From NCBI GenBank assembly GCA_001821435.1, contig MHLP01000007.1, positions 1,620 to 65,619 of the forward strand: 64,000 nt of DNA, written 5' to 3'. Shown in pieces: positions 1 through 64,000 of this stretch. The number at the start of each line of letters is the position of its first letter. Within the stretch, counting starts at the first letter, position 1. The DNA comes from Candidatus Lloydbacteria bacterium RIFCSPLOWO2_01_FULL_50_20. Lineage in GTDB: Bacteria > Patescibacteriota > Minisyncoccia > Phycocordibacterales > UBA6899. Below the pieces are notes generated by a model. It did not search any database and was not told where the DNA came from. It saw nothing but the letters and a program-made list of their open reading frames with translations. The translations under genes were made by a program, and so were the position numbers.

Positions 1-187
1 AGTGCGATAGAAAATGGCGCTGGCAACGATGCCACTCCAGAAGACATTTTGCCAGTCAACTGATCGGCCGGTCTCACATACTCTTTTCTCAACCCACTCT
101 GGCGGACAGACTGGTGCGGAATAATTCCACCAGTCATACGGTTCTAACGGAACTTGGCATCTTCCCATTGATTTCTCCGCATGTTGC

Positions 188-220
188 GGCTACCTGACCC
201 GTGTCAGGTAGCCGCAAATA
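188..220. repeat. Perfect 13-bp stem hairpin (gcggctacctgac ccgt gtcaggtagccgc) with no T-run; function unknown
   Basis: Inverted repeat read directly in the sequence. Confidence 0.4.
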
Positions 221-373
221 CGGAGGAAAGGCTTCTGGCTATACCTTACATCTTCCGGTCATTCAGTCAACGCGCATGGGAGATGAAAGGTTAATAGTCT
301 ATCGTCGACAATATTTTCTAGTCCTGTTAGCGTTCCCAAGATGTTAAATTCCTCATGAGTTATTCATTGCCGC

Positions 374-760
374 ATGTGGTATAATATTATATATAATTTT
401 TTTATATTGAAACAATCATCACCTCAGGTATATGCAACAGAACGTTTAAAAGCGGGCTTGAGTCCTGATGCGATCAAGCGGGATCTCCTTGCTGTCGGCT
501 GGTCGGAAGAGGAGGCGAATACGGCCATCGTCGGAGGGCTTATCGCTCTCGGGGTCCCTGTTCCGCCGAATGGAACGCGGACAGGCCACGGCAGACTCTC
601 TTCGACCGTTGAAGTAGTGCTCAATTTTTTCTCTTTTATCGCTCTTGGTGTTGCGAAATTTCCTATTCCTGTGACAAACGAAGGTTTTATAAAAACCACT
701 AATTTATCCCTTTCTCCATTTGTGATCTTATCGCTTCGATTTGCTCATCGGTCAATATGA
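374..760 (+). pseudogene. N-terminal fragment (about 87 aa, then divergent) duplicating the start of the 2607..3824 membrane protein; likely a gene remnant
   Basis: About 245 nt (approx. 410-653) is about 95% identical to 2630-2875, including the promoter-like tgtggtata upstream; the reading frame diverges after the repeat. Confidence 0.45.
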
Positions 761-962
761 GCTCACCGTTTTCGTTAACTTCAGCCCCCTCACGCATGAG
801 TGCCTTAGCCACTTCTCCTTGGTTATATTTTGTTAATCGAGCGATCTTTCCGACCGCTTCTGCGATGCGCTCGGCGTGTTCTTGTGGGTTGCGTTCAGTA
901 AGTTCATCGCGTATTTCTGCCTCGCTCCTTATTAAACCTTCTGCTGATTCATGTGATCCCAT
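699..962 (-). CDS. Hypothetical small acidic protein
   Basis: 87-aa ORF with no recognisable motif; lies inside the AT-rich segment between the duplicated copies. Confidence 0.3.
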   Translation of the reverse strand: MGSHESAEGLIRSEAEIRDELTERNPQEHAERIAEAVGKIARLTKYNQGEVAKALMREGAEVNENGELILTDEQIEAIRSQMEKGIN

Positions 963-1170
963 GATAGTTGGTTATTAATATACGATTCATTATTGACTAA
1001 TGTCTAAATTTTGTCAAAACAGGCGGAGAGTTAAGCCTCACGCGATTGACGACCCGATTAAAAAATTTATTGCGCCCCGCTATACCATGCGGTCTCTTGC
1101 CACAGGGTGGTTGATTGAGTTATTATTAAAATGGCGCCATTATTTAAAAAACTACATAAAACATAATCAT

Positions 1171-1830
1171 ATGAGTAGAGAAAGTGTAAATGCACAAAAG
1201 ACTTTTCCTGAGTTCACGTCAGTAAATATTAATGAAAACGAAAGAGCAAAATTGATTAATGGAATTCTTGAAGGAAAGAAAGTCGAGGTCCTTTCACAAG
1301 AAGAAGTGGCTAAAATTTTAAAAGCTGTTTCTGAAAAAGTTACAGGAACTGTTGATACCGCGTCGCTTGAAGAGCGAATGGCTGGTAAAATTAGTACTGA
1401 TTGGGATCTTGAGCAACATGAGGTAAAAAAAGATGAATCACATAGGGGCACCTTTTCAAGCCCCAATAATGGTGTATTTTCTTGGGTTGATGAGTCGGGC
1501 GATGTGTGGGTTGCGTCTTCGTCTTCATCCGTTTATGAGTTGGCTCGCAAGAGTGGGTTGAGGGAAGCTGAGTATGGCGTGCCTCATTCAAATGACGAAG
1601 GTGAATGGATGGCACACCATAGTAAATTTAGACAAGCAGAAACACTCCGGCAATTGGAGCACGATCTCGCTGAAGCAAAAGATGAGATTACGAAATCAAC
1701 TATTGAGAAGGAAATCCAAAAAATTAACAGTGGTTTCTACAACGACGAAAATTACAGAGCCGCAATCGAACAACGTACTAGAAAACCTGAAGCGGACCAG
1801 GCAGATACAGTGGAAGCACCCAAAATCTGA
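1171..1830 (+). CDS. Hypothetical protein (charged, coiled-coil-like C-terminus)
   Basis: ORF in an AT-rich segment; internal Met at 1171 chosen as the plausible start; no recognisable domain. Confidence 0.35.
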   Translation: MSRESVNAQKTFPEFTSVNINENERAKLINGILEGKKVEVLSQEEVAKILKAVSEKVTGTVDTASLEERMAGKISTDWDLEQHEVKKDESHRGTFSSPNNGVFSWVDESGDVWVASSSSSVYELARKSGLREAEYGVPHSNDEGEWMAHHSKFRQAETLRQLEHDLAEAKDEITKSTIEKEIQKINSGFYNDENYRAAIEQRTRKPEADQADTVEAPKI

Positions 1831-1959
1831 CGCCTATGGTAGTAGAGTTGGAATACACATTACCAGGTTACTTTTAGACCAAAAAAAAGTTCTAACGTCG
1901 TCTATAAAAGTGTACCACAAGGTTTATCCACAACCTCACTCAGTCGGCTTTGCTCGCGC

Positions 1960-2265
1960 ATGTACGATATGAAAATGGGGACAACGATTGCGGAAGGTAA
2001 CTTTGAATGGCTGGGGGTTACTGAAATTATAGACAAAAAAAAGAATGCACTTTACCGGGCAAATTCGACCACGTTGGTCCTGGTCGTAATGTTTCTGATT
2101 GTCTACCTCATACTGCCATCGGTAACAGAGGTGCCAGCGTCATCTTCGCCGATGCTGGTGTTGTTATTTGGTGCTTTGATTTCTGTAATATGGGGTGTTT
2201 CCTTTGCATTTGGTTACGCCGGATTGAGCTACGTTTCCACATATGGGATCCGACCGGACAGATAA
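1960..2265 (+). CDS. Hypothetical small membrane protein (two TM segments)
   Basis: Hydrophobic stretches LVLVVMFLIVYLILP and LVLLFGALISVIWGVSFAFGY. Confidence 0.3.
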   Translation: MYDMKMGTTIAEGNFEWLGVTEIIDKKKNALYRANSTTLVLVVMFLIVYLILPSVTEVPASSSPMLVLLFGALISVIWGVSFAFGYAGLSYVSTYGIRPDR

Positions 2266-2588
2266 CGCCGAACACAGATATAGCACTACGTAGCATGGTT
2301 TGGAAATTTCGACCATCTCGCTTGAAAGAGACTCTTGCGGGCGACTTGGCCTTTGGGAGATTGGCTGTGTCTGAATGGGGATTGAAGGGAGTCGTCGGCG
2401 TGCCGTGGCATGACATAAAGTCGATGTCCTTGATCAATTCACAAACAGTTTCGTTGCTAAGAGCAGAGAGATTTTTTCATGTGCCTGTTGCAAAAAGGAA
2501 AGTTGTTCTTCACTTTAATACGAACGACGATTGTCAGCAGTTCGTCCAAGCGGTAAAGGGGAGATTGCTCAGCATATCGGAATCTTAA
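2190..2588 (+). CDS. Hypothetical protein
   Basis: 132-aa ORF in a different frame from, and overlapping, the previous ORF; no motif. Confidence 0.25.
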   Translation: MGCFLCIWLRRIELRFHIWDPTGQITPNTDIALRSMVWKFRPSRLKETLAGDLAFGRLAVSEWGLKGVVGVPWHDIKSMSLINSQTVSLLRAERFFHVPVAKRKVVLHFNTNDDCQQFVQAVKGRLLSISES

Positions 2589-2606
2589 CTATCTGCTTGC
2601 CTCAAT

Positions 2607-3824
2607 TTGTGGTATACTACCAATATTATGGAACAATCATCACCTCAGGTATATGCAACAGAACGTTTAAAAGCGGGCTTGAGTCCTGATGCGATCAAGC
2701 AGAATCTCCTTGCTGTCGGCTGGTCGGAAGAGGAGGCGAATACGGCCATCGTCGGAGGGCTTATCGCTCTCGGGGTCCCTGTTCCGCCGAACGGCGCGCG
2801 GACGGGCCACGGCAGACTCTCTTCGACCGTTGAAGTAGTGCTCAATTTCTTCTCATTTATCGCTCTTGGTGTTGTGGCGTTCGCGCTGGTGACGCTTTAT
2901 TACCAGATCATCAATTATTATTTTCCGGATCCGCTCATCATTCGTTACGGAGGCTCGGATGTCTCTTCGGAGGCAATCCATTATGCCATTGCTGCACTGA
3001 TCATCACTTTCCCGATCTATGTACTTGCCGTGCGGCTTTGGTTCAAGCGCTTTCGCGAAGATCTGGAAAAGGTGGAGACCAAGCTTACCAAGTGGCTTAC
3101 GTATCTCATACTGCTCGTCTCGGCGATCACCATTGTCGGTGACCTTATCGCGGCCGTATTTTTTCTCCTTCAAGGCGAAGTCACTCCGCGATTTTTCTTA
3201 AAGGCATTAGTTATCCTGATACTTGCGGGGATGATCTTCGGTTTCTATTTCTTAGAACGAAAAAAGATCCAATATCGCAGAGATATCCCGCGCCGCACAT
3301 TCCAGACCCTCGGATGGGTCGCGCTGGGGATCGTCCTTGTCGCGATCGTGCTCGGTTTTATTGTCGGCGGATCGCCCAGCACCGCGCGAAAGAGCGGTTT
3401 TGATACGCAGCGTGCAGATGATCTTCGAACGATAGCAAGCTGTGTCGCGAATTTCGGGATCAATCAAAAACGGCTCCCCGATACCCTTGGAGAGCTGTCG
3501 AAGAGCGGGCAATATGCATATTGTCTCTCGGGAATGGCAGATCCTGAAACGGGAATGCCGTATGAATATCGCATTGTCGTGCCTTCGGTTGTTGTCGGAG
3601 GAGTGCGCCAGGGAGAATTTGAGCTCTGTGCCGAGTTCTCGCTTCAGTCAGAAAGTGTCCCGATCGAGAAAAATGGCTATGGTTTTCCTCCAGACAAATG
3701 GAGCGAACATGGGTCGGGCAGAAACTGTGACACGGAAACGGCAAATTTGGAACGCTATCTTGATGCTCCTCTGCCGGGTGAAAGCGCAGTTCCCGCTCCA
3801 GCCATACAGTCGAGATACTATTAA
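2607..3824 (+). CDS. Multi-pass membrane protein: cytoplasmic N-terminal domain, about four TM helices, large C-terminal extracytoplasmic Cys-containing domain
   Basis: 405-aa ORF; TM segments after residue 85; the N-terminus is duplicated at 374.. Confidence 0.6.
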   Translation: MWYTTNIMEQSSPQVYATERLKAGLSPDAIKQNLLAVGWSEEEANTAIVGGLIALGVPVPPNGARTGHGRLSSTVEVVLNFFSFIALGVVAFALVTLYYQIINYYFPDPLIIRYGGSDVSSEAIHYAIAALIITFPIYVLAVRLWFKRFREDLEKVETKLTKWLTYLILLVSAITIVGDLIAAVFFLLQGEVTPRFFLKALVILILAGMIFGFYFLERKKIQYRRDIPRRTFQTLGWVALGIVLVAIVLGFIVGGSPSTARKSGFDTQRADDLRTIASCVANFGINQKRLPDTLGELSKSGQYAYCLSGMADPETGMPYEYRIVVPSVVVGGVRQGEFELCAEFSLQSESVPIEKNGYGFPPDKWSEHGSGRNCDTETANLERYLDAPLPGESAVPAPAIQSRYY

Positions 3825-3889
3825 TGTCTTATCCACATGCAGGGAGCCTGTGTTATACTTGTTCGACATTAATAAATAATCTCATCGTC

Positions 3890-4138
3890 ATGAAACCAGT
3901 TGCAATTTATACGACCGAAACCTGCGGATATTGCCGGCTTGCAAAGGAATTTTTTCAGAAAAACAACATCCAGTATCAGGAATTCAACGTCGGAACGGAT
4001 CTTGAAAAACGCAAAGAGATGATCGAGAAAAGCGGACAAATGGGGGTTCCGGTCATCGTGGTGGGGGATGATATGATCGTCGGATTCAACAAGCCGAAGC
4101 TCGAGGGACTCCTCAATATCCCCGCGGCGGTTGCATAG
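3890..4138 (+). CDS. Glutaredoxin-like protein (NrdH/Grx family)
   Basis: CGYC active-site motif in MKPVAIYTTETCGYCRLAKEFF; about 82 aa; thioredoxin-fold pattern with GVPVIVVGD. Confidence 0.75.
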   Translation: MKPVAIYTTETCGYCRLAKEFFQKNNIQYQEFNVGTDLEKRKEMIEKSGQMGVPVIVVGDDMIVGFNKPKLEGLLNIPAAVA

Positions 4139-4233
4139 GCAGAGAAGAAAATCCGTGACGACGAATGTCACCTCCTTTCCTACGTGTGGATAAAATAACC
4201 ACATACTAGTGTATATGTGCTATATTATATAAT

Positions 4234-4872
4234 ATGCGGAGATTATCCGATGAGCGACACAAGCATCTCGTTACTTTGCGAATGAGTGGCAAAAGTATTC
4301 CCGAAATCTCAAAAGAAACCGGAGTTGCAAAAACCACCGTTCTTCGCCACATAAAGGGTGTTCAAGTTCCACATAAATTTCAAACAATCCTTAGAGAAAA
4401 ACAAGGGGGGTCAAAAGATCGTGCTAAAGCCCTTCGAGTAAACATAACAGCGGAAACAGAGAAATTGGTGGGAAGTATTTCCAACCGAGATTACCTTTTC
4501 CTGCTCGTTGGATTGTATTGGGGTGAAGGCACCAAGATGGATTTCTCTGTAATTAACTCAGACCCGCTTCTTATACAAACCTTCATCCATTGCTTGAAAA
4601 CCCTAAATATAGCGAATGATCGGCTCGCTATTTCTCTGAGAGTGCATAGGGGAATTTCTATACCAGAAGCAAAAAGGTTCTGGGCTCGGACAACGGGTTT
4701 ACCGAAACAAATAATAGAGCGAGTTGAAATTATAGATGGAAAGAAGAAGGGGAAACTTCCGCACGGCATGTGTCGAGTGCGGGTGAGGTCAGGAATACGC
4801 GATCGCCTACTCATTCAAAGTGCCATAGATTTTATTGGAAAAGAATGTAATAAAGGAATAGTATCCCAATAA
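4234..4872 (+). CDS. Free-standing LAGLIDADG-like homing endonuclease (single motif) with an N-terminal HTH-like region
   Basis: Motif LLVGLYWGEGTK resembles LAGLIDADG; lower GC than the flanks; stop codon directly abuts tRNA-Arg. Confidence 0.5.
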   Translation: MRRLSDERHKHLVTLRMSGKSIPEISKETGVAKTTVLRHIKGVQVPHKFQTILREKQGGSKDRAKALRVNITAETEKLVGSISNRDYLFLLVGLYWGEGTKMDFSVINSDPLLIQTFIHCLKTLNIANDRLAISLRVHRGISIPEAKRFWARTTGLPKQIIERVEIIDGKKKGKLPHGMCRVRVRSGIRDRLLIQSAIDFIGKECNKGIVSQ

Positions 4873-4947
4873 GCCGCCGTAGTTCAATGGATAGAACGAG
4901 GGACTCCTAAGCCCTAGATGCAGGTTCGATTCCTGCCGGTGGCACCA
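4873..4947 (+). tRNA. tRNA-Arg (anticodon CCT), CCA encoded
   Basis: Hand-folded cloverleaf: acceptor GCCGCCG/CGGTGGC, T-loop GGTTCGATTCC, anticodon loop cuCCUaa. Confidence 0.8.
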
Positions 4948-5132
4948 AAACAGAACTCAACGGCTTTTTCAAAGCCAGAAGGTGGGACGCGCTCCGCGCG
5001 TGGCACATCATTTGTTTTGAAAATAGGTTCGAGCTTGGTACAATAAACACACCAGTGGCGGGGTCGGGACGGGTGCGATTCCACTTGGCGCGACAATTTT
5101 TGATTCACTGCTCGAGATGATACAATGAAAAT

Positions 5133-5420
5133 ATGGAGCCCAATGAACAAAGAAAGATCGACGAGCTGCTTAAGCTTGAAAAGGAAAACAACAGCATGCT
5201 GCGCCGCATGCGGCGGAGCATGGTCTGGAGTCAGATCTTCACCGCCTTTTACTGGCTCGTGATACTTGGTGCGCTCGGTTGGTCATATTATTATTTGCAA
5301 CCTTATATTACGCAGTATTGGAACGCCTATCAGTCGGCAATAAAAACGCTGCATGAAATAGGGGAGCAAGGGAAAACCTTGCCGGCGAATCTTCAGGAAG
5401 TTCTTGATAAAGTTCGCTAG
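5133..5420 (+). CDS. Hypothetical small membrane protein
   Basis: 95-aa ORF with one TM segment (VWSQIFTAFYWLVILGALGW). Confidence 0.35.
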   Translation: MEPNEQRKIDELLKLEKENNSMLRRMRRSMVWSQIFTAFYWLVILGALGWSYYYLQPYITQYWNAYQSAIKTLHEIGEQGKTLPANLQEVLDKVR

Positions 5421-5443
5421 TGTGTTATTCTTGAAAAACTCCG

Positions 5444-5471
5444 ATTTCTGCTCGGGTAGCTGTTTTGGCAG
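5444..5471 (+). repeat. Diverged partial copy of the tRNA-Phe 5' region (leader plus nt 1-12, followed by GTTTTGGCAG) about 60 nt upstream of the gene
   Basis: tttctgctcgggtagct is identical to 5521-5537; the continuation gttttggcag differs from the genic cagttggtag; the same derived motif occurs upstream of tRNA-Lys. Confidence 0.6.
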
Positions 5472-5525
5472 ATAACGTTAGATGGTTACAAGGGTATTAT
5501 GTATGTGAAAAAGTTCGAAGTTTCT

Positions 5526-5598
5526 GCTCGGGTAGCTCAGTTGGTAGAGCGTCCGCCTGAAGAGCGGTAGGTCACCAGTTCGACCCTGGTCCCGAGCA
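5526..5598 (+). tRNA. tRNA-Phe (anticodon GAA), no CCA encoded
   Basis: Acceptor GCTCGGG/CCCGAGC, D-arm AGCTCAGTTGGTAGAGC, anticodon loop cuGAAga, T-loop GTTCGACCC. Confidence 0.8.
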
Positions 5599-5806
5599 CT
5601 TGTTAATGTTGAGCTACCCGAGTTTTAAGGAAGCTCAGTTAGCAAGCGAGGTCTCGCGAAGACACGAGACACCAGGCTCGCTTTTTGGTTAAGGAGCGTC
5701 CCGCCGGACGCACAATAGCACAACTCGCTTTCTCCGCTTCGCTTCGAAAACGATCTCCAATAAGCCGATCACCGAAGACGGCGAACCGGGTCGGCTTATT
5801 GGGGAA

Positions 5807-6385
5807 TTAATTATGAGTGATCGATTTCACTTTCAATTCCTGGGTTTTTGTCGTATCAACGCGGGGGAGTCTGATGACCAAGAGACCATACTTTTCAACG
5901 GCTTCAGCGCCATCGGTATCGATCTCGAAAGGAAGCTCAATGTTTCGCGAGAATTCTCCCCAGTAAAGCTCCCGCATTCTGTACCGTTCTTCTTGAACGC
6001 CCTTAGGTGCGACACGCTTTCCTTCGATAGTGACCATATCGCGCGTGATCGTGATATGCAGATTCTCCGGAGTAACACCCGCGATCATGCTTTGTATGAT
6101 AAGCTCATTGTCCTCTTCATACATATCGATCGCCAGCCCGGGCTCTTCATCGCCGTCTTCTTCTTCGTACGATGTTTCTTCCTCATCGATTTCCTCGTGT
6201 TCATTTTCAGTATCTCGAGCGTATCCATGATCTTCGCTCTCTTCTTCAGTATCATCTACACGCGGTGACCAAGGTTTCTCGCTCAGGATGTGCGCCGCCG
6301 AACTTCCTTTCATTGCCGAAGTTGTGTCTCCGATTGTCTGCGTACCGGTCAATCGCTCAAGAAATGATTGTTTTCGCTCTTTCAT
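5807..6385 (-). CDS. Hsp20/alpha-crystallin family small heat-shock protein with an acidic N-terminal extension
   Basis: C-terminal alpha-crystallin domain pattern (ELIIQSMIAGVTPENLHITI ... GLLVIRLPRV). Confidence 0.7.
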   Translation of the reverse strand: MKERKQSFLERLTGTQTIGDTTSAMKGSSAAHILSEKPWSPRVDDTEEESEDHGYARDTENEHEEIDEEETSYEEEDGDEEPGLAIDMYEEDNELIIQSMIAGVTPENLHITITRDMVTIEGKRVAPKGVQEERYRMRELYWGEFSRNIELPFEIDTDGAEAVEKYGLLVIRLPRVDTTKTQELKVKSITHN

Positions 6386-7167
6386 AACGAAATATTTTTA
6401 GGCGGAATACTGATAACAATGCCCGTGTGGGGATGCTCGACATGGCTTCGCAACGCCAAACGTTTGATCTTTTCACAGATCAGCAATATTCCAATAATAA
6501 GGATCCAGAGCACGATGAAGACCTCATACAGGAGGGTGCCTTCACTTGCAATTATAGAAAAGTTAAAGAGTGTGTGCAATGCAAAGGCGCCCAGTAACGC
6601 AACGCATACTGCGGTCAAACGGACAGTTCTCCTCTGGTAGAATGTAAGGGCAAAGGCAATGCCCACCAGCCCGCTTGCGGCGACATGGAGGAGCGTCGCG
6701 CCGATAAACCTCAGATTGCTCAGGGTGATCGCTGAGAGCGTATCGCCCTGCCCGAGCGGGTTGAAGAGGAACATGGCATTTTCAAGCGCCGCAAAGCCCA
6801 GCGCTATCGTTATAAAATAGATGACCGCATCGATCGGTTCATCAAAGTATTTCGTTCTTAATGCAACGACATAGATCCCGACAAACTTCAGCAATTCTTC
6901 AGTGACGGCCCAAAGGAAAAGGATACGGTAATCTCCGTCCGCCAGATGATAGGTGTTCCGTGCCAGATCGTAGACAGAACTTTCAAGCGGAAAGGCGAGG
7001 GCAGCCGCGATCATACCGACAAGAAAGGAGAGTATCAAAAGCCCACGCGGTTCCGGATGAAGTCTGTCTTCTTTGAGCCAGAACCAGAGCCAGAATGTCG
7101 CAGGAAGTATTCCTCCGAGGAGTGCGAGGAAAAGCGCTCCAGGCGTCATCAAAAGATCAATAGTCAT
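6382..7167 (-). CDS. CPBP/PrsW-family intramembrane metalloprotease-like membrane protein
   Basis: Multi-TM protein with EExxK (TEELLKF), LLHVAASG and HTLFNF (HxxxN) motifs typical of CAAX/PrsW proteases. Confidence 0.5.
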   Translation of the reverse strand: MTIDLLMTPGALFLALLGGILPATFWLWFWLKEDRLHPEPRGLLILSFLVGMIAAALAFPLESSVYDLARNTYHLADGDYRILFLWAVTEELLKFVGIYVVALRTKYFDEPIDAVIYFITIALGFAALENAMFLFNPLGQGDTLSAITLSNLRFIGATLLHVAASGLVGIAFALTFYQRRTVRLTAVCVALLGAFALHTLFNFSIIASEGTLLYEVFIVLWILIIGILLICEKIKRLALRSHVEHPHTGIVISIPPKNISL

Positions 7168-9361
7168 ATGGGGTCACGATAAGCGGCCGCTTTCTGTCGG
7201 GAAGCGATTGCCAGATCTCTTCAGTGATGAACGGCATGAAGGGGTGAAGAAGCACCAGACTCTTTTCGAGCAGCATGAAAAGCATATATTGCGCGGAAAG
7301 TTTATCAGCGGGATCTTCTCCGGTGAAGCGCGGTTTGCATTCTTCGAGGATCTTGTCGGCAAATGTGTGCCAGACATAGTGATAGATCTTTTCTCCGGCA
7401 ATATAAAAACGATACGCCTCGATGTCCTCGGTGATATCTTTTGCGATAGCGGTGAGCTCATCGAGGATCGCACGGTCTTTTTCCCCAAGCGCGGGCGGCT
7501 TACTGAGGTCGGTGCCTTCGATGGCTGTCAGAACAAAGCGTGAGATATTCCAAAGCTTATTCGCAAAATATTTATACGCCTTTACCTTATCCTCGGAGAT
7601 GCGGGTGTCGGTTCCCGGCGTGTTGCCGATGATGAGGGCCATACGTCCGGCATCCGCACCGAACTTTTTCGCGATGTCGATGGGATCTATACCGTTACCG
7701 AGCGATTTAGACATTTTTCTTCCATGCGCGTCGCGTACGGTGCCGTGAAGATAGACGGTGCGGAAAGGAATAGTACCGAGCGCGTATCCGGTCATGAGTA
7801 TCATGCGAGCAACCCAGAAAAAGAGGATCTCATAGCCTGTTTCGAGTACCGTTGTGAGGTGGTACGTCTCCAGATCTTTCGTCTTCTCCGGCCAGCCGAG
7901 CGTGGAGAATGTCCAGAGCCCCGAAGAGAACCATGTGTCGAGCGTATCGGGATCCTGATCCCAGCCTTCGCCGTCCGGCGCCTCGACACCCGCATACACC
8001 TCATCGTTTTGGCCTGCCGTGAGCTTCGTCGAACGGTACCATACAGGAATACGGTGTCCGTACCAGATCTGCCGTGAAATGCACCAATCGCGCAGGTTAT
8101 CTATCCAGTGAAAATAGGTTTTTTCAAAATGTTCAGGAATGATCGTTGTCGCACGGCTCTCGACCACCTTGCGCATGATCTCTTTCAGTGTTGTCTTTGA
8201 CCCTGATGCTATCCCCGGAATAGCGGAATAGGGGAGAGTGAATTCTTTGTTGACCGCAACAAACCACTGTTTCATGATCTGCGGTTCAATAAGTCCGCCC
8301 GTTCGTTCGGCTGTGGCCACGTTGTGTGTGTAGGCTTCTTCTTTGACGACGAGACCTTTTGCGCGCATTTTTTCCACAATTAGTGCACGAGCTTCGCTAA
8401 TTTTTTTCCCGGCAAATTCACCCGCTATCGAAAGTAGCCTCCCATAAGTATCAATGATCTGCTCCTTGTCGAGGTTATGCCGTTCTGCAATCTCAAAGTC
8501 GACCATACTATGCCACGGTGTGATCGTCATAACCCCTGTTCCGAACGCCATGTCGATGGCAGGGTCTTTTACCACTGTTGCAGTAATGGGGCCGTTGATC
8601 CATTCAAGTTCAAACTTTTCGCCATTTTTATATTTTGTATAGCGCTTGTCATCAGGATGCATGACAACGTACTTATCACCGAATTTCGTTTCCGGGCGGG
8701 CGGTGGCAATTTCAAACGGACCATACTTAAAAGTGTAAAATGTTGTTCCTTCTTCTTTGTAAACAATTTCATCGTCCGATATCGTTGTCTGACCCTTCGG
8801 ATCCCAGTTCACGATCCGCTGTCCCCGATAGACAAGACCGTCGTCATACATTTTTTTGAACATTGTCCGTACGGCCTTTGTGCGCACCTCGTCGAGCGTG
8901 AACGCTTCCCGCGACCAGTCACAAGAGGCGCCGGTCACCTTTATCTGTTCAACGATGGTGTCGTGGCTTTCTTTTGCGAATCGTTCGATCCGGCGCAGTA
9001 ATTCGTCGCGTCCGATATCGTGACGCGATCTTTTCTCTTTTTTATAGATGTCTTTCTCGACTTTTGCCTGAGTTGCTATGGCGGCATGGTCTGTTCCCGG
9101 AAGCCATAATGTCCGCTTTCCGCTCATGCGCGCAAAACGTATGAGAATGTCTTCGATGGTGATCATGAGCGCGTGGCCCATATGAAGCACCCCGGTCACA
9201 TTGGGCGGCGGCATGACGATCAAATAAGGCTCAGCATCGGCTTTCGTATACCCCTTTTTAACGCAAATATCCGGATCAAAGACGCCGAGATCGAGCCACA
9301 GCTGATAGATACGCCCCTCGGTTTCTTCGGGGTTATACGGAGACAGAAATTTAGGGTCCAT
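7157..9361 (-). CDS. valS: Valyl-tRNA synthetase (short form, 734 aa)
   Basis: PPPNVTGVLHMGHA (HIGH) and KMSKSLGN (KMSKS) class I motifs with ValRS-type surrounding sequence. Confidence 0.85.
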   Translation of the reverse strand: MDPKFLSPYNPEETEGRIYQLWLDLGVFDPDICVKKGYTKADAEPYLIVMPPPNVTGVLHMGHALMITIEDILIRFARMSGKRTLWLPGTDHAAIATQAKVEKDIYKKEKRSRHDIGRDELLRRIERFAKESHDTIVEQIKVTGASCDWSREAFTLDEVRTKAVRTMFKKMYDDGLVYRGQRIVNWDPKGQTTISDDEIVYKEEGTTFYTFKYGPFEIATARPETKFGDKYVVMHPDDKRYTKYKNGEKFELEWINGPITATVVKDPAIDMAFGTGVMTITPWHSMVDFEIAERHNLDKEQIIDTYGRLLSIAGEFAGKKISEARALIVEKMRAKGLVVKEEAYTHNVATAERTGGLIEPQIMKQWFVAVNKEFTLPYSAIPGIASGSKTTLKEIMRKVVESRATTIIPEHFEKTYFHWIDNLRDWCISRQIWYGHRIPVWYRSTKLTAGQNDEVYAGVEAPDGEGWDQDPDTLDTWFSSGLWTFSTLGWPEKTKDLETYHLTTVLETGYEILFFWVARMILMTGYALGTIPFRTVYLHGTVRDAHGRKMSKSLGNGIDPIDIAKKFGADAGRMALIIGNTPGTDTRISEDKVKAYKYFANKLWNISRFVLTAIEGTDLSKPPALGEKDRAILDELTAIAKDITEDIEAYRFYIAGEKIYHYVWHTFADKILEECKPRFTGEDPADKLSAQYMLFMLLEKSLVLLHPFMPFITEEIWQSLPDRKRPLIVTPYDY

Positions 9362-9737
9362 CGAATAAATTATAGCATGCAGGTTTGCCTATCTTTTTAT
9401 GGAGAATGCGCAGGAGAAAGAGTGATAAATTTCCCTGAAGACTTTCTTTGCATGCTCGCATTACGTCGGGATATTTCTCAAGGACAACATTAAGGACATT
9501 TCATAATGTCCTTAATGTTCAGAATTTTTTCATTACCACATAATACCCATTTTTATATTTGAAATATTTTATCTTTGAGAGAATTTTTTTCACGGGTATT
9601 CATTATCACCTCATCACACTCTTTTATAATGAGCGTGCGCAAAAAAAAGATCACCATTCTTATTTTTTTAGGATATCTTTGCGGCCGTTTTTAAATTCCT
9701 TATATTTTTCTTTTGTTGCGGATTACACGCATTTCAC

Positions 9738-10616
9738 TTGGAATTTTTAACGAAAAATTTCCCTAAACTTATGATCATAAATTCACCCATACGAAATGTG
9801 GGCTACAAACGAAAATTGCCTTTTTTTATTCTCGCATGTTTTGCTGTTTTGTCGGGATTCATCTCCGCCCACTTTCTATTCACGGTTGAAGCAACCACCA
9901 GTTTTCCCATAAACAGTTCGTTTGAAAATACCGCTTCTTTGGAAGATGATGCGATAGGAGGGGTTAATGATATTGTCCTTGAGACAGAAGGGGATAACTC
10001 TGTGGATAACTTGGGCATTAATGAGTCTTTTTGTCGGCAGGCGTGACTACCGAAGCGGTCTCTCAGCAACGATATTCTCTCTCAAGGACAAAGCCGCAAA
10101 ATTTATCACAAAAAATGGAGAACCAGGAGGAGAAACAGGAACCGGCTGGCACGGAGAAACTTTTTGCAGCAGAGCCGGTAACTACCGATTCGCTTGATCT
10201 TTTTACTCTTATCAATAATTCAACGACGACGATCATCGGGAACATTCAAAGCGGCGATATGACCGGAACAGGAACGAAACTCTTGAATTTGCTTGCCACC
10301 CCCTCCGATCATTGGAGAGGCTGCCCCCTTAGACGACACGATGGGGAAGAATGTTTCCGCTTCTTTTCTCGAGTCCGACCATCCGACTGCTGTCACTTTT
10401 ACCGCAAAAGTAAAAGAAGGGCTCAGTATGCTCGGTTCCGCAGTAAACCCGCGAAGACTTTCCTCTCTCGACGGGTGGGTCATCTACATTATCTTTCGGG
10501 TAGTCCTTGCCGTAGCTCTCGGACTGTTTCACAAACGTCGATGCAGCAATCTCACCGTCGAGGAAGAAGCAATCAGGGAACAAATAACCAAAACAAAGAG
10601 GTATCCACGAATATAA
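9738..10616 (+). pseudogene. Possible disrupted gene for a secreted/surface protein split over three frames (9738-10046, 10031-10663, 10293-10616)
   Basis: N-terminal signal/TM segment, then successive overlapping ORFs in different frames, the last with a C-terminal TM plus basic tail; none individually convincing. Confidence 0.25.
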
Positions 10617-10677
10617 AACATGCCGCCAGGAAAATATGCCCCACGCCCGCGAGAGATGGATAGACAGGCGGCGTGTT

Positions 10678-11886
10678 TCACTCCAGCCGCCAATTTCCGT
10701 CGGCACGGATGTCCGCGATGTCCGTCGTTCCGGAGCTATAGCGGAGCGCTCCTCCGACGGCGATCATGAGCGCGTTATCGGTGGAGAGCGCATGATCAGG
10801 AATATACAAAGAAATTCCCGGAAGTTTCTCGGCAACAGCTTCCGCGAGCATTTTTCGCAGACGTTTATTTGCGGAGACGCCTCCTCCGAGTACGATGGTC
10901 TTTGCGCCGGTCACTTCTGCCGCACGCACTGTTTTTGCGATAAGCACTTCAATGCATGCTTCCTCGAATTCCCGCGCGATGTCCGCCTTTTGCGTCTCGG
11001 CGAGCAGTCCGATCTTTTTTATAAGATACAGCACCGCAGTTTTGAGTCCCGCAAAAGAGAAATCATGATCACTGGACTGAAGCATCGGACGAGGGAGAGC
11101 AAACTTGCCGGGTGTTCCTGTCTCACCTAGGCGCGATATTTCGGGGCCTCCGGGGTAAGGAAGACCAAGCATGCGTGCCACCTTGTCGAAAGCTTCACCC
11201 ACCGCATCGTCCCGTGTTTCGCCGATCACTTCGTATGCACCCCAGTCATGCATAAGCACAAGCTCCGTATGTCCGCCGGAAACCAAGAGTCCGAGTAGGG
11301 GGAATGTTGCCGGCGCAAATTTATACCGGACATCTTCTCGCTCATTCCGCTTTTTTTCGCGCGAAGATGTCTCCGGAGCGATCCTCGTCAGAAGCGGTGA
11401 GAGTAGGTGACCCTCCATGTGGTTGACGGGTATAACGGGAATTTTCCATATTAATGACAGCGCTTTGGCGAAATTGAGACCAACCCAAAGCGCAGGCTCA
11501 AGTCCCGGTCCTCGGGTCACCGCTATCGCATCAAAGGGCGGACGGTCGACGTGCGGGATCTCCGTAATGAATTGTGCGAATAATTCCGGCTCATGATCGA
11601 GAATATCCCGGAAATCTTTTCTGAGCGGACTTTCGATGACATGCCGGCTTGTTTTTTTATAGAATCCCGCATCTTGTAATGTTTTGATGAACAGCGGAAC
11701 GAGCGAGCGTGCATGTTCCCGTTTTGCCAGCATAGGGAATACTCCGCCGTACTCTTTGTGTACGGCGATCTGCGAAAGCGTGTTATCGGCGAGGACGCGA
11801 AAAGTGACCGATGGAAGAGTGCCGTCAGTTTCAATGATGGAGAGCGCAGTCTCGTCGCAAGATGTCTCTATGCTCAATATGAACAT
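10678..11886 (-). CDS. tsaD: tRNA N6-adenosine threonylcarbamoyltransferase TsaD (Kae1/Gcp family), with an insertion
   Basis: N-terminal MFILSIETSCDETALSI signature; HxxH-type metal motif (NHMEGHLLS); 402 aa. Confidence 0.85.
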   Translation of the reverse strand: MFILSIETSCDETALSIIETDGTLPSVTFRVLADNTLSQIAVHKEYGGVFPMLAKREHARSLVPLFIKTLQDAGFYKKTSRHVIESPLRKDFRDILDHEPELFAQFITEIPHVDRPPFDAIAVTRGPGLEPALWVGLNFAKALSLIWKIPVIPVNHMEGHLLSPLLTRIAPETSSREKKRNEREDVRYKFAPATFPLLGLLVSGGHTELVLMHDWGAYEVIGETRDDAVGEAFDKVARMLGLPYPGGPEISRLGETGTPGKFALPRPMLQSSDHDFSFAGLKTAVLYLIKKIGLLAETQKADIAREFEEACIEVLIAKTVRAAEVTGAKTIVLGGGVSANKRLRKMLAEAVAEKLPGISLYIPDHALSTDNALMIAVGGALRYSSGTTDIADIRADGNWRLE

Positions 11887-12219
11887 GATCGCCGTCGGAG
11901 GAGCGCTCCGCTATTTCGGCAGTTACCATTAGAGCATAATTGCGAATAAATAGACAATTTACCGTGAAACACGCGAATGGAAACCAACGGTTCATTCAAT
12001 CATCATCTTCCTTGTGTTATAGTCTGAAAGTATTTGGCCGCTTAGACTGCAGATCGGGAATACGCATGAGAAAGAAAATCGTGTTTTCTTTCTCACCTGG
12101 AACGACGCCATCGCGTCCGGATACAGACCATGCAAAAAATGCAAACCTGTGCCATAGCTACGTTTGAACCGTAACTATTTCAGTTACGTTTTTATGCTTA
12201 AGTTTTGACTCGATGCGGC

Positions 12220-12305
12220 GGAGGAGGTGAGATTCGAACTCACGGTCCCCTTACGAGGACACTGCATTTCGAGTGCAGCGCACTAGACCACTATGCGACT
12301 CCTCC
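12220..12305 (-). tRNA. tRNA-Ser (anticodon CGA), class II long variable arm, no CCA encoded
   Basis: Reverse-complement fold: acceptor GGAGGAG/CTCCTCC, anticodon loop cuCGAaa, variable arm TCCTCGTAAGGGGACC, T-loop GTTCGAATC. Confidence 0.8.
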
Positions 12306-13193
12306 AAGAAAACGTTCCAAACGCTCGGAGTGTTTGAGATTACTCGTTCCAATTTCTTTGAAATATCTTACAATATTTTCTCTTTTCCGCAAATAGATCG
12401 ATCGATGTGTGCCAACTCCGCCAGTTGGATTATAATCTAGTGCCAGCAATATCTCGATGATATCTTTCCTTAGAGATTCGGAGGCACTGCTGAAGAGTAG
12501 TCCAATTCCTTGATAGCGTCGACCCTTTATTACACGAAAATCTTGGTACACCGATCCGTCCGTATCGAAAAGTCCCCGCAGAAAGCTTTTTTTGTAATTT
12601 TTATTTTGTGTTATCCACAGGGGAATATGCAGATTGCCAGCCAACTTATTTCCTTTGGGCATTCCCTTTTTGTGTAAAAAATTCACAAGATTTTTTGCGG
12701 TCACTACCACGGTAAGCGCATTCTGCCCCTTCTTTTTTCTGATGCGAGCGCGAAGACCAAAAAGGAGATAGATCATTTTTTGCACAAACTCCGCATGTTC
12801 ACTATCCGTTTTAGAATTAGTCGTTACACTCATCCAATATGTAGCGAGATGTCCATCGCCAATAAGGATGCCAAGGAATTCAGCGAGCAATCGTGAGTTT
12901 CTCGGGCGACGAATTTGAGTGAGCTGTTTGAATTGGGTTTTTCTTAAGTGATGAGTCCGTAGGGAATTTAATCCTCCCTTGCGCCGTCCTTCTTCTGTGC
13001 CAGGATTTCCATATAAACGAATGCGCGAATATCCACCCTCACTTGCAATATGCCTCAAGCGTGTTGCGCGAAATTCATTCATAAATTTCATGCTATATTT
13101 CGAGTAGCAATTTGTCAACCGGTCTACAGCAGGAAACTTGTTTTTTGTGCCGCATGATGTTAGTATCACAACCATCAGGCCCATCGTCTTCAT
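12291..13193 (-). CDS. Double-motif LAGLIDADG homing endonuclease (free-standing)
   Basis: Two LAGLIDADG motifs: LLAEFLGILIGDGHL and FLRGLFDTDGSVY; AT-rich; the stop codon overlaps the 5' end of tRNA-Ser and the start lies about 36 nt from tRNA-Glu. Confidence 0.8.
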   Translation of the reverse strand: MKTMGLMVVILTSCGTKNKFPAVDRLTNCYSKYSMKFMNEFRATRLRHIASEGGYSRIRLYGNPGTEEGRRKGGLNSLRTHHLRKTQFKQLTQIRRPRNSRLLAEFLGILIGDGHLATYWMSVTTNSKTDSEHAEFVQKMIYLLFGLRARIRKKKGQNALTVVVTAKNLVNFLHKKGMPKGNKLAGNLHIPLWITQNKNYKKSFLRGLFDTDGSVYQDFRVIKGRRYQGIGLLFSSASESLRKDIIEILLALDYNPTGGVGTHRSIYLRKRENIVRYFKEIGTSNLKHSERLERFLGGVA

Positions 13194-13228
13194 GGCGTAA
13201 ATGGAGGCTGAATGCCAGTTTTTAGACT

Positions 13229-13300
13229 GGCCCTATCGTCTAATGGTTAGGACGGCGCCCTTTCACGGCGTAAATCGGGGTTCGACTCCCCGTGGGGTCA
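13229..13300 (+). tRNA. tRNA-Glu (anticodon TTC)
   Basis: Acceptor GGCCCTA/TGGGGTC with two G-U pairs, anticodon loop cuUUCac, T-loop GGTTCGACTCC; resembles E. coli tRNA-Glu. Confidence 0.75.
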
Positions 13301-13348
13301 CCTAAAGCAACAAAACGGCTCGCAAGAGCCTGGAATCCGTTTCTACAT

Positions 13349-14962
13349 TTATATTCCTGTTTTTTCAGACAGTCTAAGTTCGGAAAAGATTATTCGAGCG
13401 ATCCGATCTTTTTCCAGACCATTTGCCGAACGGTAATATGTAGCACCGGTTTTCAGCAGTTCGGAAAGTTTTACGACATCCTTGATCGTCTCGCTCATTG
13501 AACCGTCAGACGCCTCCTCAGCGGCACGTAACCCCTCGAGCTCAAGACTAATACGCGCCTCTTCGGCCACGATTGCCTCCGCACTATAGGCACCCGTGCG
13601 TAGGAGCAGAAGCCTGTTTGCGGTCAGATATGCGAGGTCCTCGCGGAGTTTTTTCTCAAGACGCTCTGCGTTATCGAGGTCGTTGAGCCGCTTCGTTTCC
13701 AAGACGGCGATGCCCGTGCTCGCGCGTGTCTCTATATATTCGAGCTCCGCATCGGTAAAAGACAGCGCATCTATAAGAGTACCGATCTTTTCGCCGATGA
13801 ATGCGAGGGTGAAGCTCTTGGTCGAATTCGAGCATCCCGGTGCGCATCGCGCCCCGTAGTAAATCATTCCTTTCTGCTCATAGGGGGTGTAGACACGTCC
13901 GCAAAGTACACAGCGAATCATTCCTCGCAATGGATGTTCGAGAACTTCGGCGTAGTGGGCGCTGATCTTCTTGCGTCGCAGCTGTAGCTGGACTCTGCCG
14001 AACACTTCATCAGTGACAAGAGCCTCATGGCTGATGCTTTGCAGCAGAACGCCATCATTCCCAGGCACCTTGCCCGCATAGAATGGGTTGGTCAGGATCT
14101 TATGGATCGAGTTGAAGGTAGGAATCCGCGGCACGGGGTCGATCTTGAGCCGGATATCGTCCTCTTCCTCAGCGAGGATCTCCTCATCGGTTCGCCGCCG
14201 ACGCATCGGCGGCATCGTCAACCCCCGTGCAATCGCCCTTCGCGCCAAGTCGGCTAAGGTCCACTGTCCTGTTGCGGCGAGTTCAAAGAGCTCTTTAATG
14301 ATCGGCGCGCGTACGGGGTCAATGGGTTTGTGCGCCATGTCGCCCGTGTTGAGATATCCGACCGGTGCGCGATGTGTGCAGATACCTCGTGCACGATTGC
14401 TGCGCATCGTTAGGGTAACCTTCTCGCGCGTGACCCGCGAGTGGTGCTCGGCAAACATACCATCGATATCCATATGCAGCTCGCCCGCGCTCGTCTTGTC
14501 GTAGTGCGCAAGCGTGAAGCGGATATCGATGCCGGCCTTCATAAGCTTGCGGAGTATTGTGTCGTCTCCTTTGTTTCTGCTCGCCCGATCCCAGCAGAGG
14601 AAAATGACACCCTTGAAATAGCCTTTGCTCAGCAACTGCACAAGTCGGTGGAACTTCGGCCGCTCCACCCGATAACGTACGGTATTGTTGTAGCCGAACG
14701 TGAGTCTGAGGTCTTCCTTGAAACCCGAATGTCTTTCCGAAATGATCCCGTCGGTCGCGAAGCTCTGGAGCGTGATCGGCGCGATCGCAAGGTGCTCGCG
14801 GTATGCAAAGCGGGCATTCTCGGACTTCTGATATTTGATCGAATTCTTCTGGTTGGCTGTGTCGTCCGTGCTCTTGCGGTTGTATATGAGAAAGTTGTTG
14901 CGGTACTTGCCGCTCTGGATCTCTTTCAGTACCTGCTTTTCATGTTCTGCACTCCTCGTCAT
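13349..14962 (-). CDS. Large serine recombinase/integrase (resolvase catalytic domain, recombinase domain, zinc ribbon, coiled-coil)
   Basis: N-terminal catalytic region YNRKSTDD (Ser nucleophile); zinc-ribbon CVLCGRVYTP...CAPGC; 537 aa; 3' end lies 48 nt from tRNA-Glu. Confidence 0.8.
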   Translation of the reverse strand: MTRSAEHEKQVLKEIQSGKYRNNFLIYNRKSTDDTANQKNSIKYQKSENARFAYREHLAIAPITLQSFATDGIISERHSGFKEDLRLTFGYNNTVRYRVERPKFHRLVQLLSKGYFKGVIFLCWDRASRNKGDDTILRKLMKAGIDIRFTLAHYDKTSAGELHMDIDGMFAEHHSRVTREKVTLTMRSNRARGICTHRAPVGYLNTGDMAHKPIDPVRAPIIKELFELAATGQWTLADLARRAIARGLTMPPMRRRRTDEEILAEEEDDIRLKIDPVPRIPTFNSIHKILTNPFYAGKVPGNDGVLLQSISHEALVTDEVFGRVQLQLRRKKISAHYAEVLEHPLRGMIRCVLCGRVYTPYEQKGMIYYGARCAPGCSNSTKSFTLAFIGEKIGTLIDALSFTDAELEYIETRASTGIAVLETKRLNDLDNAERLEKKLREDLAYLTANRLLLLRTGAYSAEAIVAEEARISLELEGLRAAEEASDGSMSETIKDVVKLSELLKTGATYYRSANGLEKDRIARIIFSELRLSEKTGI

Positions 14963-15104
14963 GCTCGGTTGTCGGTTTTATGATCTCGCCATTGATAATC
15001 GTGTATCCCTCCGATAACAGACGGTCGTGTACGCTGCGGAGCGCTTCGCCCAACTCAACGAGCGATGCGATGGTGTCATCGCTAAACGTCTGTTCCTCGG
15101 GACA

Positions 15105-15165
15105 CAAAGAGGGGCAACGAGAAGAGTCAGTGTTGCTACACAAAGACCCTCGTTGCCCCTCTTTG
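15105..15165. repeat. Perfect 17-bp inverted repeat (caaagaggggcaacgag / ctcgttgcccctctttg) with a 27-nt spacer, 140 nt upstream of the recombinase start
   Basis: Read directly; the spacer contains a cacaaaga direct repeat; candidate recombination site or regulatory hairpin. Confidence 0.6.
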
Positions 15166-15475
15166 GGTACAAGCTTGTTCTGCTCTTTTTGATCTTCGTG
15201 TAGCTCCTTCATAGTACAAAATGTGTCGCGCCCCGCAAGTCACTCCCTGGGGATCGACCGTCAGCCCAGCGTAGTCAAAGGAGACCGGTAATCCAAAGAC
15301 GCTGAAACGTGACTGGCAAGTCGCTCGCCGCTTGTTGGCCCAGCTCCGTCCAGACTTCCGATGTCAAATGTTTCGGCCTTAGGACTCGAGTCGCGACACG
15401 CGTTGCGCATGTTGTGAAGTAGGTACACCAGGGCAATCGTTATACGATTAGGGGCATATTCATAACCCCTCTCGT

Positions 15476-18400
15476 ATGGAGGAACATCGAGGGCTCTTTT
15501 TATTTATCAGCACACAGCGGCGTCAGAGTGCGCATCTGGTCGCACTCATCGTGGTCAGCATAACTTTGCTCATTCCCACGATCGCGTTCGCAGCAAACAA
15601 CGACCCATTTCGCAGTGGTCGTGAAGCAGTCAACCCCAAGCAGTCGGCTGGTGTAGGTCAATCGACCGGTGCCATGACCTACAGCTACCCCCTCGTCATT
15701 CCTCCGGGGCGAAATGGCGTACAACCCAACCTCTCCCTTAACTATTCGAGCGATGACAAACGCCCAGACAGTATTTTTGGATACGGCTGGTCGATGACGC
15801 TTCCATATATAGAACGTGTCAACAAACTGGGAACCAATAATTTATATAACCAAGATACTGCACACACCTTCTTCACCTCGTCGATTTCAGGGGAATTATT
15901 GCCGGTGGTTAATTCCACACCGATTGGCGGAAGTTTTCTGGGGATGATCCTGGGCGCTTCACCACTTGCGCTTCTTGAAACCTCCGAAGAATCAAATACC
16001 ACCCAAACGCAGAGCGAGCCGACTGAACAAAGTGCCAGCCCAGCGCCTGATCCAACGATTGTGAGCGATGAGATTGCTCAGTCATTCCATACATTTGCCG
16101 ACACGTTCTCGACTGCTTTTGTCTATCACCCAAACGAAGAAGGAGAGTGGAACAGTGCTCGCGAGCGAGGTACTCATGATGCAAAATTAGGCATCCCAGG
16201 ATTTCCCGTGGCCGGCAAGTCTCTGTCGCTCGTAAGCGTAATACCCAACCCCCTCACCCCCGCCCTCGAAAACCTTCCGGCAACGGAACGCGCCACCCTC
16301 AAGGGCGAAGCCATCGCGCAAATAGGCAGCATCCCTAAGACGCTCCACGGTGATTATTGGATCGAGGTCACCGCCATGAACCCCATCGAGGGCGGCGTCG
16401 AATTGTTCGCCCGCGCCTGGGATACAAATGACGATCCGATCGGCTTCGGCCAAGACGGTACTGTCGAGACCGAACGGTTCCGCATCTTTAACCCTCCTAT
16501 CCTGGTTGACGATCCCAATGGAACTATCGTCCGCACTTGGACCGATGAAATAACCAACGAAGTAAAGACTCGCACATTGCGAGAAGACCCCGTTCAAGCG
16601 ATCACCGAAACGCTTTTACACACCATCAGTCTCGTCGGAAGAGAAGACACGCAAATAAACGCCGGAAGCGTCGGAAACACAACTGATATTTTTTATCCCA
16701 GTACCGACGGTCGTGCGTACCGCATCCCCGCATCTGAAACATTTGCCACGATTCGCGCGGGTGCGGGTCAAGGTTCTCCCACTGGAGAGACGTCTGCTGC
16801 CGCCGTGACGCTTCAAGCATCGGGAACCAGTAATCAGTACAACGTGCTCACTCGCGGATTCTTTCTGTTTGACACATCTCCAATAGGCACTGACAGCATT
16901 TCATCTTCCACGCTCTCTCTTGTGGCTTCCAATACTTCTTTCTTCGACGACTTCACCGATAGTGTGGGAGTGGTTGCCGCAACCACGGCGTCAGATAGTG
17001 ACGTCGCCAACTCTGACTTTGAAGGAACAGTGGGGAATACGACAAGGTGGGCAACCGACAGAACAATTGCCAGTCTTGCCCATGACGATGCGACCTATAA
17101 CAGTTGGACATTGAATGCGACGGGGATTGCCGGGATCAACAAGACAGGGATCACCAAGATCGGCCTCAAGTCCGCCCTTGACATTGATAACACCGCACCG
17201 ACATGGGGAAGCGAGCTTGCATCGAATGTCATATTCTATTTTGCAGACAATGAAGGAGCAGGAACAACCGCTGACCCAAAATTAGTTGTTGTGCATTCCG
17301 CAGTTCCACAGGGCCCCACTAGCCTTCTGCTTGACGATCTGACCAATCCCTCGAATATCGCCACGAGCTCCCCGTACTTCTCGGCGATCCACGCGAACGC
17401 TTCCACCACCGCCTTAGCTACCAGCTACCAGATCCAAGTGGACACCGCCGGCACCTTCACCGCTCCCTATTGGGATTCCGGGAAGCGCACCCTCTCCTCC
17501 TCCACTCCGGCAGGCATGCGCTCACCAAACATCTACGCCACCAGCACCTTCGCACTCGATGGCACCACCTACTATTGGCGTCTCCGCTTTTACGATCAGA
17601 TGGGGGGAGTGGGGGACTATTCCACCGCGACGTCGACATTCAGGATGCGTTCGGCATCGACGGTGCTCCAAGACCTGAATTACACCTACGACGCGGTCGG
17701 GAACATCATCACCATCCAGGATTATTCCGGCAACAACGCTGCTGCCTCGACCACGTACACCTATGACAATCTCTATCGCTTAACGAGGGCGAGCAGCACG
17801 GATGCCGTCCTCACCAACTGGCTCCAGACGTATGCGTATGATGACCTCGGGAACATCACAAGCAAGAGCGATGTGGGGAGTTACACCTACGCGGGTACCG
17901 GCTGGGCCAATCCGCATGCGCCGACGACGGTGAATGGGGTGACGTATGGCTATGACGCAGCGGGGAATCTCACAAGTGCGGGAGCTGCCAGCTACTTCTG
18001 GAATTATCGCAACCGACTGACGGACACCAACGTCAATTCCACCACTACCCATTATCAATACGACCACCTTGATCAACGTGTTCAACAAGACGTGAAGATC
18101 GGAGCCTCCGCGACTTCAAGCACAATTTATTGGAGTAAACTTTTTGAGACCAAGGGGGCGACCACGACTTTGTATGTGTTTCTGCCCAATGGTGAACTCT
18201 TGGCGACGGTGGAGGGGAATGGGAGTGCGACCTCGACGTACATCGCACATACCGATCATCAGGGTTCGACTAATGTGATGAGTGATAAGAATGGAAATCT
18301 TGCACAACTTGCCACGTATTATCCGTTTGGGGGGAAGAGGAATAATGAACTTTCATCAAATGGGTTCCAAGAAAAGAGAGGATTCATAGGTCAATATGAA

Positions 18401-19255
18401 GATGCCGTCGTCCAACTCTCGTACCTAAATGCGAGATATTACGATATCACCCGAGGCCAATTTGCAAGTGAAGACCCACTAGTACAGAAGATCGGCCTTG
18501 ACCTCAAGGAAGTACAGCGGCTTCTTCTTGATCCACAGTTACAGAATTACTATTCTTATGCTCGCAATAATCCGATCAATTTAAGTGATCCGAGTGGAGA
18601 GGCAACCATCGGTCAGTTACTATCGCAGATCAGCGCGCTACTCACACAATTAAGTGCGGCTATAACGAAGCAATACTCTAGTACTGTGTCATCTGTTTCG
18701 AGCACCCTGCAAACAGTGAGTGCGGCAAGTACACAACAGGTATCGAAGGCAGTGAATACTGTTTACAACTTTCATGGTGGCGCAGGATTAACATTTGGCG
18801 GTGAGACTTCAGTTGGCGTACGGTCAGGAGGTGCTGGTGCTGGCGTCACTGCGCAACAATCCTACTCCTTTGGGGTTTTTAAGGACAAGGGATTCAAGTT
18901 CAGTATCGGCGGTTTTAAGAGTTACGGAAACGCATTTGCGGCAGGAGATACTGAAGTCACTTCTGCGGAATTGAATATGTGTCCTGTACTCACGGAACGA
19001 CCAGTTATATTTGGGCTTTCATACGGTGTTGGTGTCGGTGGCTTTGTTGCGCCTAACGCTGGCAGTGTTAATGATTTGTTGGGAACATCAAATTCAGTTT
19101 CTTATAATGCTCCATTTGGTAGCTTTCAATATTCCTTGGGAGAACAGCCGACGTATGCCTTGACCTACGGGCCACACCTATCAGGCGTAACCCCAGGCGC
19201 CTCGTACACTCAACTCCCTGTATCCAATGAACATTGGTTTAGTACTAGCCCTTAA
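15476..19255 (+). CDS. Secreted RHS/YD-repeat polymorphic toxin, 1259 aa: signal peptide, N-terminal and middle domains, a short YD-repeat block, an RHS repeat-associated core, and a Gly-rich C-terminal domain of unknown function
   Basis: YD repeats (YTYDAVGN, YAYDDLGN, YGYDAAGN); core ATYYPFGGKR and NARYYDITRGQFASEDP; canonical boundary YSYARNNPINLSDPSGE before the C-terminal domain (about aa 1046-1259). Confidence 0.8.
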   Translation: MEEHRGLFLFISTQRRQSAHLVALIVVSITLLIPTIAFAANNDPFRSGREAVNPKQSAGVGQSTGAMTYSYPLVIPPGRNGVQPNLSLNYSSDDKRPDSIFGYGWSMTLPYIERVNKLGTNNLYNQDTAHTFFTSSISGELLPVVNSTPIGGSFLGMILGASPLALLETSEESNTTQTQSEPTEQSASPAPDPTIVSDEIAQSFHTFADTFSTAFVYHPNEEGEWNSARERGTHDAKLGIPGFPVAGKSLSLVSVIPNPLTPALENLPATERATLKGEAIAQIGSIPKTLHGDYWIEVTAMNPIEGGVELFARAWDTNDDPIGFGQDGTVETERFRIFNPPILVDDPNGTIVRTWTDEITNEVKTRTLREDPVQAITETLLHTISLVGREDTQINAGSVGNTTDIFYPSTDGRAYRIPASETFATIRAGAGQGSPTGETSAAAVTLQASGTSNQYNVLTRGFFLFDTSPIGTDSISSSTLSLVASNTSFFDDFTDSVGVVAATTASDSDVANSDFEGTVGNTTRWATDRTIASLAHDDATYNSWTLNATGIAGINKTGITKIGLKSALDIDNTAPTWGSELASNVIFYFADNEGAGTTADPKLVVVHSAVPQGPTSLLLDDLTNPSNIATSSPYFSAIHANASTTALATSYQIQVDTAGTFTAPYWDSGKRTLSSSTPAGMRSPNIYATSTFALDGTTYYWRLRFYDQMGGVGDYSTATSTFRMRSASTVLQDLNYTYDAVGNIITIQDYSGNNAAASTTYTYDNLYRLTRASSTDAVLTNWLQTYAYDDLGNITSKSDVGSYTYAGTGWANPHAPTTVNGVTYGYDAAGNLTSAGAASYFWNYRNRLTDTNVNSTTTHYQYDHLDQRVQQDVKIGASATSSTIYWSKLFETKGATTTLYVFLPNGELLATVEGNGSATSTYIAHTDHQGSTNVMSDKNGNLAQLATYYPFGGKRNNELSSNGFQEKRGFIGQYEDAVVQLSYLNARYYDITRGQFASEDPLVQKIGLDLKEVQRLLLDPQLQNYYSYARNNPINLSDPSGEATIGQLLSQISALLTQLSAAITKQYSSTVSSVSSTLQTVSAASTQQVSKAVNTVYNFHGGAGLTFGGETSVGVRSGGAGAGVTAQQSYSFGVFKDKGFKFSIGGFKSYGNAFAAGDTEVTSAELNMCPVLTERPVIFGLSYGVGVGGFVAPNAGSVNDLLGTSNSVSYNAPFGSFQYSLGEQPTYALTYGPHLSGVTPGASYTQLPVSNEHWFSTSP

Positions 19256-19304
19256 ATATCAAGGGAGATAAAAACTTTATTCATTTAATTCTGAACTGAA
19301 AAAC

Positions 19305-19670
19305 ATGTTAGAAAATATTATGATTGCTTGCTTTTTCCTTGCCGGATTTGATTATCTATTTTTTGGTAAAGTGCTAATTACTTACCAGTTCACCGAAACC
19401 GAATTGAGGGTGATCTTATTAAAATTATTTCCACTACACATTATTCCCCTCAAAATAGTGGAGAAAGTTGAAAAGATTTCATACCCCAAAATGTTTGCGG
19501 GAATGGCAATTTATGTCAGCGCATTTCGTTCACGCGCATTTGGTGGCGGTGTTCTCATTAGAACAAGTACCAAGCATGGTAATGAAGTCGTTGTGACCCC
19601 CCCCCGTGTTGACGAATTCATTTCGGAAGTTAAGAGACGCGTGAGAGAAAAAACCAGAAGAGAAATATAA
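19305..19670 (+). CDS. Candidate immunity protein (small membrane-anchored protein immediately downstream of the toxin C-terminal domain)
   Basis: Position immediately 3' of the RHS C-terminal domain; AT-rich; N-terminal TM segment (IMIACFFLAGFDYLFFGKVLI). Confidence 0.45.
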   Translation: MLENIMIACFFLAGFDYLFFGKVLITYQFTETELRVILLKLFPLHIIPLKIVEKVEKISYPKMFAGMAIYVSAFRSRAFGGGVLIRTSTKHGNEVVVTPPRVDEFISEVKRRVREKTRREI

Positions 19671-19746
19671 CGCCCCCATGCTCCGCATCGCTGAAAAATT
19701 CCCACTCACCGAATCTCTTTGGAGCCGCTATCGCTCGCAACGAAAC

Positions 19747-19775
19747 GGGGACAGCCACCATTAATTGACTGATGG
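19747..19775. repeat. REP-like element (ggggacagccaccattaattgactgatgg)
   Basis: Shares the GGGGACAG core with the REPs flanking the RAYT gene at 48.5-49.3 kb; near-identical copy at 20070..20093. Confidence 0.55.
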
Positions 19776-19836
19776 TGTGGGGCAGAAATGGGGATAAGTC
19801 CGTTATTTAAATAAAATATGTGGTATTATATTCCCC

Positions 19837-20091
19837 ATGCCCAGACAAGCCAGAGTCGCCGTGGGGGATGTGGTCTATCATGTGATTAACCGCGCCAACG
19901 GCCGCGTGCGGATATTCCACTCCGACAAAGACTACCAACATTTTGAATCACTGCTTGAGGAAGCAAAAGAACTCACTGGTATGCGTATCCTCGCGTACGT
20001 GATCATGCCGAATCACTGGCATCTCGTGCTCTATCCAAGTCAAGACACTGATCTTTCTGGGGGGAAAATGGGGACAGCCACAATTGACTGA
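19837..20091 (+). pseudogene. Truncated HUH Y1 transposase (RAYT/IS200-like), N-terminal 84 aa only, lacking the catalytic Tyr
   Basis: Aligns with 48600..49232 (VYHVINRANGR..., HUH motif MPNHWHLVLYP) but stops before the YQGRY region; flanked by REP-like copies. Confidence 0.65.
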
Positions 20092-20093
20092 CC
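20070..20093. repeat. REP-like element (ggggacagccacaattgactgacc)
   Basis: Direct near-copy of 19747..19775. Confidence 0.55.
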
Positions 20094-20127
20094 TCTAAAA
20101 TAACGAGGTGAGGTTCCCAGAACCTGA

Positions 20128-20685
20128 TCACGGTCGATGAATCTCCTTAAGCAAGTCGGCAAGAACATCGCAGAACTGGTACCCGGTTTCGGGCGGCTTT
20201 CCGGTCGCCGCATCCACCGGCTTTCGGAGACTAGGCGGAAGTTCGATGTGATACGACGTCCACCTAGCGTCAGAAATCGTGACCGCCTTGCTCGCTTTGA
20301 ACTTCAATGTATCGTATTCACCACGAATCGCCAGCTTCTTGAGATCGTCTGCAGAAGAAGCAAACGCTCCCTCGAGCTTTCCAGCAAGTGCTTGAGAGAA
20401 CTTGTCGTTCACCGCGCTACCGGAGGAGATTTCCACCACATCGGAACCCGCTTTCTTTCCGCCGTGTCCGTGGATCTCCACTAACAGTCTCGGCTTCCAT
20501 TGGGCTATCTGTTCGGTGTAGTCGGTATCAGCGCGCTTGTTGACGTCGACGCGGTAGTTGCAGGCTATGACGCTGCAGCAGTCCAACCGTTCGGCAAGGT
20601 AGCGCCCGAGAAATCCGGCATTTTCGTCTGCGTCTTCATGTTCCGGACACGGCAGTTTCGGTGTGACCCTCCCCCCGAATTTCAT
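20128..20685 (-). CDS. Hypothetical protein (possible hydrolase; contains HGHGG)
   Basis: 185-aa ORF with no confidently recognised family; bracketed by REP-like elements. Confidence 0.35.
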   Translation of the reverse strand: MKFGGRVTPKLPCPEHEDADENAGFLGRYLAERLDCCSVIACNYRVDVNKRADTDYTEQIAQWKPRLLVEIHGHGGKKAGSDVVEISSGSAVNDKFSQALAGKLEGAFASSADDLKKLAIRGEYDTLKFKASKAVTISDARWTSYHIELPPSLRKPVDAATGKPPETGYQFCDVLADLLKEIHRP

Positions 20686-20733
20686 ACACCAATCTTGTAA
20701 TTATTCGTTAGAATAGTTGCATATGACGGTAAT

Positions 20734-20877
20734 GGGGACAGTCACGATTAAATAGCAAAGAGTATGGTCTAATATTTCCATTAATTCTCTTGCAATATGT
20801 TACGATAGCGGATAGCGAATGCGGTCGCACGCGAATAATTATGACACGTGTTTATGAAATCAATCGTGACTGTCCCC
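20734..20877. repeat. Pair of perfect 16-nt inverted REP-like repeats (ggggacagtcacgatt ... aatcgtgactgtcccc) enclosing about 112 nt (BIME/MITE-like)
   Basis: Read directly; same GGGGACAG core as the RAYT-flanking REPs. Confidence 0.6.
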
Positions 20878-22414
20878 ATTCTCCATTCTCCTCATTCTCC
20901 CGATGTTTTGCGGCGAGCGCTGCGGCGACGGTCCATGCCTGGATCTCCTGAGGAGGCTGCTCGATACGGTTCTTTACGCCACGTGATTCATCCCAGATGT
21001 CCACAATCCGTTCGTTCAATGTTGGTTCGGCATCGTCACCGCCTTGAGCAAATTCAGGAAACTTATTGAACTTACTGACGACCGCGAACATGCGCTCTTC
21101 GAGGTCGTCGGCCGCGGCAATATGCCCGTGTTTTCTTAGGCCGCATGCGATCATATATGAATCCCACAGCCACACGCTTCCATTGTGATATGCACCGGGC
21201 CGGAAACGGGGCTCATTTTTCGCAAGCGTCCGTATTCCGCTCGCAGAGAGCATAAGGGGAGACAAGAGTGTAGTGACGATCGCGGATCTTTTTTTGACGG
21301 TATCCAGGTCGTCGCCGATGAGCATGTCCGAAGAAAGCAGATGCCCCATGTTCGAGGTACGGATCGCAAGCTGACGGGGATTCCCTTGGCTGTCCCGGTC
21401 TGTTCCGAGGGCAAAAAAACTTTCTCCATTCTTCTCTTCGACCCACATTTCACTGAACACAGATGATCGCAATTTTTCCGCCCGCGATAGGAGGTCATCG
21501 GCGACCGAGGCGGCAAAACGTTCATCCCTCGGCATTTTTTCAAAGATCTTCCGATACAATTTACTTGCCGAGAGAAGCGCGTCATACGCATAACCTTGCA
21601 CCTCGACGGAAGCGATACCCCGCGCATGGTTCGCTATTGCACCGTCCGCGTGGAAATAGGAGTCGTTGGAGTCTTTCCATGCTTGGTTCAAAATGCCGTT
21701 CGGATTTGCGCGGCAAAATTCGACGAATCCTTGCGGGTTCGCGTCCATGCGTTTTTTGATCCAGTTCACTGCGCCGACAAGCGCGTCAAGAATTGTCCTC
21801 CTCTCTCCGTCTTTGTTCGTGAATATCCGTCCCAATATGCACCTGTTTTCTTGAGCGATGTATTCCGTGATCAGTTTCACGAAGAGCGGCGTCGTGTCGA
21901 CTGAGCCGTAATAGGGGAATTCCCAGCCGCGCTCCTCACGCAAAAATTTTCCGATCGCGGACCGATGATCGCGATATTCATGAAGGATGCGGCCAGGTTC
22001 TTCTTCGGCGTGAGACTCGTATCTCGTCCCCTGAAACTTCGCGAGCCGTATAATCGTCATCCGGGCAAGCAGAGGAAATTGCGGAAGAAGAAATGAAGAG
22101 ACGACAAGCGAGTCTCTTCCAAAAAATGCCGAAAAGAGATTTAGTTCCTCGACATCCTCGTTGGCTTCGGTGGCAAGTGCCGCGAAAGGCGGGCCGTGTT
22201 TTCCTATTTCACCGGGAGTCTTTGCGTGCGTCAGACGCATCAACTCCGTGAGTGCATCCGGTCGTTTTGTTGGTGTAACGATCAAAGGTTTTTCGACTGC
22301 GATGACCCGTTCGTTCGGAAGCAGGTAGGGGATAAGATCGGCAACTGCTTTCGTCAGATCGGTTTCTTCGGTAGCTGGTGTTTCATTCATGTTGCCGTGA
22401 GTTGATTGCGTCAA
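20852..22414 (-). CDS. Glycoside hydrolase with an (alpha/alpha)6-barrel, glycogen debranching enzyme/amylo-alpha-1,6-glucosidase-like
   Basis: 520 aa; GDE C-terminal-like motifs (NGSVWLWD, GYAYDA, acidic residues); family assignment from memory. Confidence 0.5.
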   Translation of the reverse strand: MTQSTHGNMNETPATEETDLTKAVADLIPYLLPNERVIAVEKPLIVTPTKRPDALTELMRLTHAKTPGEIGKHGPPFAALATEANEDVEELNLFSAFFGRDSLVVSSFLLPQFPLLARMTIIRLAKFQGTRYESHAEEEPGRILHEYRDHRSAIGKFLREERGWEFPYYGSVDTTPLFVKLITEYIAQENRCILGRIFTNKDGERRTILDALVGAVNWIKKRMDANPQGFVEFCRANPNGILNQAWKDSNDSYFHADGAIANHARGIASVEVQGYAYDALLSASKLYRKIFEKMPRDERFAASVADDLLSRAEKLRSSVFSEMWVEEKNGESFFALGTDRDSQGNPRQLAIRTSNMGHLLSSDMLIGDDLDTVKKRSAIVTTLLSPLMLSASGIRTLAKNEPRFRPGAYHNGSVWLWDSYMIACGLRKHGHIAAADDLEERMFAVVSKFNKFPEFAQGGDDAEPTLNERIVDIWDESRGVKNRIEQPPQEIQAWTVAAALAAKHRENEENGEWGQSRLIS

Positions 22415-22454
22415 ATATATCTACAATTTATTACAATTAAAGGATTTTTTCAAT

Positions 22455-22481
22455 AAAAACACCAGCGGAATCAACCGCTGG
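22455..22481 (-). terminator. Rho-independent terminator (hairpin ccagcgg ttgatt ccgctgg followed by a T-run on the minus strand)
   Basis: Stem-loop plus tgttttt immediately after the 22505 ORF end. Confidence 0.55.
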
Positions 22482-22504
22482 CGTGGAGAAGAACGAGATC
22501 GTAA

Positions 22505-22906
22505 CTATGAGCGCGACCCTCCGGGGTGTGACAGCTTGCCCTGAGTGAAATGTTTTTCCGTCTTTTGGCCGTGAACTGAAAGGCGGTTGAACAGCTCATT
22601 GAGACCGACCTCTTTCCCGAGCAACTCCGGGTAAGTAAAAACGTAGTCCACGAATGCGTGATATGGAGTTGGAGGAAGCATTTTGAGAGAGAAACGTTCG
22701 GTTCCGTAAATTTCCCGTATCTGCTCCATTGCTTCGGAAAGTTCCGGGAAAAATGATCCGGCTACGCGCCTTTTTGAACCTGCATACGCGCATACCCGCA
22801 GCTCCTTTTCCTCCAGGTTTTCATTGAGCATTGCCAGGAGATCTTTGAACAGGGCATGTCTGGTCGGCTTGGGAGTGTATGCGCCGTACAAAATAGCGAG
22901 GATCAT
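22505..22906 (-). CDS. Hypothetical protein, possibly the C-terminal part of a gene split with 22903..23136
   Basis: 133-aa ORF directly abutting the upstream 77-aa ORF in another frame. Confidence 0.3.
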   Translation of the reverse strand: MILAILYGAYTPKPTRHALFKDLLAMLNENLEEKELRVCAYAGSKRRVAGSFFPELSEAMEQIREIYGTERFSLKMLPPTPYHAFVDYVFTYPELLGKEVGLNELFNRLSVHGQKTEKHFTQGKLSHPGGSRS

Positions 22907-23136
22907 AAAGCAGCGCGGAATGAGATCGGGGTACCGTTTTTTGCCCGTGCGATGAGTGAAACATGCTCGTTATGTTTCAAAAAACCCGCGATTACGTGCC
23001 ACATAGCCATGGTGAAGTCATCCCTTGAGAGCTCCATGCGGCCGATGCGCCCGTATATGTCGTCACTCCATTGGTCCAGCCTTTCCGAGCCTGCAGTCAT
23101 GTCATCCGCCGTCATTTTTCCTCCAGCATTGGGCAT
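22903..23136 (-). CDS. Hypothetical protein, possibly the N-terminal part of a split gene
   Basis: 77-aa ORF ending exactly where the 22906 ORF begins. Confidence 0.25.
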   Translation of the reverse strand: MPNAGGKMTADDMTAGSERLDQWSDDIYGRIGRMELSRDDFTMAMWHVIAGFLKHNEHVSLIARAKNGTPISFRAAL

Positions 23137-23263
23137 TGAAAGAAAATACTAAAATCACACTACATTTCAATTTTTAGTATGTCAAGTTCTTTTGCAAAAA
23201 AAGAGGTCGTGAGCGCAAAAAGTACGGCATGCATTCGATAAAAAAATGCGTTATTTGAGGGGC

Positions 23264-23497
23264 CTATTTTAAACCGCCATTCCGCGGAAGCCACTCAATA
23301 AGTTTCTTTCGATGCAGATCGAGTGACCAGAAGTCGCCGTGCTTAAAAAGCCCCGCATGAGCTTCGCGGAATTTATTCAATAGAAGCATGGTCGCACGGG
23401 GAAATGTTGCGGGCATATTTTGATTATAGGATCTCAAAAAATCCGAGATCGATATCTGTTTTTCGTACTCCTTGATCTCGGTCTTGTTGTTTTTCAT
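23264..23497 (-). CDS. Hypothetical small protein
   Basis: 77-aa ORF, no motif. Confidence 0.3.
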   Translation of the reverse strand: MKNNKTEIKEYEKQISISDFLRSYNQNMPATFPRATMLLLNKFREAHAGLFKHGDFWSLDLHRKKLIEWLPRNGGLK

Positions 23498-23697
23498 GAG
23501 CTAAATAGTACCATAAATCATGAAAAAATGCAATGCGAATGCGTATACCCGCCTTATCAGATATTCATGCGTTGGATAGTACAGGGCTCTCGACTACCGT
23601 CGCGGGTGGTTTTCGATTTACTCGAACGAAGTTCTCGTAAATAACGAAAACCCTTTCGAGCCCCGCCGAAGCACAAGCAGCTGTGCTTCTACTGCTG

Positions 23698-23770
23698 TGG
23701 ACGGTACAGGGCTCGAACCTGTGACCCCAGCAATGTGAATGCTGTGCTCTACCAACTGAGCTAACCGTCC
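23698..23770 (-). tRNA. tRNA-Val (anticodon CAC)
   Basis: Reverse-complement fold: acceptor GGACGGT/ACCGTCC, D-arm GCTCAGTTGGTAGAGC, anticodon loop uuCACau, T-loop GGTTCGAGCCC. Confidence 0.8.
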
Positions 23771-23900
23771 TTGTGGTGATCAAAATATACCTAACGGATG
23801 AATGCCATGCTCCCCGCCCGTACCGAACGGCACGTTCGGGCGGGTAACCAACTGCTTGCCCCGGTAGCAAGTCTTCTTTGCTACCGGGGAGCACATCGTC
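23771..23900. ncRNA. Candidate structured RNA adjacent to tRNA-Val: nested helices closed by a 7-bp acceptor-like stem (gctcccc/ggggagc), a 12-bp hairpin (ccccggtagcaa/ttgctaccgggg) and an 8-bp hairpin (cccgcccg/cgggcggg)
   Basis: Complementarity read directly; no ORF; identity unknown. Confidence 0.35.
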
Positions 23901-24075
23901 CGTTATTCCAAAAATACTAACACAAAGAAATGGTGGGCGGTAGAGAAAGGAATTTGTTGCAGCCGCGAGCTTTTTTGTGAAAAAAAATTTGACATTTCTT
24001 TAAAATTTGCGATAGTTCCGTAAGTCAATTTCTGCTCTTTCACAAAGGGGAACTATCATCACTACCAAAACACCG

Positions 24076-24516
24076 ATGGATGGTACGATGTGGTATCTTG
24101 GACTGTATACGCCGATCACCGATCCCGCAGAGCTTGAGAAAGATTTTGGCGCCTTTTTGGTTGGCGCAGGTTTCCAGATCGTTTCGGGTCTTCTGAAGCC
24201 GTTTCAGCCTCAAGGCTACAGCTCATACAAAAAGCTTTCCGTAGATGCTTTTCTACTGAGCGAGAGTCATTCTTCCATGCATACATTTCCTGAAGAGGAT
24301 CGTACATATGTCGATTTGTTGAGCTGTGTGAAAGCTCAACTTGAACGATTCCATGAACTCATCAGGCCATGGGAGGGAACAGTAGTATTTGTGGTGGAAC
24401 AGCCGTCGATCATCATGCCGCCCAAAGGCATGAAAAAAGTGGGCGCTATTTCGCGTGAGCTTCGCGCCTTCCGTTCCGCTGCACTACGGGCACAAAAAAT
24501 GAAAGACCGACAATGA
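24076..24516 (+). CDS. speH: S-adenosylmethionine decarboxylase proenzyme (pyruvoyl-dependent, SpeH/SpeD type)
   Basis: Self-processing region FLLSESHSSMHTFPEE matches the AdoMetDC ES|H cleavage motif. Confidence 0.75.
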   Translation: MDGTMWYLGLYTPITDPAELEKDFGAFLVGAGFQIVSGLLKPFQPQGYSSYKKLSVDAFLLSESHSSMHTFPEEDRTYVDLLSCVKAQLERFHELIRPWEGTVVFVVEQPSIIMPPKGMKKVGAISRELRAFRSAALRAQKMKDRQ

Positions 24517-25397
24517 TGAACACATTTCGTTTGCGGAAGAGCAGAAAAAAGAAATTTCGGGAAAGTTTGTACACCGATATCTCGCTTGGCCTCACGTGTG
24601 AGGCCATCGTTCCGGAATTCCGGACGCCATTCGGGCAGAAACTTGCGCTCTATCGTCACGACAAGCTCGGACACATCCTTGTGCTCGACGGCAACATTCA
24701 GTGGATGGAAAAGGATGAGGCGATCTACCATGAAACGATGGCGCATTGGCCGATGCATTCGGTCGCAGAGCCCCAGCGCGTGCTTATCGTCGGCGGCGGC
24801 GATCTCGGTGTTGCACGCGAGCTCGTCAAATATCCGATGCTCGAAGAGATCGATGTTGTTGATATCGATCCATGTGTGCGCGAAGTAACGCTCATGTATG
24901 TTCCGCACATTGCAGGACACGCGGCGACCGATCCTCGTGTGAACAAATACGATGTCGACGCCGCGCGTTTCATCAAAGAGGCGGTGAGCAGCCATTACGA
25001 TATCGTGGTCCTCGACACGACGGACGAAGTCAATGTCGCGACACCGCTTTTCGGAGAGAAATTTCAATCCGAAGTGTATCGTGTGCTCACAAAAGGCGGG
25101 GTCATGGTGCGCGTTGCCGGATCGGTGTTTCTCCAAGAAGATGAGGTGAAAAAAACACTTGAACTTGTGAGAAGCATTTTTAGCCGGATTTCGACCGGAA
25201 TGCTTACACTCCCGACAATGATGTATCTCGGATGCTTTTTTGGGATCGTAGTCGCGGTAAAAGAGGGGATATGGAGCTCGATCCCTACGCGGAGGATCAG
25301 CGTCAGCGGACTTCTGCCGCTTTCCTGGTACGACGCGCGCTGGCACGCTTTTGTTGCGGAGCGGCCACCCTACATCCAGAAAACATTTTTCAGCTGA
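24513..25397 (+). CDS. speE: Spermidine synthase / polyamine aminopropyltransferase
   Basis: VLIVGGGDLGVARELVKY Rossmann motif plus the DVVDIDP and VVLDTTD spermidine synthase pattern; operonic with speH (ATGA overlap). Confidence 0.8.
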   Translation: MMNTFRLRKSRKKKFRESLYTDISLGLTCEAIVPEFRTPFGQKLALYRHDKLGHILVLDGNIQWMEKDEAIYHETMAHWPMHSVAEPQRVLIVGGGDLGVARELVKYPMLEEIDVVDIDPCVREVTLMYVPHIAGHAATDPRVNKYDVDAARFIKEAVSSHYDIVVLDTTDEVNVATPLFGEKFQSEVYRVLTKGGVMVRVAGSVFLQEDEVKKTLELVRSIFSRISTGMLTLPTMMYLGCFFGIVVAVKEGIWSSIPTRRISVSGLLPLSWYDARWHAFVAERPPYIQKTFFS

Positions 25398-25607
25398 TTG
25401 AGAGGAGCCGGTATACCGGCTCTTTTTTTGTTTTTTCAAATAGTGGAAGCCAAGCAGGATGCGTTGGTCACGAATGTTGAGTAAAAAATCCGCCGAAGCG
25501 TTCATCGATAAATTTACTCCAGTTACAGACGCTGACCGGCAACTGGCCTAAAGAATATCTGGGGAATAAAAAATAATAGATAATTAAAAACACGCTTTGG
25601 TCACGGC

Positions 25608-26140
25608 GTGTTTTTAATTGCACCATTTACAGAACATGATTATTTAAGTATAATCACTTCTACAAAATCAGCCAAACAGCCGGGTCGTCCTTTTTTTGGC
25701 GAAATGATGGACAGGATAGAAAAAGGAGAGGCAAGCGGCATTTTGTGCTGGAAAATAGATCGGTTGTCCCGGACGAAATGTATGTGCGTAAAGAAACGGA
25801 ACTTCTGGAGAAGAAAAGAGATCTGAAGCGATTGCTTGACGGGGATGATAAGCGGGTAGATGACTGGCTCGTTCGGCTTGAAAGTACTCTCACTTTTGCG
25901 GAGAGGGCGAGAGAGGAGTTCAAAAATGGTGACATTGCCAAGAGAAGGCAAATTCTGACAGCACTTGGAACCGAGCATATCCTTAAAGACAGGGCAATTC
26001 ACATTCAAACGGAAAAACCACTCCTTGTGCTTCAAGAAGTGGTTTCCGTGAACAATCAACTGATGGATTCGTTAGAACCTCCCAAGGGTGTTGAAAACAA
26101 TGGGCGGATGAAACAAATCTATGCTGAAAGTTCATCAATG
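25608..26140 (+). pseudogene. Degraded serine recombinase remnant (catalytic-domain fragment plus C-terminal region in another frame) abutting the tRNA-Val(GAC) 3' end
   Basis: GRPFFGEMMDRIEKGEASGILCWKIDRLSR matches the resolvase-domain core (..LvvwKlDRLgR); the N-terminal Ser region is missing; frameshift into the 25745.. ORF. Confidence 0.55.
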
Positions 26141-26213
26141 TGGGCGGTAGAGGAGTCGAACCTCTGACATCCACTACGTCAAAGTGGCGCTCTACCAACT
26201 GAGCTAACCGCCC
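26141..26213 (-). tRNA. tRNA-Val (anticodon GAC)
   Basis: Reverse-complement fold: acceptor GGGCGGT/ACCGCCC, anticodon loop uuGACgu, T-loop GGTTCGACTCC. Confidence 0.8.
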
Positions 26214-26353
26214 ATAATGTCGGATATTAGCATACCTACTCTTGTTCAACAATAATCTGCGGTTTGCCATATGCATATTCAATGATGCTTGCATTATTTC
26301 GCCAACTCTGTAACTTAAAAATAGACGCGGTTTTACATTGAAAAGGAAACCTC

Positions 26354-27760
26354 ATGAACGCGATTCTGAGGACAATATGTTTGGTGCTTTTCGTCATATT
26401 CGGTACCGCTTCGAGCTGGGCCTCCTCTTCTGACGATGCCAAAGAGGAAGCCCGCGCATCGCGGTCGAATATTACGGTAGACTTCGAGGGCTCGGCAGAG
26501 GACAGGAAAGAATTAGCTAAGTTCTTAAATTTGGTATTCGTTCTCTGCAAAGAAATTTATCCCAAACTGACATTTAAAGACTGCATGAACAACGTCAAAG
26601 AAGGGGTCGGGAACTCTTTTGATCCGCATACCGGATTTCTTAACGCGGAAAAAACTCGGGAACTGTTAGCGGATATGCGCGGGAGATTCGGAGGAATAGG
26701 GATCGAGATTTTCAAACCGGCCACGGGAACATCGTATGTTGACATTGTTAATGTGCTTTCCGATACACCTGCAAAAAAAGCAGGACTTGCTTCCGGGGAT
26801 GTCATCGTCCGAATCGGTACAGTTCCGACGACATCGCTGAAGGGGACGCAGAAAGCGGTAGAACTCATCAGGGGTGATCCGGGCACGACGGTCGAACTGA
26901 CGATCGAACGCAAGGGTGTCCCTCAACCGATCGTGGTTACTCTTGTACGTGAAGAGATCAAGATCGTTCAGATCGAAGCGAAACTGCTCCGCTCAAACGG
27001 AAAAACGTATGCCTTGCTCACCACAAGGATGTTCAATGAGTATTTTGCGAAAGAAATGAAGCAAAAATACCTTGAACTCAAGTGGGAGTCCGGCGACAAA
27101 CTTTCGGGACTCATCATCAGCCTGGAAAATAATCCCGGAGGCCGTCTTGACGAGGTCTACAACGCCGTCGATCTTTTTATGGATGCGGAAACTTTTTTGC
27201 TGCAACGCACGAATGAGGGTACGGTAAGATATGAACCTGGTCTTCTCCAGCGAATGAAAACTCCCGGTGATATTTCCCGCGGTCTCCCGATCCTTGTGGT
27301 GGTGAACGGCGGAAGCGCGTCCGCGTCGGAGATCTTTGCCGGCGCACTGAAGCATTTCGGCCGGGCGGTCATCGCCGGCACCGAAACGACTTTCGGGAAA
27401 TGTTCAGTTCAGTCGCTCATGAGTCTTCCTGGTGAGGAAATGGCAAAGGCCACTACCGCCGAATGCCTGATCGGAGCAATGAATGATTGGGTTCCCATAC
27501 AATGTGTTGGTGTCACCCCGGATATTTTGTTCGCCTATCCCGGCATCAAGTCACGCAAGGGTCCTAAGGAGTGTGAGTTGAGCGGACGGCTCAGTTCCGG
27601 AGGTCCGATGAAGGACGCACCAAAACACCCTCCGATCAAAGAGGTGAAGCCGGGACTTCATCGTGCTGCGGAAGAAATGCTGGAGACATTCAAGCTCCAC
27701 CGTCTGCCGAAACTCAAGGAAGAAGAAACACGTATCAAGTTGCTCGAGAAATTAGAGTAA
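26354..27760 (+). CDS. ctpA: Carboxyl-terminal processing peptidase, S41 family (CtpA/Prc-like) with a PDZ domain and signal peptide
   Basis: GGIGIEI, PDZ-like segment (GDVIVRIGTVP), and S41 catalytic region VVVNGGSASASEIFAGAL. Confidence 0.8.
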   Translation: MNAILRTICLVLFVIFGTASSWASSSDDAKEEARASRSNITVDFEGSAEDRKELAKFLNLVFVLCKEIYPKLTFKDCMNNVKEGVGNSFDPHTGFLNAEKTRELLADMRGRFGGIGIEIFKPATGTSYVDIVNVLSDTPAKKAGLASGDVIVRIGTVPTTSLKGTQKAVELIRGDPGTTVELTIERKGVPQPIVVTLVREEIKIVQIEAKLLRSNGKTYALLTTRMFNEYFAKEMKQKYLELKWESGDKLSGLIISLENNPGGRLDEVYNAVDLFMDAETFLLQRTNEGTVRYEPGLLQRMKTPGDISRGLPILVVVNGGSASASEIFAGALKHFGRAVIAGTETTFGKCSVQSLMSLPGEEMAKATTAECLIGAMNDWVPIQCVGVTPDILFAYPGIKSRKGPKECELSGRLSSGGPMKDAPKHPPIKEVKPGLHRAAEEMLETFKLHRLPKLKEEETRIKLLEKLE

Positions 27761-28100
27761 AACATGCCACCTGTTTATCCCTGTCCTTACCTGCCTGCCG
27801 ACAGGCGTCCGTGGCATTCTGGCTCACACCAGTAAGTACAGCTACCCGCTTCGGCGGGTAGTTTTTAAATACCAGGAAACCCCGCACGGAGAGGGCGTCG
27901 GACGATGAACATAGCCCGTCGCGAGTGCGGGGATGAATGGAACCTTAGACCGGTTCGCGCTTCGCGAATCCGGCAATTACGCATGCGGAGCATGTGCCAA
28001 GAGAGGAAACCCCGGACAGAGCATAGCGGAGTCCGGGGAGGAGGTCATTTATTGGAAACATCAGATGGGCGACCTGTTTTATGAACGGAAAAGCGGCGAG

Positions 28101-29024
28101 CTAGCGCGCGTGCACATGCATGTAGATATCTTCAAGCGCACGGACGGCATCGCCGGCAGCGATATTGTTCTGATGATAGAGACCATCGGTGCAGTCTCCG
28201 GCAGCCCAGATCCCGTGTGTTTTTGTCTGCTGACTTCTGGGGTCGGTTATGATCTGCCCGATTTTATTGAGCTCTACGATATCTTTCACATACCCCGTGG
28301 AAGGCACAAGGCCGATCTCGACGAAGATCCCCTCACAGGGAATCTCCTTGTTTTGTCCATCGGCAAGGTCTTTATAAACGATCCCGGTGACGAATTTGTC
28401 GCCCCTCACTTCGACAAGTTCCGTATTTGTTATCCCGCGCATTTTCCCATTTGCGAGCACTTTTTGCACCGTTACCGGGTCTGCCCTGTATTCCGGTCCG
28501 CGTTGAAGAAGCGTGACGCTCTTGGCATACGCCAAAAGTTGTGCCGCAGTCTCAAAACCGGCATTACCTCCGCCGCCGACGACGACCTCTTTGCCGGCGA
28601 ACATCGGTCCATCGCAGGATGCGCAATAAGTGATGCCTTTGTTTTCGAATTCCGCCGCACCGGGGATCTCGAGTTTCCGCCGCGTGCTTCCCGAAGCGAT
28701 AAGTACGGTTTTCGTTTCGTATGTTCCTCCGGTACCGGTAGTAACAGCGAAACCTTTCCCACGGTGCGCGATATTCGTCACTTTTTCAGACTCTTTGATG
28801 TCGACGATCTCGTCTTTGTATGCCTCAAGATGTTGGCGTAGAGTTTTGGCGAGCTCAGCTCCTGAGATCACTATCGTCCCGATCCAGTTTTGTATTCCTT
28901 CAGAAACAGTCGACTGCCCGCCCCATTCATAAGCGATAAGAAGAGTTTTCAGACGTTTTCGCGCGGCATAAACCCCAGCGGCAACACCGGCCGGACCGCC
29001 ACCAATGATAACAAGGTCGTACAT
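28101..29024 (-). CDS. trxB: Thioredoxin-disulfide reductase
   Basis: FAD motif IIGGGPAG, redox-active CASCDG, NADPH motif VVGGGGNAG. Confidence 0.85.
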   Translation of the reverse strand: MYDLVIIGGGPAGVAAGVYAARKRLKTLLIAYEWGGQSTVSEGIQNWIGTIVISGAELAKTLRQHLEAYKDEIVDIKESEKVTNIAHRGKGFAVTTGTGGTYETKTVLIASGSTRRKLEIPGAAEFENKGITYCASCDGPMFAGKEVVVGGGGNAGFETAAQLLAYAKSVTLLQRGPEYRADPVTVQKVLANGKMRGITNTELVEVRGDKFVTGIVYKDLADGQNKEIPCEGIFVEIGLVPSTGYVKDIVELNKIGQIITDPRSQQTKTHGIWAAGDCTDGLYHQNNIAAGDAVRALEDIYMHVHAR

Positions 29025-29141
29025 AATTTTATACTATATTTGCATTAAGAATATCACAGTTCCTCATAGGACTTACGCAAATGGATGAAATTCGAGTCGC
29101 AGAGGCTCCGCAACGATGAAGTTCGCCATTGGCGTATGTCC

Positions 29142-30365
29142 TTAGCGTAACTTCGAGCGGCGAAGGAAGGACGGAATCACCCCCAGATCGTCATCTTCTT
29201 TTTCTTTGGGATCGCCATCATCGCGGTTGCCATCAAGAGCACGCGTTTTTTCGTCCGGCATGGTATTAAAGATCGCACGTGATGTGCCGGCCTTGTCTTT
29301 GCGGACGGCGTCTACCAACTTCTCTTCCGGCTCCGCGAAAAGTGTTTCATCGCTTCTTTCGCGTCTCAATGTTTCATTTGAACGCTCGCGCATGCCGTTG
29401 CCTTTTCGTCCTTCTTCCGGAAATCCAGATGCGATCACCGTGATCTTGAGCTCGCCCTTCCGGAGTTTCGGATCGATGATCGCGCCGAAAATGACTCGTG
29501 CGTTTGCGTCGACAGATTCCGTGATGACCTTCGCAGCTTCTTGGACTTCGTTCATGGTGAGGTCTTCTCCGCCGGCGATCGCAAAAAGCACGCCGCGGGC
29601 GCCATTGATCGAAATGTCGAGGAGTGGGGAGTTGATCGCCATGTGCGCCGCTTCCACCGCGCGGTTCTCTCCCGATGCGACCCCGACGCCCATAAGCGCC
29701 GTTCCCGCATCCGCCAAGACTGCGCGAATATCGGCAAAGTCGACATTAATGAGTCCGGGAGTCGTAATAAGGTCGGAAATCCCCTCGACCGCCTGGCGCA
29801 AAACCTCATCACACTGGGCAAAGGCGGAAAGGAGCGTCGTGTCTTTTGCGCTGTTCAAGAGTTTGTCATTCGGAATGATGATGAGTGCATCTACTTCTTC
29901 TTCCAGCGCTTCAAGTCCTTTCTCCGCAAGAAGCATGCGTTGCGCGCCCTCAAAAAAGAACGGCTTCGTCACCACGGCGATCGTGAGCGCCCCAAGCTCT
30001 CTCGCGGTCTTTGCGATGATGGGCGATGCGCCGGTACCGGTGCCGCCCCCCATGCCGCTGGCGATGAAAACCATGTCGGCCCCCTTCAGCGCTTCCTGAA
30101 TTTCTTCTTTCGTTTCTTCTGCAGCCCGGCGTCCCAGCTCAGGATTCATTCCCGTGCCGAGTCCTTTGGTAAGATTTTTTCCGATATGGATCTTTTTCGA
30201 GGCGAGCGAATTATGAAGGTCTTGCGCATCGGTATTGGCAACGATGAATTCAACACCAGTCACCTTTGAGCGGACCATGTGGTTGATCGCATTGCGTCCC
30301 GATCCGCCAGGACCAACAACCTTGATCCGTGCGAAGGCTTCGATCTGCGGATTCACTTTTGGCAT
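29142..30365 (-). CDS. ftsZ: Cell division GTPase FtsZ
   Basis: Tubulin signature [13 protein letters not shown]; N-terminal [17 protein letters not shown]. Confidence 0.9.
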
Positions 30366-30633
30366 AATAAAAAAAGTTTAGCGACACCGTCCTTAAGCGA
30401 CCAAAATCTCTTCGAGCATGGCGACTTAGAGATTTGGAAGTACTCCTGTGGTGCGGTATCCGAGACCCTCACTGGAACGATCCGGCCTTTCCGGAATTCG
30501 AGTTTAGTTCTCTTCTCAAATAATAACGAGAGTATAACAAAAAAGATTTGCAAAGCAAAGTAAAAGAGAAATGTGAGGCATTCCGATTCCGCAGGGAACT
30601 TGTCGCGATAGAACGGCTTAATAGAGGGCTTGT

Positions 30634-31845
30634 TTAAGGCATGAGCTGTTTGACCAAATGGGCAAAAGATTCTTTGATTCGTCCGAAGATATGATCGCCG
30701 CCGACAAGCGCGCTGCGGTCGTTCGTCACCCCCCATATCGCAAGTCCGTACGCGACGAACCATGAGGTGTCTTTGATCTGTTTTTTATTTTTTGCATTTG
30801 CGTTGAAATCCAAATTAATGAACGGAACTTTCGAAGGAAGGCGCATTATGCCACGCGCAAAATCTTCGAGTGTTTCGATGCCGGATCCTCCGCCGGTCAA
30901 AATGATCCCCGCAGGCAGTAGCTCGTGTTTTCCGATCTTCTTCAGATGCGCGATGACCAGACTGAACATATCTTCGAGACGGGAGACGATGATGTCGTTC
31001 AGTTTCTTTTTTGGAAATTGCTGTCCGCCGCGTCCGAGTTTGACGAGTTCCGCTTCTTCGAGGGGGATCTTGAGGCCGAGTGCAATGTCGTTCGTGATAT
31101 CGGTCGAACCGATCGGAAAGACTTCCAGTGAGATCGGGATCCCTTCTTCATAGACGACGATGGAAAGCGTTTCCGCTCCGATATTCGCGAGCACACAGCC
31201 CGCCATCTTTTGCGCTTTCGTGAGTGCGACGAATGAAGCTGCGATAGGGGAGGCGCATGCATCGACGGGTTCGACGCCGGCTTCTTCGACGGCGCGGATC
31301 ATGTCATTCAAGTGCTGATCAAGGCACGAAACGATGAGGCATTTCGTTTCCAGCTTGAGTCCGCGCATGCCTTCGGGTCGCCCGTATACTTTTTTTCCGT
31401 CGATCGTATATTCGATCGGAATGGTATGCAGTATTTTTTTATTGGCGGGATTCGGGAGATTTTGTTCAGAAGTACGGAGGGCGCGATCGACATCATTCCC
31501 GCCGATCTCGGAATCAGCACGGGAGATGATCGCTGCCCCGGTCGTTCCTGCTCCCTCAAGACCAACGCCGCCCACCGAGAGATACGCCTCGCGAATATGC
31601 ACTCCCGCAATTTTTTCCGCTTCGTCTACCGCCGCTCGGACGCCCTTCACCGCATCGGCGATGTTGATGATATAGCCGTGTCTTAGTCCGCGCGATTCGG
31701 CTTTCCCCATGCCGATGATGCGCGGAAGCCCTGCGCCCGGCGTGTATTCCGTGATCACCACACGAACAGTGTGCGTGCCGATATCGATCCCGGTTATGAT
31801 GCGCTTGTTTGCCATAAAGGGGAACGCATGCTCCGTTCCACTCAT
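30634..31845 (-). CDS. ftsA: Cell division protein FtsA (actin-like ATPase)
   Basis: Actin-fold phosphate motifs (GIDIGTHTVRVV; DIGAETLSIVVYEEG); located directly upstream of ftsZ. Confidence 0.85.
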   Translation of the reverse strand: MSGTEHAFPFMANKRIITGIDIGTHTVRVVITEYTPGAGLPRIIGMGKAESRGLRHGYIINIADAVKGVRAAVDEAEKIAGVHIREAYLSVGGVGLEGAGTTGAAIISRADSEIGGNDVDRALRTSEQNLPNPANKKILHTIPIEYTIDGKKVYGRPEGMRGLKLETKCLIVSCLDQHLNDMIRAVEEAGVEPVDACASPIAASFVALTKAQKMAGCVLANIGAETLSIVVYEEGIPISLEVFPIGSTDITNDIALGLKIPLEEAELVKLGRGGQQFPKKKLNDIIVSRLEDMFSLVIAHLKKIGKHELLPAGIILTGGGSGIETLEDFARGIMRLPSKVPFINLDFNANAKNKKQIKDTSWFVAYGLAIWGVTNDRSALVGGDHIFGRIKESFAHLVKQLMP

Positions 31846-31860
31846 GCAACAGATCTGCCG

Positions 31861-32277
31861 TTATGGCCGGGAGCTATTTTTGATGTGAAACTTCGCGAGC
31901 AATTGTTGTTCCTGTCTCTCCATTGTACCGCCATGACGGTATCCTTTCAAATGCAAAAGCGAGTGGATAAAGAGGAGTGCGGTAAAAAAACGGAAAGATT
32001 CATTCCGCGACCGGCATTCCCGTTTTGCCTGCCGGAGATTGAGCACGATCTCCCCGCTCTGTTTCTCGAGCGGAAACGAGAGGACATTAGGAACATAGGA
32101 CTTTTTGCGATAGGTCCGGTTGAGTTTTTGGGAATAGGCATCCCCGGCAATGACCAGGGAGAGGACGTACTTCTTTCCGAGCACTCGCCCTTTCATGCGC
32201 AAAAAAGGAAGGACGGGCATCCTCCCCTTTGTGAGTCGTGTGATCGCGAATCCTGATGTCTTATCGGCGACGGCCAT
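31861..32277 (-). CDS. ybeY: rRNA maturation endoribonuclease YbeY
   Basis: HSLLHLKGYRH zinc-binding motif (HxxxHLxGYxH). Confidence 0.75.
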   Translation of the reverse strand: MAVADKTSGFAITRLTKGRMPVLPFLRMKGRVLGKKYVLSLVIAGDAYSQKLNRTYRKKSYVPNVLSFPLEKQSGEIVLNLRQAKRECRSRNESFRFFTALLFIHSLLHLKGYRHGGTMERQEQQLLAKFHIKNSSRP

Positions 32278-32518
32278 TGCTTCCGGGAACTTTTTCCACG
32301 ATCTTCCCCAGTTTCTTCAGCCGTTCATAGGCCTTGCGTTTGTCTATGGAGACCAGAGCGCGGCGCTTTGTTTTGAGTTTGGACAGTTTTCGGCTGAAAT
32401 ACCGCTCTTCTCTGACTTTCATGAGTGCCTTTGTTCCCTGAACGCGCTTCGTAAAACGGCGGATAAGCGCCGCTCCGGATTCATTCCCCTGTTTTTTCAC
32501 TTCGGCGATGATTTTCAT
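32261..32518 (-). CDS. rpsU: 30S ribosomal protein bS21
   Basis: Basic 85-aa protein with an S21-like pattern (ALIRRFTKRV ... REERYFSRKLSKLKTKRR). Confidence 0.6.
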   Translation of the reverse strand: MKIIAEVKKQGNESGAALIRRFTKRVQGTKALMKVREERYFSRKLSKLKTKRRALVSIDKRKAYERLKKLGKIVEKVPGSNGRRR

Positions 32519-32571
32519 GATGTGCGTCCAAATCTAGCACAGGGTATTCTCGATTGCAACCAAGAATATAA

Positions 32572-32597
32572 AAAACGGCCACTGTGGCCGTTATCAT
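32572..32597 (-). terminator. Rho-independent terminator on the minus strand (cggccacagtggccg plus T6) closing the upstream non-coding region
   Basis: GC hairpin followed by TTTTTT, read on the minus strand. Confidence 0.6.
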
Positions 32598-33367
32598 CGT
32601 CTTTTGGTCGGTTCCCGGCGACGAGCGTTTTGAGGGCATCACTTTCGCGCCGCCACACACCACGCCGCCGGGATTCCCGCGCACCCTGCATCGAATTAAG
32701 TAGCCCCTGCAGGGGAGAGCCATTTCGAGCAACTCCAGTGGCGGCTGTGACTATACGCGGCGGCGATTTCCGGAAAACACCGCCATTTGCCGCAATTGCG
32801 GAGTGCTCGGGTTTGCACGTGGCCACGCTGGTCCCGCCTACGCGGGGAGTATTGCGAGGCCAACGGCGCAACGGGCATCTTTACAATCGAAACGGTCTAG
32901 CCCGGTTCAACCGATCCTTTGAAAGTGTAGTAGATTCACAAAAATTGTCAAGCTTCATAAAATGGCTAAAATTAAGGAGAAAAACTTATACAAAAAATAC
33001 ATAAGGCAGTCTTGTGGACTATCATAGGACTCTCTTGTGTATTTTAGGCGGGCATACAACCGCGTGCTCTGCACGGGCCTGGAACCGCAGTTTACGCCTA
33101 CGGCTTTGCGTGGCGCAAACTCAGCAACGTCTTCGTTGCTGCCACAGCTAACCTTCGAGCTCTAGAACTACGATCAAACCGCGGACTCCTGTCCGCGGTG
33201 ATTGACTTTTCACTCGCATTTTCCTCTCAAGCGAAGGTTTTCCTCTTTTGAAAAACATTGCGGAGGCCAACGGGCCGAGCATAGGAATTCGCCAGCCCTT
33301 CGGCAGTGAGCTCAGGGCCGAACTGCAGGCGAATATCCGCGTTTTTCAAAAGAAAAAAACCAGAGCG
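32598..33367 (-). ncRNA. Candidate structured non-coding RNA locus (about 770 nt, GC-rich, no plausible ORF) between hisS and rpsU; identity undetermined
   Basis: Only Arg-rich antisense-like ORFs present; numerous GC-rich helices (tagcccctgcaggggagagc; ccgcggactcctgtccgcgg); terminated by the 32572 hairpin. Confidence 0.35.
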
Positions 33368-34759
33368 CTATTTTATGTTCTTTATATAGTCCGCGAGTTT
33401 TGCCACTTTCACCGTGTCCTGCGAGCGGGTGAGCATGTTGCGGACGATGACCGTTCCGTCGAGCGCTTCTTTTTGTCCAAAAATGATCGCATAGGGGATC
33501 TCGAGTTTCTCGGCGGTTCCCAACTGCCCCGAAAGCGAGTCTCTATTCAATGAGTGCGCGACCGGAATACGCGCGCTTCTTAATACCTCGATGATCTCGA
33601 GCGACTTCAGCTTCGCTTCAAAACCCAGCTGAATAAAATAGATCTTCGGTTTTTTGACGATGCGCGGCGTGACCGCCTTGTAGTTTTGCGACATGAGCAC
33701 GCGGTCCACTCCGATCGATGCGCCAACGGCGGGCACATCCTTCTTGCTTCCGAGACGTTTGGCAAGATAGTCATAGCGTCCTCCGCCAGCCAGCGCAAGC
33801 GGTGCGTTTGCCGCCGCTTCCCGCTCGTCTTTTGCGGTTCTCTTTCCCTTTTCTTCGACGGTCTCTTCAAGCTGCGTCGTATTTTCAGCGGGAGCATCCG
33901 GGATCTTGGCGTCGGGCACCTCGACGATCTCAAAAACGGTATGCGTATAATAATCGAGCCCGCGGACAAGATAGGGGTTAATGCGGTAATTCAGCTTGAG
34001 TGCGTCGAGGTATTCCAGTACTTCTTTGAAATGTGCTTTCGATGCGAGAGAAAGATGGGCGATCGATTGCGGAGCTTTTTCCTTATACGGCTGACATTCC
34101 GGATTCTTGCAATCAAGGAGGCGAAGCGGATTGGTTTTGATGCGCTCTCTGCAGTTCGCACAGAGATGGTTGATGTGTTTGCGGTAGTATTGGGTCAGTT
34201 CGCGGAGGTATGGCACGCGCGAATCTTTGTCGCCGATGGAATTCACGTCGATCACGATATTTTTGAGTCCAACGTCGGAGAGTATCATCGCCGTAAGGTA
34301 GATCACCATGGCGTCCGAGACCGATTTCGGCGAACCGATCATTTCGATGCCGAATTGTCTGAACTCGCGATAGCGCCCGCGCTGCGGATTATCATGCCTG
34401 AAGAACGATCCGTAATAATAGAGTTTGATCGGCTGCGGCTGTGACTGCATGCCGTGCTCAAGATACGCGCGCATGGCGGGGGCGGTTCCTTCCGGACGGA
34501 GCGCGAGTTTGTCGCCGCCTTTGGTCTTCAGCGTATACATTTCTTTTCCGACAAGATCGGTATCTTCGCTATTCGTCGAAAGAAAGACATCTTCGCGCTC
34601 AAGCATGGGAAGCTCTATCGGCTGAAAACCGTAATAGAGTGCGACTTCAGAGGCTTTTTCAAAAAATCCCTGATATTTGTGATGCTCATTTCCCACAATA
34701 TCCCGCATGCCCTTTGGCGCTGTCGGAACATCTTTACGCGCTGCCCCCTTTTTTGCCAT
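33368..34759 (-). CDS. hisS: Histidyl-tRNA synthetase
   Basis: Class II motifs including GRYREFRQFGIE and the HisRS-type N-terminus KGMRDIV. Confidence 0.85.
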   Translation of the reverse strand: MAKKGAARKDVPTAPKGMRDIVGNEHHKYQGFFEKASEVALYYGFQPIELPMLEREDVFLSTNSEDTDLVGKEMYTLKTKGGDKLALRPEGTAPAMRAYLEHGMQSQPQPIKLYYYGSFFRHDNPQRGRYREFRQFGIEMIGSPKSVSDAMVIYLTAMILSDVGLKNIVIDVNSIGDKDSRVPYLRELTQYYRKHINHLCANCRERIKTNPLRLLDCKNPECQPYKEKAPQSIAHLSLASKAHFKEVLEYLDALKLNYRINPYLVRGLDYYTHTVFEIVEVPDAKIPDAPAENTTQLEETVEEKGKRTAKDEREAAANAPLALAGGGRYDYLAKRLGSKKDVPAVGASIGVDRVLMSQNYKAVTPRIVKKPKIYFIQLGFEAKLKSLEIIEVLRSARIPVAHSLNRDSLSGQLGTAEKLEIPYAIIFGQKEALDGTVIVRNMLTRSQDTVKVAKLADYIKNIK

Positions 34760-34794
34760 AGAAATTTTTTTTTGCGCCCGATTACCATTGATAA

Positions 34795-35454
34795 TTATTC
34801 TCCGCGAGCGCTCGCTTCCGCAGGCTCTCCGGTGTCGAGATCGAATTCCGAGAGTGCGCCCGGATACAGGCCGACTTTGCTGATCGGGAACAGGCGCAAC
34901 AACGCTTTGCCATCCATCATATTTTTTGGCACCGGACCCCAGACACGGGAATCCGAGCTCTGGGCGCGGTTATCGCCCATGACAAAATATTGTCCGTCCT
35001 CAAGCGTTCGGGATAAATTTTCCTGCTTGGGACTTTTCACATAAGGCTCGGAAAGCGTAAGCGGAGCGGTATGCCCGGGGCCGGTGATCGTCACTACGCC
35101 GTCGACGATCGTTAAGGTTTCTCCCGGAAGTCCTATCACGCGCTTAATGAAATATTTCGAAGTGTCGAGAGGGTAACGCAGGATCACCACGTCGCCGCGC
35201 TGATAATTGTCCTGATATTTCGCGAGTTCGTTCACGATAAGATACTCGCCGTTGTGAAAAGTGGGATACATGGAATTTCCCGAAACAACGAAAGGCTGCG
35301 CGATGAAGGTCCGGATGGGGATGATGATGAGTGCGGCGATCAGCGCATAGCGGAGGGTTTCCCAGACCACGCTCCATATACTGCCCCCACTCATTTCTCC
35401 CCCCTGCCCTGAGCCTGTCGAAGGGTTCTTTTCTGGCTGATTTTCAGTCTCCAT
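34795..35454 (-). CDS. lepB: Signal peptidase I (S26)
   Basis: Box motifs VVSGNSMYPTF (Ser), GDVVILRYP, KRVIGLPGE, GDNRAQSSDSR. Confidence 0.85.
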   Translation of the reverse strand: METENQPEKNPSTGSGQGGEMSGGSIWSVVWETLRYALIAALIIIPIRTFIAQPFVVSGNSMYPTFHNGEYLIVNELAKYQDNYQRGDVVILRYPLDTSKYFIKRVIGLPGETLTIVDGVVTITGPGHTAPLTLSEPYVKSPKQENLSRTLEDGQYFVMGDNRAQSSDSRVWGPVPKNMMDGKALLRLFPISKVGLYPGALSEFDLDTGEPAEASARGE

Positions 35455-35651
35455 CCCGTTAGAGGTTATTCGTGTTAATAAGGATTGTCATGCAAGTTTT
35501 CGCCATAGTGAGAATATCATACCTGCGCATCACCTTCCGTCCGGAAGTGCATGGCACTTCCTACCTCTAATGGGATCCAGTTGCGCCCATCATACGTGAA
35601 AAAATCCCTTGACGCAAGCGGTATTTTATGAGGATACGAGATGAAAATTTT

Positions 35652-37040
35652 TTAAAATCCGTAAGTGGACGGCGCGAGGAGAATAAAATTCACCAGTATG
35701 AGCAGTCCGACGAACGCCGCGAGCGTAAGCGCAAGCATCCTGTCGCCGGAAACCCGTGCGATGCAGTTCACGATGCGCGGCGCGATGCGAGGGAAGAGCA
35801 GAAAGAGAAAGATAAGTGAAGTGAAATAATGATAGAGGAACATCGGACGATGAATGAGAAAAAAGGGAAGATAATTCATGAGGTAGCCGAGAAGAAGAAT
35901 GGATTCGTTGCGGTCGATCGGAAAACGACGGTCGCGAAAGTAATGGGCGGCGATCCAGATGAGTTCAAAGATGAGCGCAAAGAATGTCACGATCCACAGA
36001 AGGGAGTTTCCGGTGAGGATGATGAACTTGTTCCCTTCGGAATTCTTCCAGACCGCGATCACACTCCGTGCGGGCGGCCACGCAAGAGGGCCGGGCGCGC
36101 TGGTGATCCCTTTGGTGATCTCGGGGTCGCGGTTTGTCTCAAGCATGACGCGATGATGGGCGAAGAAAAATGACGCGATCGATCCCGGGCGGTGTTCCCC
36201 TGGAAACTCGAGCTCAGTGACGATGGGAACGTCGTAAGTTTTAAGTACAGGGTCCGTTTTTCCGCCCCCAGGGAAAGAAAAAAGAAAAACAGTGAATATG
36301 GCGGTATAAACAATGGCAACAATTATCCCGGAGATAAAGATCTCGCGGTACATTTTTGCAAGAAGATAAGCGATGAAGACGACGCCGACAACACCGAGCG
36401 CCGTCCATTTGATCGAAACGGCAAGTCCGAGTGCGAGCGCGGCGGTGATAACTAGCGCGTATCTTTTCCACCCGGCAGTTTTTTTTGTCGCGGCAAAAGC
36501 GGCCAGGAATCCGGAGAATACACAGACGAGAAGGATCGTGTCGGGAAGCATCGTGCGGGAATAGAAGACCAGTGCATTATCGAATACGACAAAAAGCGCG
36601 GGAATCATTGCTATGCGCGGAATGTAGCCTAGGGTTCGCGCGAGAGCGTACACGAGCGGCACGAGCAGTATGCCGAAGAGTGCTACGAAGAAACGGAGTG
36701 CGACATACGGAAAATCCTGAAAGGACTGATTGATCGCTATCGGGATCGTCGAAACCTCGAAAGGGAAAAAACTTGCGACCTCGGCAAAGAGCATGCGTGC
36801 GAGCGGAGGGTGAATATCGAAGAAAGGCGCACCCGCAATGATGTTGATGGCAAAATTCGCATGGAGCACTTCATCGAAAAGTGTCTGGTTTGGATGACTC
36901 AAAAAAGGAACACGAAGAAGTACCGCAAGCATAATGATAAAAAGAACGATACCGGTGTCCTTTACCGTGTGCGCCAGGAACCACGCACGGACCGTATTTG
37001 CGAACCGAATGACCGGCTCAAATGTACTCCGGAGGTGCAT
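35652..37040 (-). CDS. GT39/PMT-family protein O-mannosyltransferase-like integral membrane glycosyltransferase
   Basis: FDEVLHANFA ... FFDIHPPLARMLFA matches the PMT DE and HPPL(G/A)K signature; about 11 TM helices. Confidence 0.65.
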   Translation of the reverse strand: MHLRSTFEPVIRFANTVRAWFLAHTVKDTGIVLFIIMLAVLLRVPFLSHPNQTLFDEVLHANFAINIIAGAPFFDIHPPLARMLFAEVASFFPFEVSTIPIAINQSFQDFPYVALRFFVALFGILLVPLVYALARTLGYIPRIAMIPALFVVFDNALVFYSRTMLPDTILLVCVFSGFLAAFAATKKTAGWKRYALVITAALALGLAVSIKWTALGVVGVVFIAYLLAKMYREIFISGIIVAIVYTAIFTVFLFSFPGGGKTDPVLKTYDVPIVTELEFPGEHRPGSIASFFFAHHRVMLETNRDPEITKGITSAPGPLAWPPARSVIAVWKNSEGNKFIILTGNSLLWIVTFFALIFELIWIAAHYFRDRRFPIDRNESILLLGYLMNYLPFFLIHRPMFLYHYFTSLIFLFLLFPRIAPRIVNCIARVSGDRMLALTLAAFVGLLILVNFILLAPSTYGF

Positions 37041-37473
37041 TGTTTTCTTTCCGGTAAGATTCGTGAAAAAGAAAAAATTTAAAGATCACGAATGTCACCG
37101 TTGAAAGGAGGAAGATCGTTGTCGCGATGACCAGAAGATAATATTGGAGCCCGACCGCCTCGGTGACGTATTTGACGATCACGGCTTGGAAGAGCGTGAG
37201 GATGACACTATAGGCGATGAAGCCGATCAGGCGTGAAAAATGACGCGAAGTGGTTTTGAATGTGACCAGCGTATGCAGGGTGAAATTATAGAGGAGATTG
37301 AACGTTGCGCCGATAAGATATGCCTTGAAATATCCCGGAAGTCCGAATACGAACGTCGTAAAAAACCACGTAAGAGATAGATTGATCGCGACACCCGAAA
37401 CGCCAGTCATGAAAAAATGAAAATATTTATGCCGGAACAATATTGATTGCGCAAGCGCGATAAGTTTTTTCAT
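37018..37473 (-). CDS. GtrA-family membrane protein
   Basis: 151 aa, four TM helices, GtrA-like pattern; overlaps the GT39 gene start. Confidence 0.55.
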   Translation of the reverse strand: MKKLIALAQSILFRHKYFHFFMTGVSGVAINLSLTWFFTTFVFGLPGYFKAYLIGATFNLLYNFTLHTLVTFKTTSRHFSRLIGFIAYSVILTLFQAVIVKYVTEAVGLQYYLLVIATTIFLLSTVTFVIFKFFLFHESYRKENNAPPEYI

Positions 37474-37712
37474 AGATTATTTTTTTGTCCGCCATTTTCC
37501 CGTGCTATACTGGATATCATCCTGACGGAAAGGACGCTCGAACGGATTCTATGATAACAGAAAACTCTATTGGTGTCAGGGTATTATGGTGAGTCTCATG
37601 AGCAGTCGCGGACACGTGAAGAATAACTATTTATAAATGCAACAGTTGAATATTATGAACGATAATCGAGCAGGATGCAGGGTGTTTTTGCCTGCGTCCT
37701 ATTTTTAGCTGA

Positions 37713-38450
37713 ATGAAATTTACACTGGTCATCCCTGCGTTCAACGAAGTTTCGGTGATCGTCCCCACGCTCACCGGCCTTTGCGACGGTTTTCGTTTTT
37801 TTTATGATATCGATTGGACGATTCTCGTTGTCGACAACGGTTCTACTGATGGGACGAGGGAAGCCGTTCTTGACTTCGGAAATAAGAACGTCAAATTGCT
37901 CCGCGTCGAGGAGAAAGGAAAGGGGAATGCCATAAGGAGAGCATTCGCAAAAACAGACGCTGATATCTTCGGATTCACCGACGCCGATTTTCCCATCGCG
38001 CCGGTGGATATCATTTCGGCCGCTCAACTCATCATGAACAATGCAGCTGATGTGGTCGTCGGCTCACGTCTTCTTCCTCAGAGCAAAAGTATCGGGAGAG
38101 AATGGTGGCGCACATGGAGTTCGCATGTGTTCAACTTGCTGGCGCGGGCGATCGTCGGTGTGGCCGTCAGCGATACGCAGTGTCCGCTCAAGTTGATGAA
38201 CGCAAAGGGGCTTACGGTCATGCTTGCGACGAGAGAGCCCACTTGGTTTTTTGATGTCGAATTTTTTGCGCTTTTGAGTGGTGTGGGACTGTCGGTCCTT
38301 GAAATTCCCGTTACATGGAACGAGCACCGCTATCCGAAAAGAAAAAGCAAACTGAAACTTGCCGACAGTTTTCGCGCCGTACGGGCGATGTTCCGCATCC
38401 GCTCAATGATCCCGGCTCAGCTTTCACTGCTCCAGTCTATAAAAAGATAA
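37713..38450 (+). CDS. GT2 polyprenyl-phosphate glycosyltransferase (Dpm1/GtrB-like)
   Basis: VIPAFNE ... VVDNGSTDGT ... TDADF GT-A fold motifs (DxD). Confidence 0.75.
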   Translation: MKFTLVIPAFNEVSVIVPTLTGLCDGFRFFYDIDWTILVVDNGSTDGTREAVLDFGNKNVKLLRVEEKGKGNAIRRAFAKTDADIFGFTDADFPIAPVDIISAAQLIMNNAADVVVGSRLLPQSKSIGREWWRTWSSHVFNLLARAIVGVAVSDTQCPLKLMNAKGLTVMLATREPTWFFDVEFFALLSGVGLSVLEIPVTWNEHRYPKRKSKLKLADSFRAVRAMFRIRSMIPAQLSLLQSIKR

Positions 38451-38502
38451 TTTACTGCGTTATACTAGGGGGATGACCCCGTAGTGAGCTCTCAGTTTGA
38501 TT

Positions 38503-38773
38503 ATGTTCTCTACTTATCTTCTGCAAAGTACGAAAAATGATAAATTGTATATCGGATACACCACTGACCTCAAGACAAAGACTGCAAGAACATAATCACG
38601 GATTGAATTTTTCGACCAAACCGTACCGACCATGGAAAGTTATCTATGACGAGGCATGTTGTAACCAAGAGGACGCGAAACGAAGAGAAGTGTATCTCAA
38701 AACTACGCAGGGCAGGGGAATGATCAAGCGAAGGTTAAGTAAATATCTTTATGAAAATAGGTCGAAAAATTAA
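38503..38773 (+). pseudogene. GIY-YIG nuclease family gene interrupted by a 1-nt frameshift in an A-run near 38577
   Basis: Frame 1 (38503-38595) reads YLLQSTKNDKLYIGYTTDLK, the GIY-YIG motif. Frame 2 (38537-38773) continues RLQEHNHGL...PWKVIYDE. Removing one A from acaaag restores DLKTRLQEHNHG. Confidence 0.6.
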
Positions 38774-38875
38774 TCAAACTGAAGATCTACTACGGCTAGC
38801 GAGGAGCGTGTGTAAAATTCTTATTTTACACGACGTCCGAGCGACGACGTGGAGAAGTCTTAACTTACTACGGGG

Positions 38876-39466
38876 ATGAAATTTATTATCGTCGGTCTGG
38901 GAAATCCCGGAGGGGAATATGGCGGAACGCGCCACAATACGGGCCGCATCGTCCTTGAAGAATTTCGTGTAGCGCATGATCTCCCCGATTGGGAGATGAA
39001 AAAGCCGTACAATGCGCTGGTGTCGAAAGGCGATGTCACCGGCGGCGAAGTACTTCTCATCGAGCCGGAAACGATGATGAATAATTCCGGGAAGTCTCTC
39101 TCCTTGCTGGTGAAGAGCAAAAAACAAGCCGAACAGCTTGTCGTCATCTATGACGATCTCGATCTCCCGCTTGGTAAGTGGAAATTTTCGTTCGATCGCG
39201 GATCGGGCGGACATCGGGGAATCGAGTCGATCGCGCGTTCCATCAAGACGAAAGCGTTCGTTCGGGTTCGCGTCGGGATCTCCCCCACATCGCTCTTCGG
39301 CAAAATGAAAAAACCGAAAGGAGAAGATGCGGTGGTGAAATTCATTCTCGGAAAATTCACGAATAGTGAGCTTGTCGAACTACGGAAGATGAGCAAAGAA
39401 ATTTCCCAAGCGCTTGAAACGCTCGTAAGAGATGGTCTGGACAAAGCAATGGGCGAGTTTAATTGA
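38876..39466 (+). CDS. pth: Peptidyl-tRNA hydrolase
   Basis: MKFIIVGLGNPGGEYGGTRHNTG N-terminal signature. Confidence 0.85.
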   Translation: MKFIIVGLGNPGGEYGGTRHNTGRIVLEEFRVAHDLPDWEMKKPYNALVSKGDVTGGEVLLIEPETMMNNSGKSLSLLVKSKKQAEQLVVIYDDLDLPLGKWKFSFDRGSGGHRGIESIARSIKTKAFVRVRVGISPTSLFGKMKKPKGEDAVVKFILGKFTNSELVELRKMSKEISQALETLVRDGLDKAMGEFN

Positions 39467-39663
39467 GCCCAAGGTCCGGCCTTAAGGCAACTTCCCAAGT
39501 CCGGACCTTGGGCGGGCAATATAAAAATGGGCTCCCGTTGAGAGCTCGTTTGTTGACCTGCGCACCCAGCTTCGTCGTGACCCCTTTTTCCAGGCATCCG
39601 TCATCGGTTTTCGGAAAAGCAAAAGAAAAAACGCACAAGATTTCTGTGCGTTGTACGATTGTA

Positions 39664-40176
39664 TTAATAGATTTTATTCACCTGGGTCAATCGGAAAGTA
39701 AGTTCTTGTTTCGCGTCGAGGCATTCTCGATTGATCCATTTTTCGAGGGTATACCCATGAGGCGGCTTATAGAACGTCAAGAGTTTACCCGGCCCCTTGT
39801 TGATCGTGACCACATAATAGGGTTCTTGTTTTCCTGCGCGAACACTTTCGACAATACAATTGACTATCGCCACCCCGACACAGTCTTGCTTGATAAATCT
39901 GAACATTTTGCGGTATCTTTTGCCAAAAACCTTGCGGTATTCGACATTGACCTGCTCTAGAAAATGTCCTTGCTGAGAAAAAAAGAAGCATGCGGTCTCG
40001 GGATCAGCAAACAAATTATAGAATATCTCTTTACCTGGTACGAGATTCATAAGGTTATGATCGAGTCGCTGAACCTTCGCATCAGTGGGGTACCAATGTT
40101 CCGGAGCGAGATCTTTTAGTTTCTCAAGCCAGGGAAATTCCTCAATCAGCGCAGAAACGTGAAACACACTCATCAT
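39664..40176 (-). CDS. Hypothetical protein
   Basis: 170-aa ORF, no motif recognised. Confidence 0.35.
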   Translation of the reverse strand: MMSVFHVSALIEEFPWLEKLKDLAPEHWYPTDAKVQRLDHNLMNLVPGKEIFYNLFADPETACFFFSQQGHFLEQVNVEYRKVFGKRYRKMFRFIKQDCVGVAIVNCIVESVRAGKQEPYYVVTINKGPGKLLTFYKPPHGYTLEKWINRECLDAKQELTFRLTQVNKIY

Positions 40177-40384
40177 TTTCCTTTTGCGGCTTCCTGCCGC
40201 GTTAAGGGTTTAGAAAACTCTCCGATCCGATTCATCCCGAACCTTCTCAAAGAGTGGTTCCGCATCCCGCGGAATCCGCACTTAATGCAATCACAAAAGC
40301 TTTTTATGTCAAGAAAAAACCCTTGCGCTTTTTTGCTCTCTAAGATAGACAGAACAAAGAGGTACTTCCTATTCAGGAGAAGGC

Positions 40385-41032
40385 GTGATGACGAAAGGAA
40401 AGACGATGGACATTCTTCGAAGAGTTTCGATGGGTCCCGAGGACGAGCGTCAAGAGGTGCTTCGGAGGCACGGAGTATTCTTTCTTGATGCCGAAGAGGT
40501 CAATCGAGATGAGGCAGGTTGTTTTTATCGGGATATTTTTTTCCTGGTCGCATCAGGCTGGGCTAAGGAAAAACCGATGTGGGTGGTTCTCAATAGTCCG
40601 GGCGGCCACGCGGATCAGGGTTTTGCGATACACGACACCATACGCCTTCTTATTGCCGCGGGATACACTGTAAACACTTGTGTATTGGGTGAGGCGGCAT
40701 CGGTCGCGATGATGATTCTCATGGCCGGCACGCGGCGTTATGCATCCCCGAATACGCAATTCCTTCTCCACCAGGTGAGCGAAGAGTACATCTTCCTTCG
40801 GGTGGAGACCACCGAAGCGGAAGAACGTTCCAACGAGATGAAGCGGATCAACCACGTGTACTTGAGCGCGATCGCCGAGCGTAGTGGTATGGCGCTCTCT
40901 GACCTTACCACGCAGGTGAGGAAAAAAGATTTTTGGCTTGGCGCTGAAGAGGCACTAAAGTACGGCCAACACGGCCTGATTGACGAGATCTGCACGACCT
41001 TCCCGTTCATGGATGCTTTGCAAAAGAGCTGA
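40385..41032 (+). CDS. clpP: ATP-dependent Clp protease proteolytic subunit
   Basis: VVLNSPGG ... AIHDTIRL ... GEAASVAMM (Ser) ... LLHQVS (His) ... DFWLGAEEALKYG. Confidence 0.75.
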   Translation: MMTKGKTMDILRRVSMGPEDERQEVLRRHGVFFLDAEEVNRDEAGCFYRDIFFLVASGWAKEKPMWVVLNSPGGHADQGFAIHDTIRLLIAAGYTVNTCVLGEAASVAMMILMAGTRRYASPNTQFLLHQVSEEYIFLRVETTEAEERSNEMKRINHVYLSAIAERSGMALSDLTTQVRKKDFWLGAEEALKYGQHGLIDEICTTFPFMDALQKS

Positions 41033-41045
41033 TGCATCAACAAAT

Positions 41046-41072
41046 AAAAACTCCACCTCGAAGGGTGGTTTT
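41046..41072 (+). terminator. Rho-independent terminator after clpP (ccacctcgaagggtgg plus T7)
   Basis: Hairpin plus T-run read directly. Confidence 0.6.
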
Positions 41073-41073
41073 T

Positions 41074-41301
41074 TTATTCCTTTTTGTCTGCTATGTCTTT
41101 TTTTTCGCTCAGTTTTTTGAGCATCGTCGGGACATGAAAAAGTGTTCCGCAATTATCGCAGTAACACGTTTGCGGTACTTTCCACACTGGTTCCCCTCCG
41201 ATCATCGGCGAGACATTCCGTGTTTTCGTTTTGAGTATGACACTGCCGATCAGGCAGTGGCTGCAGCATTCGAGTTTTTGGGTTTCAACTCCAAGCGACA
41301 T
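41074..41301 (-). CDS. Possible small zinc-ribbon protein
   Basis: 75 aa with CCSHC and CYCDNCG cysteine pairs; low complexity otherwise. Confidence 0.25.
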   Translation of the reverse strand: MSLGVETQKLECCSHCLIGSVILKTKTRNVSPMIGGEPVWKVPQTCYCDNCGTLFHVPTMLKKLSEKKDIADKKE

Positions 41302-41415
41302 TCCGACTCCTATATATTGAACAAAATCCAGAACTTACTCTATCACAAGCGCACACAACACACATCACTCGCGTATGCCGGAAATGACAACGTGGTTTTT
41401 GTCTCCTTGTGCGAA

Positions 41416-42585
41416 CTACACTTTCTTTTCGACGTTGAATGACAATGTCATTCTCTGCTCCTTCGGCTCAAAGAGCGTGATGGTGAAGGGGTAAGTCTTG
41501 CCGAGCTCAAGGGCGGAACGCAGCTTCTCTTCGGTGCCGAATTCAGAAATATGTACGAGTCCCGCAACGCCCTCCTCGATCGACGCAAGCGCGCCGTATT
41601 TGTTGAACTTGATGACGACGCCGCGAACCGTATCGCCCTTCTTATATTTCTTTTCCGCGCCTTTCCACGGGTTCTCTTTCAAGACCTTCACGGAGAGCGA
41701 AACTTTGTTCTCTTTGATCTCGATGATCTGCGCTTTCACCTTGTCGCCCACCTTAAAGAGCTTGCGCGGATCATCGACGAGCCCCCAGTCCATTTCGGAG
41801 ATGTGGATCAATCCTTCGAGTCCTTCTTCGATCTTCATGAATGCGCCGAAGTCCACCACGCCGGTGATCTCGCCGTCAACGATCGCTCCCAACTGGTATT
41901 TCGCGACGATCTCTTCCTTCTCTTTCTGATTGTGCTCTTTCTCGGAGAAGATCAGTTTTCCTTCTTTGGGAACTGCGGTGATCATCACGACGGAAAGTTT
42001 CTCGCCGATCAGTTTCTTGAGTTCATCGAGGATCTTGTCTTTGTCGCCGTCGGAAACGCGTGGATAATGATCGCCGGAAAGCTGCGAAGCCGGCAAGAAT
42101 CCGGAAATGCCCTGCCAGTCAAGAATAAGTCCGCCCTTGTTCGCGTCTTTGACGGGAAGTTCGACGATGGTTTTCTTTTTGACCAGATCTTCCGCATCGG
42201 CCCAGATGAGCGACTGACGCGCTTCTTTAAGCGACAGTTCGATGTACCCGTCTTCATTTTCCGCGTCGACGACCTTTGCGGTCACCTTGTCACCCACGTT
42301 CATGTGCCGGATCAGATCGCGCGCATTCTGATATTCGCGTCCGAAGATAAGTCCGATACCGAAAGGCGCCATGTCTATATACACGGCTTTTTTGTCTACT
42401 TTGATGACTGCGCCCTCGACGAGCTCTCCGGGTTCGGGAACTTTCCCGATCTCAGCCATGTATTTCGCCATCACGTGATCAGGGGAGGGAATGTGCTCTC
42501 CGCCGACAATGATGATCTCTTCCTCGGTTGTTTTTGTTGTCATAATGAAAATCGAAAATATGCCGCATGCGTTTCTTTTCCCCAC
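41416..42585 (-). CDS. rpsA: 30S ribosomal protein S1 (four S1 domains)
   Basis: Repeated S1-domain pattern (GELVEGAVIKV..., GDKVTAKVVD..., GAIVDGEITGV..., GDTVRGVVIKF...). Confidence 0.8.
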   Translation of the reverse strand: MGKRNACGIFSIFIMTTKTTEEEIIIVGGEHIPSPDHVMAKYMAEIGKVPEPGELVEGAVIKVDKKAVYIDMAPFGIGLIFGREYQNARDLIRHMNVGDKVTAKVVDAENEDGYIELSLKEARQSLIWADAEDLVKKKTIVELPVKDANKGGLILDWQGISGFLPASQLSGDHYPRVSDGDKDKILDELKKLIGEKLSVVMITAVPKEGKLIFSEKEHNQKEKEEIVAKYQLGAIVDGEITGVVDFGAFMKIEEGLEGLIHISEMDWGLVDDPRKLFKVGDKVKAQIIEIKENKVSLSVKVLKENPWKGAEKKYKKGDTVRGVVIKFNKYGALASIEEGVAGLVHISEFGTEEKLRSALELGKTYPFTITLFEPKEQRMTLSFNVEKKV

Positions 42586-42831
42586 TTATTGAGGAAATAA
42601 AAAACTGCCGCAGGGCAGACTTTCATGTTGTCTGACCTCTAGGGGCCGTATGTCACCGCGACGAGTGCTACCATTTTTCTAAGAGAAATACCTCTAAGAA
42701 AAGTTAGTCGTACGGACACAAACGGGTTAGCCCTAATGGCATGGATAATATTCAATTGTCCTGAAAAGATTAACAGAAAGCGTCTTTCGGCGCAAGGCGA
42801 CGCATAATTACGTAGGTCGAATACAATACAT

Positions 42832-42880
42832 AGGTCGGACTTATGCGCTGCGCATAAGTCCGACCTATGTATTTTTTAAA
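42832..42880. repeat. Palindromic element, about 45 nt (cataggtcggacttatgcgc TG cgcataagtccgacctatg) followed by a T-run
   Basis: Perfect inverted repeat read directly; second copy at 43204. Confidence 0.6.
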
Positions 42881-43203
42881 TGACTGATGCATCTCATTTC
42901 CTGAAAAAAGAGAAGCCCCCGCGCTGTGCACGGGGGGTGTTTCGATTGGCCAGTGAGGCGGTTTCCACGATGAAGCACTGTGGGGGTTGCCGCCTTGTTA
43001 AAGGCCTGGCCGCCGGCGAGCAGCAGCTAGTCGTTCAATAAGATTTGTGCGACCGCGATGGTTTTCACCGATAGGCCTCCTCTCCTAGTTTGTTGTGGGA
43101 AAACAAATGTACAAAGAATCACGAATTTGACCACAATCAGCTCAGCCATTTCCGTGCTTCTTTAGCTTACACGAAGCAGAATTTCTGTCAAGCATGTGCG
43201 GTA

Positions 43204-43250
43204 CATAGGTCGGACTTATGCACGGCGCATAAGTCCGACCTATGTACCGC
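43204..43250. repeat. Second copy of the palindromic element (acataggtcggacttatgc acgg cgcataagtccgacctatgt)
   Basis: Near-identical arms to 42832..42880. Confidence 0.6.
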
Positions 43251-43299
43251 TACCTATGTATTTTGGTATTTTGCCACGCAAATAAAAACGGCCTCCGAC

Positions 43300-44100
43300 G
43301 AGGCCGTTGGGCTATGGACGCTGGTGTTGTTCGAGGGACGCAAAGCCGGATTTTGTACGCAGGCTAGCAACTACGTGCGCACTGGTCGGTGGTCCCAACG
43401 GAAGAACATTCTCTCGTCGATCGCCTGGTCGGCGGACTGCCGACCTTCTTGTTGGTCCTATCGCGTTACCAATTGAATGGAGTCCGCAGGACTTTGCGTT
43501 TGTACGCAGTGGACCGTTTGATATACGGTCTGGGCCGCCCCGAGCGGCCGTTCAGTCGACAAATGGCGTCATTGTGCGCTTATCTCCTTTGCCCGGCAGT
43601 GGGCGAGTGCGGCGACGGGTCGGTCGGTTCATTAAGGAGACCCGTGCCTGACAGCTCCGAATTGGAGCGAAACGGTGACACTCCTGGCGAGGCAAGCGCG
43701 GCGGGATCGATTCCTCCTCCGCGCGGCGCTATCCCGCATGTCGATGAGTTGCCACCACCTTAGAGGCGCCCTCGGGCGCGATTATTGGTTTCAGATCGCA
43801 CTACGGCCAGTGCATTGCGTCTCCTGTTCCTGGCGAAAGGCGGCTCACTGGTCCAGCGATGGACCCTGTGGCCAGAGAGCTCCGACGTCTCGGAGCGAAA
43901 CGGTGCGGCTCGGCCGGGCAAGCGCGGCGTGGATGAAACTATTCGCCAGCACGCCGGGCACTCTACTCGATGAAGCCGCTCCAACATTCGCGGCTCGGTT
44001 TACGCTGACGCGGCGGAATTGAACCTACTCTGATCCCCGCGCGCAACCGTGCATCGATGAGCCGCACCACCGTCATTATCAGGTTGTTGGTGGTTTGAGG
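43300..44100. other. GC-rich ORF-poor region with degenerate internal direct repeats (gagcgaaacggtg...gcaagcgcggcg...tcgatgag..gccaccacc at about 43650, 43880 and 44030)
   Basis: Only short overlapping ORFs in all frames; GC clearly above the surroundings; repeated motifs read directly. Confidence 0.4.
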
Positions 44101-44315
44101 CCTTTTCTACGTAAACGGCATCGTTCCTCCTGGCGTATAGGTCCTTATCTATGCGTACAAGTAAGTAAAAGAGCGCGAAAGATTAAAATTCACAATAGCA
44201 TGTCATTAATATACTGTCAATATGCTTTTCATATCTCCAAAATAGCCCAAAAAACATAGTGATTTCAAGCCTTTTCCCGCTTTCTATTTTTGAGAAGACT
44301 TGCTATACTCTACAC

Positions 44316-44987
44316 ATGATCATCACGTACCATGGGGGGTATTTTATTAAGGTCGCGCAAGGGGACACGGTCATTGCGGCCAATCCTTTTGGCAAAAATT
44401 CATCCAGGAAACCTATTCGTTTTGGCACGCGTATCGCACTCGTTTCGATGGATCATCCCGATATGAACGGCGTCGAGAATCTTTCGCACGGCGACAAGAC
44501 TCCTTTCGTGATCTCCGGTCCGGGCGAGTACGAGATCGGCGGGATCGCGATATCCGGATTTCCTTCTCCGAAGCCGGTCGGACCAAAAGGACTCTTGAAT
44601 ACCATCTACACCATCGAACTTGAAAACATCCATCTGTGTATTCTCGGCGCGATGCCCACTGCCGAACTTTCAGCGGAAGTTGTCGAGGGTATCGGGGAAG
44701 TTGATGTGCTTTTTGTTCCTGTGTTGGGCGGCGATGTGCTCTCACCCGCGGAAGCGGAAAAAGTGGCGGTTCTCCTTGATGCAAAACTCGTCATTCCGAT
44801 CGCGTGGGATGAAGGCGGTGACCCGCCTGCGTCCGACTTCGGACGGGCAGGAAAACAGCTGAAACTTTTTTTGAAAGAGGCCGGTGCGGAAGGAACGGCG
44901 GCCATCGAAAAATTGGTCCTCAAGAAAAAAGATCTTGAGGGTAAAGAAGGAGAGGTCATCGTCCTTGAGCCTCTTTCCCGCGCATAA
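44316..44987 (+). CDS. Metallo-beta-lactamase-fold protein
   Basis: MIITYHGGYFIKV ... MDHPD pattern typical of the MBL-fold UlaG/YtkL-like group; call from memory. Confidence 0.45.
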   Translation: MIITYHGGYFIKVAQGDTVIAANPFGKNSSRKPIRFGTRIALVSMDHPDMNGVENLSHGDKTPFVISGPGEYEIGGIAISGFPSPKPVGPKGLLNTIYTIELENIHLCILGAMPTAELSAEVVEGIGEVDVLFVPVLGGDVLSPAEAEKVAVLLDAKLVIPIAWDEGGDPPASDFGRAGKQLKLFLKEAGAEGTAAIEKLVLKKKDLEGKEGEVIVLEPLSRA

Positions 44988-44993
44988 ACGGTT

Positions 44994-45512
44994 ATGAACA
45001 TCCTCGATCATCTCGACAAATTACGCGCGAAACCTGTTCATGTGCGACAGCGCATCGCACTCTTCTCGACGTTCATCCTTTCTTTTTTGGTCGCCAGCGT
45101 GTGGTGGGCGACATGGAATACCGAGAGTCAGCCGGAAACCCTGTCTTCGAGCAGCGCATCCTCGATCATTTCGCCATGGGGTGTCGTCACTGACATGATT
45201 TCGGATGCGAAAAAAGATACGATGGCTGCTGTTGGGCAGTTGACGGGTCAGTTGCAGCGGGCGGCGGAAGATAACATAGAATATGACCCGACGCTTGAGG
45301 GGGAGAGCGGAGCGGAAACAAGTGAAGATTCGAGAAACGAAGCGTTTGCCCCCTACGACCTCGACGCCTCTTCGTCGGAAGTCTCCGGTGAAAGCACGCC
45401 GAGCGATGCCTCCTCAGGGGGTAACAGCGGTGAGATGATCCGGACGCGGCCAGGAACGTATCAGACGGCTGTTCCGTCAGAATTAGTTCCCAAGACCGAT
45501 GTGGTAGAGTAG
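44994..45512 (+). CDS. Hypothetical membrane-anchored acidic Ser-rich protein
   Basis: N-terminal TM segment ([19 protein letters not shown]), low-complexity acidic tail. Confidence 0.4.
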
Positions 45513-45526
45513 ATTTTTCAGCGATC

Positions 45527-48007
45527 ATGGCGAAAAACAAAGAACACAAAAAAGAAGAAGCAGCCGTCCCTGTCCCGCGTCCGACCGGCGTCATTCCGGC
45601 TAACATCGTGACGGAAATGCGCGAGAGCTACCTCGACTATGCCATGTCGGTCATCGTTGCGCGCGCGCTTCCCGATGTGCGGGACGGATTGAAACCGGTC
45701 CACCGCCGTATTCTCTATGCGATGCAGGAGGCGGGGCTCACTGCTTCCGCCCGGTTCAAAAAATCCGCGACGATCGTCGGTGACGTGCTTGGAAAATATC
45801 ATCCGCACGGGGATTCATCTGTTTATGACGCGATGGTCAAAATGGCTCAGGTTTTTTCAATGCGTTATCCGCTCGTCATCGGACAGGGAAACTTCGGTTC
45901 GATCGACGGGGATTCCGCTGCCGCTTATCGCTACACCGAAGCGAAAATGTCGCGCATCGCGGGCGAAGTGCTACAGGATCTCGAAAAAAATACGGTTGAG
46001 TGGGTGCCCAACTACGACGGCTCGCGCAAAGAGCCGACTGTTCTTCCCTCGGTTGTTCCCAATCTGCTCCTGAACGGCACGCTCGGTATCGCAGTCGGCA
46101 TGGCGACGAATATTCCTCCGCATAATTTGCGCGAGGTCGTCGACGCGCTCATGCACCTGATCGAGGATCCCAATGTGACAAGCGAAGACTTGCTCCAGTT
46201 TGTACAGGGACCGGACTTTCCGACGGGCGGCATCGCTTACAATAAGAGCGATATCCGTCATGCGTATGCTTCGGGGCGCGGCGGCGTCATCTGCCGCGGC
46301 GAAGCGGAGATCGTCGAGCCGAAAGCCGGGCATTCTGAGATCATCATCACGAGCATTCCGTACCGCGTGAACAAGGCCGACCTCTTGACCAAGATCGCGG
46401 AGCTCGTGCGCGAGAAAAAGATCGAAGGCATCAAAGACTTGCGCGATGAATCAGCAAAAGGCGATATCCGCATCGCGGTCTATCTCGGTTCGGGAGTTCC
46501 TCCGCAAAAGGTGCTTAATTATCTCTATCGACACACCGAGCTTGAGAGCGCGTATCACTACAACATGGTCGCGTTGGTCGACGGCGTTCCGCAGACGCTT
46601 TCGCTCAAGTCGCTCCTCGAGGAATTCATCAAACACCGCAAAACGGTCGTGAAGCGCCGTACCGAGTTCGAATTGAACAAAGCCAAAGACCGCGAGCATA
46701 TTCTGATCGGCCTCAAAAAAGCGCTCGATCATATCGATGCGATCATCAAAACTATCAAGGCGTCAAAAGATACGGCCGAGGCGCAGGTGAACCTGATGAA
46801 ACAGTTCAAGTTCTCCGATCGGCAAGCGGCTGCAATTTTGGAAATGAAACTCTCGCGCTTGGCAGGTCTTGAGCGCAAGAAAGTCGAGGATGAACTGAAA
46901 GTCGTACAGGCGCTCATCACAGAACTCGAGAGCGTACTTGGGAGCGTCAAAAAGATGATCGCCGTCATCAAGCAGGAATTACTCGCGGTCCGAGAGAAGT
47001 ACGGCGATGATCGTCGCACCAAGATCGTGAAGGGCGGCGTACAGACCATCTCTGTCGAAGATACGATCCCCGAGCGGGAAACTATCCTTGTTTTTACCGC
47101 GGGCGGCTATATCAAGCGCACCGATCCGTCGGAGTACCGTGTCCAGCGCAGGGGCGGAGTCGGCGTTGTCGATCTCGATACGAAAGAAGAAGATTTCGTG
47201 ACCATTTTTCTTTCCTGTTCGACGCACGAGGATATTCTCTTCTTCACTGACAAAGGCAAAGCGTATCAGATCAAAGCATACGAACTGCCGGAGGGGAGAC
47301 GTGCGACCAAGGGCAAGTCCATCCAAAATTATCTCGCGCTCGGCTCCGATGAACACGTGACCTCCATGCTTGCGATGCCGCGCGAGGTGAAAGAGGTCGC
47401 CAAGCTTTCGCTCCTCATGGTGACGGAGAAAGGCGTCGTGAAGAAAACTGCCGCAGATGCGTTCAAAGATGTGCGACGCTCGGGCTTGCTCGCAATTAAA
47501 CTCCATCCGAAAGACAAACTGCTCGCCGCACGCTTCGTTGAAGACAAAGACGACGTATCGCTGGTGACCTCGAAAGGCCAGTCGATCCGTTTCAAACAAA
47601 GCGACGTTCGCGAAATGGGACGCAACGCGGGGGGCGTGCGCGGCATGAAACTGCGCGCCGACGATCACATCGTGACGGCAGATGTTGTTCGCCATGTCTA
47701 TAGCAAACCGCTCTTGATCGTCATCAGCGAACAGGGTTACGGCAAAATGACGGATATGTCGGAATACAAGACGCAGGGGCGCGGCGGCTCAGGCATCAAG
47801 ACTGCGAATGTCACACCCAAGACCGGAAAAGTCGTTGCGGGCATGGTGCTCCCGGACCGCGAGGGGGAAATTGTCGCTATTTCAAAACAGAGTCAGGTTA
47901 TTCGTGTTTCTTTGAAAGAGATCGCGCTTTCGGGGCGTTCGACACAGGGTTCTCGAATTATGAGGCTTCGTCCAGGTGATAGTATAGCATCGTTAACAGC
48001 TCTGTAA
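45527..48007 (+). CDS. gyrA: DNA gyrase subunit A
   Basis: [29 protein letters not shown] with the active-site Tyr region; C-terminal beta-pinwheel repeats. Confidence 0.9.
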
Positions 48008-48032
48008 CTCTTCTCCTGTTGCTTGCCTCAAT

Positions 48033-48518
48033 ATGAATGAACATGAGAGATTTATGATGAAAGCGATAGAAGCTGCGCATGAGTCAGGGCACAGGAGCGA
48101 TTATCCTATCGGGACAGTCATCGTTAAAGATGGAGAGATAATTTCGAGTGGATACGAAACACTCAAATCGGCAAACGATCCTGTGAATGGCCACGCAGAA
48201 ATTGACGCTATTCGCAAAGCAACCCGGGAAATTTTGAAACAACCTTATCTTGAAGGTTGCACCCTTTACTCCACACACGAGCCTTGCCCGATGTGCGCCA
48301 CGGCCGCTTTTTGGTCAAAAATAAAAACTATTGTTTTTTCGGTTTCTCGGGAGGATATGATCGAACAAATGCCGAAAAGGGCATCCGGCAAGTTTTCGTG
48401 GAGACAGGTGGACATCTCATGCAAGGATGTTCTCGATCATGGCAGCGGGCATATGGTTGAACTTATTCCGAGCGTACTTCGCGAAGAAGGAATAAAACTT
48501 TTTGATTATACCGCTTAG
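48033..48518 (+). CDS. tadA: tRNA-specific adenosine deaminase / CMP-dCMP-type deaminase
   Basis: HAEIDAI and HEPCPMC zinc-binding motifs. Confidence 0.75.
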   Translation: MNEHERFMMKAIEAAHESGHRSDYPIGTVIVKDGEIISSGYETLKSANDPVNGHAEIDAIRKATREILKQPYLEGCTLYSTHEPCPMCATAAFWSKIKTIVFSVSREDMIEQMPKRASGKFSWRQVDISCKDVLDHGSGHMVELIPSVLREEGIKLFDYTA

Positions 48519-48540
48519 TTAAAAACGGTTTTAGGGTTTA

Positions 48541-48567
48541 GGGGACAGGTTTAGGGGACAGTCCCTC
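48541..48567. repeat. REP-like doublet upstream of the RAYT gene (ggggacagg ttta ggggacagtccc)
   Basis: Read directly; inverted counterpart at 49256..49285. Confidence 0.65.
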
Positions 48568-48599
48568 GAATAAGTAATTTATTGTGTTATAGTATTTTC

Positions 48600-49232
48600 A
48601 TGCCACGGCAACCACGCATCGCATTGGGGGGATATGTCTACCACGTGCTTAATCGTGCCAACGGCAGGGCGCGTATATTTCACACACCGGAAGCGTATAG
48701 GGAGTTTGAGCAGTTACTTTGTGAGGCGAATGAGCAATTTCACATGCGCATCCTTGCTTATACCCTTATGCCCAACCACTGGCATCTACTCCTTTATCCG
48801 CGAGAAGACACGGATATGCCCGACTTTGTGCGCTGGCTCTCTACGACGCACGCGGCAAAATTCCGCAACAAAACCAAGACAGTCGGCGAAGGCCATCTCT
48901 ACCAAGGGAGATACAAATCTTTTGTCATGGACACTGATACACATCTCCTCACTGTTTTGAAATACATTGAACGCAATCCAGTGCGGGCAAAACTTGTTGT
49001 ACATCCTGAGGATTGGGAATGGGGAAGTGCATACCGCAGAATATGCGGGACAAAAAAGGCACAAGCGTTACTTGCGGTCTCGCCAACGCCACTCCCGCAT
49101 CATTATCGTGCGTGGATCAACGGTGCGGAAAAATCTGAAGAACTCGATGAACTTCGCAAATCCGTCAATAAGGGTATCCCGTTTGGGGCGGAAGAATTTC
49201 TCTACCGTTTTGATCGAGGCAAGAAAAAATAA
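48600..49232 (+). CDS. HUH Y1 transposase, REP-associated tyrosine transposase (RAYT)/IS200-like TnpA, full length
   Basis: HUH motif LMPNHWHLLLYP, catalytic Tyr region LYQGRYKSF; flanked on both sides by inverted GGGGACAG REP doublets. Confidence 0.8.
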   Translation: MPRQPRIALGGYVYHVLNRANGRARIFHTPEAYREFEQLLCEANEQFHMRILAYTLMPNHWHLLLYPREDTDMPDFVRWLSTTHAAKFRNKTKTVGEGHLYQGRYKSFVMDTDTHLLTVLKYIERNPVRAKLVVHPEDWEWGSAYRRICGTKKAQALLAVSPTPLPHHYRAWINGAEKSEELDELRKSVNKGIPFGAEEFLYRFDRGKKK

Positions 49233-49255
49233 TAACATGTTTGTAAACTTTTTGG

Positions 49256-49285
49256 AGGGACTGTCCCCCAATTCCTGTCCCCCAA
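49256..49285. repeat. REP-like doublet downstream of the RAYT gene, inverted relative to 48541..48567 (gggactgtccccc aattcc tgtccccc)
   Basis: Its reverse complement, gggggacagg aatt gggggacagtccc, matches the upstream doublet. Confidence 0.65.
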
Positions 49286-49319
49286 TTCCAATTCTAATTC
49301 CCAGGTCAATACGGGTTTT

Positions 49320-49544
49320 ATGCTCGAAGTCATCAAAGAAAGCAAATTTAAGGCGACATTGCTTTCCGTGCGGTCTCAGGTTAATGAATTCGTGAGTGCG
49401 CTTGCAAGCTACGGCCTTGGACTTGCTATCGGCTATTTTTCATACCGGACGGGATTCGTTCTTTTGGCGGTAGGTTATCTTCTCTTGGCATTTCCTATTT
49501 ACTTTTTTATCCTTCGCGGTGGGCGATCTCCGGGCAGGCGATAA
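49320..49544 (+). CDS. Hypothetical small membrane protein
   Basis: 74 aa, two hydrophobic helices. Confidence 0.3.
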   Translation: MLEVIKESKFKATLLSVRSQVNEFVSALASYGLGLAIGYFSYRTGFVLLAVGYLLLAFPIYFFILRGGRSPGRR

Positions 49545-49605
49545 GATTTGCGCTTGTGCAAATAAAAAAACGGCGGATGAGCGTCCCGTCGTTTTGTTTT
49601 GCGTA

Positions 49606-49779
49606 TTATTCTTTCTTTTCGTCTTTTTCCCACACCACGAGTGTGAGACAGAATGCTCCGATCGTCAGCATTGTTGCCCCCAGTCCGTTCAGTATGCCGT
49701 GTGAACGGAACAGATAGGCGAGTCCGATGATGCCCGCCCAGATCGCAACAGTGGCGACGGCTTTCCCGATCTCTTTCAT
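49606..49779 (-). CDS. Unlisted small membrane protein (57 aa, below the ORF-track cutoff): MKEIGKAVATVAIWAGIIGLAYLFRSHGILNGLGATMLTIGAFCLTLVVWEKDEKKE
   Basis: Hand translation of the minus strand; two TM helices; terminator-like hairpin downstream. Confidence 0.3.
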   Translation of the reverse strand: MKEIGKAVATVAIWAGIIGLAYLFRSHGILNGLGATMLTIGAFCLTLVVWEKDEKKE

Positions 49780-49807
49780 TGTTGTCTTTCTCTGTCGGTT
49801 CTAACCG

Positions 49808-50050
49808 TTAGATCTTTACTTCGAGCTTTTTCATGAGTTCGGTAACGGCGCTTTGTATCGCCATCACCGGGTCGGTGCGCAGGAACACGCGGGGTTTTCT
49901 GGTCGTGTCGCTGGCGAAACGTGCGGATACTCGGTGAAAACCGCCTTCCTCGGACGACAGGGTGAGTGTAATGACGATGCCGCATTTTACCGCACTCTCG
50001 ATCGCCGCGTTGATGGCGAACTGTTTCGTACCTTCCATGATGCTCTCCAA
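49808..50050 (-). CDS. Hypothetical small protein
   Basis: 80-aa ORF, no confident motif. Confidence 0.3.
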   Translation of the reverse strand: MESIMEGTKQFAINAAIESAVKCGIVITLTLSSEEGGFHRVSARFASDTTRKPRVFLRTDPVMAIQSAVTELMKKLEVKI

Positions 50051-50192
50051 ATGATTATGAACGGGCCTTTCTCTTACTTTTGTCTACCATAGTCCCGCAG
50101 CCTGTAAAGGGTGCTGTAGTGAAGAGGGCATTACGAGACAACTGGGGATTCTGCGGTTCTCGCTTTAGAGCTCATGGTGCTATACTGAAAGC

Positions 50193-50759
50193 ATGTTTTC
50201 CGTTCCCGAAAAAAACGTCGAGGAGCTGCACCTTGCTCCCAATCAGACCGTTGCCGATTTCGGCACCGGAAGCGGCGCGTATGCTATCGCGGCGGCAAAA
50301 GCGATGCGTGGCACGGGAAAAGTCTATGCCGTCGATGTCCAGAAAGGCATTCTCACGCGGCTCGAAAATACCTGCAAAGAATATGGTCTGGGGAACATCT
50401 CCTTTATCTGGGGCGACCTGGAAAAGCCGGAGGGGACGCGGTTGCGCAATGATTCTTGCGATGCGGTGATCCTCTCGAATGTCCTCTCGCAGGCCTCTGA
50501 TAAAAAGGCGGTCATAGACGAAGTCAGGCGTGTCCTGCATCCGGGCGGAATATTGCTGCTCATAGACTGGACTGCATCATTCAATAATATGGGCCCCGTG
50601 AAGGAGCAGGTATTTCCGGAAGCGGAAAGTCGGAAACTCACCGAAGGATCCGGATTTCTTTTCGACCGCTCGATCAACGCGGGGAATTACCATTATGGGC
50701 TCGTCATGAGAAAAGTGATCTCCGCGGCTGCAAAAAAAGAAGAACACATTCACGCATAA
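50193..50759 (+). CDS. Class I SAM-dependent methyltransferase
   Basis: Motif I VADFGTGSGAYAI; motif post-I KVYAVDV; LHPGGILLLIDW. Confidence 0.75.
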   Translation: MFSVPEKNVEELHLAPNQTVADFGTGSGAYAIAAAKAMRGTGKVYAVDVQKGILTRLENTCKEYGLGNISFIWGDLEKPEGTRLRNDSCDAVILSNVLSQASDKKAVIDEVRRVLHPGGILLLIDWTASFNNMGPVKEQVFPEAESRKLTEGSGFLFDRSINAGNYHYGLVMRKVISAAAKKEEHIHA

Positions 50760-50769
50760 GCATATCCAT

Positions 50770-52098
50770 ATGAAATTTCAAACCATACTCCTTGCGATCT
50801 TCGGTGTCGTAGCGGTTGTCGCAGTCGTTATATTTTCGGTCGTTCCGGTAAAAAATAGTTCAAAGAACCAGGGAACGGTCGGTGCGGTGGGCGGCGTGAC
50901 GATCTGGGGAACTTTCCCGTCGACGAGAGAGCTGCTCAAGGTCTTCGAGATATTCAATGCCGGATATAAAGACAGTTTTGCGGTGAATTATGAATTTCAC
51001 GATCCCGCCGTTTTTGACAATGACATTGTCGAGGCGCTTGCCTCGGGGCGCGGTCCCGATATTCTTCTTCTTCCCGACGATCTCGTGCTTCGCCATTCCG
51101 ACAAGATCGAGCTTATTTCGTATCAATCCGTACCGCAGGTCGTCTTTCAGTCGAATTTCATTCAGGCGGCGGAGATCTACATGCGCGACAAAGGGCTGAT
51201 CGCGCTTCCGTTCGCGATCGATCCGATGGTCATGTATTGGAATCGCGATCTGTTCAACAACGCCTCACTTACCGAACCGCCGCGTTACTGGGACGAGCTC
51301 TTGACGATGACGCCGAAATTGACGAAACGCGATCCGCAGACTTCCGATATCGTACAGAGCGCTGTCTCGTTCGGAGAATACGAGAATGTGCTTTTTGCAA
51401 AGGATATTCTTGCCATGCTTTTCCTTCAGGTGGGGAACCCGCTGGTAGCCGTTCAGGATGGAAAACCCTACTCGAAGATCGTTACATCGAACGGGAAGGA
51501 AAATGTTCCTGCGCAGAATATCGTCTCTGCGTTCCGCTTCTACATGGACTTTTCGAACCCCCAAAAGCCGAATTATACCTGGGGACGCGCGCGCCAAAAC
51601 TCGCGCGACGAATTCATCAACGGGAATCTCGCGATCTATTTCGATTATGCGAGCGCATACAAGCCTATCCAGGAGAAAAATCCGCATCTGAATTTCGCCG
51701 TTGCGCAGGTACCGCTTCCGCGCGGCACTAACGCGGAGATCACCTTCACCAAAGTGTACGGGCTCTCGGTGCTTAAATCTTCGCGGAACAAACAGACGGC
51801 TTTTGTTGCCGTACAGCACCTGCTCACAGATCCGTTGCCGGAAAGAAGTTTTGCGTCCGCTTTCGATCTTCCCCCCGTTATCCGGTCTTATCTGGCTCAG
51901 CCACCGACAGACTCAGCGCTTGCGGTATTCTATGATGCGGCGATCCGCGGCAGAACGTGGCTCGATCCGAAGCCTGAAGTGAGCAACAAGGCGTTCCGGA
52001 GAATGGTCGAGTCGGTTGCCTCCGGGCGGAATGACGTGAGCATTGCGATCGCCATACTTCACGGGGATATGGTTGCCGCACTCGCCCCATATCAATAA
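50770..52098 (+). CDS. Membrane-anchored extracellular solute-binding-protein-like protein (SBP family 1-like), no cognate permease nearby
   Basis: N-terminal TM/signal anchor; 442 aa with a periplasmic-binding-protein-like pattern; family call from memory, medium-low certainty. Confidence 0.4.
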   Translation: MKFQTILLAIFGVVAVVAVVIFSVVPVKNSSKNQGTVGAVGGVTIWGTFPSTRELLKVFEIFNAGYKDSFAVNYEFHDPAVFDNDIVEALASGRGPDILLLPDDLVLRHSDKIELISYQSVPQVVFQSNFIQAAEIYMRDKGLIALPFAIDPMVMYWNRDLFNNASLTEPPRYWDELLTMTPKLTKRDPQTSDIVQSAVSFGEYENVLFAKDILAMLFLQVGNPLVAVQDGKPYSKIVTSNGKENVPAQNIVSAFRFYMDFSNPQKPNYTWGRARQNSRDEFINGNLAIYFDYASAYKPIQEKNPHLNFAVAQVPLPRGTNAEITFTKVYGLSVLKSSRNKQTAFVAVQHLLTDPLPERSFASAFDLPPVIRSYLAQPPTDSALAVFYDAAIRGRTWLDPKPEVSNKAFRRMVESVASGRNDVSIAIAILHGDMVAALAPYQ

Positions 52099-52107
52099 TC
52101 TTTTGCC

Positions 52108-52527
52108 ATGAAAAAAAATTTACATTTCATTCTCCCGATGATCTTCATGCTTATGGTGTTCTCACTTCCTCTTGTTGTATCTGCGCAAGGACAATGGAGA
52201 GGCATTGTCGTGTGTGGTAATACGAGCGGCGGAAATCAAGGCCTTGATAGTCAGCCGTGTACTTTTAATGACATCATCAATCAGGTAAAAGTAGTGATCG
52301 ACTTCGCGCTTTTCAAGATCGCCGCCCCGCTTGCCGCCGTCATGTTCGCCTACGCGGGATTTCTCTATGTGACCAACCGCGGAAATGAATCGCAGATCAA
52401 GCAGGCACACGAGATCTTCTGGAACGTCTTCATCGGTCTGGTCATCGCGCTTGCCGCATGGCTCACCATGAATTTCATCCTTACTTTTTTCCTCGGTCAA
52501 GACTCGGCGTTCAATTTCTTAAGATGA
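52108..52527 (+). CDS. Pilin-like paralog 1 (VirB2/TrbC-like, T4SS-pilin-like): signal peptide ending VVSA|Q then two hydrophobic helices
   Basis: Signal peptide with A-Q junction; shared two-helix architecture with the eight following paralogs. Confidence 0.5.
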   Translation: MKKNLHFILPMIFMLMVFSLPLVVSAQGQWRGIVVCGNTSGGNQGLDSQPCTFNDIINQVKVVIDFALFKIAAPLAAVMFAYAGFLYVTNRGNESQIKQAHEIFWNVFIGLVIALAAWLTMNFILTFFLGQDSAFNFLR

Positions 52528-52568
52528 CCTTTTGCTCATACACTATCTTTCGCAGTAGTATTTGCTCT

Positions 52569-52931
52569 ATGTCCAAACAAAGTTTTTTTTCAAATGTTTC
52601 AGCGTTCATCCTCTTGTTTAGCGGTTGGGCCGTTGTTGCTCATGCGCAGACGTCAATGTACCAAAATCCGATTACCTACGGCGGTATTCGGACGATACCC
52701 GATCTTCTTATTGCCATCGTCGATCTGGTCTTTTTGATCGCCGTTCCCATTATCGTTATCTTTATCATCTATTCAGGATTTCTTTTTGTGACTTCAGGAG
52801 ACAATGAAGCCAATATCAAGAAAGCGAAGACGGTGTTCATGTGGACGGTTGTCGGGGCGCTCGTATTGCTCGGCGCCAAGGCGATCTCCGCGGCGATACA
52901 GAGTACTATTTTAAGTCTTGGCGCGACATGA
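52569..52931 (+). CDS. Pilin-like paralog 2 (signal peptide ending AHA|Q)
   Basis: Start refined to MSKQSFF at 52569; same two-helix architecture. Confidence 0.5.
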   Translation: MSKQSFFSNVSAFILLFSGWAVVAHAQTSMYQNPITYGGIRTIPDLLIAIVDLVFLIAVPIIVIFIIYSGFLFVTSGDNEANIKKAKTVFMWTVVGALVLLGAKAISAAIQSTILSLGAT

Positions 52932-53299
52932 TCATTAATACAATAAAAAAATATCGCGTACTTCCATTTGTCGCCTCGACCGTGGTTTTGCTTTTTCCCG
53001 CAATTGTTTTTGCACAGCTCCCGCAGCCGACGGTGACGCTTTCCAATCCCGCTCCCGGTGCGGGATCAACACTTCAGGATTTCGTTTATCTGCTTATTGA
53101 GATCATCCAGTGGGTGGCGCTTCCCATCTTGGCTCTCTGTATCATCCATGCTGGATTTATCCTTGTTTCCGCCGGCGGCAATGAAGAAAAGATCACCAAG
53201 GGGAAGCTCTGGGTCATCTGGACCTTGGTCGGAGCGGCGATCATTCTCGGTTCTCGCGTCGTTGCCAATATCATTTTTGGTACGGCAAGCGTATTTTAA
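52928..53299 (+). CDS. Pilin-like paralog 3 (signal peptide ending VFA|Q)
   Basis: Start MIINTIKK at 52928 (ATGA overlap with paralog 2); same architecture. Confidence 0.5.
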   Translation: MIINTIKKYRVLPFVASTVVLLFPAIVFAQLPQPTVTLSNPAPGAGSTLQDFVYLLIEIIQWVALPILALCIIHAGFILVSAGGNEEKITKGKLWVIWTLVGAAIILGSRVVANIIFGTASVF

Positions 53300-53305
53300 C
53301 CATAT

Positions 53306-53674
53306 ATGATCTCACGATATAAAAAATTTCGGCAAATACTCCTCACGATCGCGGCTCTTTTCATGCCCGTTATCGCGTTTGCACAGGCGCCGACAAATTT
53401 CAGGGAGTTTGCCTCGCTTGTTGTCAGAATGCTCCAGAGCGTTATTGCCGTTCTTTTCGTGTCGCTTGCCGTCGGCCTCGTGTTTGGCGTGGTGTTGTTC
53501 TTGGCGAATGCCGATAACGAAAAAAAGCGCATGGAGATCAAGGGATATCTGCTTTGGGGTGTTATCGGTATCATCGTGGTTATGGGTATCTGGGGTATTC
53601 TTGAGACACTCAGTGTCAGTGTCTTCGGTCCCGGTGCTGTCGGCATTCCGCAGTTGAGGCCTCCCGCATTATGA
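53306..53674 (+). CDS. Pilin-like paralog 4 (signal peptide ending AFA|Q)
   Basis: Same architecture; conserved GxxLWGxIG segment. Confidence 0.5.
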   Translation: MISRYKKFRQILLTIAALFMPVIAFAQAPTNFREFASLVVRMLQSVIAVLFVSLAVGLVFGVVLFLANADNEKKRMEIKGYLLWGVIGIIVVMGIWGILETLSVSVFGPGAVGIPQLRPPAL

Positions 53675-54042
53675 AATACAGACATCTTACCTTGATCCAG
53701 TCGGGCGCCCTGTTTTTCGCTTTCCCGTTTATCGGCTCTGCGCAGGTGAATGACGTTTTTGGGCTTGCGACGCTGGCCTATAACATCCTCGTACGGCTCG
53801 GTTCGCTCTTCTGGATATTAGCAGTGATGCTTTTTGTGTGGGGGATCGTCAAATTCATCGGCAATGCCGGCGACTCGGCTGCGCATGCAGAGGGAAAGAA
53901 ATTCATTGTCTGGGGACTCATTGCTTTTGTGGTGCTGACGTCACTTTGGGGCATTGTGAACTTGGTTCTCTCAGACACATTCAACATCACCCCGGGAGGA
54001 CAGGTGCAATATGTCGATAAAACCGGCAATATCGTCAATTAG
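53671..54042 (+). CDS. Pilin-like paralog 5 (signal peptide ending GSA|Q)
   Basis: Same architecture; ATGA overlap with paralog 4. Confidence 0.5.
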   Translation: MKYRHLTLIQSGALFFAFPFIGSAQVNDVFGLATLAYNILVRLGSLFWILAVMLFVWGIVKFIGNAGDSAAHAEGKKFIVWGLIAFVVLTSLWGIVNLVLSDTFNITPGGQVQYVDKTGNIVN

Positions 54043-54288
54043 CCGATTTTTTGCTGGTCACAGTCTTACTATTGGTGATTAGAAAAATGGCCTTAAATAA
54101 GGATTTTTTTGTGTTCATGCCAATTAGTTTACATGGCGGCCTAGTTGAGATCAACAAAAAGTCCGTTTTTGAGTAATCCACAGAGCCTTGCGAATAATCA
54201 TTGCCCCAATTCAACAAGTGGGCTATTATAAATTTATTGTTTTATAGGAGGTTGTTTGCAATTTTATTAACTTATTTTTCATTTAAAT

Positions 54289-54642
54289 ATGAAGAAAATT
54301 ATTACTGGTGCTCTGTTTCTCGGCCCGATGACGGCTTTCGCGCAGGGAACACCTCTCCTGAATACGGTAAATCAGATCAGTCAGATCGTGGGTCTTTTGA
54401 TCCCACTCCTTCTGGCGGTTGCGGTTCTTCTCTTTTTCTGGGGATTGGTCAAGTTCATTGCCAATGCTTCTGACGAGGCGGCAAAAGAGTCAGGCAAAAC
54501 CCTGATGATCTGGGGTATGATCGCCATCTTCGTCATGGTCGCTTTCTGGGGGATCATCGGTTATGTTCAGCAGTCGCTTGGTGTCACGGGTAGCGTTACG
54601 ACCACCGCACCGCCTGTCGTGAATGTTGTCCCTGCATCCTAA
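54289..54642 (+). CDS. Pilin-like paralog 6 (signal peptide ending AFA|Q; C-terminal tail ...TTAPPVVNVVPAS)
   Basis: LFFWGLVKFIANASDEAAKESGKTLMIWGMIAIFVMVAFWGIIGYVQ core; own AT-rich promoter region upstream. Confidence 0.55.
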   Translation: MKKIITGALFLGPMTAFAQGTPLLNTVNQISQIVGLLIPLLLAVAVLLFFWGLVKFIANASDEAAKESGKTLMIWGMIAIFVMVAFWGIIGYVQQSLGVTGSVTTTAPPVVNVVPAS

Positions 54643-54653
54643 TTTATCTGAAC

Positions 54654-54953
54654 ATGTTTACTCCTTTTGGAAACACGCTGAGTATCATCAGTTACTATGT
54701 CAGCTTATTGGTTCCGCTCCTTCTGGCGGTTGCGATTGTACTCTTTTTCTGGGGACTGGTCAAGTTTATCGCCAATGCTTCTGACGAGGCGGCAAGGGAA
54801 TCCGGCAAAAATCTGATGATCTGGGGTATGATCGCCATCTTCGTCATGGTCGCCTTCTGGAGTATCATCGGCTACGTTCAGTCATCGCTTGGCGTCAGCG
54901 GGAATATCAATACCGGTTCTGCTCCGACAGTGAGCATTGTGCCGATGACGTAA
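54654..54953 (+). CDS. Pilin-like paralog 7 (no signal peptide; about 90% identical core to paralog 6; tail ...GSAPTVSIVPMT)
   Basis: LFFWGLVKFIANASDEAARESGKNLMIWGMIAIFVMVAFWSIIGYVQ. Confidence 0.5.
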   Translation: MFTPFGNTLSIISYYVSLLVPLLLAVAIVLFFWGLVKFIANASDEAARESGKNLMIWGMIAIFVMVAFWSIIGYVQSSLGVSGNINTGSAPTVSIVPMT

Positions 54954-55107
54954 TTACCGTTATTGCCGATATACAAAAATCCGTCCGTTAGGGGCGGATT
55001 TTTGCTTGTCCGAATAGAGAACCGTTGTCATTCTTTAATTCTTTTAAGAGGAGTTTTCCCCCTATGTTTTTTGTTCGGCAATACTTTCTTGCTATACTGC
55101 ATACATA

Positions 55108-55422
55108 ATGAATATATTACTTCCGAACATCGCGCATGCGCAGACTAGGCCGCCCGACTCCGTTCTTGTTTTGGTGGGAAAAATCTCCACAGAGATATTG
55201 AATCCGATCATCGCCATTATGTTTTCGCTTGCGCTGGCGTATTTTATCTATGGCGTTGCGGCCTACCTCTGGAATCCCGAAAATGAAGAAGCGCGGACAA
55301 CGGGAAAAAGAGGAATGCTCTGGGGTGTGATCGGCATGTTTATCATGGTTTCGGTCTTCGGCATTATGCAGTTTCTTATCAGATCCATCGGTGCCGATCC
55401 TAATCTGATGAAGTATGTCTAA
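55108..55422 (+). CDS. Pilin-like paralog 8 (signal-like N-terminus ending AHA|Q)
   Basis: Same two-helix architecture (MLWGVIGMFIMVSVFGIMQF). Confidence 0.45.
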   Translation: MNILLPNIAHAQTRPPDSVLVLVGKISTEILNPIIAIMFSLALAYFIYGVAAYLWNPENEEARTTGKRGMLWGVIGMFIMVSVFGIMQFLIRSIGADPNLMKYV

Positions 55423-55717
55423 CGGAATACTCGGAGTCATTGATATTGTCATCGCCCTCATATCTGCGATCATACCTGTCTTAGTCGGTTTTGCGGTTGT
55501 GGTTTTTTTCTGGGGAGTGGTCAAGTTTATCGCTCATTCCGGCGATGAAAAGGCTCTTCAGGAAGGGAAACAGCTGATGATCTGGGGAATGATCGGCATC
55601 TTCGTTATTGTTGCGCTCTGGTCTGTGGTCGGCTATATACAGATGTCACTTGGCCTCAATCTTGTAACTCCTTCGCGAACGGCACCGTCCGCACCGACGG
55701 TCATTCCCGCGATCTGA
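55415..55717 (+). CDS. Pilin-like paralog 9 (no signal peptide; tail ...TAPSAPTVIPAI)
   Basis: VVFFWGVVKFIAHSGDEKALQEGKQLMIWGMIGIFVIVALWSVVGYIQ closely parallels paralogs 6 and 7. Confidence 0.5.
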   Translation: MSNGILGVIDIVIALISAIIPVLVGFAVVVFFWGVVKFIAHSGDEKALQEGKQLMIWGMIGIFVIVALWSVVGYIQMSLGLNLVTPSRTAPSAPTVIPAI

Positions 55718-55844
55718 GGCCCCACTCACCCTCGTTTTTCCGATAAAAAAACCCTGTAGTAGGCCGCTTCCGAGCGGACTTACTACAGGGTTTTGCACTT
55801 TTGTTCGAGGGTGAACCCTCGATGGTGCTAATGTACAATTTGAG

Positions 55845-57155
55845 TCATCTTTTCCGAAAGAATCGCAGCATTATCTTCGGGATCGGCGGCGAACTCCATA
55901 TCCCAAAGTTATCACGATTGGGGAGGCTGTTCGGGCCGTAGAGATACGCAGTGAATGCCGTACCCCACGTGTCGACCTCCAGATAATAGTAACCGGAGAT
56001 CTTTCCGCCGCGGTCTTTCCAATCACCCACGCAGGTCTTTGACGCCCGCTTGTGGGAGACATATCCGCATGACCCCGGGGTACTTTTGAGTTCGATGTCG
56101 AGATCGGCGAATGCTTCCCCAAAACCGAGCGTCAAGTTTGCCGCATCAGTCACTTCTCGTCTTGGCTTTGGCAGGATATGGATCCTTTTTCCGTTCCACG
56201 CTCCTTGCGGAACGACGTACTGCGGATTCGCCGCAACATACTCCACCCACCAATTTTCTCCGAGATCCTTCGACGTCAAATTTGGTTCCCTCGGTACTCC
56301 CGGTGGGATGAGCGGATCCTTTGGTCCGCCCAATGTTTGTCCGGAGAGTGGCAGTTTCTTTCCGGTCAATTCTTCCCATGCTCCTTCGGGAGCCATGAAC
56401 ACATAGTAGGCACCGACAAGTAGGGTAGACAGGAACGCAAGCCGGAACAGCAGCATGGTTGTTGTCGTAAGACCAGGATATGCCGCTTTCTCTTTTCCGC
56501 CGTTCCTTATTTTGGATGCCATCCTCGCCCTTGCGACGAAAAGATAGAGCACCCATAATACTGCCGAGATCCACACCAGGTTCGGCGTGGTGATCAGTTT
56601 TGGACTGTACCACCACATCGCCCCAAGCATTGTCACCAACAATATCCATGTAACGGGATACGTCAGTGAATCAAGGAAAACATCTCCGAGGGTGTGGTTG
56701 GGCACCGTCTTGGTGATCGTACCTTGTGTCAGTGCTGCCGGACCCGACGACGGTGTTACAGATGTTACTGTCGGCCTTTTCCTGCGTGGAAGCTTCCTGA
56801 GAAGAATGACGCCTGCGATGAACATGATGAGCAACAGTGTCACCGCAAAGCTCCACAGAATGATTTTTGCAAGACTGCCGACGGTGTTTCCGGAAAAGAA
56901 GTAGGACAACAAGAGCAGTGAGATCATCAAAAGACCGAACACGATCCCTGCCCTATAACGTTTCATTCTTATTCCCTTTTCCTTTCGGAAGATACGCAGG
57001 GCGGACATGGTGACGCCTGCAAGATACTTCATTGTCCCCGCAAGCGCCTTCTGGAACTTCACCAAACGTTGTTTAACGTTGAGTTTTCGGAGCATTCTTT
57101 TTGATCTCCTCAAGGATCTGCGCATTAATGGGGTCGACCTGCTGATCTCCCCCAA
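55845..57155 (-). CDS. Hypothetical polytopic membrane protein with a C-terminal extracytoplasmic domain
   Basis: 436-aa ORF, several TM helices, Cys/Trp/Tyr-rich C-terminal region; no motif. Confidence 0.4.
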   Translation of the reverse strand: MGEISRSTPLMRRSLRRSKRMLRKLNVKQRLVKFQKALAGTMKYLAGVTMSALRIFRKEKGIRMKRYRAGIVFGLLMISLLLLSYFFSGNTVGSLAKIILWSFAVTLLLIMFIAGVILLRKLPRRKRPTVTSVTPSSGPAALTQGTITKTVPNHTLGDVFLDSLTYPVTWILLVTMLGAMWWYSPKLITTPNLVWISAVLWVLYLFVARARMASKIRNGGKEKAAYPGLTTTTMLLFRLAFLSTLLVGAYYVFMAPEGAWEELTGKKLPLSGQTLGGPKDPLIPPGVPREPNLTSKDLGENWWVEYVAANPQYVVPQGAWNGKRIHILPKPRREVTDAANLTLGFGEAFADLDIELKSTPGSCGYVSHKRASKTCVGDWKDRGGKISGYYYLEVDTWGTAFTAYLYGPNSLPNRDNFGIWSSPPIPKIMLRFFRKR

Positions 57156-58305
57156 CTTGCATGATGACTGTACCCGCCTCTTTTGCGACGTTGACTTGCG
57201 TTTGCTGGTCGATAAGTTTGAGGCCTAATGCACCTTGTGCACGTGCCTCTTTTGCCAATTCGCGCATATAACCCGCTTCAGCAGTGGCATCAGCGGCTCG
57301 GAGAGTTTTTCTCTTATCGGCTTCGGCACCAGCTTCGATTCTTACCACTTCGGCCTTACGGTCAGCAGTGTACTTCAACGTCCGCGACTTATCGGCTTCC
57401 GGGTCGGACATCTCCATTGTTTCGATGAGTACGCGAGAAACTCGAACACCGAAAAGTTTTTCGGTACCCGGGCCTTCGTCGATCTGGGTACTCACTTTGG
57501 CGAGGTCAACATTGAGCAGTTCGCGAAGTTCTGAGCCCTCCTCTACATCTTTCCCCAGTTCTCCAAGGAGTGTATCGAAGTCTCTCGCTCTCACGAAATT
57601 TCTTCCGCGGACTTGTATCGCAGCGATGGACTGCTGAAGCCACTTAATATCACCAAATGCGGATTTCCAGGGATTGATGATCTGGAAAGTCACTTTTCCG
57701 CGAAGAGTTGCCTTGACGTTTTCCTGTCTACCTGTGTCCGTATCGGTGATAGTGATGGAGTATGTCTGTTCGGAAAGCAGGAAATAGTCAGAGTTATCGG
57801 TGACGCCGATAACCTTGAGGTGACCGTCACTGCTCATCAACTCCTTGGTCCGTGCAAATTCGTATATGTAGATGTGTTCATTGAACGGATTGAAGAATCG
57901 ATACCCCGAATGACGATAGATGTAAGCGTCAATGCTTCCCATTTCCTCTTGAGGCGGCGCTTCGTTTTGTTGGAGTGGAACAATTTCATATTTATCTGGA
58001 GCTGTTGCACCCCCGCGCTGCTTGAATTGCTCACTATTGAGCAAACCAGACACTACTTTCCCGCCCCTCATTTTGAATTTGAATTTGTTCGGTCCGACCT
58101 TGGTCGTGGCTGCGAACTTGGCGGGATCATTCGGGTCATTTTCAAAGAATCTTGCAAGAATGGGAAGCCAGATCGAGACGGTAGCATGTGCGACCAAAAC
58201 GATCGCCAGCAACATTCCCATCAGCATTCCGAGTGCGATAAGCATAATGCGCTCCTTCTGTGATTTGCCGCATATTACAACGAATTTCTGAAAAAACTGT
58301 AACAA
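57073..58305 (-). CDS. SPFH/band 7 domain protein (stomatin/flotillin/HflK-like)
   Basis: N-terminal TM anchor; SPFH-like core; long Ala/Glu-rich coiled-coil C-terminus. Confidence 0.55.
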   Translation of the reverse strand: MLQFFQKFVVICGKSQKERIMLIALGMLMGMLLAIVLVAHATVSIWLPILARFFENDPNDPAKFAATTKVGPNKFKFKMRGGKVVSGLLNSEQFKQRGGATAPDKYEIVPLQQNEAPPQEEMGSIDAYIYRHSGYRFFNPFNEHIYIYEFARTKELMSSDGHLKVIGVTDNSDYFLLSEQTYSITITDTDTGRQENVKATLRGKVTFQIINPWKSAFGDIKWLQQSIAAIQVRGRNFVRARDFDTLLGELGKDVEEGSELRELLNVDLAKVSTQIDEGPGTEKLFGVRVSRVLIETMEMSDPEADKSRTLKYTADRKAEVVRIEAGAEADKRKTLRAADATAEAGYMRELAKEARAQGALGLKLIDQQTQVNVAKEAGTVIMQVGGDQQVDPINAQILEEIKKNAPKTQR

Positions 58306-58347
58306 AAAACACAGGAAAAGTCAAGGTTTCCCAAGTGTGAGTTTGTT

Positions 58348-58432
58348 TGGTGGGCAGGAGAGGACTCGAACCTCCATGGGTTACCCCGTTGCGTCCTAAG
58401 CGCAGTGCGTCTACCAATTTCGCCACCTGCCC
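58348..58432 (-). tRNA. tRNA-Leu (anticodon TAG), long variable arm, CCA encoded
   Basis: Reverse-complement fold: acceptor GGGCAGG/CCTGCCC, anticodon loop cuUAGga, variable arm GGGGTAACCC, T-loop GGTTCGAGTCC. Confidence 0.8.
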
Positions 58433-58521
58433 TTTTATTACTACGCTATGAATGGTATCCAAGTTTTTCGTCTTGCGCAAAGAAAAACACCGCAGCGGAG
58501 TTCCGTGCGGCGTCGGGTGTG

Positions 58522-58911
58522 CTAAAGTTCGAGCTCGTACTCCCAGTGCTCAATGGGGTTGCTCAAGCCGGACAAGCGAAAACATTGTGGAGTTTTGACG
58601 TCTGCGAAAGCCCTCAGAAAGACACCCTGTGCTGTTTCGGAATCTTCCTTGACTGAGTTCGCCATTGATTCGCTGCGGTAGGGTCGTCCTCCGATTATCA
58701 CTTTTCTCCAACGGCCCTTTTCATATACCTCTGCCATGGGGAAATAATAGTTGAAACGACCGATCAACTCGCTGACCCTTACTTGAACCACCTCGAAATC
58801 AGCGTAGTAATTCACGCCGAGTTTTTCGGCGATCTTCTGCAGTGTGTCTTCTGCTTCTGCTACAGGCACTGTCTCGGCAGTATTTCGCAGGCTTTTTCTT
58901 GCTGAGGCCAT
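58522..58911 (-). CDS. Hypothetical protein
   Basis: 129-aa ORF, no motif. Confidence 0.35.
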   Translation of the reverse strand: MASARKSLRNTAETVPVAEAEDTLQKIAEKLGVNYYADFEVVQVRVSELIGRFNYYFPMAEVYEKGRWRKVIIGGRPYRSESMANSVKEDSETAQGVFLRAFADVKTPQCFRLSGLSNPIEHWEYELEL

Positions 58912-59016
58912 ACTTGCTCCTTGGTTGGATTCTCTGAAACAAAACTACGAAATTTTTAGTTTGGTGTCAAGTATACGTATATCGTATATAGACTCAACAA
59001 AGCAGTAGTGCAATTT

Positions 59017-59512
59017 CTACTTTACTATCGATTGTCCCTTTGCAGATGCGTATTTAATGACCCCAACAATAAGCGAAATGACTCCAAATGATTGAAAAAA
59101 CCCAAACAGAAAAGTGGTTGTTATCATTGTGATTGATCTCGTGTCATAAGAAGCAGTGGGCATATTAGAACCGCCTACAAGTGAGTAAACAATAGATTGA
59201 ACAACGATCGGAATTAAAGATAAATGCAACGCCGCGCCACATTATACGTTTTGCGAGTTTTGTGTGCCGAGTAGCAATGTCCGAAGCCTGAGTGGCCCCG
59301 ATACTATTATTATCACTGTATATTAAACCAGTTGCGGTCAAAGCTCCTCCGACAGGAACAGTAAACATCATTAAAAATAAATAAAATAACCCCAAGCCTG
59401 CACCTGCACCTGCTGCAGCATCGTTATTAAACAGAGATGCAGTTAAGCCAAATAATATCGGAAGAACAGCAAATATCAGACCAACTATCCAAACCCAAAT
59501 TTTTCTATTCAT
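59017..59512 (-). CDS. Hypothetical membrane protein, possibly split by a frameshift (ORFs 59165..59512 and 59017..59229 overlap)
   Basis: Two overlapping hydrophobic ORFs in different frames. Confidence 0.25.
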
Positions 59513-59575
59513 AAATTATACAACAAAGAACTTATGTTAATTTCTAGACATCGTTATTATAACGTTTTGTGATTG

Positions 59576-59648
59576 TGCCCCCGGGAGGATTCGAACCTCC
59601 GACCGTCTCGTTAAGAGCGAGCTGCTCTACCAACTGAGCTACGAAGGC
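59576..59648 (-). tRNA. tRNA-Lys (anticodon CTT)
   Basis: Reverse-complement fold: acceptor GCCTTCG/CGGGGGC with two G-U pairs, anticodon loop cuCUUaa, T-loop GGTTCGAATCC. Confidence 0.75.
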
Positions 59649-59661
59649 ATTGTTAAGCTAA

Positions 59662-59693
59662 CGACCTGCCAAAACAGCTACGAAGGCAGGCAC
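59662..59693 (-). repeat. Diverged partial copy of the tRNA-Lys 5' region (nt 1-12 then GTTTTGGCAG) about 35 nt upstream of the gene, embedded in a cctgcc...ggcagg hairpin
   Basis: Minus-strand cctgccttcgtagctgttttggcagg versus the gene gccttcgtagctcagttggtag; the same derived GTTTTGGCAG occurs upstream of tRNA-Phe. Confidence 0.6.
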
Positions 59694-59743
59694 ATTAATT
59701 GTGTTTGTATTCTAGCAAATAAAGCTTGAAATGCAATCAAATT

Positions 59744-60139
59744 TTAGACCGTTCCGTCGTATGTCGACGTCTTTTCGGTTTCCCACGGAAAGATCACCCA
59801 ACATTTCTTCTCGCGAACAAAAAAGTGCGGCGCATGTTTTGCCGCTTTATTGTAGAAAATGCTGGCGACGTGATGATGTTCTCCGATCGATGCGAGCAGA
59901 CGCTCGATGGTGTTACCTTCATCGATGATGTCGTCAAGAATGAGCGTATCCCTCGTGATATCGTCGCGATTTAAGACAAGCGGAATGTCGAGAAGATGTG
60001 AAAGTTTTACGCCTGCGACTAGGCCGCCACGGGGAATGCCATAGATGTTTTTGACATGCCGACTTTTTGCCCATGCGGCGATCTTTTTACAGTCCTTTTC
60101 AAATTCTTCCCACGTATATTTTTCCTTTTTCATGTTCAT
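59744..60139 (-). CDS. Type I phosphoribosyltransferase domain protein (purine PRTase-like)
   Basis: PRPP-binding motif LILDDIIDEGNT. Confidence 0.7.
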   Translation of the reverse strand: MNMKKEKYTWEEFEKDCKKIAAWAKSRHVKNIYGIPRGGLVAGVKLSHLLDIPLVLNRDDITRDTLILDDIIDEGNTIERLLASIGEHHHVASIFYNKAAKHAPHFFVREKKCWVIFPWETEKTSTYDGTV

Positions 60140-60145
60140 GATCTA

Positions 60146-60727
60146 TTAAGCGATCTTGAGCAAGGACTCTAGTACCACGGGAAGTTCCGTTATGCCGTCG
60201 TTGCCACCCTTGAAGTGTCCCATGCGTTCTTTTAAGACGATCTCTGAACCGAGTTTGTCACGAAAATCGTCCTGATTATCGAGGGGCACGTAAGGATCGT
60301 TGTCGGAGAATATCGCGATACTTTTGGGAAGATGCGCTCTTACGCTATTGAGGTCGAGCGGCGTGTCGAGCCAATGCTGCTCAGTTTCTCGTACGTCCGG
60401 TTCATTCTCAAGTCCGGTAAGGTGTTTGAAAAATCCGGCGACAAATACAGCACCGCCAACCTTCGCCGCCTCAGGAAGCGTTGCAAGATATCGTGCAATA
60501 GCCTGGCATCCCATGCTATGCCCGACGAGATATGTTTGTTCATCGGGAGTTCCGATCACTTCTTGAAGTTTCGGTATCCATTTTTCTATGCGCGGGTTAT
60601 CGGCGTCGGGAAGCGCTGGAATGTGTACCTCAAAACCTCTTGCCTCAAGTGCTTGTGTAAGCCAAGGGAACCATCCCTCCTTGGGGCTTCCTTCCCATCC
60701 GTGGGCAATAATTACTCTTTTTTTCAT
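60146..60727 (-). CDS. Alpha/beta hydrolase, YdeN/RBBP9-like serine hydrolase
   Basis: GHSMG nucleophile elbow; about 190 aa; the Asp/His catalytic triad partners were not individually identified. Confidence 0.6.
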   Translation of the reverse strand: MKKRVIIAHGWEGSPKEGWFPWLTQALEARGFEVHIPALPDADNPRIEKWIPKLQEVIGTPDEQTYLVGHSMGCQAIARYLATLPEAAKVGGAVFVAGFFKHLTGLENEPDVRETEQHWLDTPLDLNSVRAHLPKSIAIFSDNDPYVPLDNQDDFRDKLGSEIVLKERMGHFKGGNDGITELPVVLESLLKIA

Positions 60728-61003
60728 ATGGAAGAATTTTGTTTGTTAAGTTCCCCGTGGAAGTTCTTATTCATAGTGCAGTATTCTTGAATTAGTCCGA
60801 ACCGCTTTCGCCGCCTGCGGCGGCGAGGAAGTCCCCCCGCGAAAAATCCGAAAGGCGGCGGAGCCGCACCGCTGACAATTTCAAGTTTTTCTTTGGCGGC
60901 ATTCAATTCAGAATTCGCAAAGCGAATACAAATAGATTATATGAAAAATAATGAGATAAATCAACAAAATGAAAAGCCACTTTTTCAAGGGAAAGTGGCA
61001 AAC

Positions 61004-61426
61004 CTAACGGAACATGTTGTCGATTGTGAACGCGAGCCAGAGAGAGCCGACGAGCCAACCAAGTGTCAAGAGCTTCTTGACGACTGTCGGCAGAGGAATA
61101 CTCACTTTGCTGAATCTCTCCACGATGACGACAACCGCGTTCATCATGAAAAAGATTGTGGAGCCGTACTCGAAGTTTCTCTTGCCGAAGTATACGAGCC
61201 AGATAAATCCGTCATGCCACAGACCCGTGACAAGAAAGATTACCAGTATCGTCGGCAAGACAGCGATCCGAGTTCCCGTCTTGCGGCGAATCCACCGCAG
61301 AAGCAGGAAGTACATGTAGTGAATCGCCGGATTCCACTTGCTCCAGAAATCAGCGACTGTGTTGGCCTCCCAGAATCTTCCGGGAAACCACATCGTGTTG
61401 GGTTTACCCGAAAGTCTACTCATCAT
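61004..61426 (-). pseudogene. C-terminal fragment of an MBOAT-family (AlgI/DltB-like) membrane O-acyltransferase
   Basis: DFWSKWNPAIHYMYF and VTGLWHDGFIWLV match the conserved MBOAT C-terminal region with its His; about 340 N-terminal residues are absent. Confidence 0.5.
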
Positions 61427-61706
61427 CTTTTCTCCTTTAAGGTACAGTTCTCTACGGCACTATTAGCCAGAGATTGTCAGTTTCTTGCGATTCTGGAAAT
61501 ATTACCAATATAGCATATATGAGCTTGAAAGTCAAGCTCAATAGAAAAAGCCCCTATTCTAGGCTTTTTCTAGGTTTCAGTATTGGATTAAAAAATTTTC
61601 TTCCCCCAAAATGCGAAACCGCCAATTCGTTTCTTCCCCCAAAATTGAATACAAATTAGTCGCCGAGCGAAGCGAGGCGAACCTTTCAAACTTGCAATTT
61701 CCTACG

Positions 61707-61793
61707 TGGTGCCCGGGGTCGGAATCGAACCGACACGTCCTTTCGGACAATTGATTTTAAGTCAATCCTGTCTACCAGTTTCAGCACCCGGGC
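61707..61793 (-). tRNA. tRNA-Leu (anticodon TAA), long variable arm, CCA encoded
   Basis: Reverse-complement fold: acceptor GCCCGGG/CCCGGGC, anticodon arm ATTGA-cuUAAaa-TCAAT, variable arm GTCCGAAAGGACGT, T-loop GGTTCGATTCC. Confidence 0.8.
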
Positions 61794-61804
61794 TTGAATT
61801 GTCA

Positions 61805-62281
61805 CTAGCCCCTCTTTTTATTTCTACCACGATGTGTGGGTTGCAGGCTATGGCAATTTGGGCAAAGTATTCTTAAGTTAGTAATCCTATTATCATAACG
61901 GTCGCCGTTGATGTGGTCGAGCTCAAGTGGGAGCCGTCCATCAGGGGAAATTGTCGCCCAACTGCACTGCTCACATTTTGGCTCCTTTCTTCCTTCAGCG
62001 AACAGCCTCTTTTTTAGTTTATAACTTTGGAAGTTGTTATTTTTCGTAAGTATTTGCGTAAGGGAGTAAACCGGTTCGCGGGGGATCTTCCTGCCCTTGT
62101 TTGCTCCTACACTTAAAAAGTGATCAGTATTTATGTGACACTCCTTGATATGTCTCTTTATTTGTTCATAATTTCCCCCTGCTTCCACAAGCCCAAGTCG
62201 ATGTAAAACCTGACGCCTATTGGTTGAAAGATGTACGGCATCACGCAAACTCGCCTCATCCCATTTTTTGTGCCGTGACAT
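61805..62281 (-). CDS. Free-standing HNH homing-endonuclease-like protein
   Basis: HNH motif LELDHINGDRYDNRITNLRILCPNCH plus an upstream CxxC (CEQC); AT-rich; wedged between tRNA-Leu(TAA) and tRNA-Cys. Confidence 0.75.
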   Translation of the reverse strand: MSRHKKWDEASLRDAVHLSTNRRQVLHRLGLVEAGGNYEQIKRHIKECHINTDHFLSVGANKGRKIPREPVYSLTQILTKNNNFQSYKLKKRLFAEGRKEPKCEQCSWATISPDGRLPLELDHINGDRYDNRITNLRILCPNCHSLQPTHRGRNKKRG

Positions 62282-62381
62282 ATTGGTGGGATATCACATA
62301 CTCAGTCATAGATGTCTCTACCATTGCACTTTTGAAACTTTTCTTATACCAAAAAACGTGTTATATTCTTTCTGTTTCAAT

Positions 62382-62453
62382 GGCGTGGTGGCGAAGTGGC
62401 AACGCAGCAGTCTGCAAAACTGTTATGCGCGGGTTCGATTCCCGCCCACGCCT
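62382..62453 (+). tRNA. tRNA-Cys (anticodon GCA), discriminator U
   Basis: Acceptor GGCGTGG/CCACGCC, anticodon loop cuGCAaa, T-loop GGTTCGATTCC. Confidence 0.75.
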
Positions 62454-62470
62454 CAGTATTGTTGCTTTTA

Positions 62471-62797
62471 TTATTCCGTTTCCAGCAGCTCCTCGATGCG
62501 CTGGCGATTTTGTTCACCGAGGTCCGGCAAGAAGGTGACCTGCGGAAGCACACGCATCCGTGAATGCTTCTTCAAATATTCCTTGAATTCAGGTCGAAGA
62601 CGATTGGCAAACAGAACGGCGGTATGCTCGCTGTTCTTTGGAAGTACGGAGAGAAGGATATTCGCGCGCTTAAGATCCGGAGAAAGGATTACATTTGTCA
62701 CCGTAATCAGCGAAGTACGATTCGAATGACGGTTCAGGAATTCTCCGGCAAGATCTTTCAAATGGAAAAGTAGTTTTTCCTCTTTATGTATCGTCAT
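62471..62797 (-). CDS. rbfA: Ribosome-binding factor A
   Basis: ITVTNVILSPDLKRANILLSV matches the RbfA KH-like signature; immediately downstream of infB. Confidence 0.75.
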   Translation of the reverse strand: MTIHKEEKLLFHLKDLAGEFLNRHSNRTSLITVTNVILSPDLKRANILLSVLPKNSEHTAVLFANRLRPEFKEYLKKHSRMRVLPQVTFLPDLGEQNRQRIEELLETE

Positions 62798-62798
62798 A

Positions 62799-64000
62799 TC
62801 ATTGCCTGCTTACCACGGTATACGGAATGAGGACGTCTCTTTCAGCAATGGTGATCTTCGACTCGACCTGCAGTCCGCATTCGTTGCCTTCGTCGACTTC
62901 CGGGACCTTGATCTTTTGCGCCTGAAGTTCAATTATCCTTCCTTCACCGACCTCCGTATCTCGGCGCATGATCTTGAATTTTGCTCCGCTCGCGATCTTT
63001 CCTCTTGTGACGCGTCCGCCGATCACCTGCCGTTCTTTTTGCTGGCTGAAAAATCGTATCACGCGCAACTGGCCTAATTCTTCGACGACCTCGATATGGG
63101 GCGCGCGATGGAGCATTTCTTCCGCAAGCCACTCGGTAAGTTTGTAGATAATATCAAAATCGTAGATCGCTATATTGTTCCGTGAAGCAAGATCTGCGGC
63201 GAGCGCGTCGGTCTTCGTATGGAAACCGATGACGAGCGGATCCGTCGCACCGAGCGCCACCTTGATATCCGACTCCGATATTGCGCCGACCCCGCACTGA
63301 ATGAGCTTTATGTGTACGCGCTCGTGGGTAAGTTTTTTGAGTTCGTGTTCGACCGCTTCGAGCGTTCCCGCGACATCTGTTTTAAGAATAATAGGTATGA
63401 TGACCGTGCCTTCGGGAAGCGTTTCCTCTTTCGGTTTGATCGGATGAGTTTTCGCTTTTACCAGCGCCTGTTCGGCATCTTTTTTCTTCGCGTAGGAGGT
63501 AACGATCGCTCCGACTTCAGGCATTTTGCTCCAGCCGGTAAGAAGGATGGGGGATGAAAACGTCGCCGTTTCGATAGCGTTGCCCGTAAAATTTTGCATC
63601 ATCCGCCCGGGAACAAGTGCGTCTTCGGCAACTGCGAACATACTGCGTGTCAGCGCCCCATCGGTCAGTACCACTGTCGCGGTGATGCCCCTTTTCGGGT
63701 CCATGTGCGATTCAATGACGACGCCTTCTCCGGGCTTTTTCGGATCACCGGTAAGCTCGGCAAGTTCCGCAACGAGAAGCATCATGTCGAGCAGTTCGCT
63801 CACTCCCGTTCCTTCTTTTGCGGAGATCGCGACGGAGGGTATATCGCCGCCGTAGCCCTCGACGTAGATCCCCGCTTCGGCGAGGGTTTGTTTGGTGCGG
63901 TCGATGTTCGCGTTCGGTTTATCGATCTTATTGATCGCAACGATATAGGGGATCTCCGTTTCCATGATCGACTTATATGCTTCGATCGTTTGCGCCTTAA
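62799..64000 (-). CDS. infB: Translation initiation factor IF-2, C-terminal portion; the gene continues beyond the window end
   Basis: G-domain NKxD motif AINKIDKP and IF-2 C-terminal domains; the ORF is open at the window edge. Confidence 0.85.
   Translation of the reverse strand, partial: KAQTIEAYKSIMETEIPYIVAINKIDKPNANIDRTKQTLAEAGIYVEGYGGDIPSVAISAKEGTGVSELLDMMLLVAELAELTGDPKKPGEGVVIESHMDPKRGITATVVLTDGALTRSMFAVAEDALVPGRMMQNFTGNAIETATFSSPILLTGWSKMPEVGAIVTSYAKKKDAEQALVKAKTHPIKPKEETLPEGTVIIPIILKTDVAGTLEAVEHELKKLTHERVHIKLIQCGVGAISESDIKVALGATDPLVIGFHTKTDALAADLASRNNIAIYDFDIIYKLTEWLAEEMLHRAPHIEVVEELGQLRVIRFFSQQKERQVIGGRVTRGKIASGAKFKIMRRDTEVGEGRIIELQAQKIKVPEVDEGNECGLQVESKITIAERDVLIPYTVVSRQ

Follow-up and report, generated by a model that had tools for sequence, protein, structure and literature searches.

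The window, a 64-kb stretch of a Candidatus Lloydbacteria contig, contains at 48.5-49.3 kb an intact 210-amino-acid open reading frame lying between inverted repeats. The protein matches Pfam Y1_Tnp (67.8 bits) and carries the HUH motif MPNHWHLLLYP, in which H60 and H62 are invariant in the homologue alignment, confirming the full-length Y1 transposase called in the initial annotation. The catalytic tyrosine had been assigned to LYQGRYKSF. Instead, alignments to ISDra2 TnpA (the Y132F mutant, entry 2xo6) and E. coli TnpA-REP (4er8) placed it at Y122 in LKYIERNPV, which is invariant among 25 homologues, while LYQGRYKSF aligned with the 'IWQPRFWE' strand of the E. coli RAYT. H60-W61-H62 and Y122 align with the catalytic residues of 2xm3 and 4er8, and the class-2 motif Y-x-x-x-N-P is present (Y122-I-E-R-N126-P127). 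The top structural match of the AlphaFold model (pLDDT 81.6) was 4er8 (E 1e-7, TM 0.69), with ISDra2 and IS608 TnpA ranking below; region 143-209 was modeled as short helices only. The distal ...GRPKK tail found in most relatives (223-225 aa) is absent. For a C-terminal HTH (Bac_DnaA_C, HTH_23 or HTH_28), Pfam gave no match at E <= 10 in the window protein, P0081 or rba2408, although HMMER filters may hide weak matches. The gene has no TnpB partner; next to it lie a deaminase gene and an ORF of 74 aa that matches nothing in Pfam.

Just upstream of the ATG is an extended -10-like box, and homologues carry TATAAT or TAGAAT at the matching position. We consider this box a putative promoter from its sequence and position, and the mRNA is likely leaderless. 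A scan for sigma-70 promoters and terminators made no call upstream of the gene; it missed the box because no -35 element is present.

The two flanks of the gene pair over 25 nt as an inverted repeat with 88% complementarity (arms 48551-48575 and 49247-49271), and each inverted copy of GGGGACAGTCCCTC flanking the ORF has a tandem half-site before it. On the left, positions 48535-48567 consist of two copies of GGTTTAGGGGACA followed by GTCCCTC. The inverted palindrome doublets and palindromic core proposed in the initial annotation therefore stand, GGGACAGTCCC being a palindrome of odd length with a central A/T. The repeat core is an imperfect palindrome centered on CAG (GGGGACAG followed by TCCCTC). 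GGGGACAG occurs at both ends and fits the published consensus for the terminal repeats of TIR-associated tyrosine transposases (TIRYTs), GGGGWSAS, or GGGG[AT][CG]A[CG] (PMC3733652). There are nine copies of GGGGACAG in the window compared to 0.98 expected, a number reached in 0 of 100 shuffles. Eight of the nine lie at two transposase loci, at 48.5-49.3 kb and 19.7-20.9 kb, with none in the other intergenic regions of the window; the ninth is inside a long open reading frame and looks like a chance occurrence. Thus, the predicted over-representation of the motif was found within the 64 kb, but not as dispersed copies.

The second locus consists of remnants (Table 1). Its left repeat belongs to the AATGGGGACAGYCACNATT subtype, which is the commonest in Patescibacteria. 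Homology of the truncated paralogue to the intact protein stops just past the HUH motif, after which the ORF enters another repeat copy and ends; a tblastn search over the window found no remainder of the gene. In the mini-element at 20731-20880, both ends retain end-proximal sequence as in full elements, including the -10-like boxes TATGGTCTAAT and TGTCATAAT (compared with L128 and L122). We regard it as a MITE/REPIN-like deletion derivative.

Table 1. Features of the two transposase loci in the window (TIR, terminal inverted repeat)
Feature	Position	Strand	Details
Left TIR	48535..48575	+	Two tandem 13-nt half-sites GGTTTAGGGGACA (48535-48560) run into palindrome GGGGACAGTCCCTC (48554-48567)
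Extended -10-like box TGTTATAGT (putative promoter)	48585..48593	+	Ends 6 nt before ATG; read by eye
TIRYT gene, Y1 HUH nuclease/transposase, 210 aa	48600..49232	+	H60-W61-H62 at nt 48777-48785; Y122 at nt 48963-48965
Right TIR	49247..49288	-	Palindrome GAGGGACTGTCCCC (49255-49268), then two tandem 14-nt CTGTCCCCCAATTC (49261-49288)
Left TIR (AACGGGGACAGCCACCATTAATT) of second, decayed TIRYT element	19744..19766	+	Near-identical to left arm of L117
Truncated TIRYT paralogue	19837..20091	+	Homology over residues 1-73/74, 66% identical to intact copy
Extra left-end-type TIR copy AATGGGGACAGCCACAATT	20067..20085	+	At truncation point; orientation as 19744
Gene-less 150-bp mini-element	20731..20880		Perfect 19-bp TIRs AATGGGGACAGTCACGATT ... 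AATCGTGACTGTCCCCATT

To classify the protein, we compared it by blastp with the TIRYT and RAYT reference sequences of Di Nocera 2013 (Additional file 5). It aligned over its full length with published TIRYTs, at 44.5% identity to rba2408 (R. baltica RB2408), 42.9% to gbm2474 and 40.1% to dau2153 (E 1e-60 to 1e-51), the latter two matches being from Geobacter and Desulforudis. Identity to the RAYTs eco b228 (E. coli) and pfs 3939 (P. fluorescens) was 21-22% (E 1e-5 to 1e-6). The RAYT relationship proposed in the initial annotation is therefore retained only in part, with the protein closer to TIRYTs. The NCBIfam REP_Tyr_transpos model (NF047646) gave 74.9 bits, under its equivalog cut-off of 80, compared to 24.4 bits for the IS200 model (NF033573, cut-off 55). 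Within the Y1 superfamily the protein falls with the RAYTs, its tyrosine motif is Y-x-x-x-N-P and it lacks TnpB; the earlier judgment that it is not an ordinary IS200 TnpA holds. The element is probably a member of the TIRtron/TIRYT class, which was defined in 2013 (Di Nocera, De Gregorio & Rocco, BMC Genomics 14:522, PMC3733652), rather than of a classical dispersed REP/RAYT system; as the class, though little studied, is already named, the Candidatus Lloydbacteria locus would be a further, fairly ordinary TIRtron.

Like the TIRtrons of PMC3733652, the element encodes a RAYT-like Y1 HUH protein (40-44% full-length identity to rba2408, gbm2474 and dau2153) and is bounded, at similar distances from the gene, by TIRs with the GGGGWSAS motif (here GGGGACAG); in both, the repeats are partly self-complementary, sometimes form dimers or clusters, and are low in copy number. 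It differs in its host, a member of the Patescibacteria (CPR), a group outside that study, in its shorter protein lacking the distal GRPKK tail, and in the tandem half-site doublets at its ends. Since 20 of 26 TIRYTs fall within TnpAY1 subclass 2.1 (Quentin, Siguier, Chandler & Fichant 2018, PMC6006769), we infer that the window protein does too. The counterpart of subclass 2.1 is Group 1 RAYT (Bertels, Gallie & Rainey 2017, PMC5581495). In the literature, no REPs are reported for this subclass and Group 1 flanking 16-mers number only ~12 per replicon. Shared with these groups are the class-2 Y-x-x-x-NP motif, an N-H-aromatic-H HUH, the lack of canonical REPs, and a few diverged paralogues per genome with occasional near-identical duplicates. 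However, the HUH motif is NHWH, where PMC6006769 lists NHVH or NH[YF]H (the TIRYT rba2408 also has W), YQ replaces the listed W[EQ] or FQ, and the C-terminal HTH/Bac_DnaA_C-like distal domain described there was not detected by Pfam.

The IS200/IS605 TnpAs of IS608 and ISDra2 share the Y1 HUH fold, their catalytic tyrosine (ISDra2 Y132) aligns with Y122, and, as in IS200/IS605, duplicated copies in the TIRYT family show no target-site duplication. In contrast, their motif is Y-x-x-x-Q, the proteins are core-only (~150 aa) and lack the ~85 extra C-terminal residues of the window protein, and the elements have distinct subterminal LE/RE hairpins and frequently tnpB, whereas the ends described here are inverted copies of one sequence.

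The related loci extend this layout. We examined 84, nearly all from Patescibacteria, that share the arrangement of a gene between inverted repeats, which is seen in L011, L015, L017 and most of L104-L183. The motif is present on at least one side in 80 of the 84 and, by a strict count, on both sides in 48; 82 of 128 arms match GGGGWSAS exactly. Of 141 ends, 30 (in 24 loci) have half-site doublets with the junction directly after CAG, including both ends of the window element. A genome-contig scan confirmed at least 581 relatives, of which the best match to the window protein, among the matches listed, was 70% identical, and a protein search gave more than 5,500 homologues. By these sequence matches, the TIRYT class is very common in candidate-phyla-radiation bacteria; a literature search on RAYTs in this radiation yielded no relevant paper.

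Single-stranded folding of the element ends gave weak hairpins of -1 to -6 kcal/mol that were not clearly better than shuffles (z -0.2 to -2.3), and Rfam over the whole window found tRNAs only, with no RNA family at either TIRYT locus. Since fold energy alone supports no structure, we relied on covariation. Across 123 arms, chosen by a best-pairing criterion that slightly favors structure in this test, 74.7% of cells were paired compared to 62.4% in shuffles and at most 52.8% in slid controls. The covariation score was 0.296 versus 0.143 in shuffles, and 0 of 500 shuffles reached 0.296. Covarying stems include GGGAC/GTCCC, GGGGTC/GACCCC, CGTGC/GCACG and AATGGTGT/GTACCATT. A double-stranded palindromic binding site fits this covariation equally well as a single-stranded hairpin.

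The initial annotation described the locus as exactly a REP/RAYT arrangement. In the classical form of that arrangement, a domesticated single-copy RAYT would be flanked by GGGGACAGTCCC-type palindromes belonging to a high-copy REP/REPIN family dispersed between genes. The RAYT-side protein and the inverted flanking palindromes conform to this description, as do the best model match (REP_Tyr_transpos), the best structural match (4er8), the excess of motif copies in the window and the REPIN-like inverted pair at 20731-20880. Also consistent are ~11 copies of the 20-mer GGGGACAGTCCCTCSAAWAA that stand alone on metagenome contigs, where the stretch contains no TIRYT gene, two of them from the metagenome with the sister-species locus (the window's own contigs were not among the matches), and REPIN-like pairs on the same core in two viral contigs. 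In viral contigs, GGGGACAGTCCCTC had 81 matches, mostly single, and none with a TIRYT gene. However, the model score falls below the equivalog cut-off, and sequence identity to canonical RAYTs is only 21%, against 44% to TIRYTs. E. coli TnpA-REP (Messing et al. 2012; Ton-Hoang et al. 2012) has the same catalytic-helix motif, YIxxNPV and then W, and its gene too lies between inverted palindromes. E. coli REPs are 20-40-nt hairpins with a GT[AG]G tag and hundreds of dispersed copies, while the window palindrome is about 11-19 nt, CAG-centered, untagged (the bases 5′ of the palindromes are TTTAG and AATTG, with no GTAG or GTGG) and essentially confined to the element. Moreover, extra repeat copies are rare in the ±10-kb flanks (~1.2 Mb) of the 84 relatives, except where whole elements are duplicated, and the subclass 2.1 literature, as noted above, is without REPs. 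We therefore consider a classical REP/RAYT system unlikely.

Whether the TIRtron is mobile was addressed by comparing its copies. Elsewhere, the family carries signs of movement. One other genome (L126, CAZWKU01) has at least two full copies that are ~98% identical, as well as partial and left-end-only copies, within 17 kb, and its contig ends inside a further copy. The identity between the full copies stops at AATGGGGACAG and CTGTCCCCATT, which are the repeats, and no target-site duplication is visible at the duplicated copies. Thus, the family can still move. In addition, the paralogues L167 and L170 share 94% identity, and at ten loci a second copy or a fragment lies within 10 kb.

At the window locus itself, all 21-23 contigs with the exact protein or the neighboring deaminase show one context and identical doublets. 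A search for an empty site using the deaminase found the element in 23 of 23 contigs, and no doublet polymorphism was seen among 10 assemblies. The sister species retains the order gyrA ... TIRYT ... methyltransferase-SBP, although nucleotide identity between the two gyrA genes is only 79%. Between the two species, dN/dS of the TIRYT gene is 0.12, and the gene is under purifying selection. Its dS of 0.44 is far below that of gyrA (1.65), so vertical descent with simple co-divergence does not account for everything. We conclude that the element at 48535-49288 is fixed in the assemblies examined, syntenic in the sister species and not currently hopping.

These data also bear on whether the locus is one recent insertion of an autonomous, TIR-bounded IS200/IS605 relative that is still transposing in this genome. 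The near-identical copies in L126, the L167/L170 pair, the ten loci with nearby copies, the truncated copy and mini-element in the window and the low dS of the TIRYT gene relative to its flanking genes would all be expected of such an element. Yet the single context recurs in contigs from several samples, synteny persists at the divergence seen in gyrA, dN/dS is low, most paralogues within a genome share only 52-72% identity, and the IS200 features (model score, Y-x-x-x-Q and tnpB) are lacking, making ongoing transposition here improbable. That the palindromes are operator- or terminator-like protein-binding sites for the gene or its neighbors, unrelated to DNA breakage and joining, is very improbable. 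They lie 26-40 nt upstream of the ATG adjoining the -10-like box, the inverted repeat extends through such a box in L015, L128 and L142, a solo copy in L189 precedes an rpiB-like gene at the same distance as for TIRYT genes, and the hairpins are thermodynamically weak, but at least 48 loci have inverted copies flanking the gene on either side, the identity between duplicated elements breaks off precisely at the repeats, the same repeats bound a gene-less mini-element, and they are strictly tied to a nuclease/transposase family.

The reading that probably accounts for the locus is that 48535-49288 is a TIRtron, a RAYT-like Y1 HUH gene within ~25-40-nt TIRs, which is static here but belongs to a family that can still be mobilized. 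By analogy with IS608 and ISDra2 TnpA and E. coli TnpA-REP, the TIRYT protein would bind each end at its palindrome, probably folded into a small hairpin of single-stranded DNA, and the HUH-bound metal and Tyr122 would cleave the DNA through a 5′-phosphotyrosine link and then rejoin it. As half-site duplications recur immediately 3′ of CAG, at the center of the palindrome, we suggest that cutting and joining occur there. A search of the literature found no TIRYT biochemistry, and both the chemistry and the site are what we infer from these comparisons. The family leaves behind solitary ends, truncated copies and mini-elements that lack a gene, and two such remnants lie at 19.7-20.9 kb in the window.

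A broader reading of the same observations is possible but doubtful. TIRYTs would be an unrecognized, occasionally active IS-like family pervasive in Patescibacteria, whose nuclease cuts and rejoins at the exact center of the CAG palindrome, leaving half-sites of flank plus GGGGACAG as footprints of the reaction. Their ends would carry a -10-type promoter that host genes could co-opt as solo remnants. If so, a solo-end promoter could drive a host gene, such as the rpiB-like gene in L189.

Taken alone, the locus matters little, as it is a mobile-element relic that was correctly spotted but mis-filed, and TIRtron/TIRYT is available as its proper label. What our survey adds is modest, namely that such elements are very common in candidate-phyla-radiation bacteria and that their terminal repeat is an imperfect palindrome with a nearly invariant CAG center and covarying stems. 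The recurrent end duplications that break directly after CAG offer a concrete guess at the cleavage site of an uncharacterized HUH nuclease family. Since these genes now carry only 'transposase' or 'hypothetical' labels, our results could help their annotation, and they could aid studies of how REP-like repeats originate from transposon ends.

The window carries an intact gene for a RAYT-like Y1 HUH tyrosine transposase (TIRYT), whose product matches Pfam Y1_Tnp at 67.8 bits (cut-off 23), and the gene is flanked by the arms of a 25-nt inverted repeat with 88% complementarity. GGGGACAG occurs nine times in the window versus 0.98 expected, a count reached in 0 of 100 shuffles. Four copies lie at this main locus, four at 19747-20877 and one, which looks like chance, at 8819 within a long open reading frame. 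The initial annotation, which had described a complete RAYT/REP unit with inverted palindrome doublets, was accurate as to the DNA here: the ORF, the inverted flanks and the doublets. A TGnTATAGT box at 48585-48593, not called in a scan for consensus promoters, ends 6 nt upstream of the TIRYT ATG, and relatives have TATAAT or TAGAAT at the equivalent position. These −10-like boxes suggest that the left end carries a promoter and that the TIRYT mRNA is leaderless. Downstream of the main locus (~52100-55700), some eight small T4SS_pilin (PF18895) genes form an array.

Features of the two TIRYT loci in the window and of related loci (TIR, terminal inverted repeat)
Feature	Position	Strand	Remarks
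Left TIR tandem units, main locus	48535-48567		Upstream of TIRYT gene; tandem units GGTTTAGGGGACA GGTTTAGGGGACA, then GTCCCTC
TIRYT ORF, intact	48600-49232	+	210 aa; Pfam Y1_Tnp
Right TIR palindrome	49255-49268		Downstream of TIRYT gene; GAGGGACTGTCCCC
Right TIR tandem units	49261-49288		Downstream of TIRYT gene; CTGTCCCCCAATTC twice
Left TIR, decayed locus	19744		AACGGGGACAGCCACCATTAATT, common subtype (AATGGGGACAGYCACNATT subtype); nearly identical to left arm of related locus L117
Truncated TIRYT paralogue and TIR copies	19744-20091		66% identical to intact copy
185-aa ORF	20128-20685	-	No Pfam match; between TIR copies 20067 and 20731
Mini-element	20731-20880		150 bp; perfect 19-bp TIRs
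Glycoside-hydrolase-like ORF	20852-22414	-	520 aa; Pfam MGH1-like_GH/GDE_C
Ends with precise tandem copy	Window 48535-48561, 49261-49289		Also L109, L116 (left and right), L128, L133, L146, L149, L164, L182
Copies on contig L126	2880-3690, 9950-10810		Full elements; further positions 13324, 16663

RAYT-like genes with terminal inverted repeats instead of REPs have been named TIRYTs, and their elements TIRtrons, with GGGGWSAS common to many TIRs (Di Nocera et al., 2013; PMC3733652). The same consensus was written GGGG[AT][CG]A[CG] by Quentin et al. (2018; PMC6006769), who placed TIRYTs in subclass 2.1 (equivalent to Group 1 of Bertels) and detected no REPs in this subclass. GGGGACAG fits both forms. 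In blastp against the sequences printed in Additional file 5 of Di Nocera et al. (2013), the window protein was 44.5% identical to R. baltica rba2408 over its full length (E 1e-60), 42.9% to Geobacter gbm2474 and 40.1% to Desulforudis dau2153, versus 21-22% (E 1e-5 to 1e-6) to the RAYTs of E. coli and P. fluorescens. Thus, with the published descriptions decisive and the consensus and blastp identities in support, the window protein is a TIRYT and the element a TIRtron, probably of subclass 2.1/Group 1. The RAYT/REP reading holds for the protein, which is RAYT-like and not an IS200 TnpA, but probably not for the supposed REP system. By sequence, the protein appears nearer to RAYTs than to IS200, though under threshold for both NCBIfam models (REP_Tyr_transpos, 74.9 bits, cut-off 80; IS200, 24.4 bits, cut-off 55). 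The best structural match of its AlphaFold model (pLDDT 81.6, pTM 0.81) was 4er8 (E 1e-7, TM 0.69 on the target), followed by ISDra2, IS608 and IS200 TnpA. TIRtrons are an already known kind of element; in the searchable literature they are undescribed from this phylum.

The predicted HUH motif is present as H60-W61-H62. The catalytic tyrosine, initially assigned to LYQGRYKSF, is instead put at Y122 by alignments. Phmmer aligned LKY(122)IE of the window protein to QKY(132)IE of ISDra2 TnpA, whose Y132F mutant is in the PDB as 2xo6, and a 25-sequence profile aligned KYIERNPVRAKLV...W to DYIYINPVKHGWV...W of E. coli TnpA-REP (4er8). The same tyrosine is marked catalytic in the alignment of Di Nocera et al. 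(2013) and is invariant in the TIRYT family alignment. LYQGRYKSF, rejected as the catalytic region, corresponds in the alignment to a strand of the E. coli enzyme, 'IWQPRFWE'. The tyrosine motif is Y-x-x-x-N-P, the class-2 (TnpA-REP-like) signature, that of IS200 being Y-x-x-x-Q (Quentin et al., 2018).

The exact window protein is also present in Candidatus Lloydbacteria RIFCSPHIGHO2_02_FULL (GCA_001821385.1) and several groundwater metagenomes, always in the context gyrA - deaminase - TIRYT - 74-aa ORF. A protein search returned more than 5,500 homologues, and a scan covering a single genome for each species at least 581 relatives, the best 80 of which are nearly all from Patescibacteria (Lloyd-, Kaiser-, Adler-, Nomura- and Yonath-bacteria, Paceibacterota), plus one from Phycisphaerae. 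Inverted palindrome copies bracket the gene of a 90% identical orthologue in a sister species (L011) and of relatives 74% (L015) and 61% (L017) identical, the last with GGGGTCAGACCCCTC in place of GGGGACAGTCCCTC. Most of 84 related loci have inverted repeats of 14-45 nt, with the CAG centre a median of ~40 nt upstream of the ATG and ~35 nt downstream of the stop codon. The commonest arm, AATGGGGACAG[C/T/G]CAC[C/G/A]ATT, and variants including AATGGTGTCAGGTACCATT, GGGGTCAGACCCC, CGTGCCAGGCACG and AACGGTGTCTGACACCGTT are all palindromic about a nearly invariant C-A-G.

We tested 123 arms for covariation in an 8-bp stem around this triplet. With arm positions picked partly by pairing, which favours structure, 74.7% of cells were paired versus 62.4% in shuffles, 110 cells were changed on both sides versus 54 expected, and the covariation score was 0.296 versus 0.143, with 0 of 500 shuffles reaching 0.296; slid controls were at most 52.8% paired. 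Given this bias, and since the predicted ssDNA hairpins of the ends are energetically weak, the palindrome may alternatively be a double-stranded binding site.

In the window and around the related loci, the evidence speaks against the repeat being a dispersed REP family. Apart from the copy at 8819, all copies in the window lie at the two TIRYT loci. When the 84 related loci (±10 kb, ~1.2 Mb in total) were each searched for their own 12-mer with at most one mismatch, almost no copies besides the two TIRs were found; the single exception was L126, which contains whole duplicated elements. A metagenome scan for GGGGACAGTCCCTCSAAWAA returned 16 stretches, the window's own contigs not among them, with a TIRYT gene in one. 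About 11 of the 16 were solo copies in differing contexts, of which two, L189 and L200, share their metagenome of origin with the sister-species locus. Thus, orphan TIR ends exist at low density, in agreement with TIR families that are no more than 'moderately abundant' in some organisms (Di Nocera et al., 2013) and with flanking 16-mers that occur ~12 times in Group 1 (Bertels et al., 2017; PMC5581495).

Several copies lie apart from TIRYT genes. On L189 (Ga0209541_10097789, ~200-260, minus strand), the solo end GGGGACAGTCCCTCCAAAAA is followed by a TATAAT-like sequence ~27 nt upstream of an rpiB-like ATG. Since this end-to-ATG spacing is the same as before TIRYT genes, its promoter may have been co-opted for the rpiB-like gene. 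Two metagenome stretches of GC ~0.6 (L197, 1300-1430; L201, ~200) hold a 33-nt tandem array of at least four units, GGGGACAGTCCCTCCAAAAATGGGGAAAACCGC, built on the same 20-mer and terminating in an inverted copy, with no TIRYT gene in the stretch. GC-rich IMG/VR viral contigs without a TIRYT gene contain repeated REPIN-like inverted pairs from a GGGGACAGTCCC core, e.g. GGGGACAGTCCCTCTAGCCCCTTAAAGGGACTGTCCCC (L039, 3483-3560 and 8356-8420; L061, 947-1000 and 1863-1920). Contig L187 (Ga0155242_130; 4060-4085, 5406-5441), in which no TIRYT gene was detected, carries each TIR subtype as a solo intergenic copy, one being AATGGGGACAGTCACGATT and the other the doublet GGAATAGGGGACAGGAGGAATAGGGGACAGTCCCTCC.

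At the second, decayed locus in the window, homology of the paralogue stops after residues 73-74, just beyond the HUH motif. At this truncation point its ORF enters a further TIR copy of the left type (20067), oriented like that at 19744; the rest of the paralogue was not found anywhere in the window. The 185-aa ORF is unrelated and may be cargo or a bystander. The end-proximal sequences of the mini-element resemble those of full elements, and it is a gene-less deletion derivative; elements like this could give rise to REPIN-like repeats. Its right TIR encodes the last eight codons (WGQSRLIS) and stop of the glycoside-hydrolase-like ORF. A 1259-aa ORF without an assigned family (15476-19255) lies just upstream of the decayed locus.

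Signals of both stasis and mobility are present. All 23 contigs with the neighbouring deaminase also hold the element, the doublets are identical across 10 assemblies, and in the sister species, whose gyrA is 91% (protein) and 79% (nucleotide) identical, the element occupies the same gyrA ... methyltransferase-SBP neighbourhood. TIRYT dN/dS between the two is 0.12, and within-genome paralogues are mostly 52-72% identical. Together, these results are evidence that the main locus is static. Evidence for mobility of the family comes from two related loci that are 94% identical (L167, L170) and from L126 (CAZWKU010000002.1), where two full elements ~98% identical lie within 17 kb. Identity between these copies stops exactly at AATGGGGACAG and CTGTCCCCATT, and no target-site duplication was seen. 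L126 also has extra ends and two left-end-only copies that have a different downstream sequence in common; its right end carries a tandem duplication of ~97 nt, and just past another left end the sequence of the contig stops.

Comparison of the window (45527-52098) with L011 (1-5709) gave a TIRYT dS of 0.44 versus 1.65 for gyrA. Nucleotide identity was 87.8% for TIRYT including its TIRs, dS was saturated for the methyltransferase and SBP genes, and between gyrA and the element lie the deaminase in the window and 183-aa and 58-aa ORFs in L011. By their dS values, the two TIRYT copies have a more recent common ancestor than the flanking genes. Possible explanations are recombination, replacement and site-specific re-insertion.

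The doublets reported initially are a family trait, as at least two same-orientation half-sites lie within 40 nt at 30 of 141 ends (24 of 84 loci). In at least 10 ends, 6-9 nt of outside flank plus the left half up to CAG are precisely copied in tandem, and a complete palindrome follows. Because the duplication junction in these copies is always at the palindrome centre, right after CAG, we infer a hint of breakage and joining 3′ of CAG. The protein has a Y1 HUH fold whose catalytic residues are intact, the palindromic ends are conserved and covary, and in one genome the element has been duplicated as a unit. By analogy with IS608/ISDra2 TnpA and E. coli TnpA-REP, TIRYT would recognise the palindrome, probably as an ssDNA hairpin; metal and Tyr122 would cleave the DNA to give a 5′-phosphotyrosine intermediate, and the cleaved DNA would then be rejoined without target-site duplication.

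Follow-up and report, generated by a model that had tools for sequence, protein, structure and literature searches.

The window, by which we mean the whole analyzed 64,000-nt stretch of DNA from the ultra-small groundwater bacterium Candidatus Lloydbacteria, harbors nine tandem genes on the plus strand at positions 52108-55717. The nine ORFs (P1 to P9) are all complete and encode proteins of 99-139 aa, in agreement with the preliminary description, which had reported nine same-strand paralogs with a common architecture. Their positions are given below also as slots, i.e., the places that they share with orthologous arrays of other genomes. P1 (slot 1) is located at 52108-52527 and encodes a 139 aa pilin-like protein with a leader (PF18895, 32.6 bits; orthologs 56% identical in the related loci L013 and L015); a Cys pair in its N-terminal extension is conserved in orthologs. 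It is followed by P2 (slot 2) at 52569-52931 (120 aa, 34.4 bits, orthologs 59-67% identical), P3 (slot 3) at 52928-53299 (123 aa, 26.5 bits against a cut-off of 26.6, orthologs 55% identical), P4 (slot 4) at 53306-53674 (122 aa, 26.7 bits, orthologs 50-54% identical) and P5 (slot 5) at 53671-54042 (123 aa, 33.5 bits, orthologs 44-54% identical), all of them pilin-like. The pilin-like P6 (slot 6) at 54289-54642 encodes 117 aa (35.8 bits, orthologs 55-74% identical) and its AF2 model is a hairpin. P7 at 54654-54953 (99 aa, without a leader) is a tandem duplicate of slot 6, as both P6 and P7 map to that slot elsewhere. Finally, the pilin-like P8 (slot 7) at 55108-55422 encodes 104 aa with a very short leader (25.7 bits against 26.6, orthologs 69% identical in L013 and L015), and P9 (slot 8) at 55415-55717 encodes a pilin-like protein of 100 aa without a leader (36.3 bits, orthologs 50-54% identical).

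Intergenic distances are 41, -4, 6 and -4 nt from P1 to P5, 246 nt between P5 and P6, 11 nt between P6 and P7, 154 nt between P7 and P8 and -8 nt between P8 and P9. The three sub-blocks described beforehand are present. P2/P3 and P4/P5 overlap by ATGA and P8/P9 by 8 nt, and the spacers between the sub-blocks are AT-rich (33% GC in the 246-nt and 38% GC in the 154-nt spacer vs. 47% in the array). The sub-blocks correspond to three conserved transcription units, namely methyltransferase-SBP-P1 to P5, with P5 as the final gene, P6-P7 and P8-P9. The array belongs to a conserved block consisting of gyrA, a methyltransferase gene, an SBP-like gene and the array itself. The methyltransferase (50193-50759, plus strand; class I SAM-dependent, Pfam Methyltransf_31/25/11) is probably encoded by the first gene of unit 1; it lies directly 5' of the SBP-like gene in 35 related loci and 10 nt from it in the window. 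The SBP-like gene (50770-52098, plus strand) encodes a membrane-anchored SBP_bac_1-like protein of 442 aa (PF01547, 65.9 bits), ends 9 nt 5' of P1 and is probably co-transcribed with P1-P5. Among the 64 related loci having at least 1.5 kb of upstream sequence, 60 carry a homolog of it directly upstream of the array, on the same strand and with a median gap of ~5 nt. Inherited synteny may account for this linkage, given that gyrA too is conserved in 52 of 78 loci, 2 kb upstream of the array. The tightness of the SBP linkage is left unexplained by the pilin model set out below. Downstream, a convergent gene named dA (55845-57095, minus strand) encodes a polytopic membrane protein with no Pfam or PDB match; it is a conserved neighbor in Lloydbacteria-like loci, 16 of which have a homolog on the opposite strand at a distance of ~85 nt downstream of the array.

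Three conserved promoters are predicted for the array, two of which would give apparently leaderless mRNAs. Alignment of 14 orthologous upstream regions placed that of unit 1 at 50142-50186 (plus strand). Its extended -10 TGCTATACT at 50178-50186 ends 6 nt short of the methyltransferase ATG, implying a leaderless mRNA, and a conserved element further upstream, CTGGGGATT (50142-50150; AATCCCCAG on the opposite strand), is related to the motif of slot 6. For unit 2, alignment of 17 orthologous upstream regions pointed to a promoter at 54174-54229 (plus strand), comprising the element TAATCCACAG (54174-54183), a 17-nt gap, a -35 TTGCCC (54201-54206), a 17-nt spacer and a -10 TATTAT (54224-54229), followed by a 5'UTR of ~59 nt. 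TAATCCACAG is an invariant DnaA-box-like 10-mer situated 17 nt 5' of the slot-6 promoter; it occurs once per locus and always at this promoter in 17 loci, and the copy described here is the sole exact one in the window. An intrinsic terminator is predicted after P7 (54983-55007, plus strand), where a hairpin followed by a T run is conserved in orthologous loci. Unit 3 has the same extended -10, TGCTATACT, at 55090-55098 (plus strand), ending 9 nt before the P8 ATG (6 nt in most orthologs), a distance that implies a leaderless or near-leaderless mRNA. Inspection of the sequence also led to a long perfect hairpin between an A run and a T run at 55745-55794, which is probably a bidirectional terminator between P9 and the convergent dA gene.

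Concerning protein architecture, hydropathy showed an N-terminal hydrophobic leader and two hydrophobic segments of ~19 aa in P1-P6 and P8. Hydropathy, alignment and the AF2 model of P6 agree on a leader and two hydrophobic helices joined by a short charged loop, with P7 and P9 lacking the leader; in the model, a leader helix (residues 3-16) is followed by a helical hairpin (22-58/63-97) and a disordered tail. The absence of signal peptides from P7 and P9, noted at the outset, holds, as both have two hydrophobic segments only and no in-frame start upstream, while the P9 orthologs in L013 and L015 retain a leader. The P8 leader is only 11 aa long and just as short in its orthologs. The seven leaders had been described as ending A-x-A before a Gln; Ala followed by Gln was found in all seven (VSA|Q, AHA|Q, VFA|Q, AFA|Q, GSA|Q, AFA|Q, AHA|Q), but strict A-x-A in four of them only. 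Mature VirB2 begins with an N-terminal Gln, and this residue had been taken as a sign of VirB2/TrbC-like processing. It is frequent in the array but not kept in orthologs, and hence is weak evidence for such processing. The three C-terminal tails ending in VVPAS, IVPMT and VIPAI were confirmed.

The family assignment was based on profile searches. PF18895 (T4SS_pilin) is the top Pfam match for all nine proteins (E-values from 1e-5 to 5e-9); seven reach its gathering cut-off of 26.6 bits (26.7-36.7 bits), and P3 and P8 fall short by less than 1 bit. Of the two families suggested in the preliminary description, the CPR-associated PF18895 is thus borne out, whereas PF04956 (TrbC/VirB2) matches colinearly but below its cut-off of 27.9 bits (P2, 20.0 bits, E-value = 8e-4; P4, 16.1 bits; no match for the other seven), and the L013 ortholog of P3 has a precomputed PF04956 match. 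NCBIfam NF045849 (Mbov_0395 pilin-like conjugal transfer) is the top NCBIfam match for eight proteins, at 13-31 bits against a cut-off of 40, and the UniRef name of P1 is 'TrbC/VIRB2 family protein'. Likeness to experimentally studied VirB2/TrbC pilins was detected neither by profile search of PDB sequences nor by tblastn against plasmids, and fold searches returned generic helical hairpins only, the top pilin match being the Aeropyrum conjugation pilus at rank 12 (E-value = 1.5). The nine genes are diverged paralogs that stand in tandem in the genome of a member of the Patescibacteria. We regard it as fairly likely that they are a chromosomal set of VirB2-like pilin genes (PF18895) of a monoderm-type T4SS.

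The whereabouts of the remaining machinery bear directly on this assignment. As the preliminary description had stated, VirB4 and VirD4 are missing from the window, since no gene called or scanned in the 64 kb has such a Pfam match, and in related loci the ORFs that were called or selected up to 10 kb to either side of the array include no T4SS machinery gene. Neither in the window nor among those ORFs does the array adjoin virB3/virB4, unlike the placement in virB/trb operons; in Paceibacteria it is detached from the T4SS genes. A published table (Table S1) nevertheless credits both assemblies containing these proteins, GCA_001821385.1 and GCA_001821435.1, with VirB4. Our literature search found no report of a T4SS pilus being sighted in Patescibacteria, and related monoderm T4SSs lack pilins. 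The genes could, alternatively, encode small bitopic membrane proteins independent of any T4SS, acting in an envelope or uptake module with the SBP-like protein and possibly the methyltransferase, so that 'pilin' would be a misnomer for the clade. The same-strand SBP linkage, the related cis element 5' of both the unit 1 and P6 promoters, the lack of VirB4/VirD4 within ±10 kb in related loci, the sub-threshold homology to bona fide pilins and the non-specific fold evidence all fit such a module. However, Saccharibacteria hold the same family inside a T4SS cluster and co-essential with it, VirB2-like genes lie near virB4 in 1135 assemblies (PMC12102498), and no ABC permease or ATPase gene was found beside the SBP-like gene. 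We thus consider this reading rather improbable.

Comparison with other genomes gave a clearer view of how the pilin-like genes relate to each other. Orthologous arrays, mostly of 4-8 tandem genes, were found in 78 loci of other genomes. Positional orthologs are about 50-69% identical vs. 15-52% between slots, and within the array the pairs other than P6/P7 range over 15-52% (mean 29%). The gene order 1-2-3-4-5-6-8-9 (P numbering) is found again in ~17 species and, P6/P7 excepted, paralogs are no closer within a genome than between genomes. Each of the eight slots is conserved as an ortholog across many species, and together they make up an old, stable set of distinct subunits, among which slot 6 (P6) is the most conserved. 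Within the same population, six public contigs (from four samples and an NCBI MAG) show 99.9-100% identity over the array and no structural variant or rearrangement; over that stretch L002, a contig of GCA_001821385.1, shows 100% identity with the window. P7 is a recent, lineage-specific and leaderless copy of slot 6 and the only lineage-specific member, and no second slot-6 copy was found in other Lloydbacteria-like loci. The ~90% identity claimed for the P6 and P7 cores is close to the 89% measured over the 64-aa core (74% over the full length). Their dN/dS (0.21 overall, 0.14 in the core) indicates purifying selection, and synonymous divergence is mosaic (0.36 in the core vs. 0.77-0.88 in the termini; Fisher p = 1.6e-4), a pattern compatible with gene conversion.

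These data bear on the switchable or diversifying repertoire proposed in the preliminary description. In such a repertoire the paralogs would be interchangeable surface variants, alternately expressed or recombined, that alter host range or evade host defences, a model put forward for the trwL paralogs of Bartonella and the virB2 paralogs of Anaplasma. The idea has been raised for Patescibacteria arrays in a 2025 survey (PMC12102498), and it would accommodate the strongest divergence lying in the exposed N- and C-terminal segments, the three separate promoters, the mosaic P6/P7 divergence and the ending of some public contigs inside the P6/P7 repeat. On the other hand, the slots are ordered and orthologous, paralog likeness within the genome does not exceed that between genomes outside P6/P7, and neither strong inverted repeats nor silent cassettes nor adjacent recombinase genes were found at the array. 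Together with the near-identical, unrearranged contigs, the purifying selection on P6/P7 and the finding that all six array genes of Southlakia are individually required, this leaves the proposal unsupported, and we judge it unlikely.

Under the preferred reading of a T4SS pilin set, leader-bearing precursors would be Sec substrates that signal peptidase I cleaves behind a small residue-x-Ala site (strict A-x-A in 4 of 7), while P7 and P9, having short and almost uncharged N-tails, could insert as hairpins without a leader. Mature two-helix hairpins would accumulate in the membrane, their two termini facing outward and the charged loop facing inward, and a VirB4-powered machine encoded elsewhere in the genome would extract and polymerize them into a pilus or conduit contacting the host cell. 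The conserved core would serve packing, and the slot-specific N-segments and Pro/Thr/Val tails would form the exposed surface. Retention of every slot makes it probable that the subunits are non-redundant. Slot 6, which shows the strongest conservation and is served by a promoter and terminator of its own, may for these reasons supply the major subunit, and the other slots would be minor or specialized subunits rather than interchangeable variants. A more elaborate version, which we consider improbable, is an eight-component heteromeric T4SS pilus or conduit with slot 6 as the major subunit, seven conserved specialized ones, expression set by a regulator binding TAATCCACAG, to which the reverse-oriented element before the unit 1 promoter is related, and the SBP-like protein and methyltransferase as true apparatus parts. 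If this were true and the regulator were DnaA, an obligate epibiont would thereby couple pilus production to its replication state.

Much of bacterial diversity belongs to the Patescibacteria, whose members apparently spend their lives attached to host cells, and their T4SS, pilin array included, is essential in the one species tested. In that species, Southlakia epibionticum, a six-gene PF18895 array (SEML1_0014-0019) lies within the T4SS cluster, and Tn-seq classes every one of its genes as growth-defective or essential (Wang et al., 2023, PMC10633639), while 441 arrays of 2-11 VirB2-like genes have been reported from Patescibacteria (Quinonero-Coronel et al., 2025, PMC12102498). An array of this kind is therefore already known. 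Although the locus does not represent a novel type of system, the picture is sharpened by comparison with related genomes, in which the pilin paralogs act like a fixed complement of different parts and not like spare variants. The new details are the detachment of the array from the T4SS, the gyrA-methyltransferase-SBP block, the three conserved promoters and the TAATCCACAG element. The array is co-organized with an SBP-like protein, and its conserved promoter elements offer handles for studying regulation. Our array shares with the reported ones the family PF18895, the phylum, tandem same-strand genes for 100-140 aa proteins with a leader and two helices, a low identity between members (mean 29% here vs. 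25% in the survey) and a gene number, nine, within the 2-11 range. Unlike the arrays in T4SS clusters, it is established beside gyrA and 3' of the methyltransferase and SBP-like genes; two of its members lack leaders, in contrast to the arrays compared, and P6/P7 reach 74% identity, whereas the maximum pair identity in the survey is 54%. With canonical VirB2/TrbC (Agrobacterium VirB2, RP4 TrbC), which are processed, cyclized and polymerized into an extracellular pilus, it has in common the leader, a two-helix hairpin of similar size, weak colinear HMM matches and, in seven of the nine proteins, Ala then Gln at the cleavage site. It differs in its sub-cut-off scores, the lack of virB3/virB4 adjacency, a monoderm host and multiple diverged pilin genes instead of one. 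NF045849 Mbov_0395 of Mycoplasma ICEs is likewise small, pilin-like and part of a conjugation system in a monoderm, although it is the product of a single-copy ICE gene and not of a chromosomal array, and all scores of the array proteins lie below the family cut-off. Finally, the TrwL (Trw) family of Bartonella and the VirB2 family of Anaplasma also comprise several diverged tandem pilin paralogs, which are thought to broaden host-surface interactions (cited in PMC12102498). Those arrays are described as amplification and variation in virulence-associated T4SSs, whereas the one analyzed here consists of old, ordered slots that are orthologous across species.

The nine pilin-like paralogs (P1-P9) are located at 52108-55717 on the plus strand and encode proteins of 139, 120, 123, 122, 123, 117, 99, 104 and 100 aa, respectively. 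Hydropathy and multiple alignment revealed a common plan of leader, short variable segment, helix, loop, helix and variable tail. The hydrophobic leader is present in seven paralogs, always ending in Ala followed by Gln, and is missing from P7 and P9. The loop between the two hydrophobic helices comprises 12-14 residues with the approximate pattern N-x-x-D/N-E-...-G-K, and the second helix starts with W-G. P6 and P7 share 74% identity overall and 89% over a 64-aa core; the remaining pairs are 15-52% identical (mean 29%). Successive intergenic gaps are 41, -4, 6, -4, 246, 11, 154 and -8 nt, with a GC content of 33% in the 246-nt spacer and 38% in the 154-nt spacer against 47% for the array. The preliminary description of the array was accurate in every checkable detail (ORFs, leaders, helices, identities and spacers), and chance ORFs were rejected as the identity of these genes. 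In P1 (52108-52527), the N-terminus is extended by about 35 aa; the two cysteines of this extension, C36 and C51, are kept in the orthologs at two related loci (L013 and L015) and probably form a disulphide-bonded exposed loop. Regarding the leaderless paralogs, the N-tail is short in both, with no charged residue in P7 and one in P9. Small coat proteins can insert in the membrane without a leader, and by analogy P7 and P9 could still take the hairpin topology.

Pfam searches returned PF18895 (T4SS_pilin) as the top match for all nine proteins (E-values from 1e-5 to 5e-9), so that their initial classification as T4SS-pilin-like was correct. The gathering score of 26.6 bits is reached by seven of them, P3 (26.5) and P8 (25.7) falling narrowly under it. 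Matches to PF04956 (TrbC/VirB2) are sub-threshold yet full-length and colinear (P2 with 20 bits, E-value = 8e-4; P4 with 16 bits), and those to NCBIfam NF045849, a Mycoplasma ICE pilin-like family, are also sub-threshold. P1 is already labelled 'TrbC/VIRB2 family protein' in UniRef. The AlphaFold2 model of P6 (70-sequence alignment, mean pLDDT 77) consists of a leader helix, a long helical hairpin (22-58/63-97) and a disordered tail. Foldseek gave no match for this model at E <= 1e-3, with the Aeropyrum conjugation pilin 8dfu at rank 12 only; since the hairpin resembles many others, a fold search cannot discriminate here. Searching the whole set of PDB sequences with a profile built from P1-P9, and 72,556 plasmids with P2 by tblastn, gave chance matches only. 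Membership in PF18895 is thus established by the profile scores, but homology to the experimentally studied VirB2/TrbC pilins is remote and inferential. Holin-like proteins were rejected as the identity of the array products.

Related loci were gathered through homologs and a scan of species-representative genomes with an alignment of ortholog positions (slots) 5, 6 and 8, and the roughly 430 pilin ORFs at these 78 loci were each labelled by the best-matching window paralog. P1-P6 represent slots 1-6, and P8 and P9 slots 7 and 8. The related loci share the array layout of the window. Every window paralog is most similar to the occupant of its own slot in L013 and L015 (50-69% identity), the SBP-like protein encoded upstream standing at 61% in the same comparison. 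The order 1-2-3-4-5-6-8-9 (in P-numbers) was found in about 17 Lloydbacteria-like genomes, and more distant Zambryskibacteria-like genomes keep a recognisable 1-2-...-6-8 order. The leader of the P9 orthologs is kept in L013 and L015 and absent in a further locus, L011. It had been proposed that the array is a switching or diversifying repertoire, and VirB2-like arrays have been suggested to help, possibly, adaptation to host strains (Quinonero-Coronel et al., 2025; PMC12102498). The proposal is not supported: slots and order are conserved, strong inverted repeats and adjacent recombinase genes are absent at the array, and six public contigs from this population are 99.9-100% identical and display no rearrangement. 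Judging from these comparisons, the array is old and ordered rather than a shuffling repertoire. The T4SS cluster of Southlakia epibionticum contains a series of predicted pilin genes, and six PF18895 genes (SEML1_0014-0019) appear in the tables of that study, all of them scored by Tn-seq as growth-defective or essential, with polar effects within the operon possible (Wang et al., 2023; PMC10633639). The individual requirement for all six, along with the conserved slots and stable contigs, favours non-redundant subunits over interchangeable variants, and we consider a variation repertoire quite improbable.

Both P6 and P7 are assigned to slot 6, and two slot-6 copies never occur in other Lloydbacteria-like genomes; this assignment makes P7 a lineage-specific duplicate. 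Compared with P6, it has a dN/dS of 0.21 overall and of 0.14 within the core, and these low values indicate a functional gene. The pair (54289-54953) is a mosaic, with a synonymous divergence of 0.36 in the core versus 0.77-0.88 in the N-segment and tail (Fisher p = 1.6e-4), which suggests that gene conversion, confined to the core, may have homogenised it. Two public contigs (L003 and L004) stop within P6, the first of the two repeat copies.

Alignment of orthologous upstream regions revealed three conserved promoters in otherwise unalignable DNA. For the first unit (methyltransferase, SBP-like gene and P1-P5), a predicted extended -10 TGCTATACT is located at 50178-50186 (+) and ends 6 nt before the methyltransferase ATG. 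The identical TGCTATACT is predicted for the third unit (P8-P9) at 55090-55098 (+), ending 9 nt before the P8 start (6 nt in most orthologs), downstream of a hairpin-plus-T-run terminator (54983-54999, +) conserved in orthologous loci. No Shine-Dalgarno-like sequence lies directly before the start codon of any of the nine array genes, and the short spacing from -10 to ATG implies leaderless or near-leaderless mRNAs for these two units. The second unit (P6-P7) has a predicted promoter on the plus strand with -35 TTGCCC (54201-54206) and -10 TATTAT (54224-54229), giving a 5'UTR of about 59 nt. A sigma-54 reading of the promoters was rejected. Exactly 17 nt upstream of the second-unit -35 is the invariant 10-mer TAATCCACAG (54174-54183, +), which has no second exact copy in the window and occurs once per locus at a fixed position in 17 loci (from the series L017-L037), with about 0.04 copies per locus expected by chance. 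When up to one mismatch is allowed, copies are five times as dense inside arrays as outside. The first promoter, too, is preceded by a conserved element, related to this 10-mer but in the opposite orientation (CTGGGGATT, 50142-50150; TGTGGAT in L021 and L022), and together the two look like a shared operator for a regulator. The DnaA-box consensus is TTATCCACA, from which TAATCCACAG differs by one base, and one locus (L092) has a perfect DnaA box at the TAATCCACAG position; DnaA as candidate binding factor is a lead and not a result. Rfam searches of 50-58.5 kb gave no match within the array. Between P9 and the convergent gene dA, a long perfect hairpin (55745-55794; 10-bp stem with additional pairing inside it, between A7 and T4), missed by the consensus terminator scan, is a probable bidirectional terminator. 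The product of dA (55845-57095, -) is a polytopic membrane protein whose C-terminal domain contains Cys. A second convergent gene, dB (57073-58245, -), codes for a protein that is hydrophobic near its N-terminus and has a long charged stretch towards its C-terminus; Pfam and PDB searches gave no match for either product. In 16 loci, a fast-evolving dA homolog follows the array after about 85 nt. A large protein database gave two dA homologs only, and the AF2 model of dA (pLDDT 47) is unusable.

Directly upstream of the array, an SBP_bac_1-like gene is found on the same strand in 60 of the 64 related loci with enough upstream sequence, separated from it by a median of about 5 nt. In 35 loci, the gene before the SBP-like gene encodes a class I methyltransferase, and gyrA lies about 2 kb upstream in 52 of the 78. 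In the window, the SBP-like gene (50770-52098, +) lies 9 nt upstream of P1 and its product is membrane-anchored. An apparent second SBP copy per locus was a clustering artefact merging the methyltransferase (50193-50759, +, in the window) with the SBP-like gene. The linkage is not mentioned in the Patescibacteria T4SS surveys examined, and it may either be functional or reflect inherited synteny. It could point to a T4SS-independent module acting with the SBP-like protein; no ABC permease or ATPase gene is close to the SBP-like gene. We regard such a module as unlikely. The interval between gyrA and the methyltransferase (48033-50190) is occupied by small ORFs together with genes for a dCMP deaminase and an IS200/IS605-type Y1 transposase (48582-49232). 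It is probably a lineage-specific insertion, as the methyltransferase comes no more than about 180 nt after gyrA in L013.

Concerning the secretion machinery, VirB4, VirB6 or VirD4 Pfam matches are absent from the genes called and scanned in the 64-kb window, bearing out the earlier remark that it holds no VirB4/VirD4 gene. Likewise, no VirB4/VirD4-like ORF (Walker A motif, at least 450 aa) was found within 10 kb on either side of the arrays at the 78 loci, where the search yielded only ClpB. Together with the conserved synteny, this means that the array in this clade is detached from the T4SS machinery and set in a conserved block. The window pilins also occur in NCBI MAGs named Candidatus Lloydbacteria bacterium (locus tags A2942_ and A3C13_), and contig MHLK01000046.1 (GCA_001821385.1) is 100% identical over the array. 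VirB4 is listed as present in GCA_001821385.1, GCA_001821435.1 and four other Lloydbacteria assemblies (Quinonero-Coronel et al., 2025, Table S1; PMC12102498). We consider it probable that the array proteins are subunits of a Patescibacteria T4SS pilus or conduit, both other readings being less likely. The pilin-like precursors would be Sec-exported, processed and then held in the membrane as hairpins, to be assembled by machinery encoded elsewhere in the genome, with conserved cores packing the filament and slot-specific termini exposed. The best candidate for a major subunit is slot 6, as it is the most conserved and has a promoter and terminator to itself. No pilus observation in Patescibacteria is reported in the literature examined.

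The remaining window is mostly housekeeping (gyrA, aminoacyl-tRNA synthetases, ftsA/ftsZ, IF-2 and ten tRNA genes), and it also carries RHS toxin, serine recombinase and Y1 transposase genes. A 1259-aa RHS/YD-repeat protein (SpvB, TEN_YD-shell) is encoded within 13349-19670, with the serine recombinase gene before it and a small ORF after it, making the region a possible mobile polymorphic-toxin island of this CPR genome. A LAGLIDADG endonuclease ORF (12291-13193, -) shares 15 nt with the end of tRNA-Ser(cga) (12217-12305, -). A cluster at 35652-38450 of PMT-family protein O-mannosyltransferase, GtrA-like and GT2 glycosyltransferase genes could, speculatively, add sugars to exposed stretches rich in Ser/Thr/Pro, the pilin tails for example.

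Pilin arrays are an already published class of feature, described by a 2025 review as the sole exception to monoderm T4SSs being without pilins; the new details here are the synteny block, the conserved promoters and the TAATCCACAG element, and the parts worth following are the promoter element, the link to the SBP-like gene and the conservation of slot order. VirB2-like genes were reported in 1,948 VirB4-containing assemblies, near virB4 in 1,135, with 441 arrays of 2-11 genes and a mean identity of 25% (Quinonero-Coronel et al., 2025; PMC12102498). In those surveyed Patescibacteria arrays identity reaches a maximum of 54%, whereas P6 and P7 stand at 74%.
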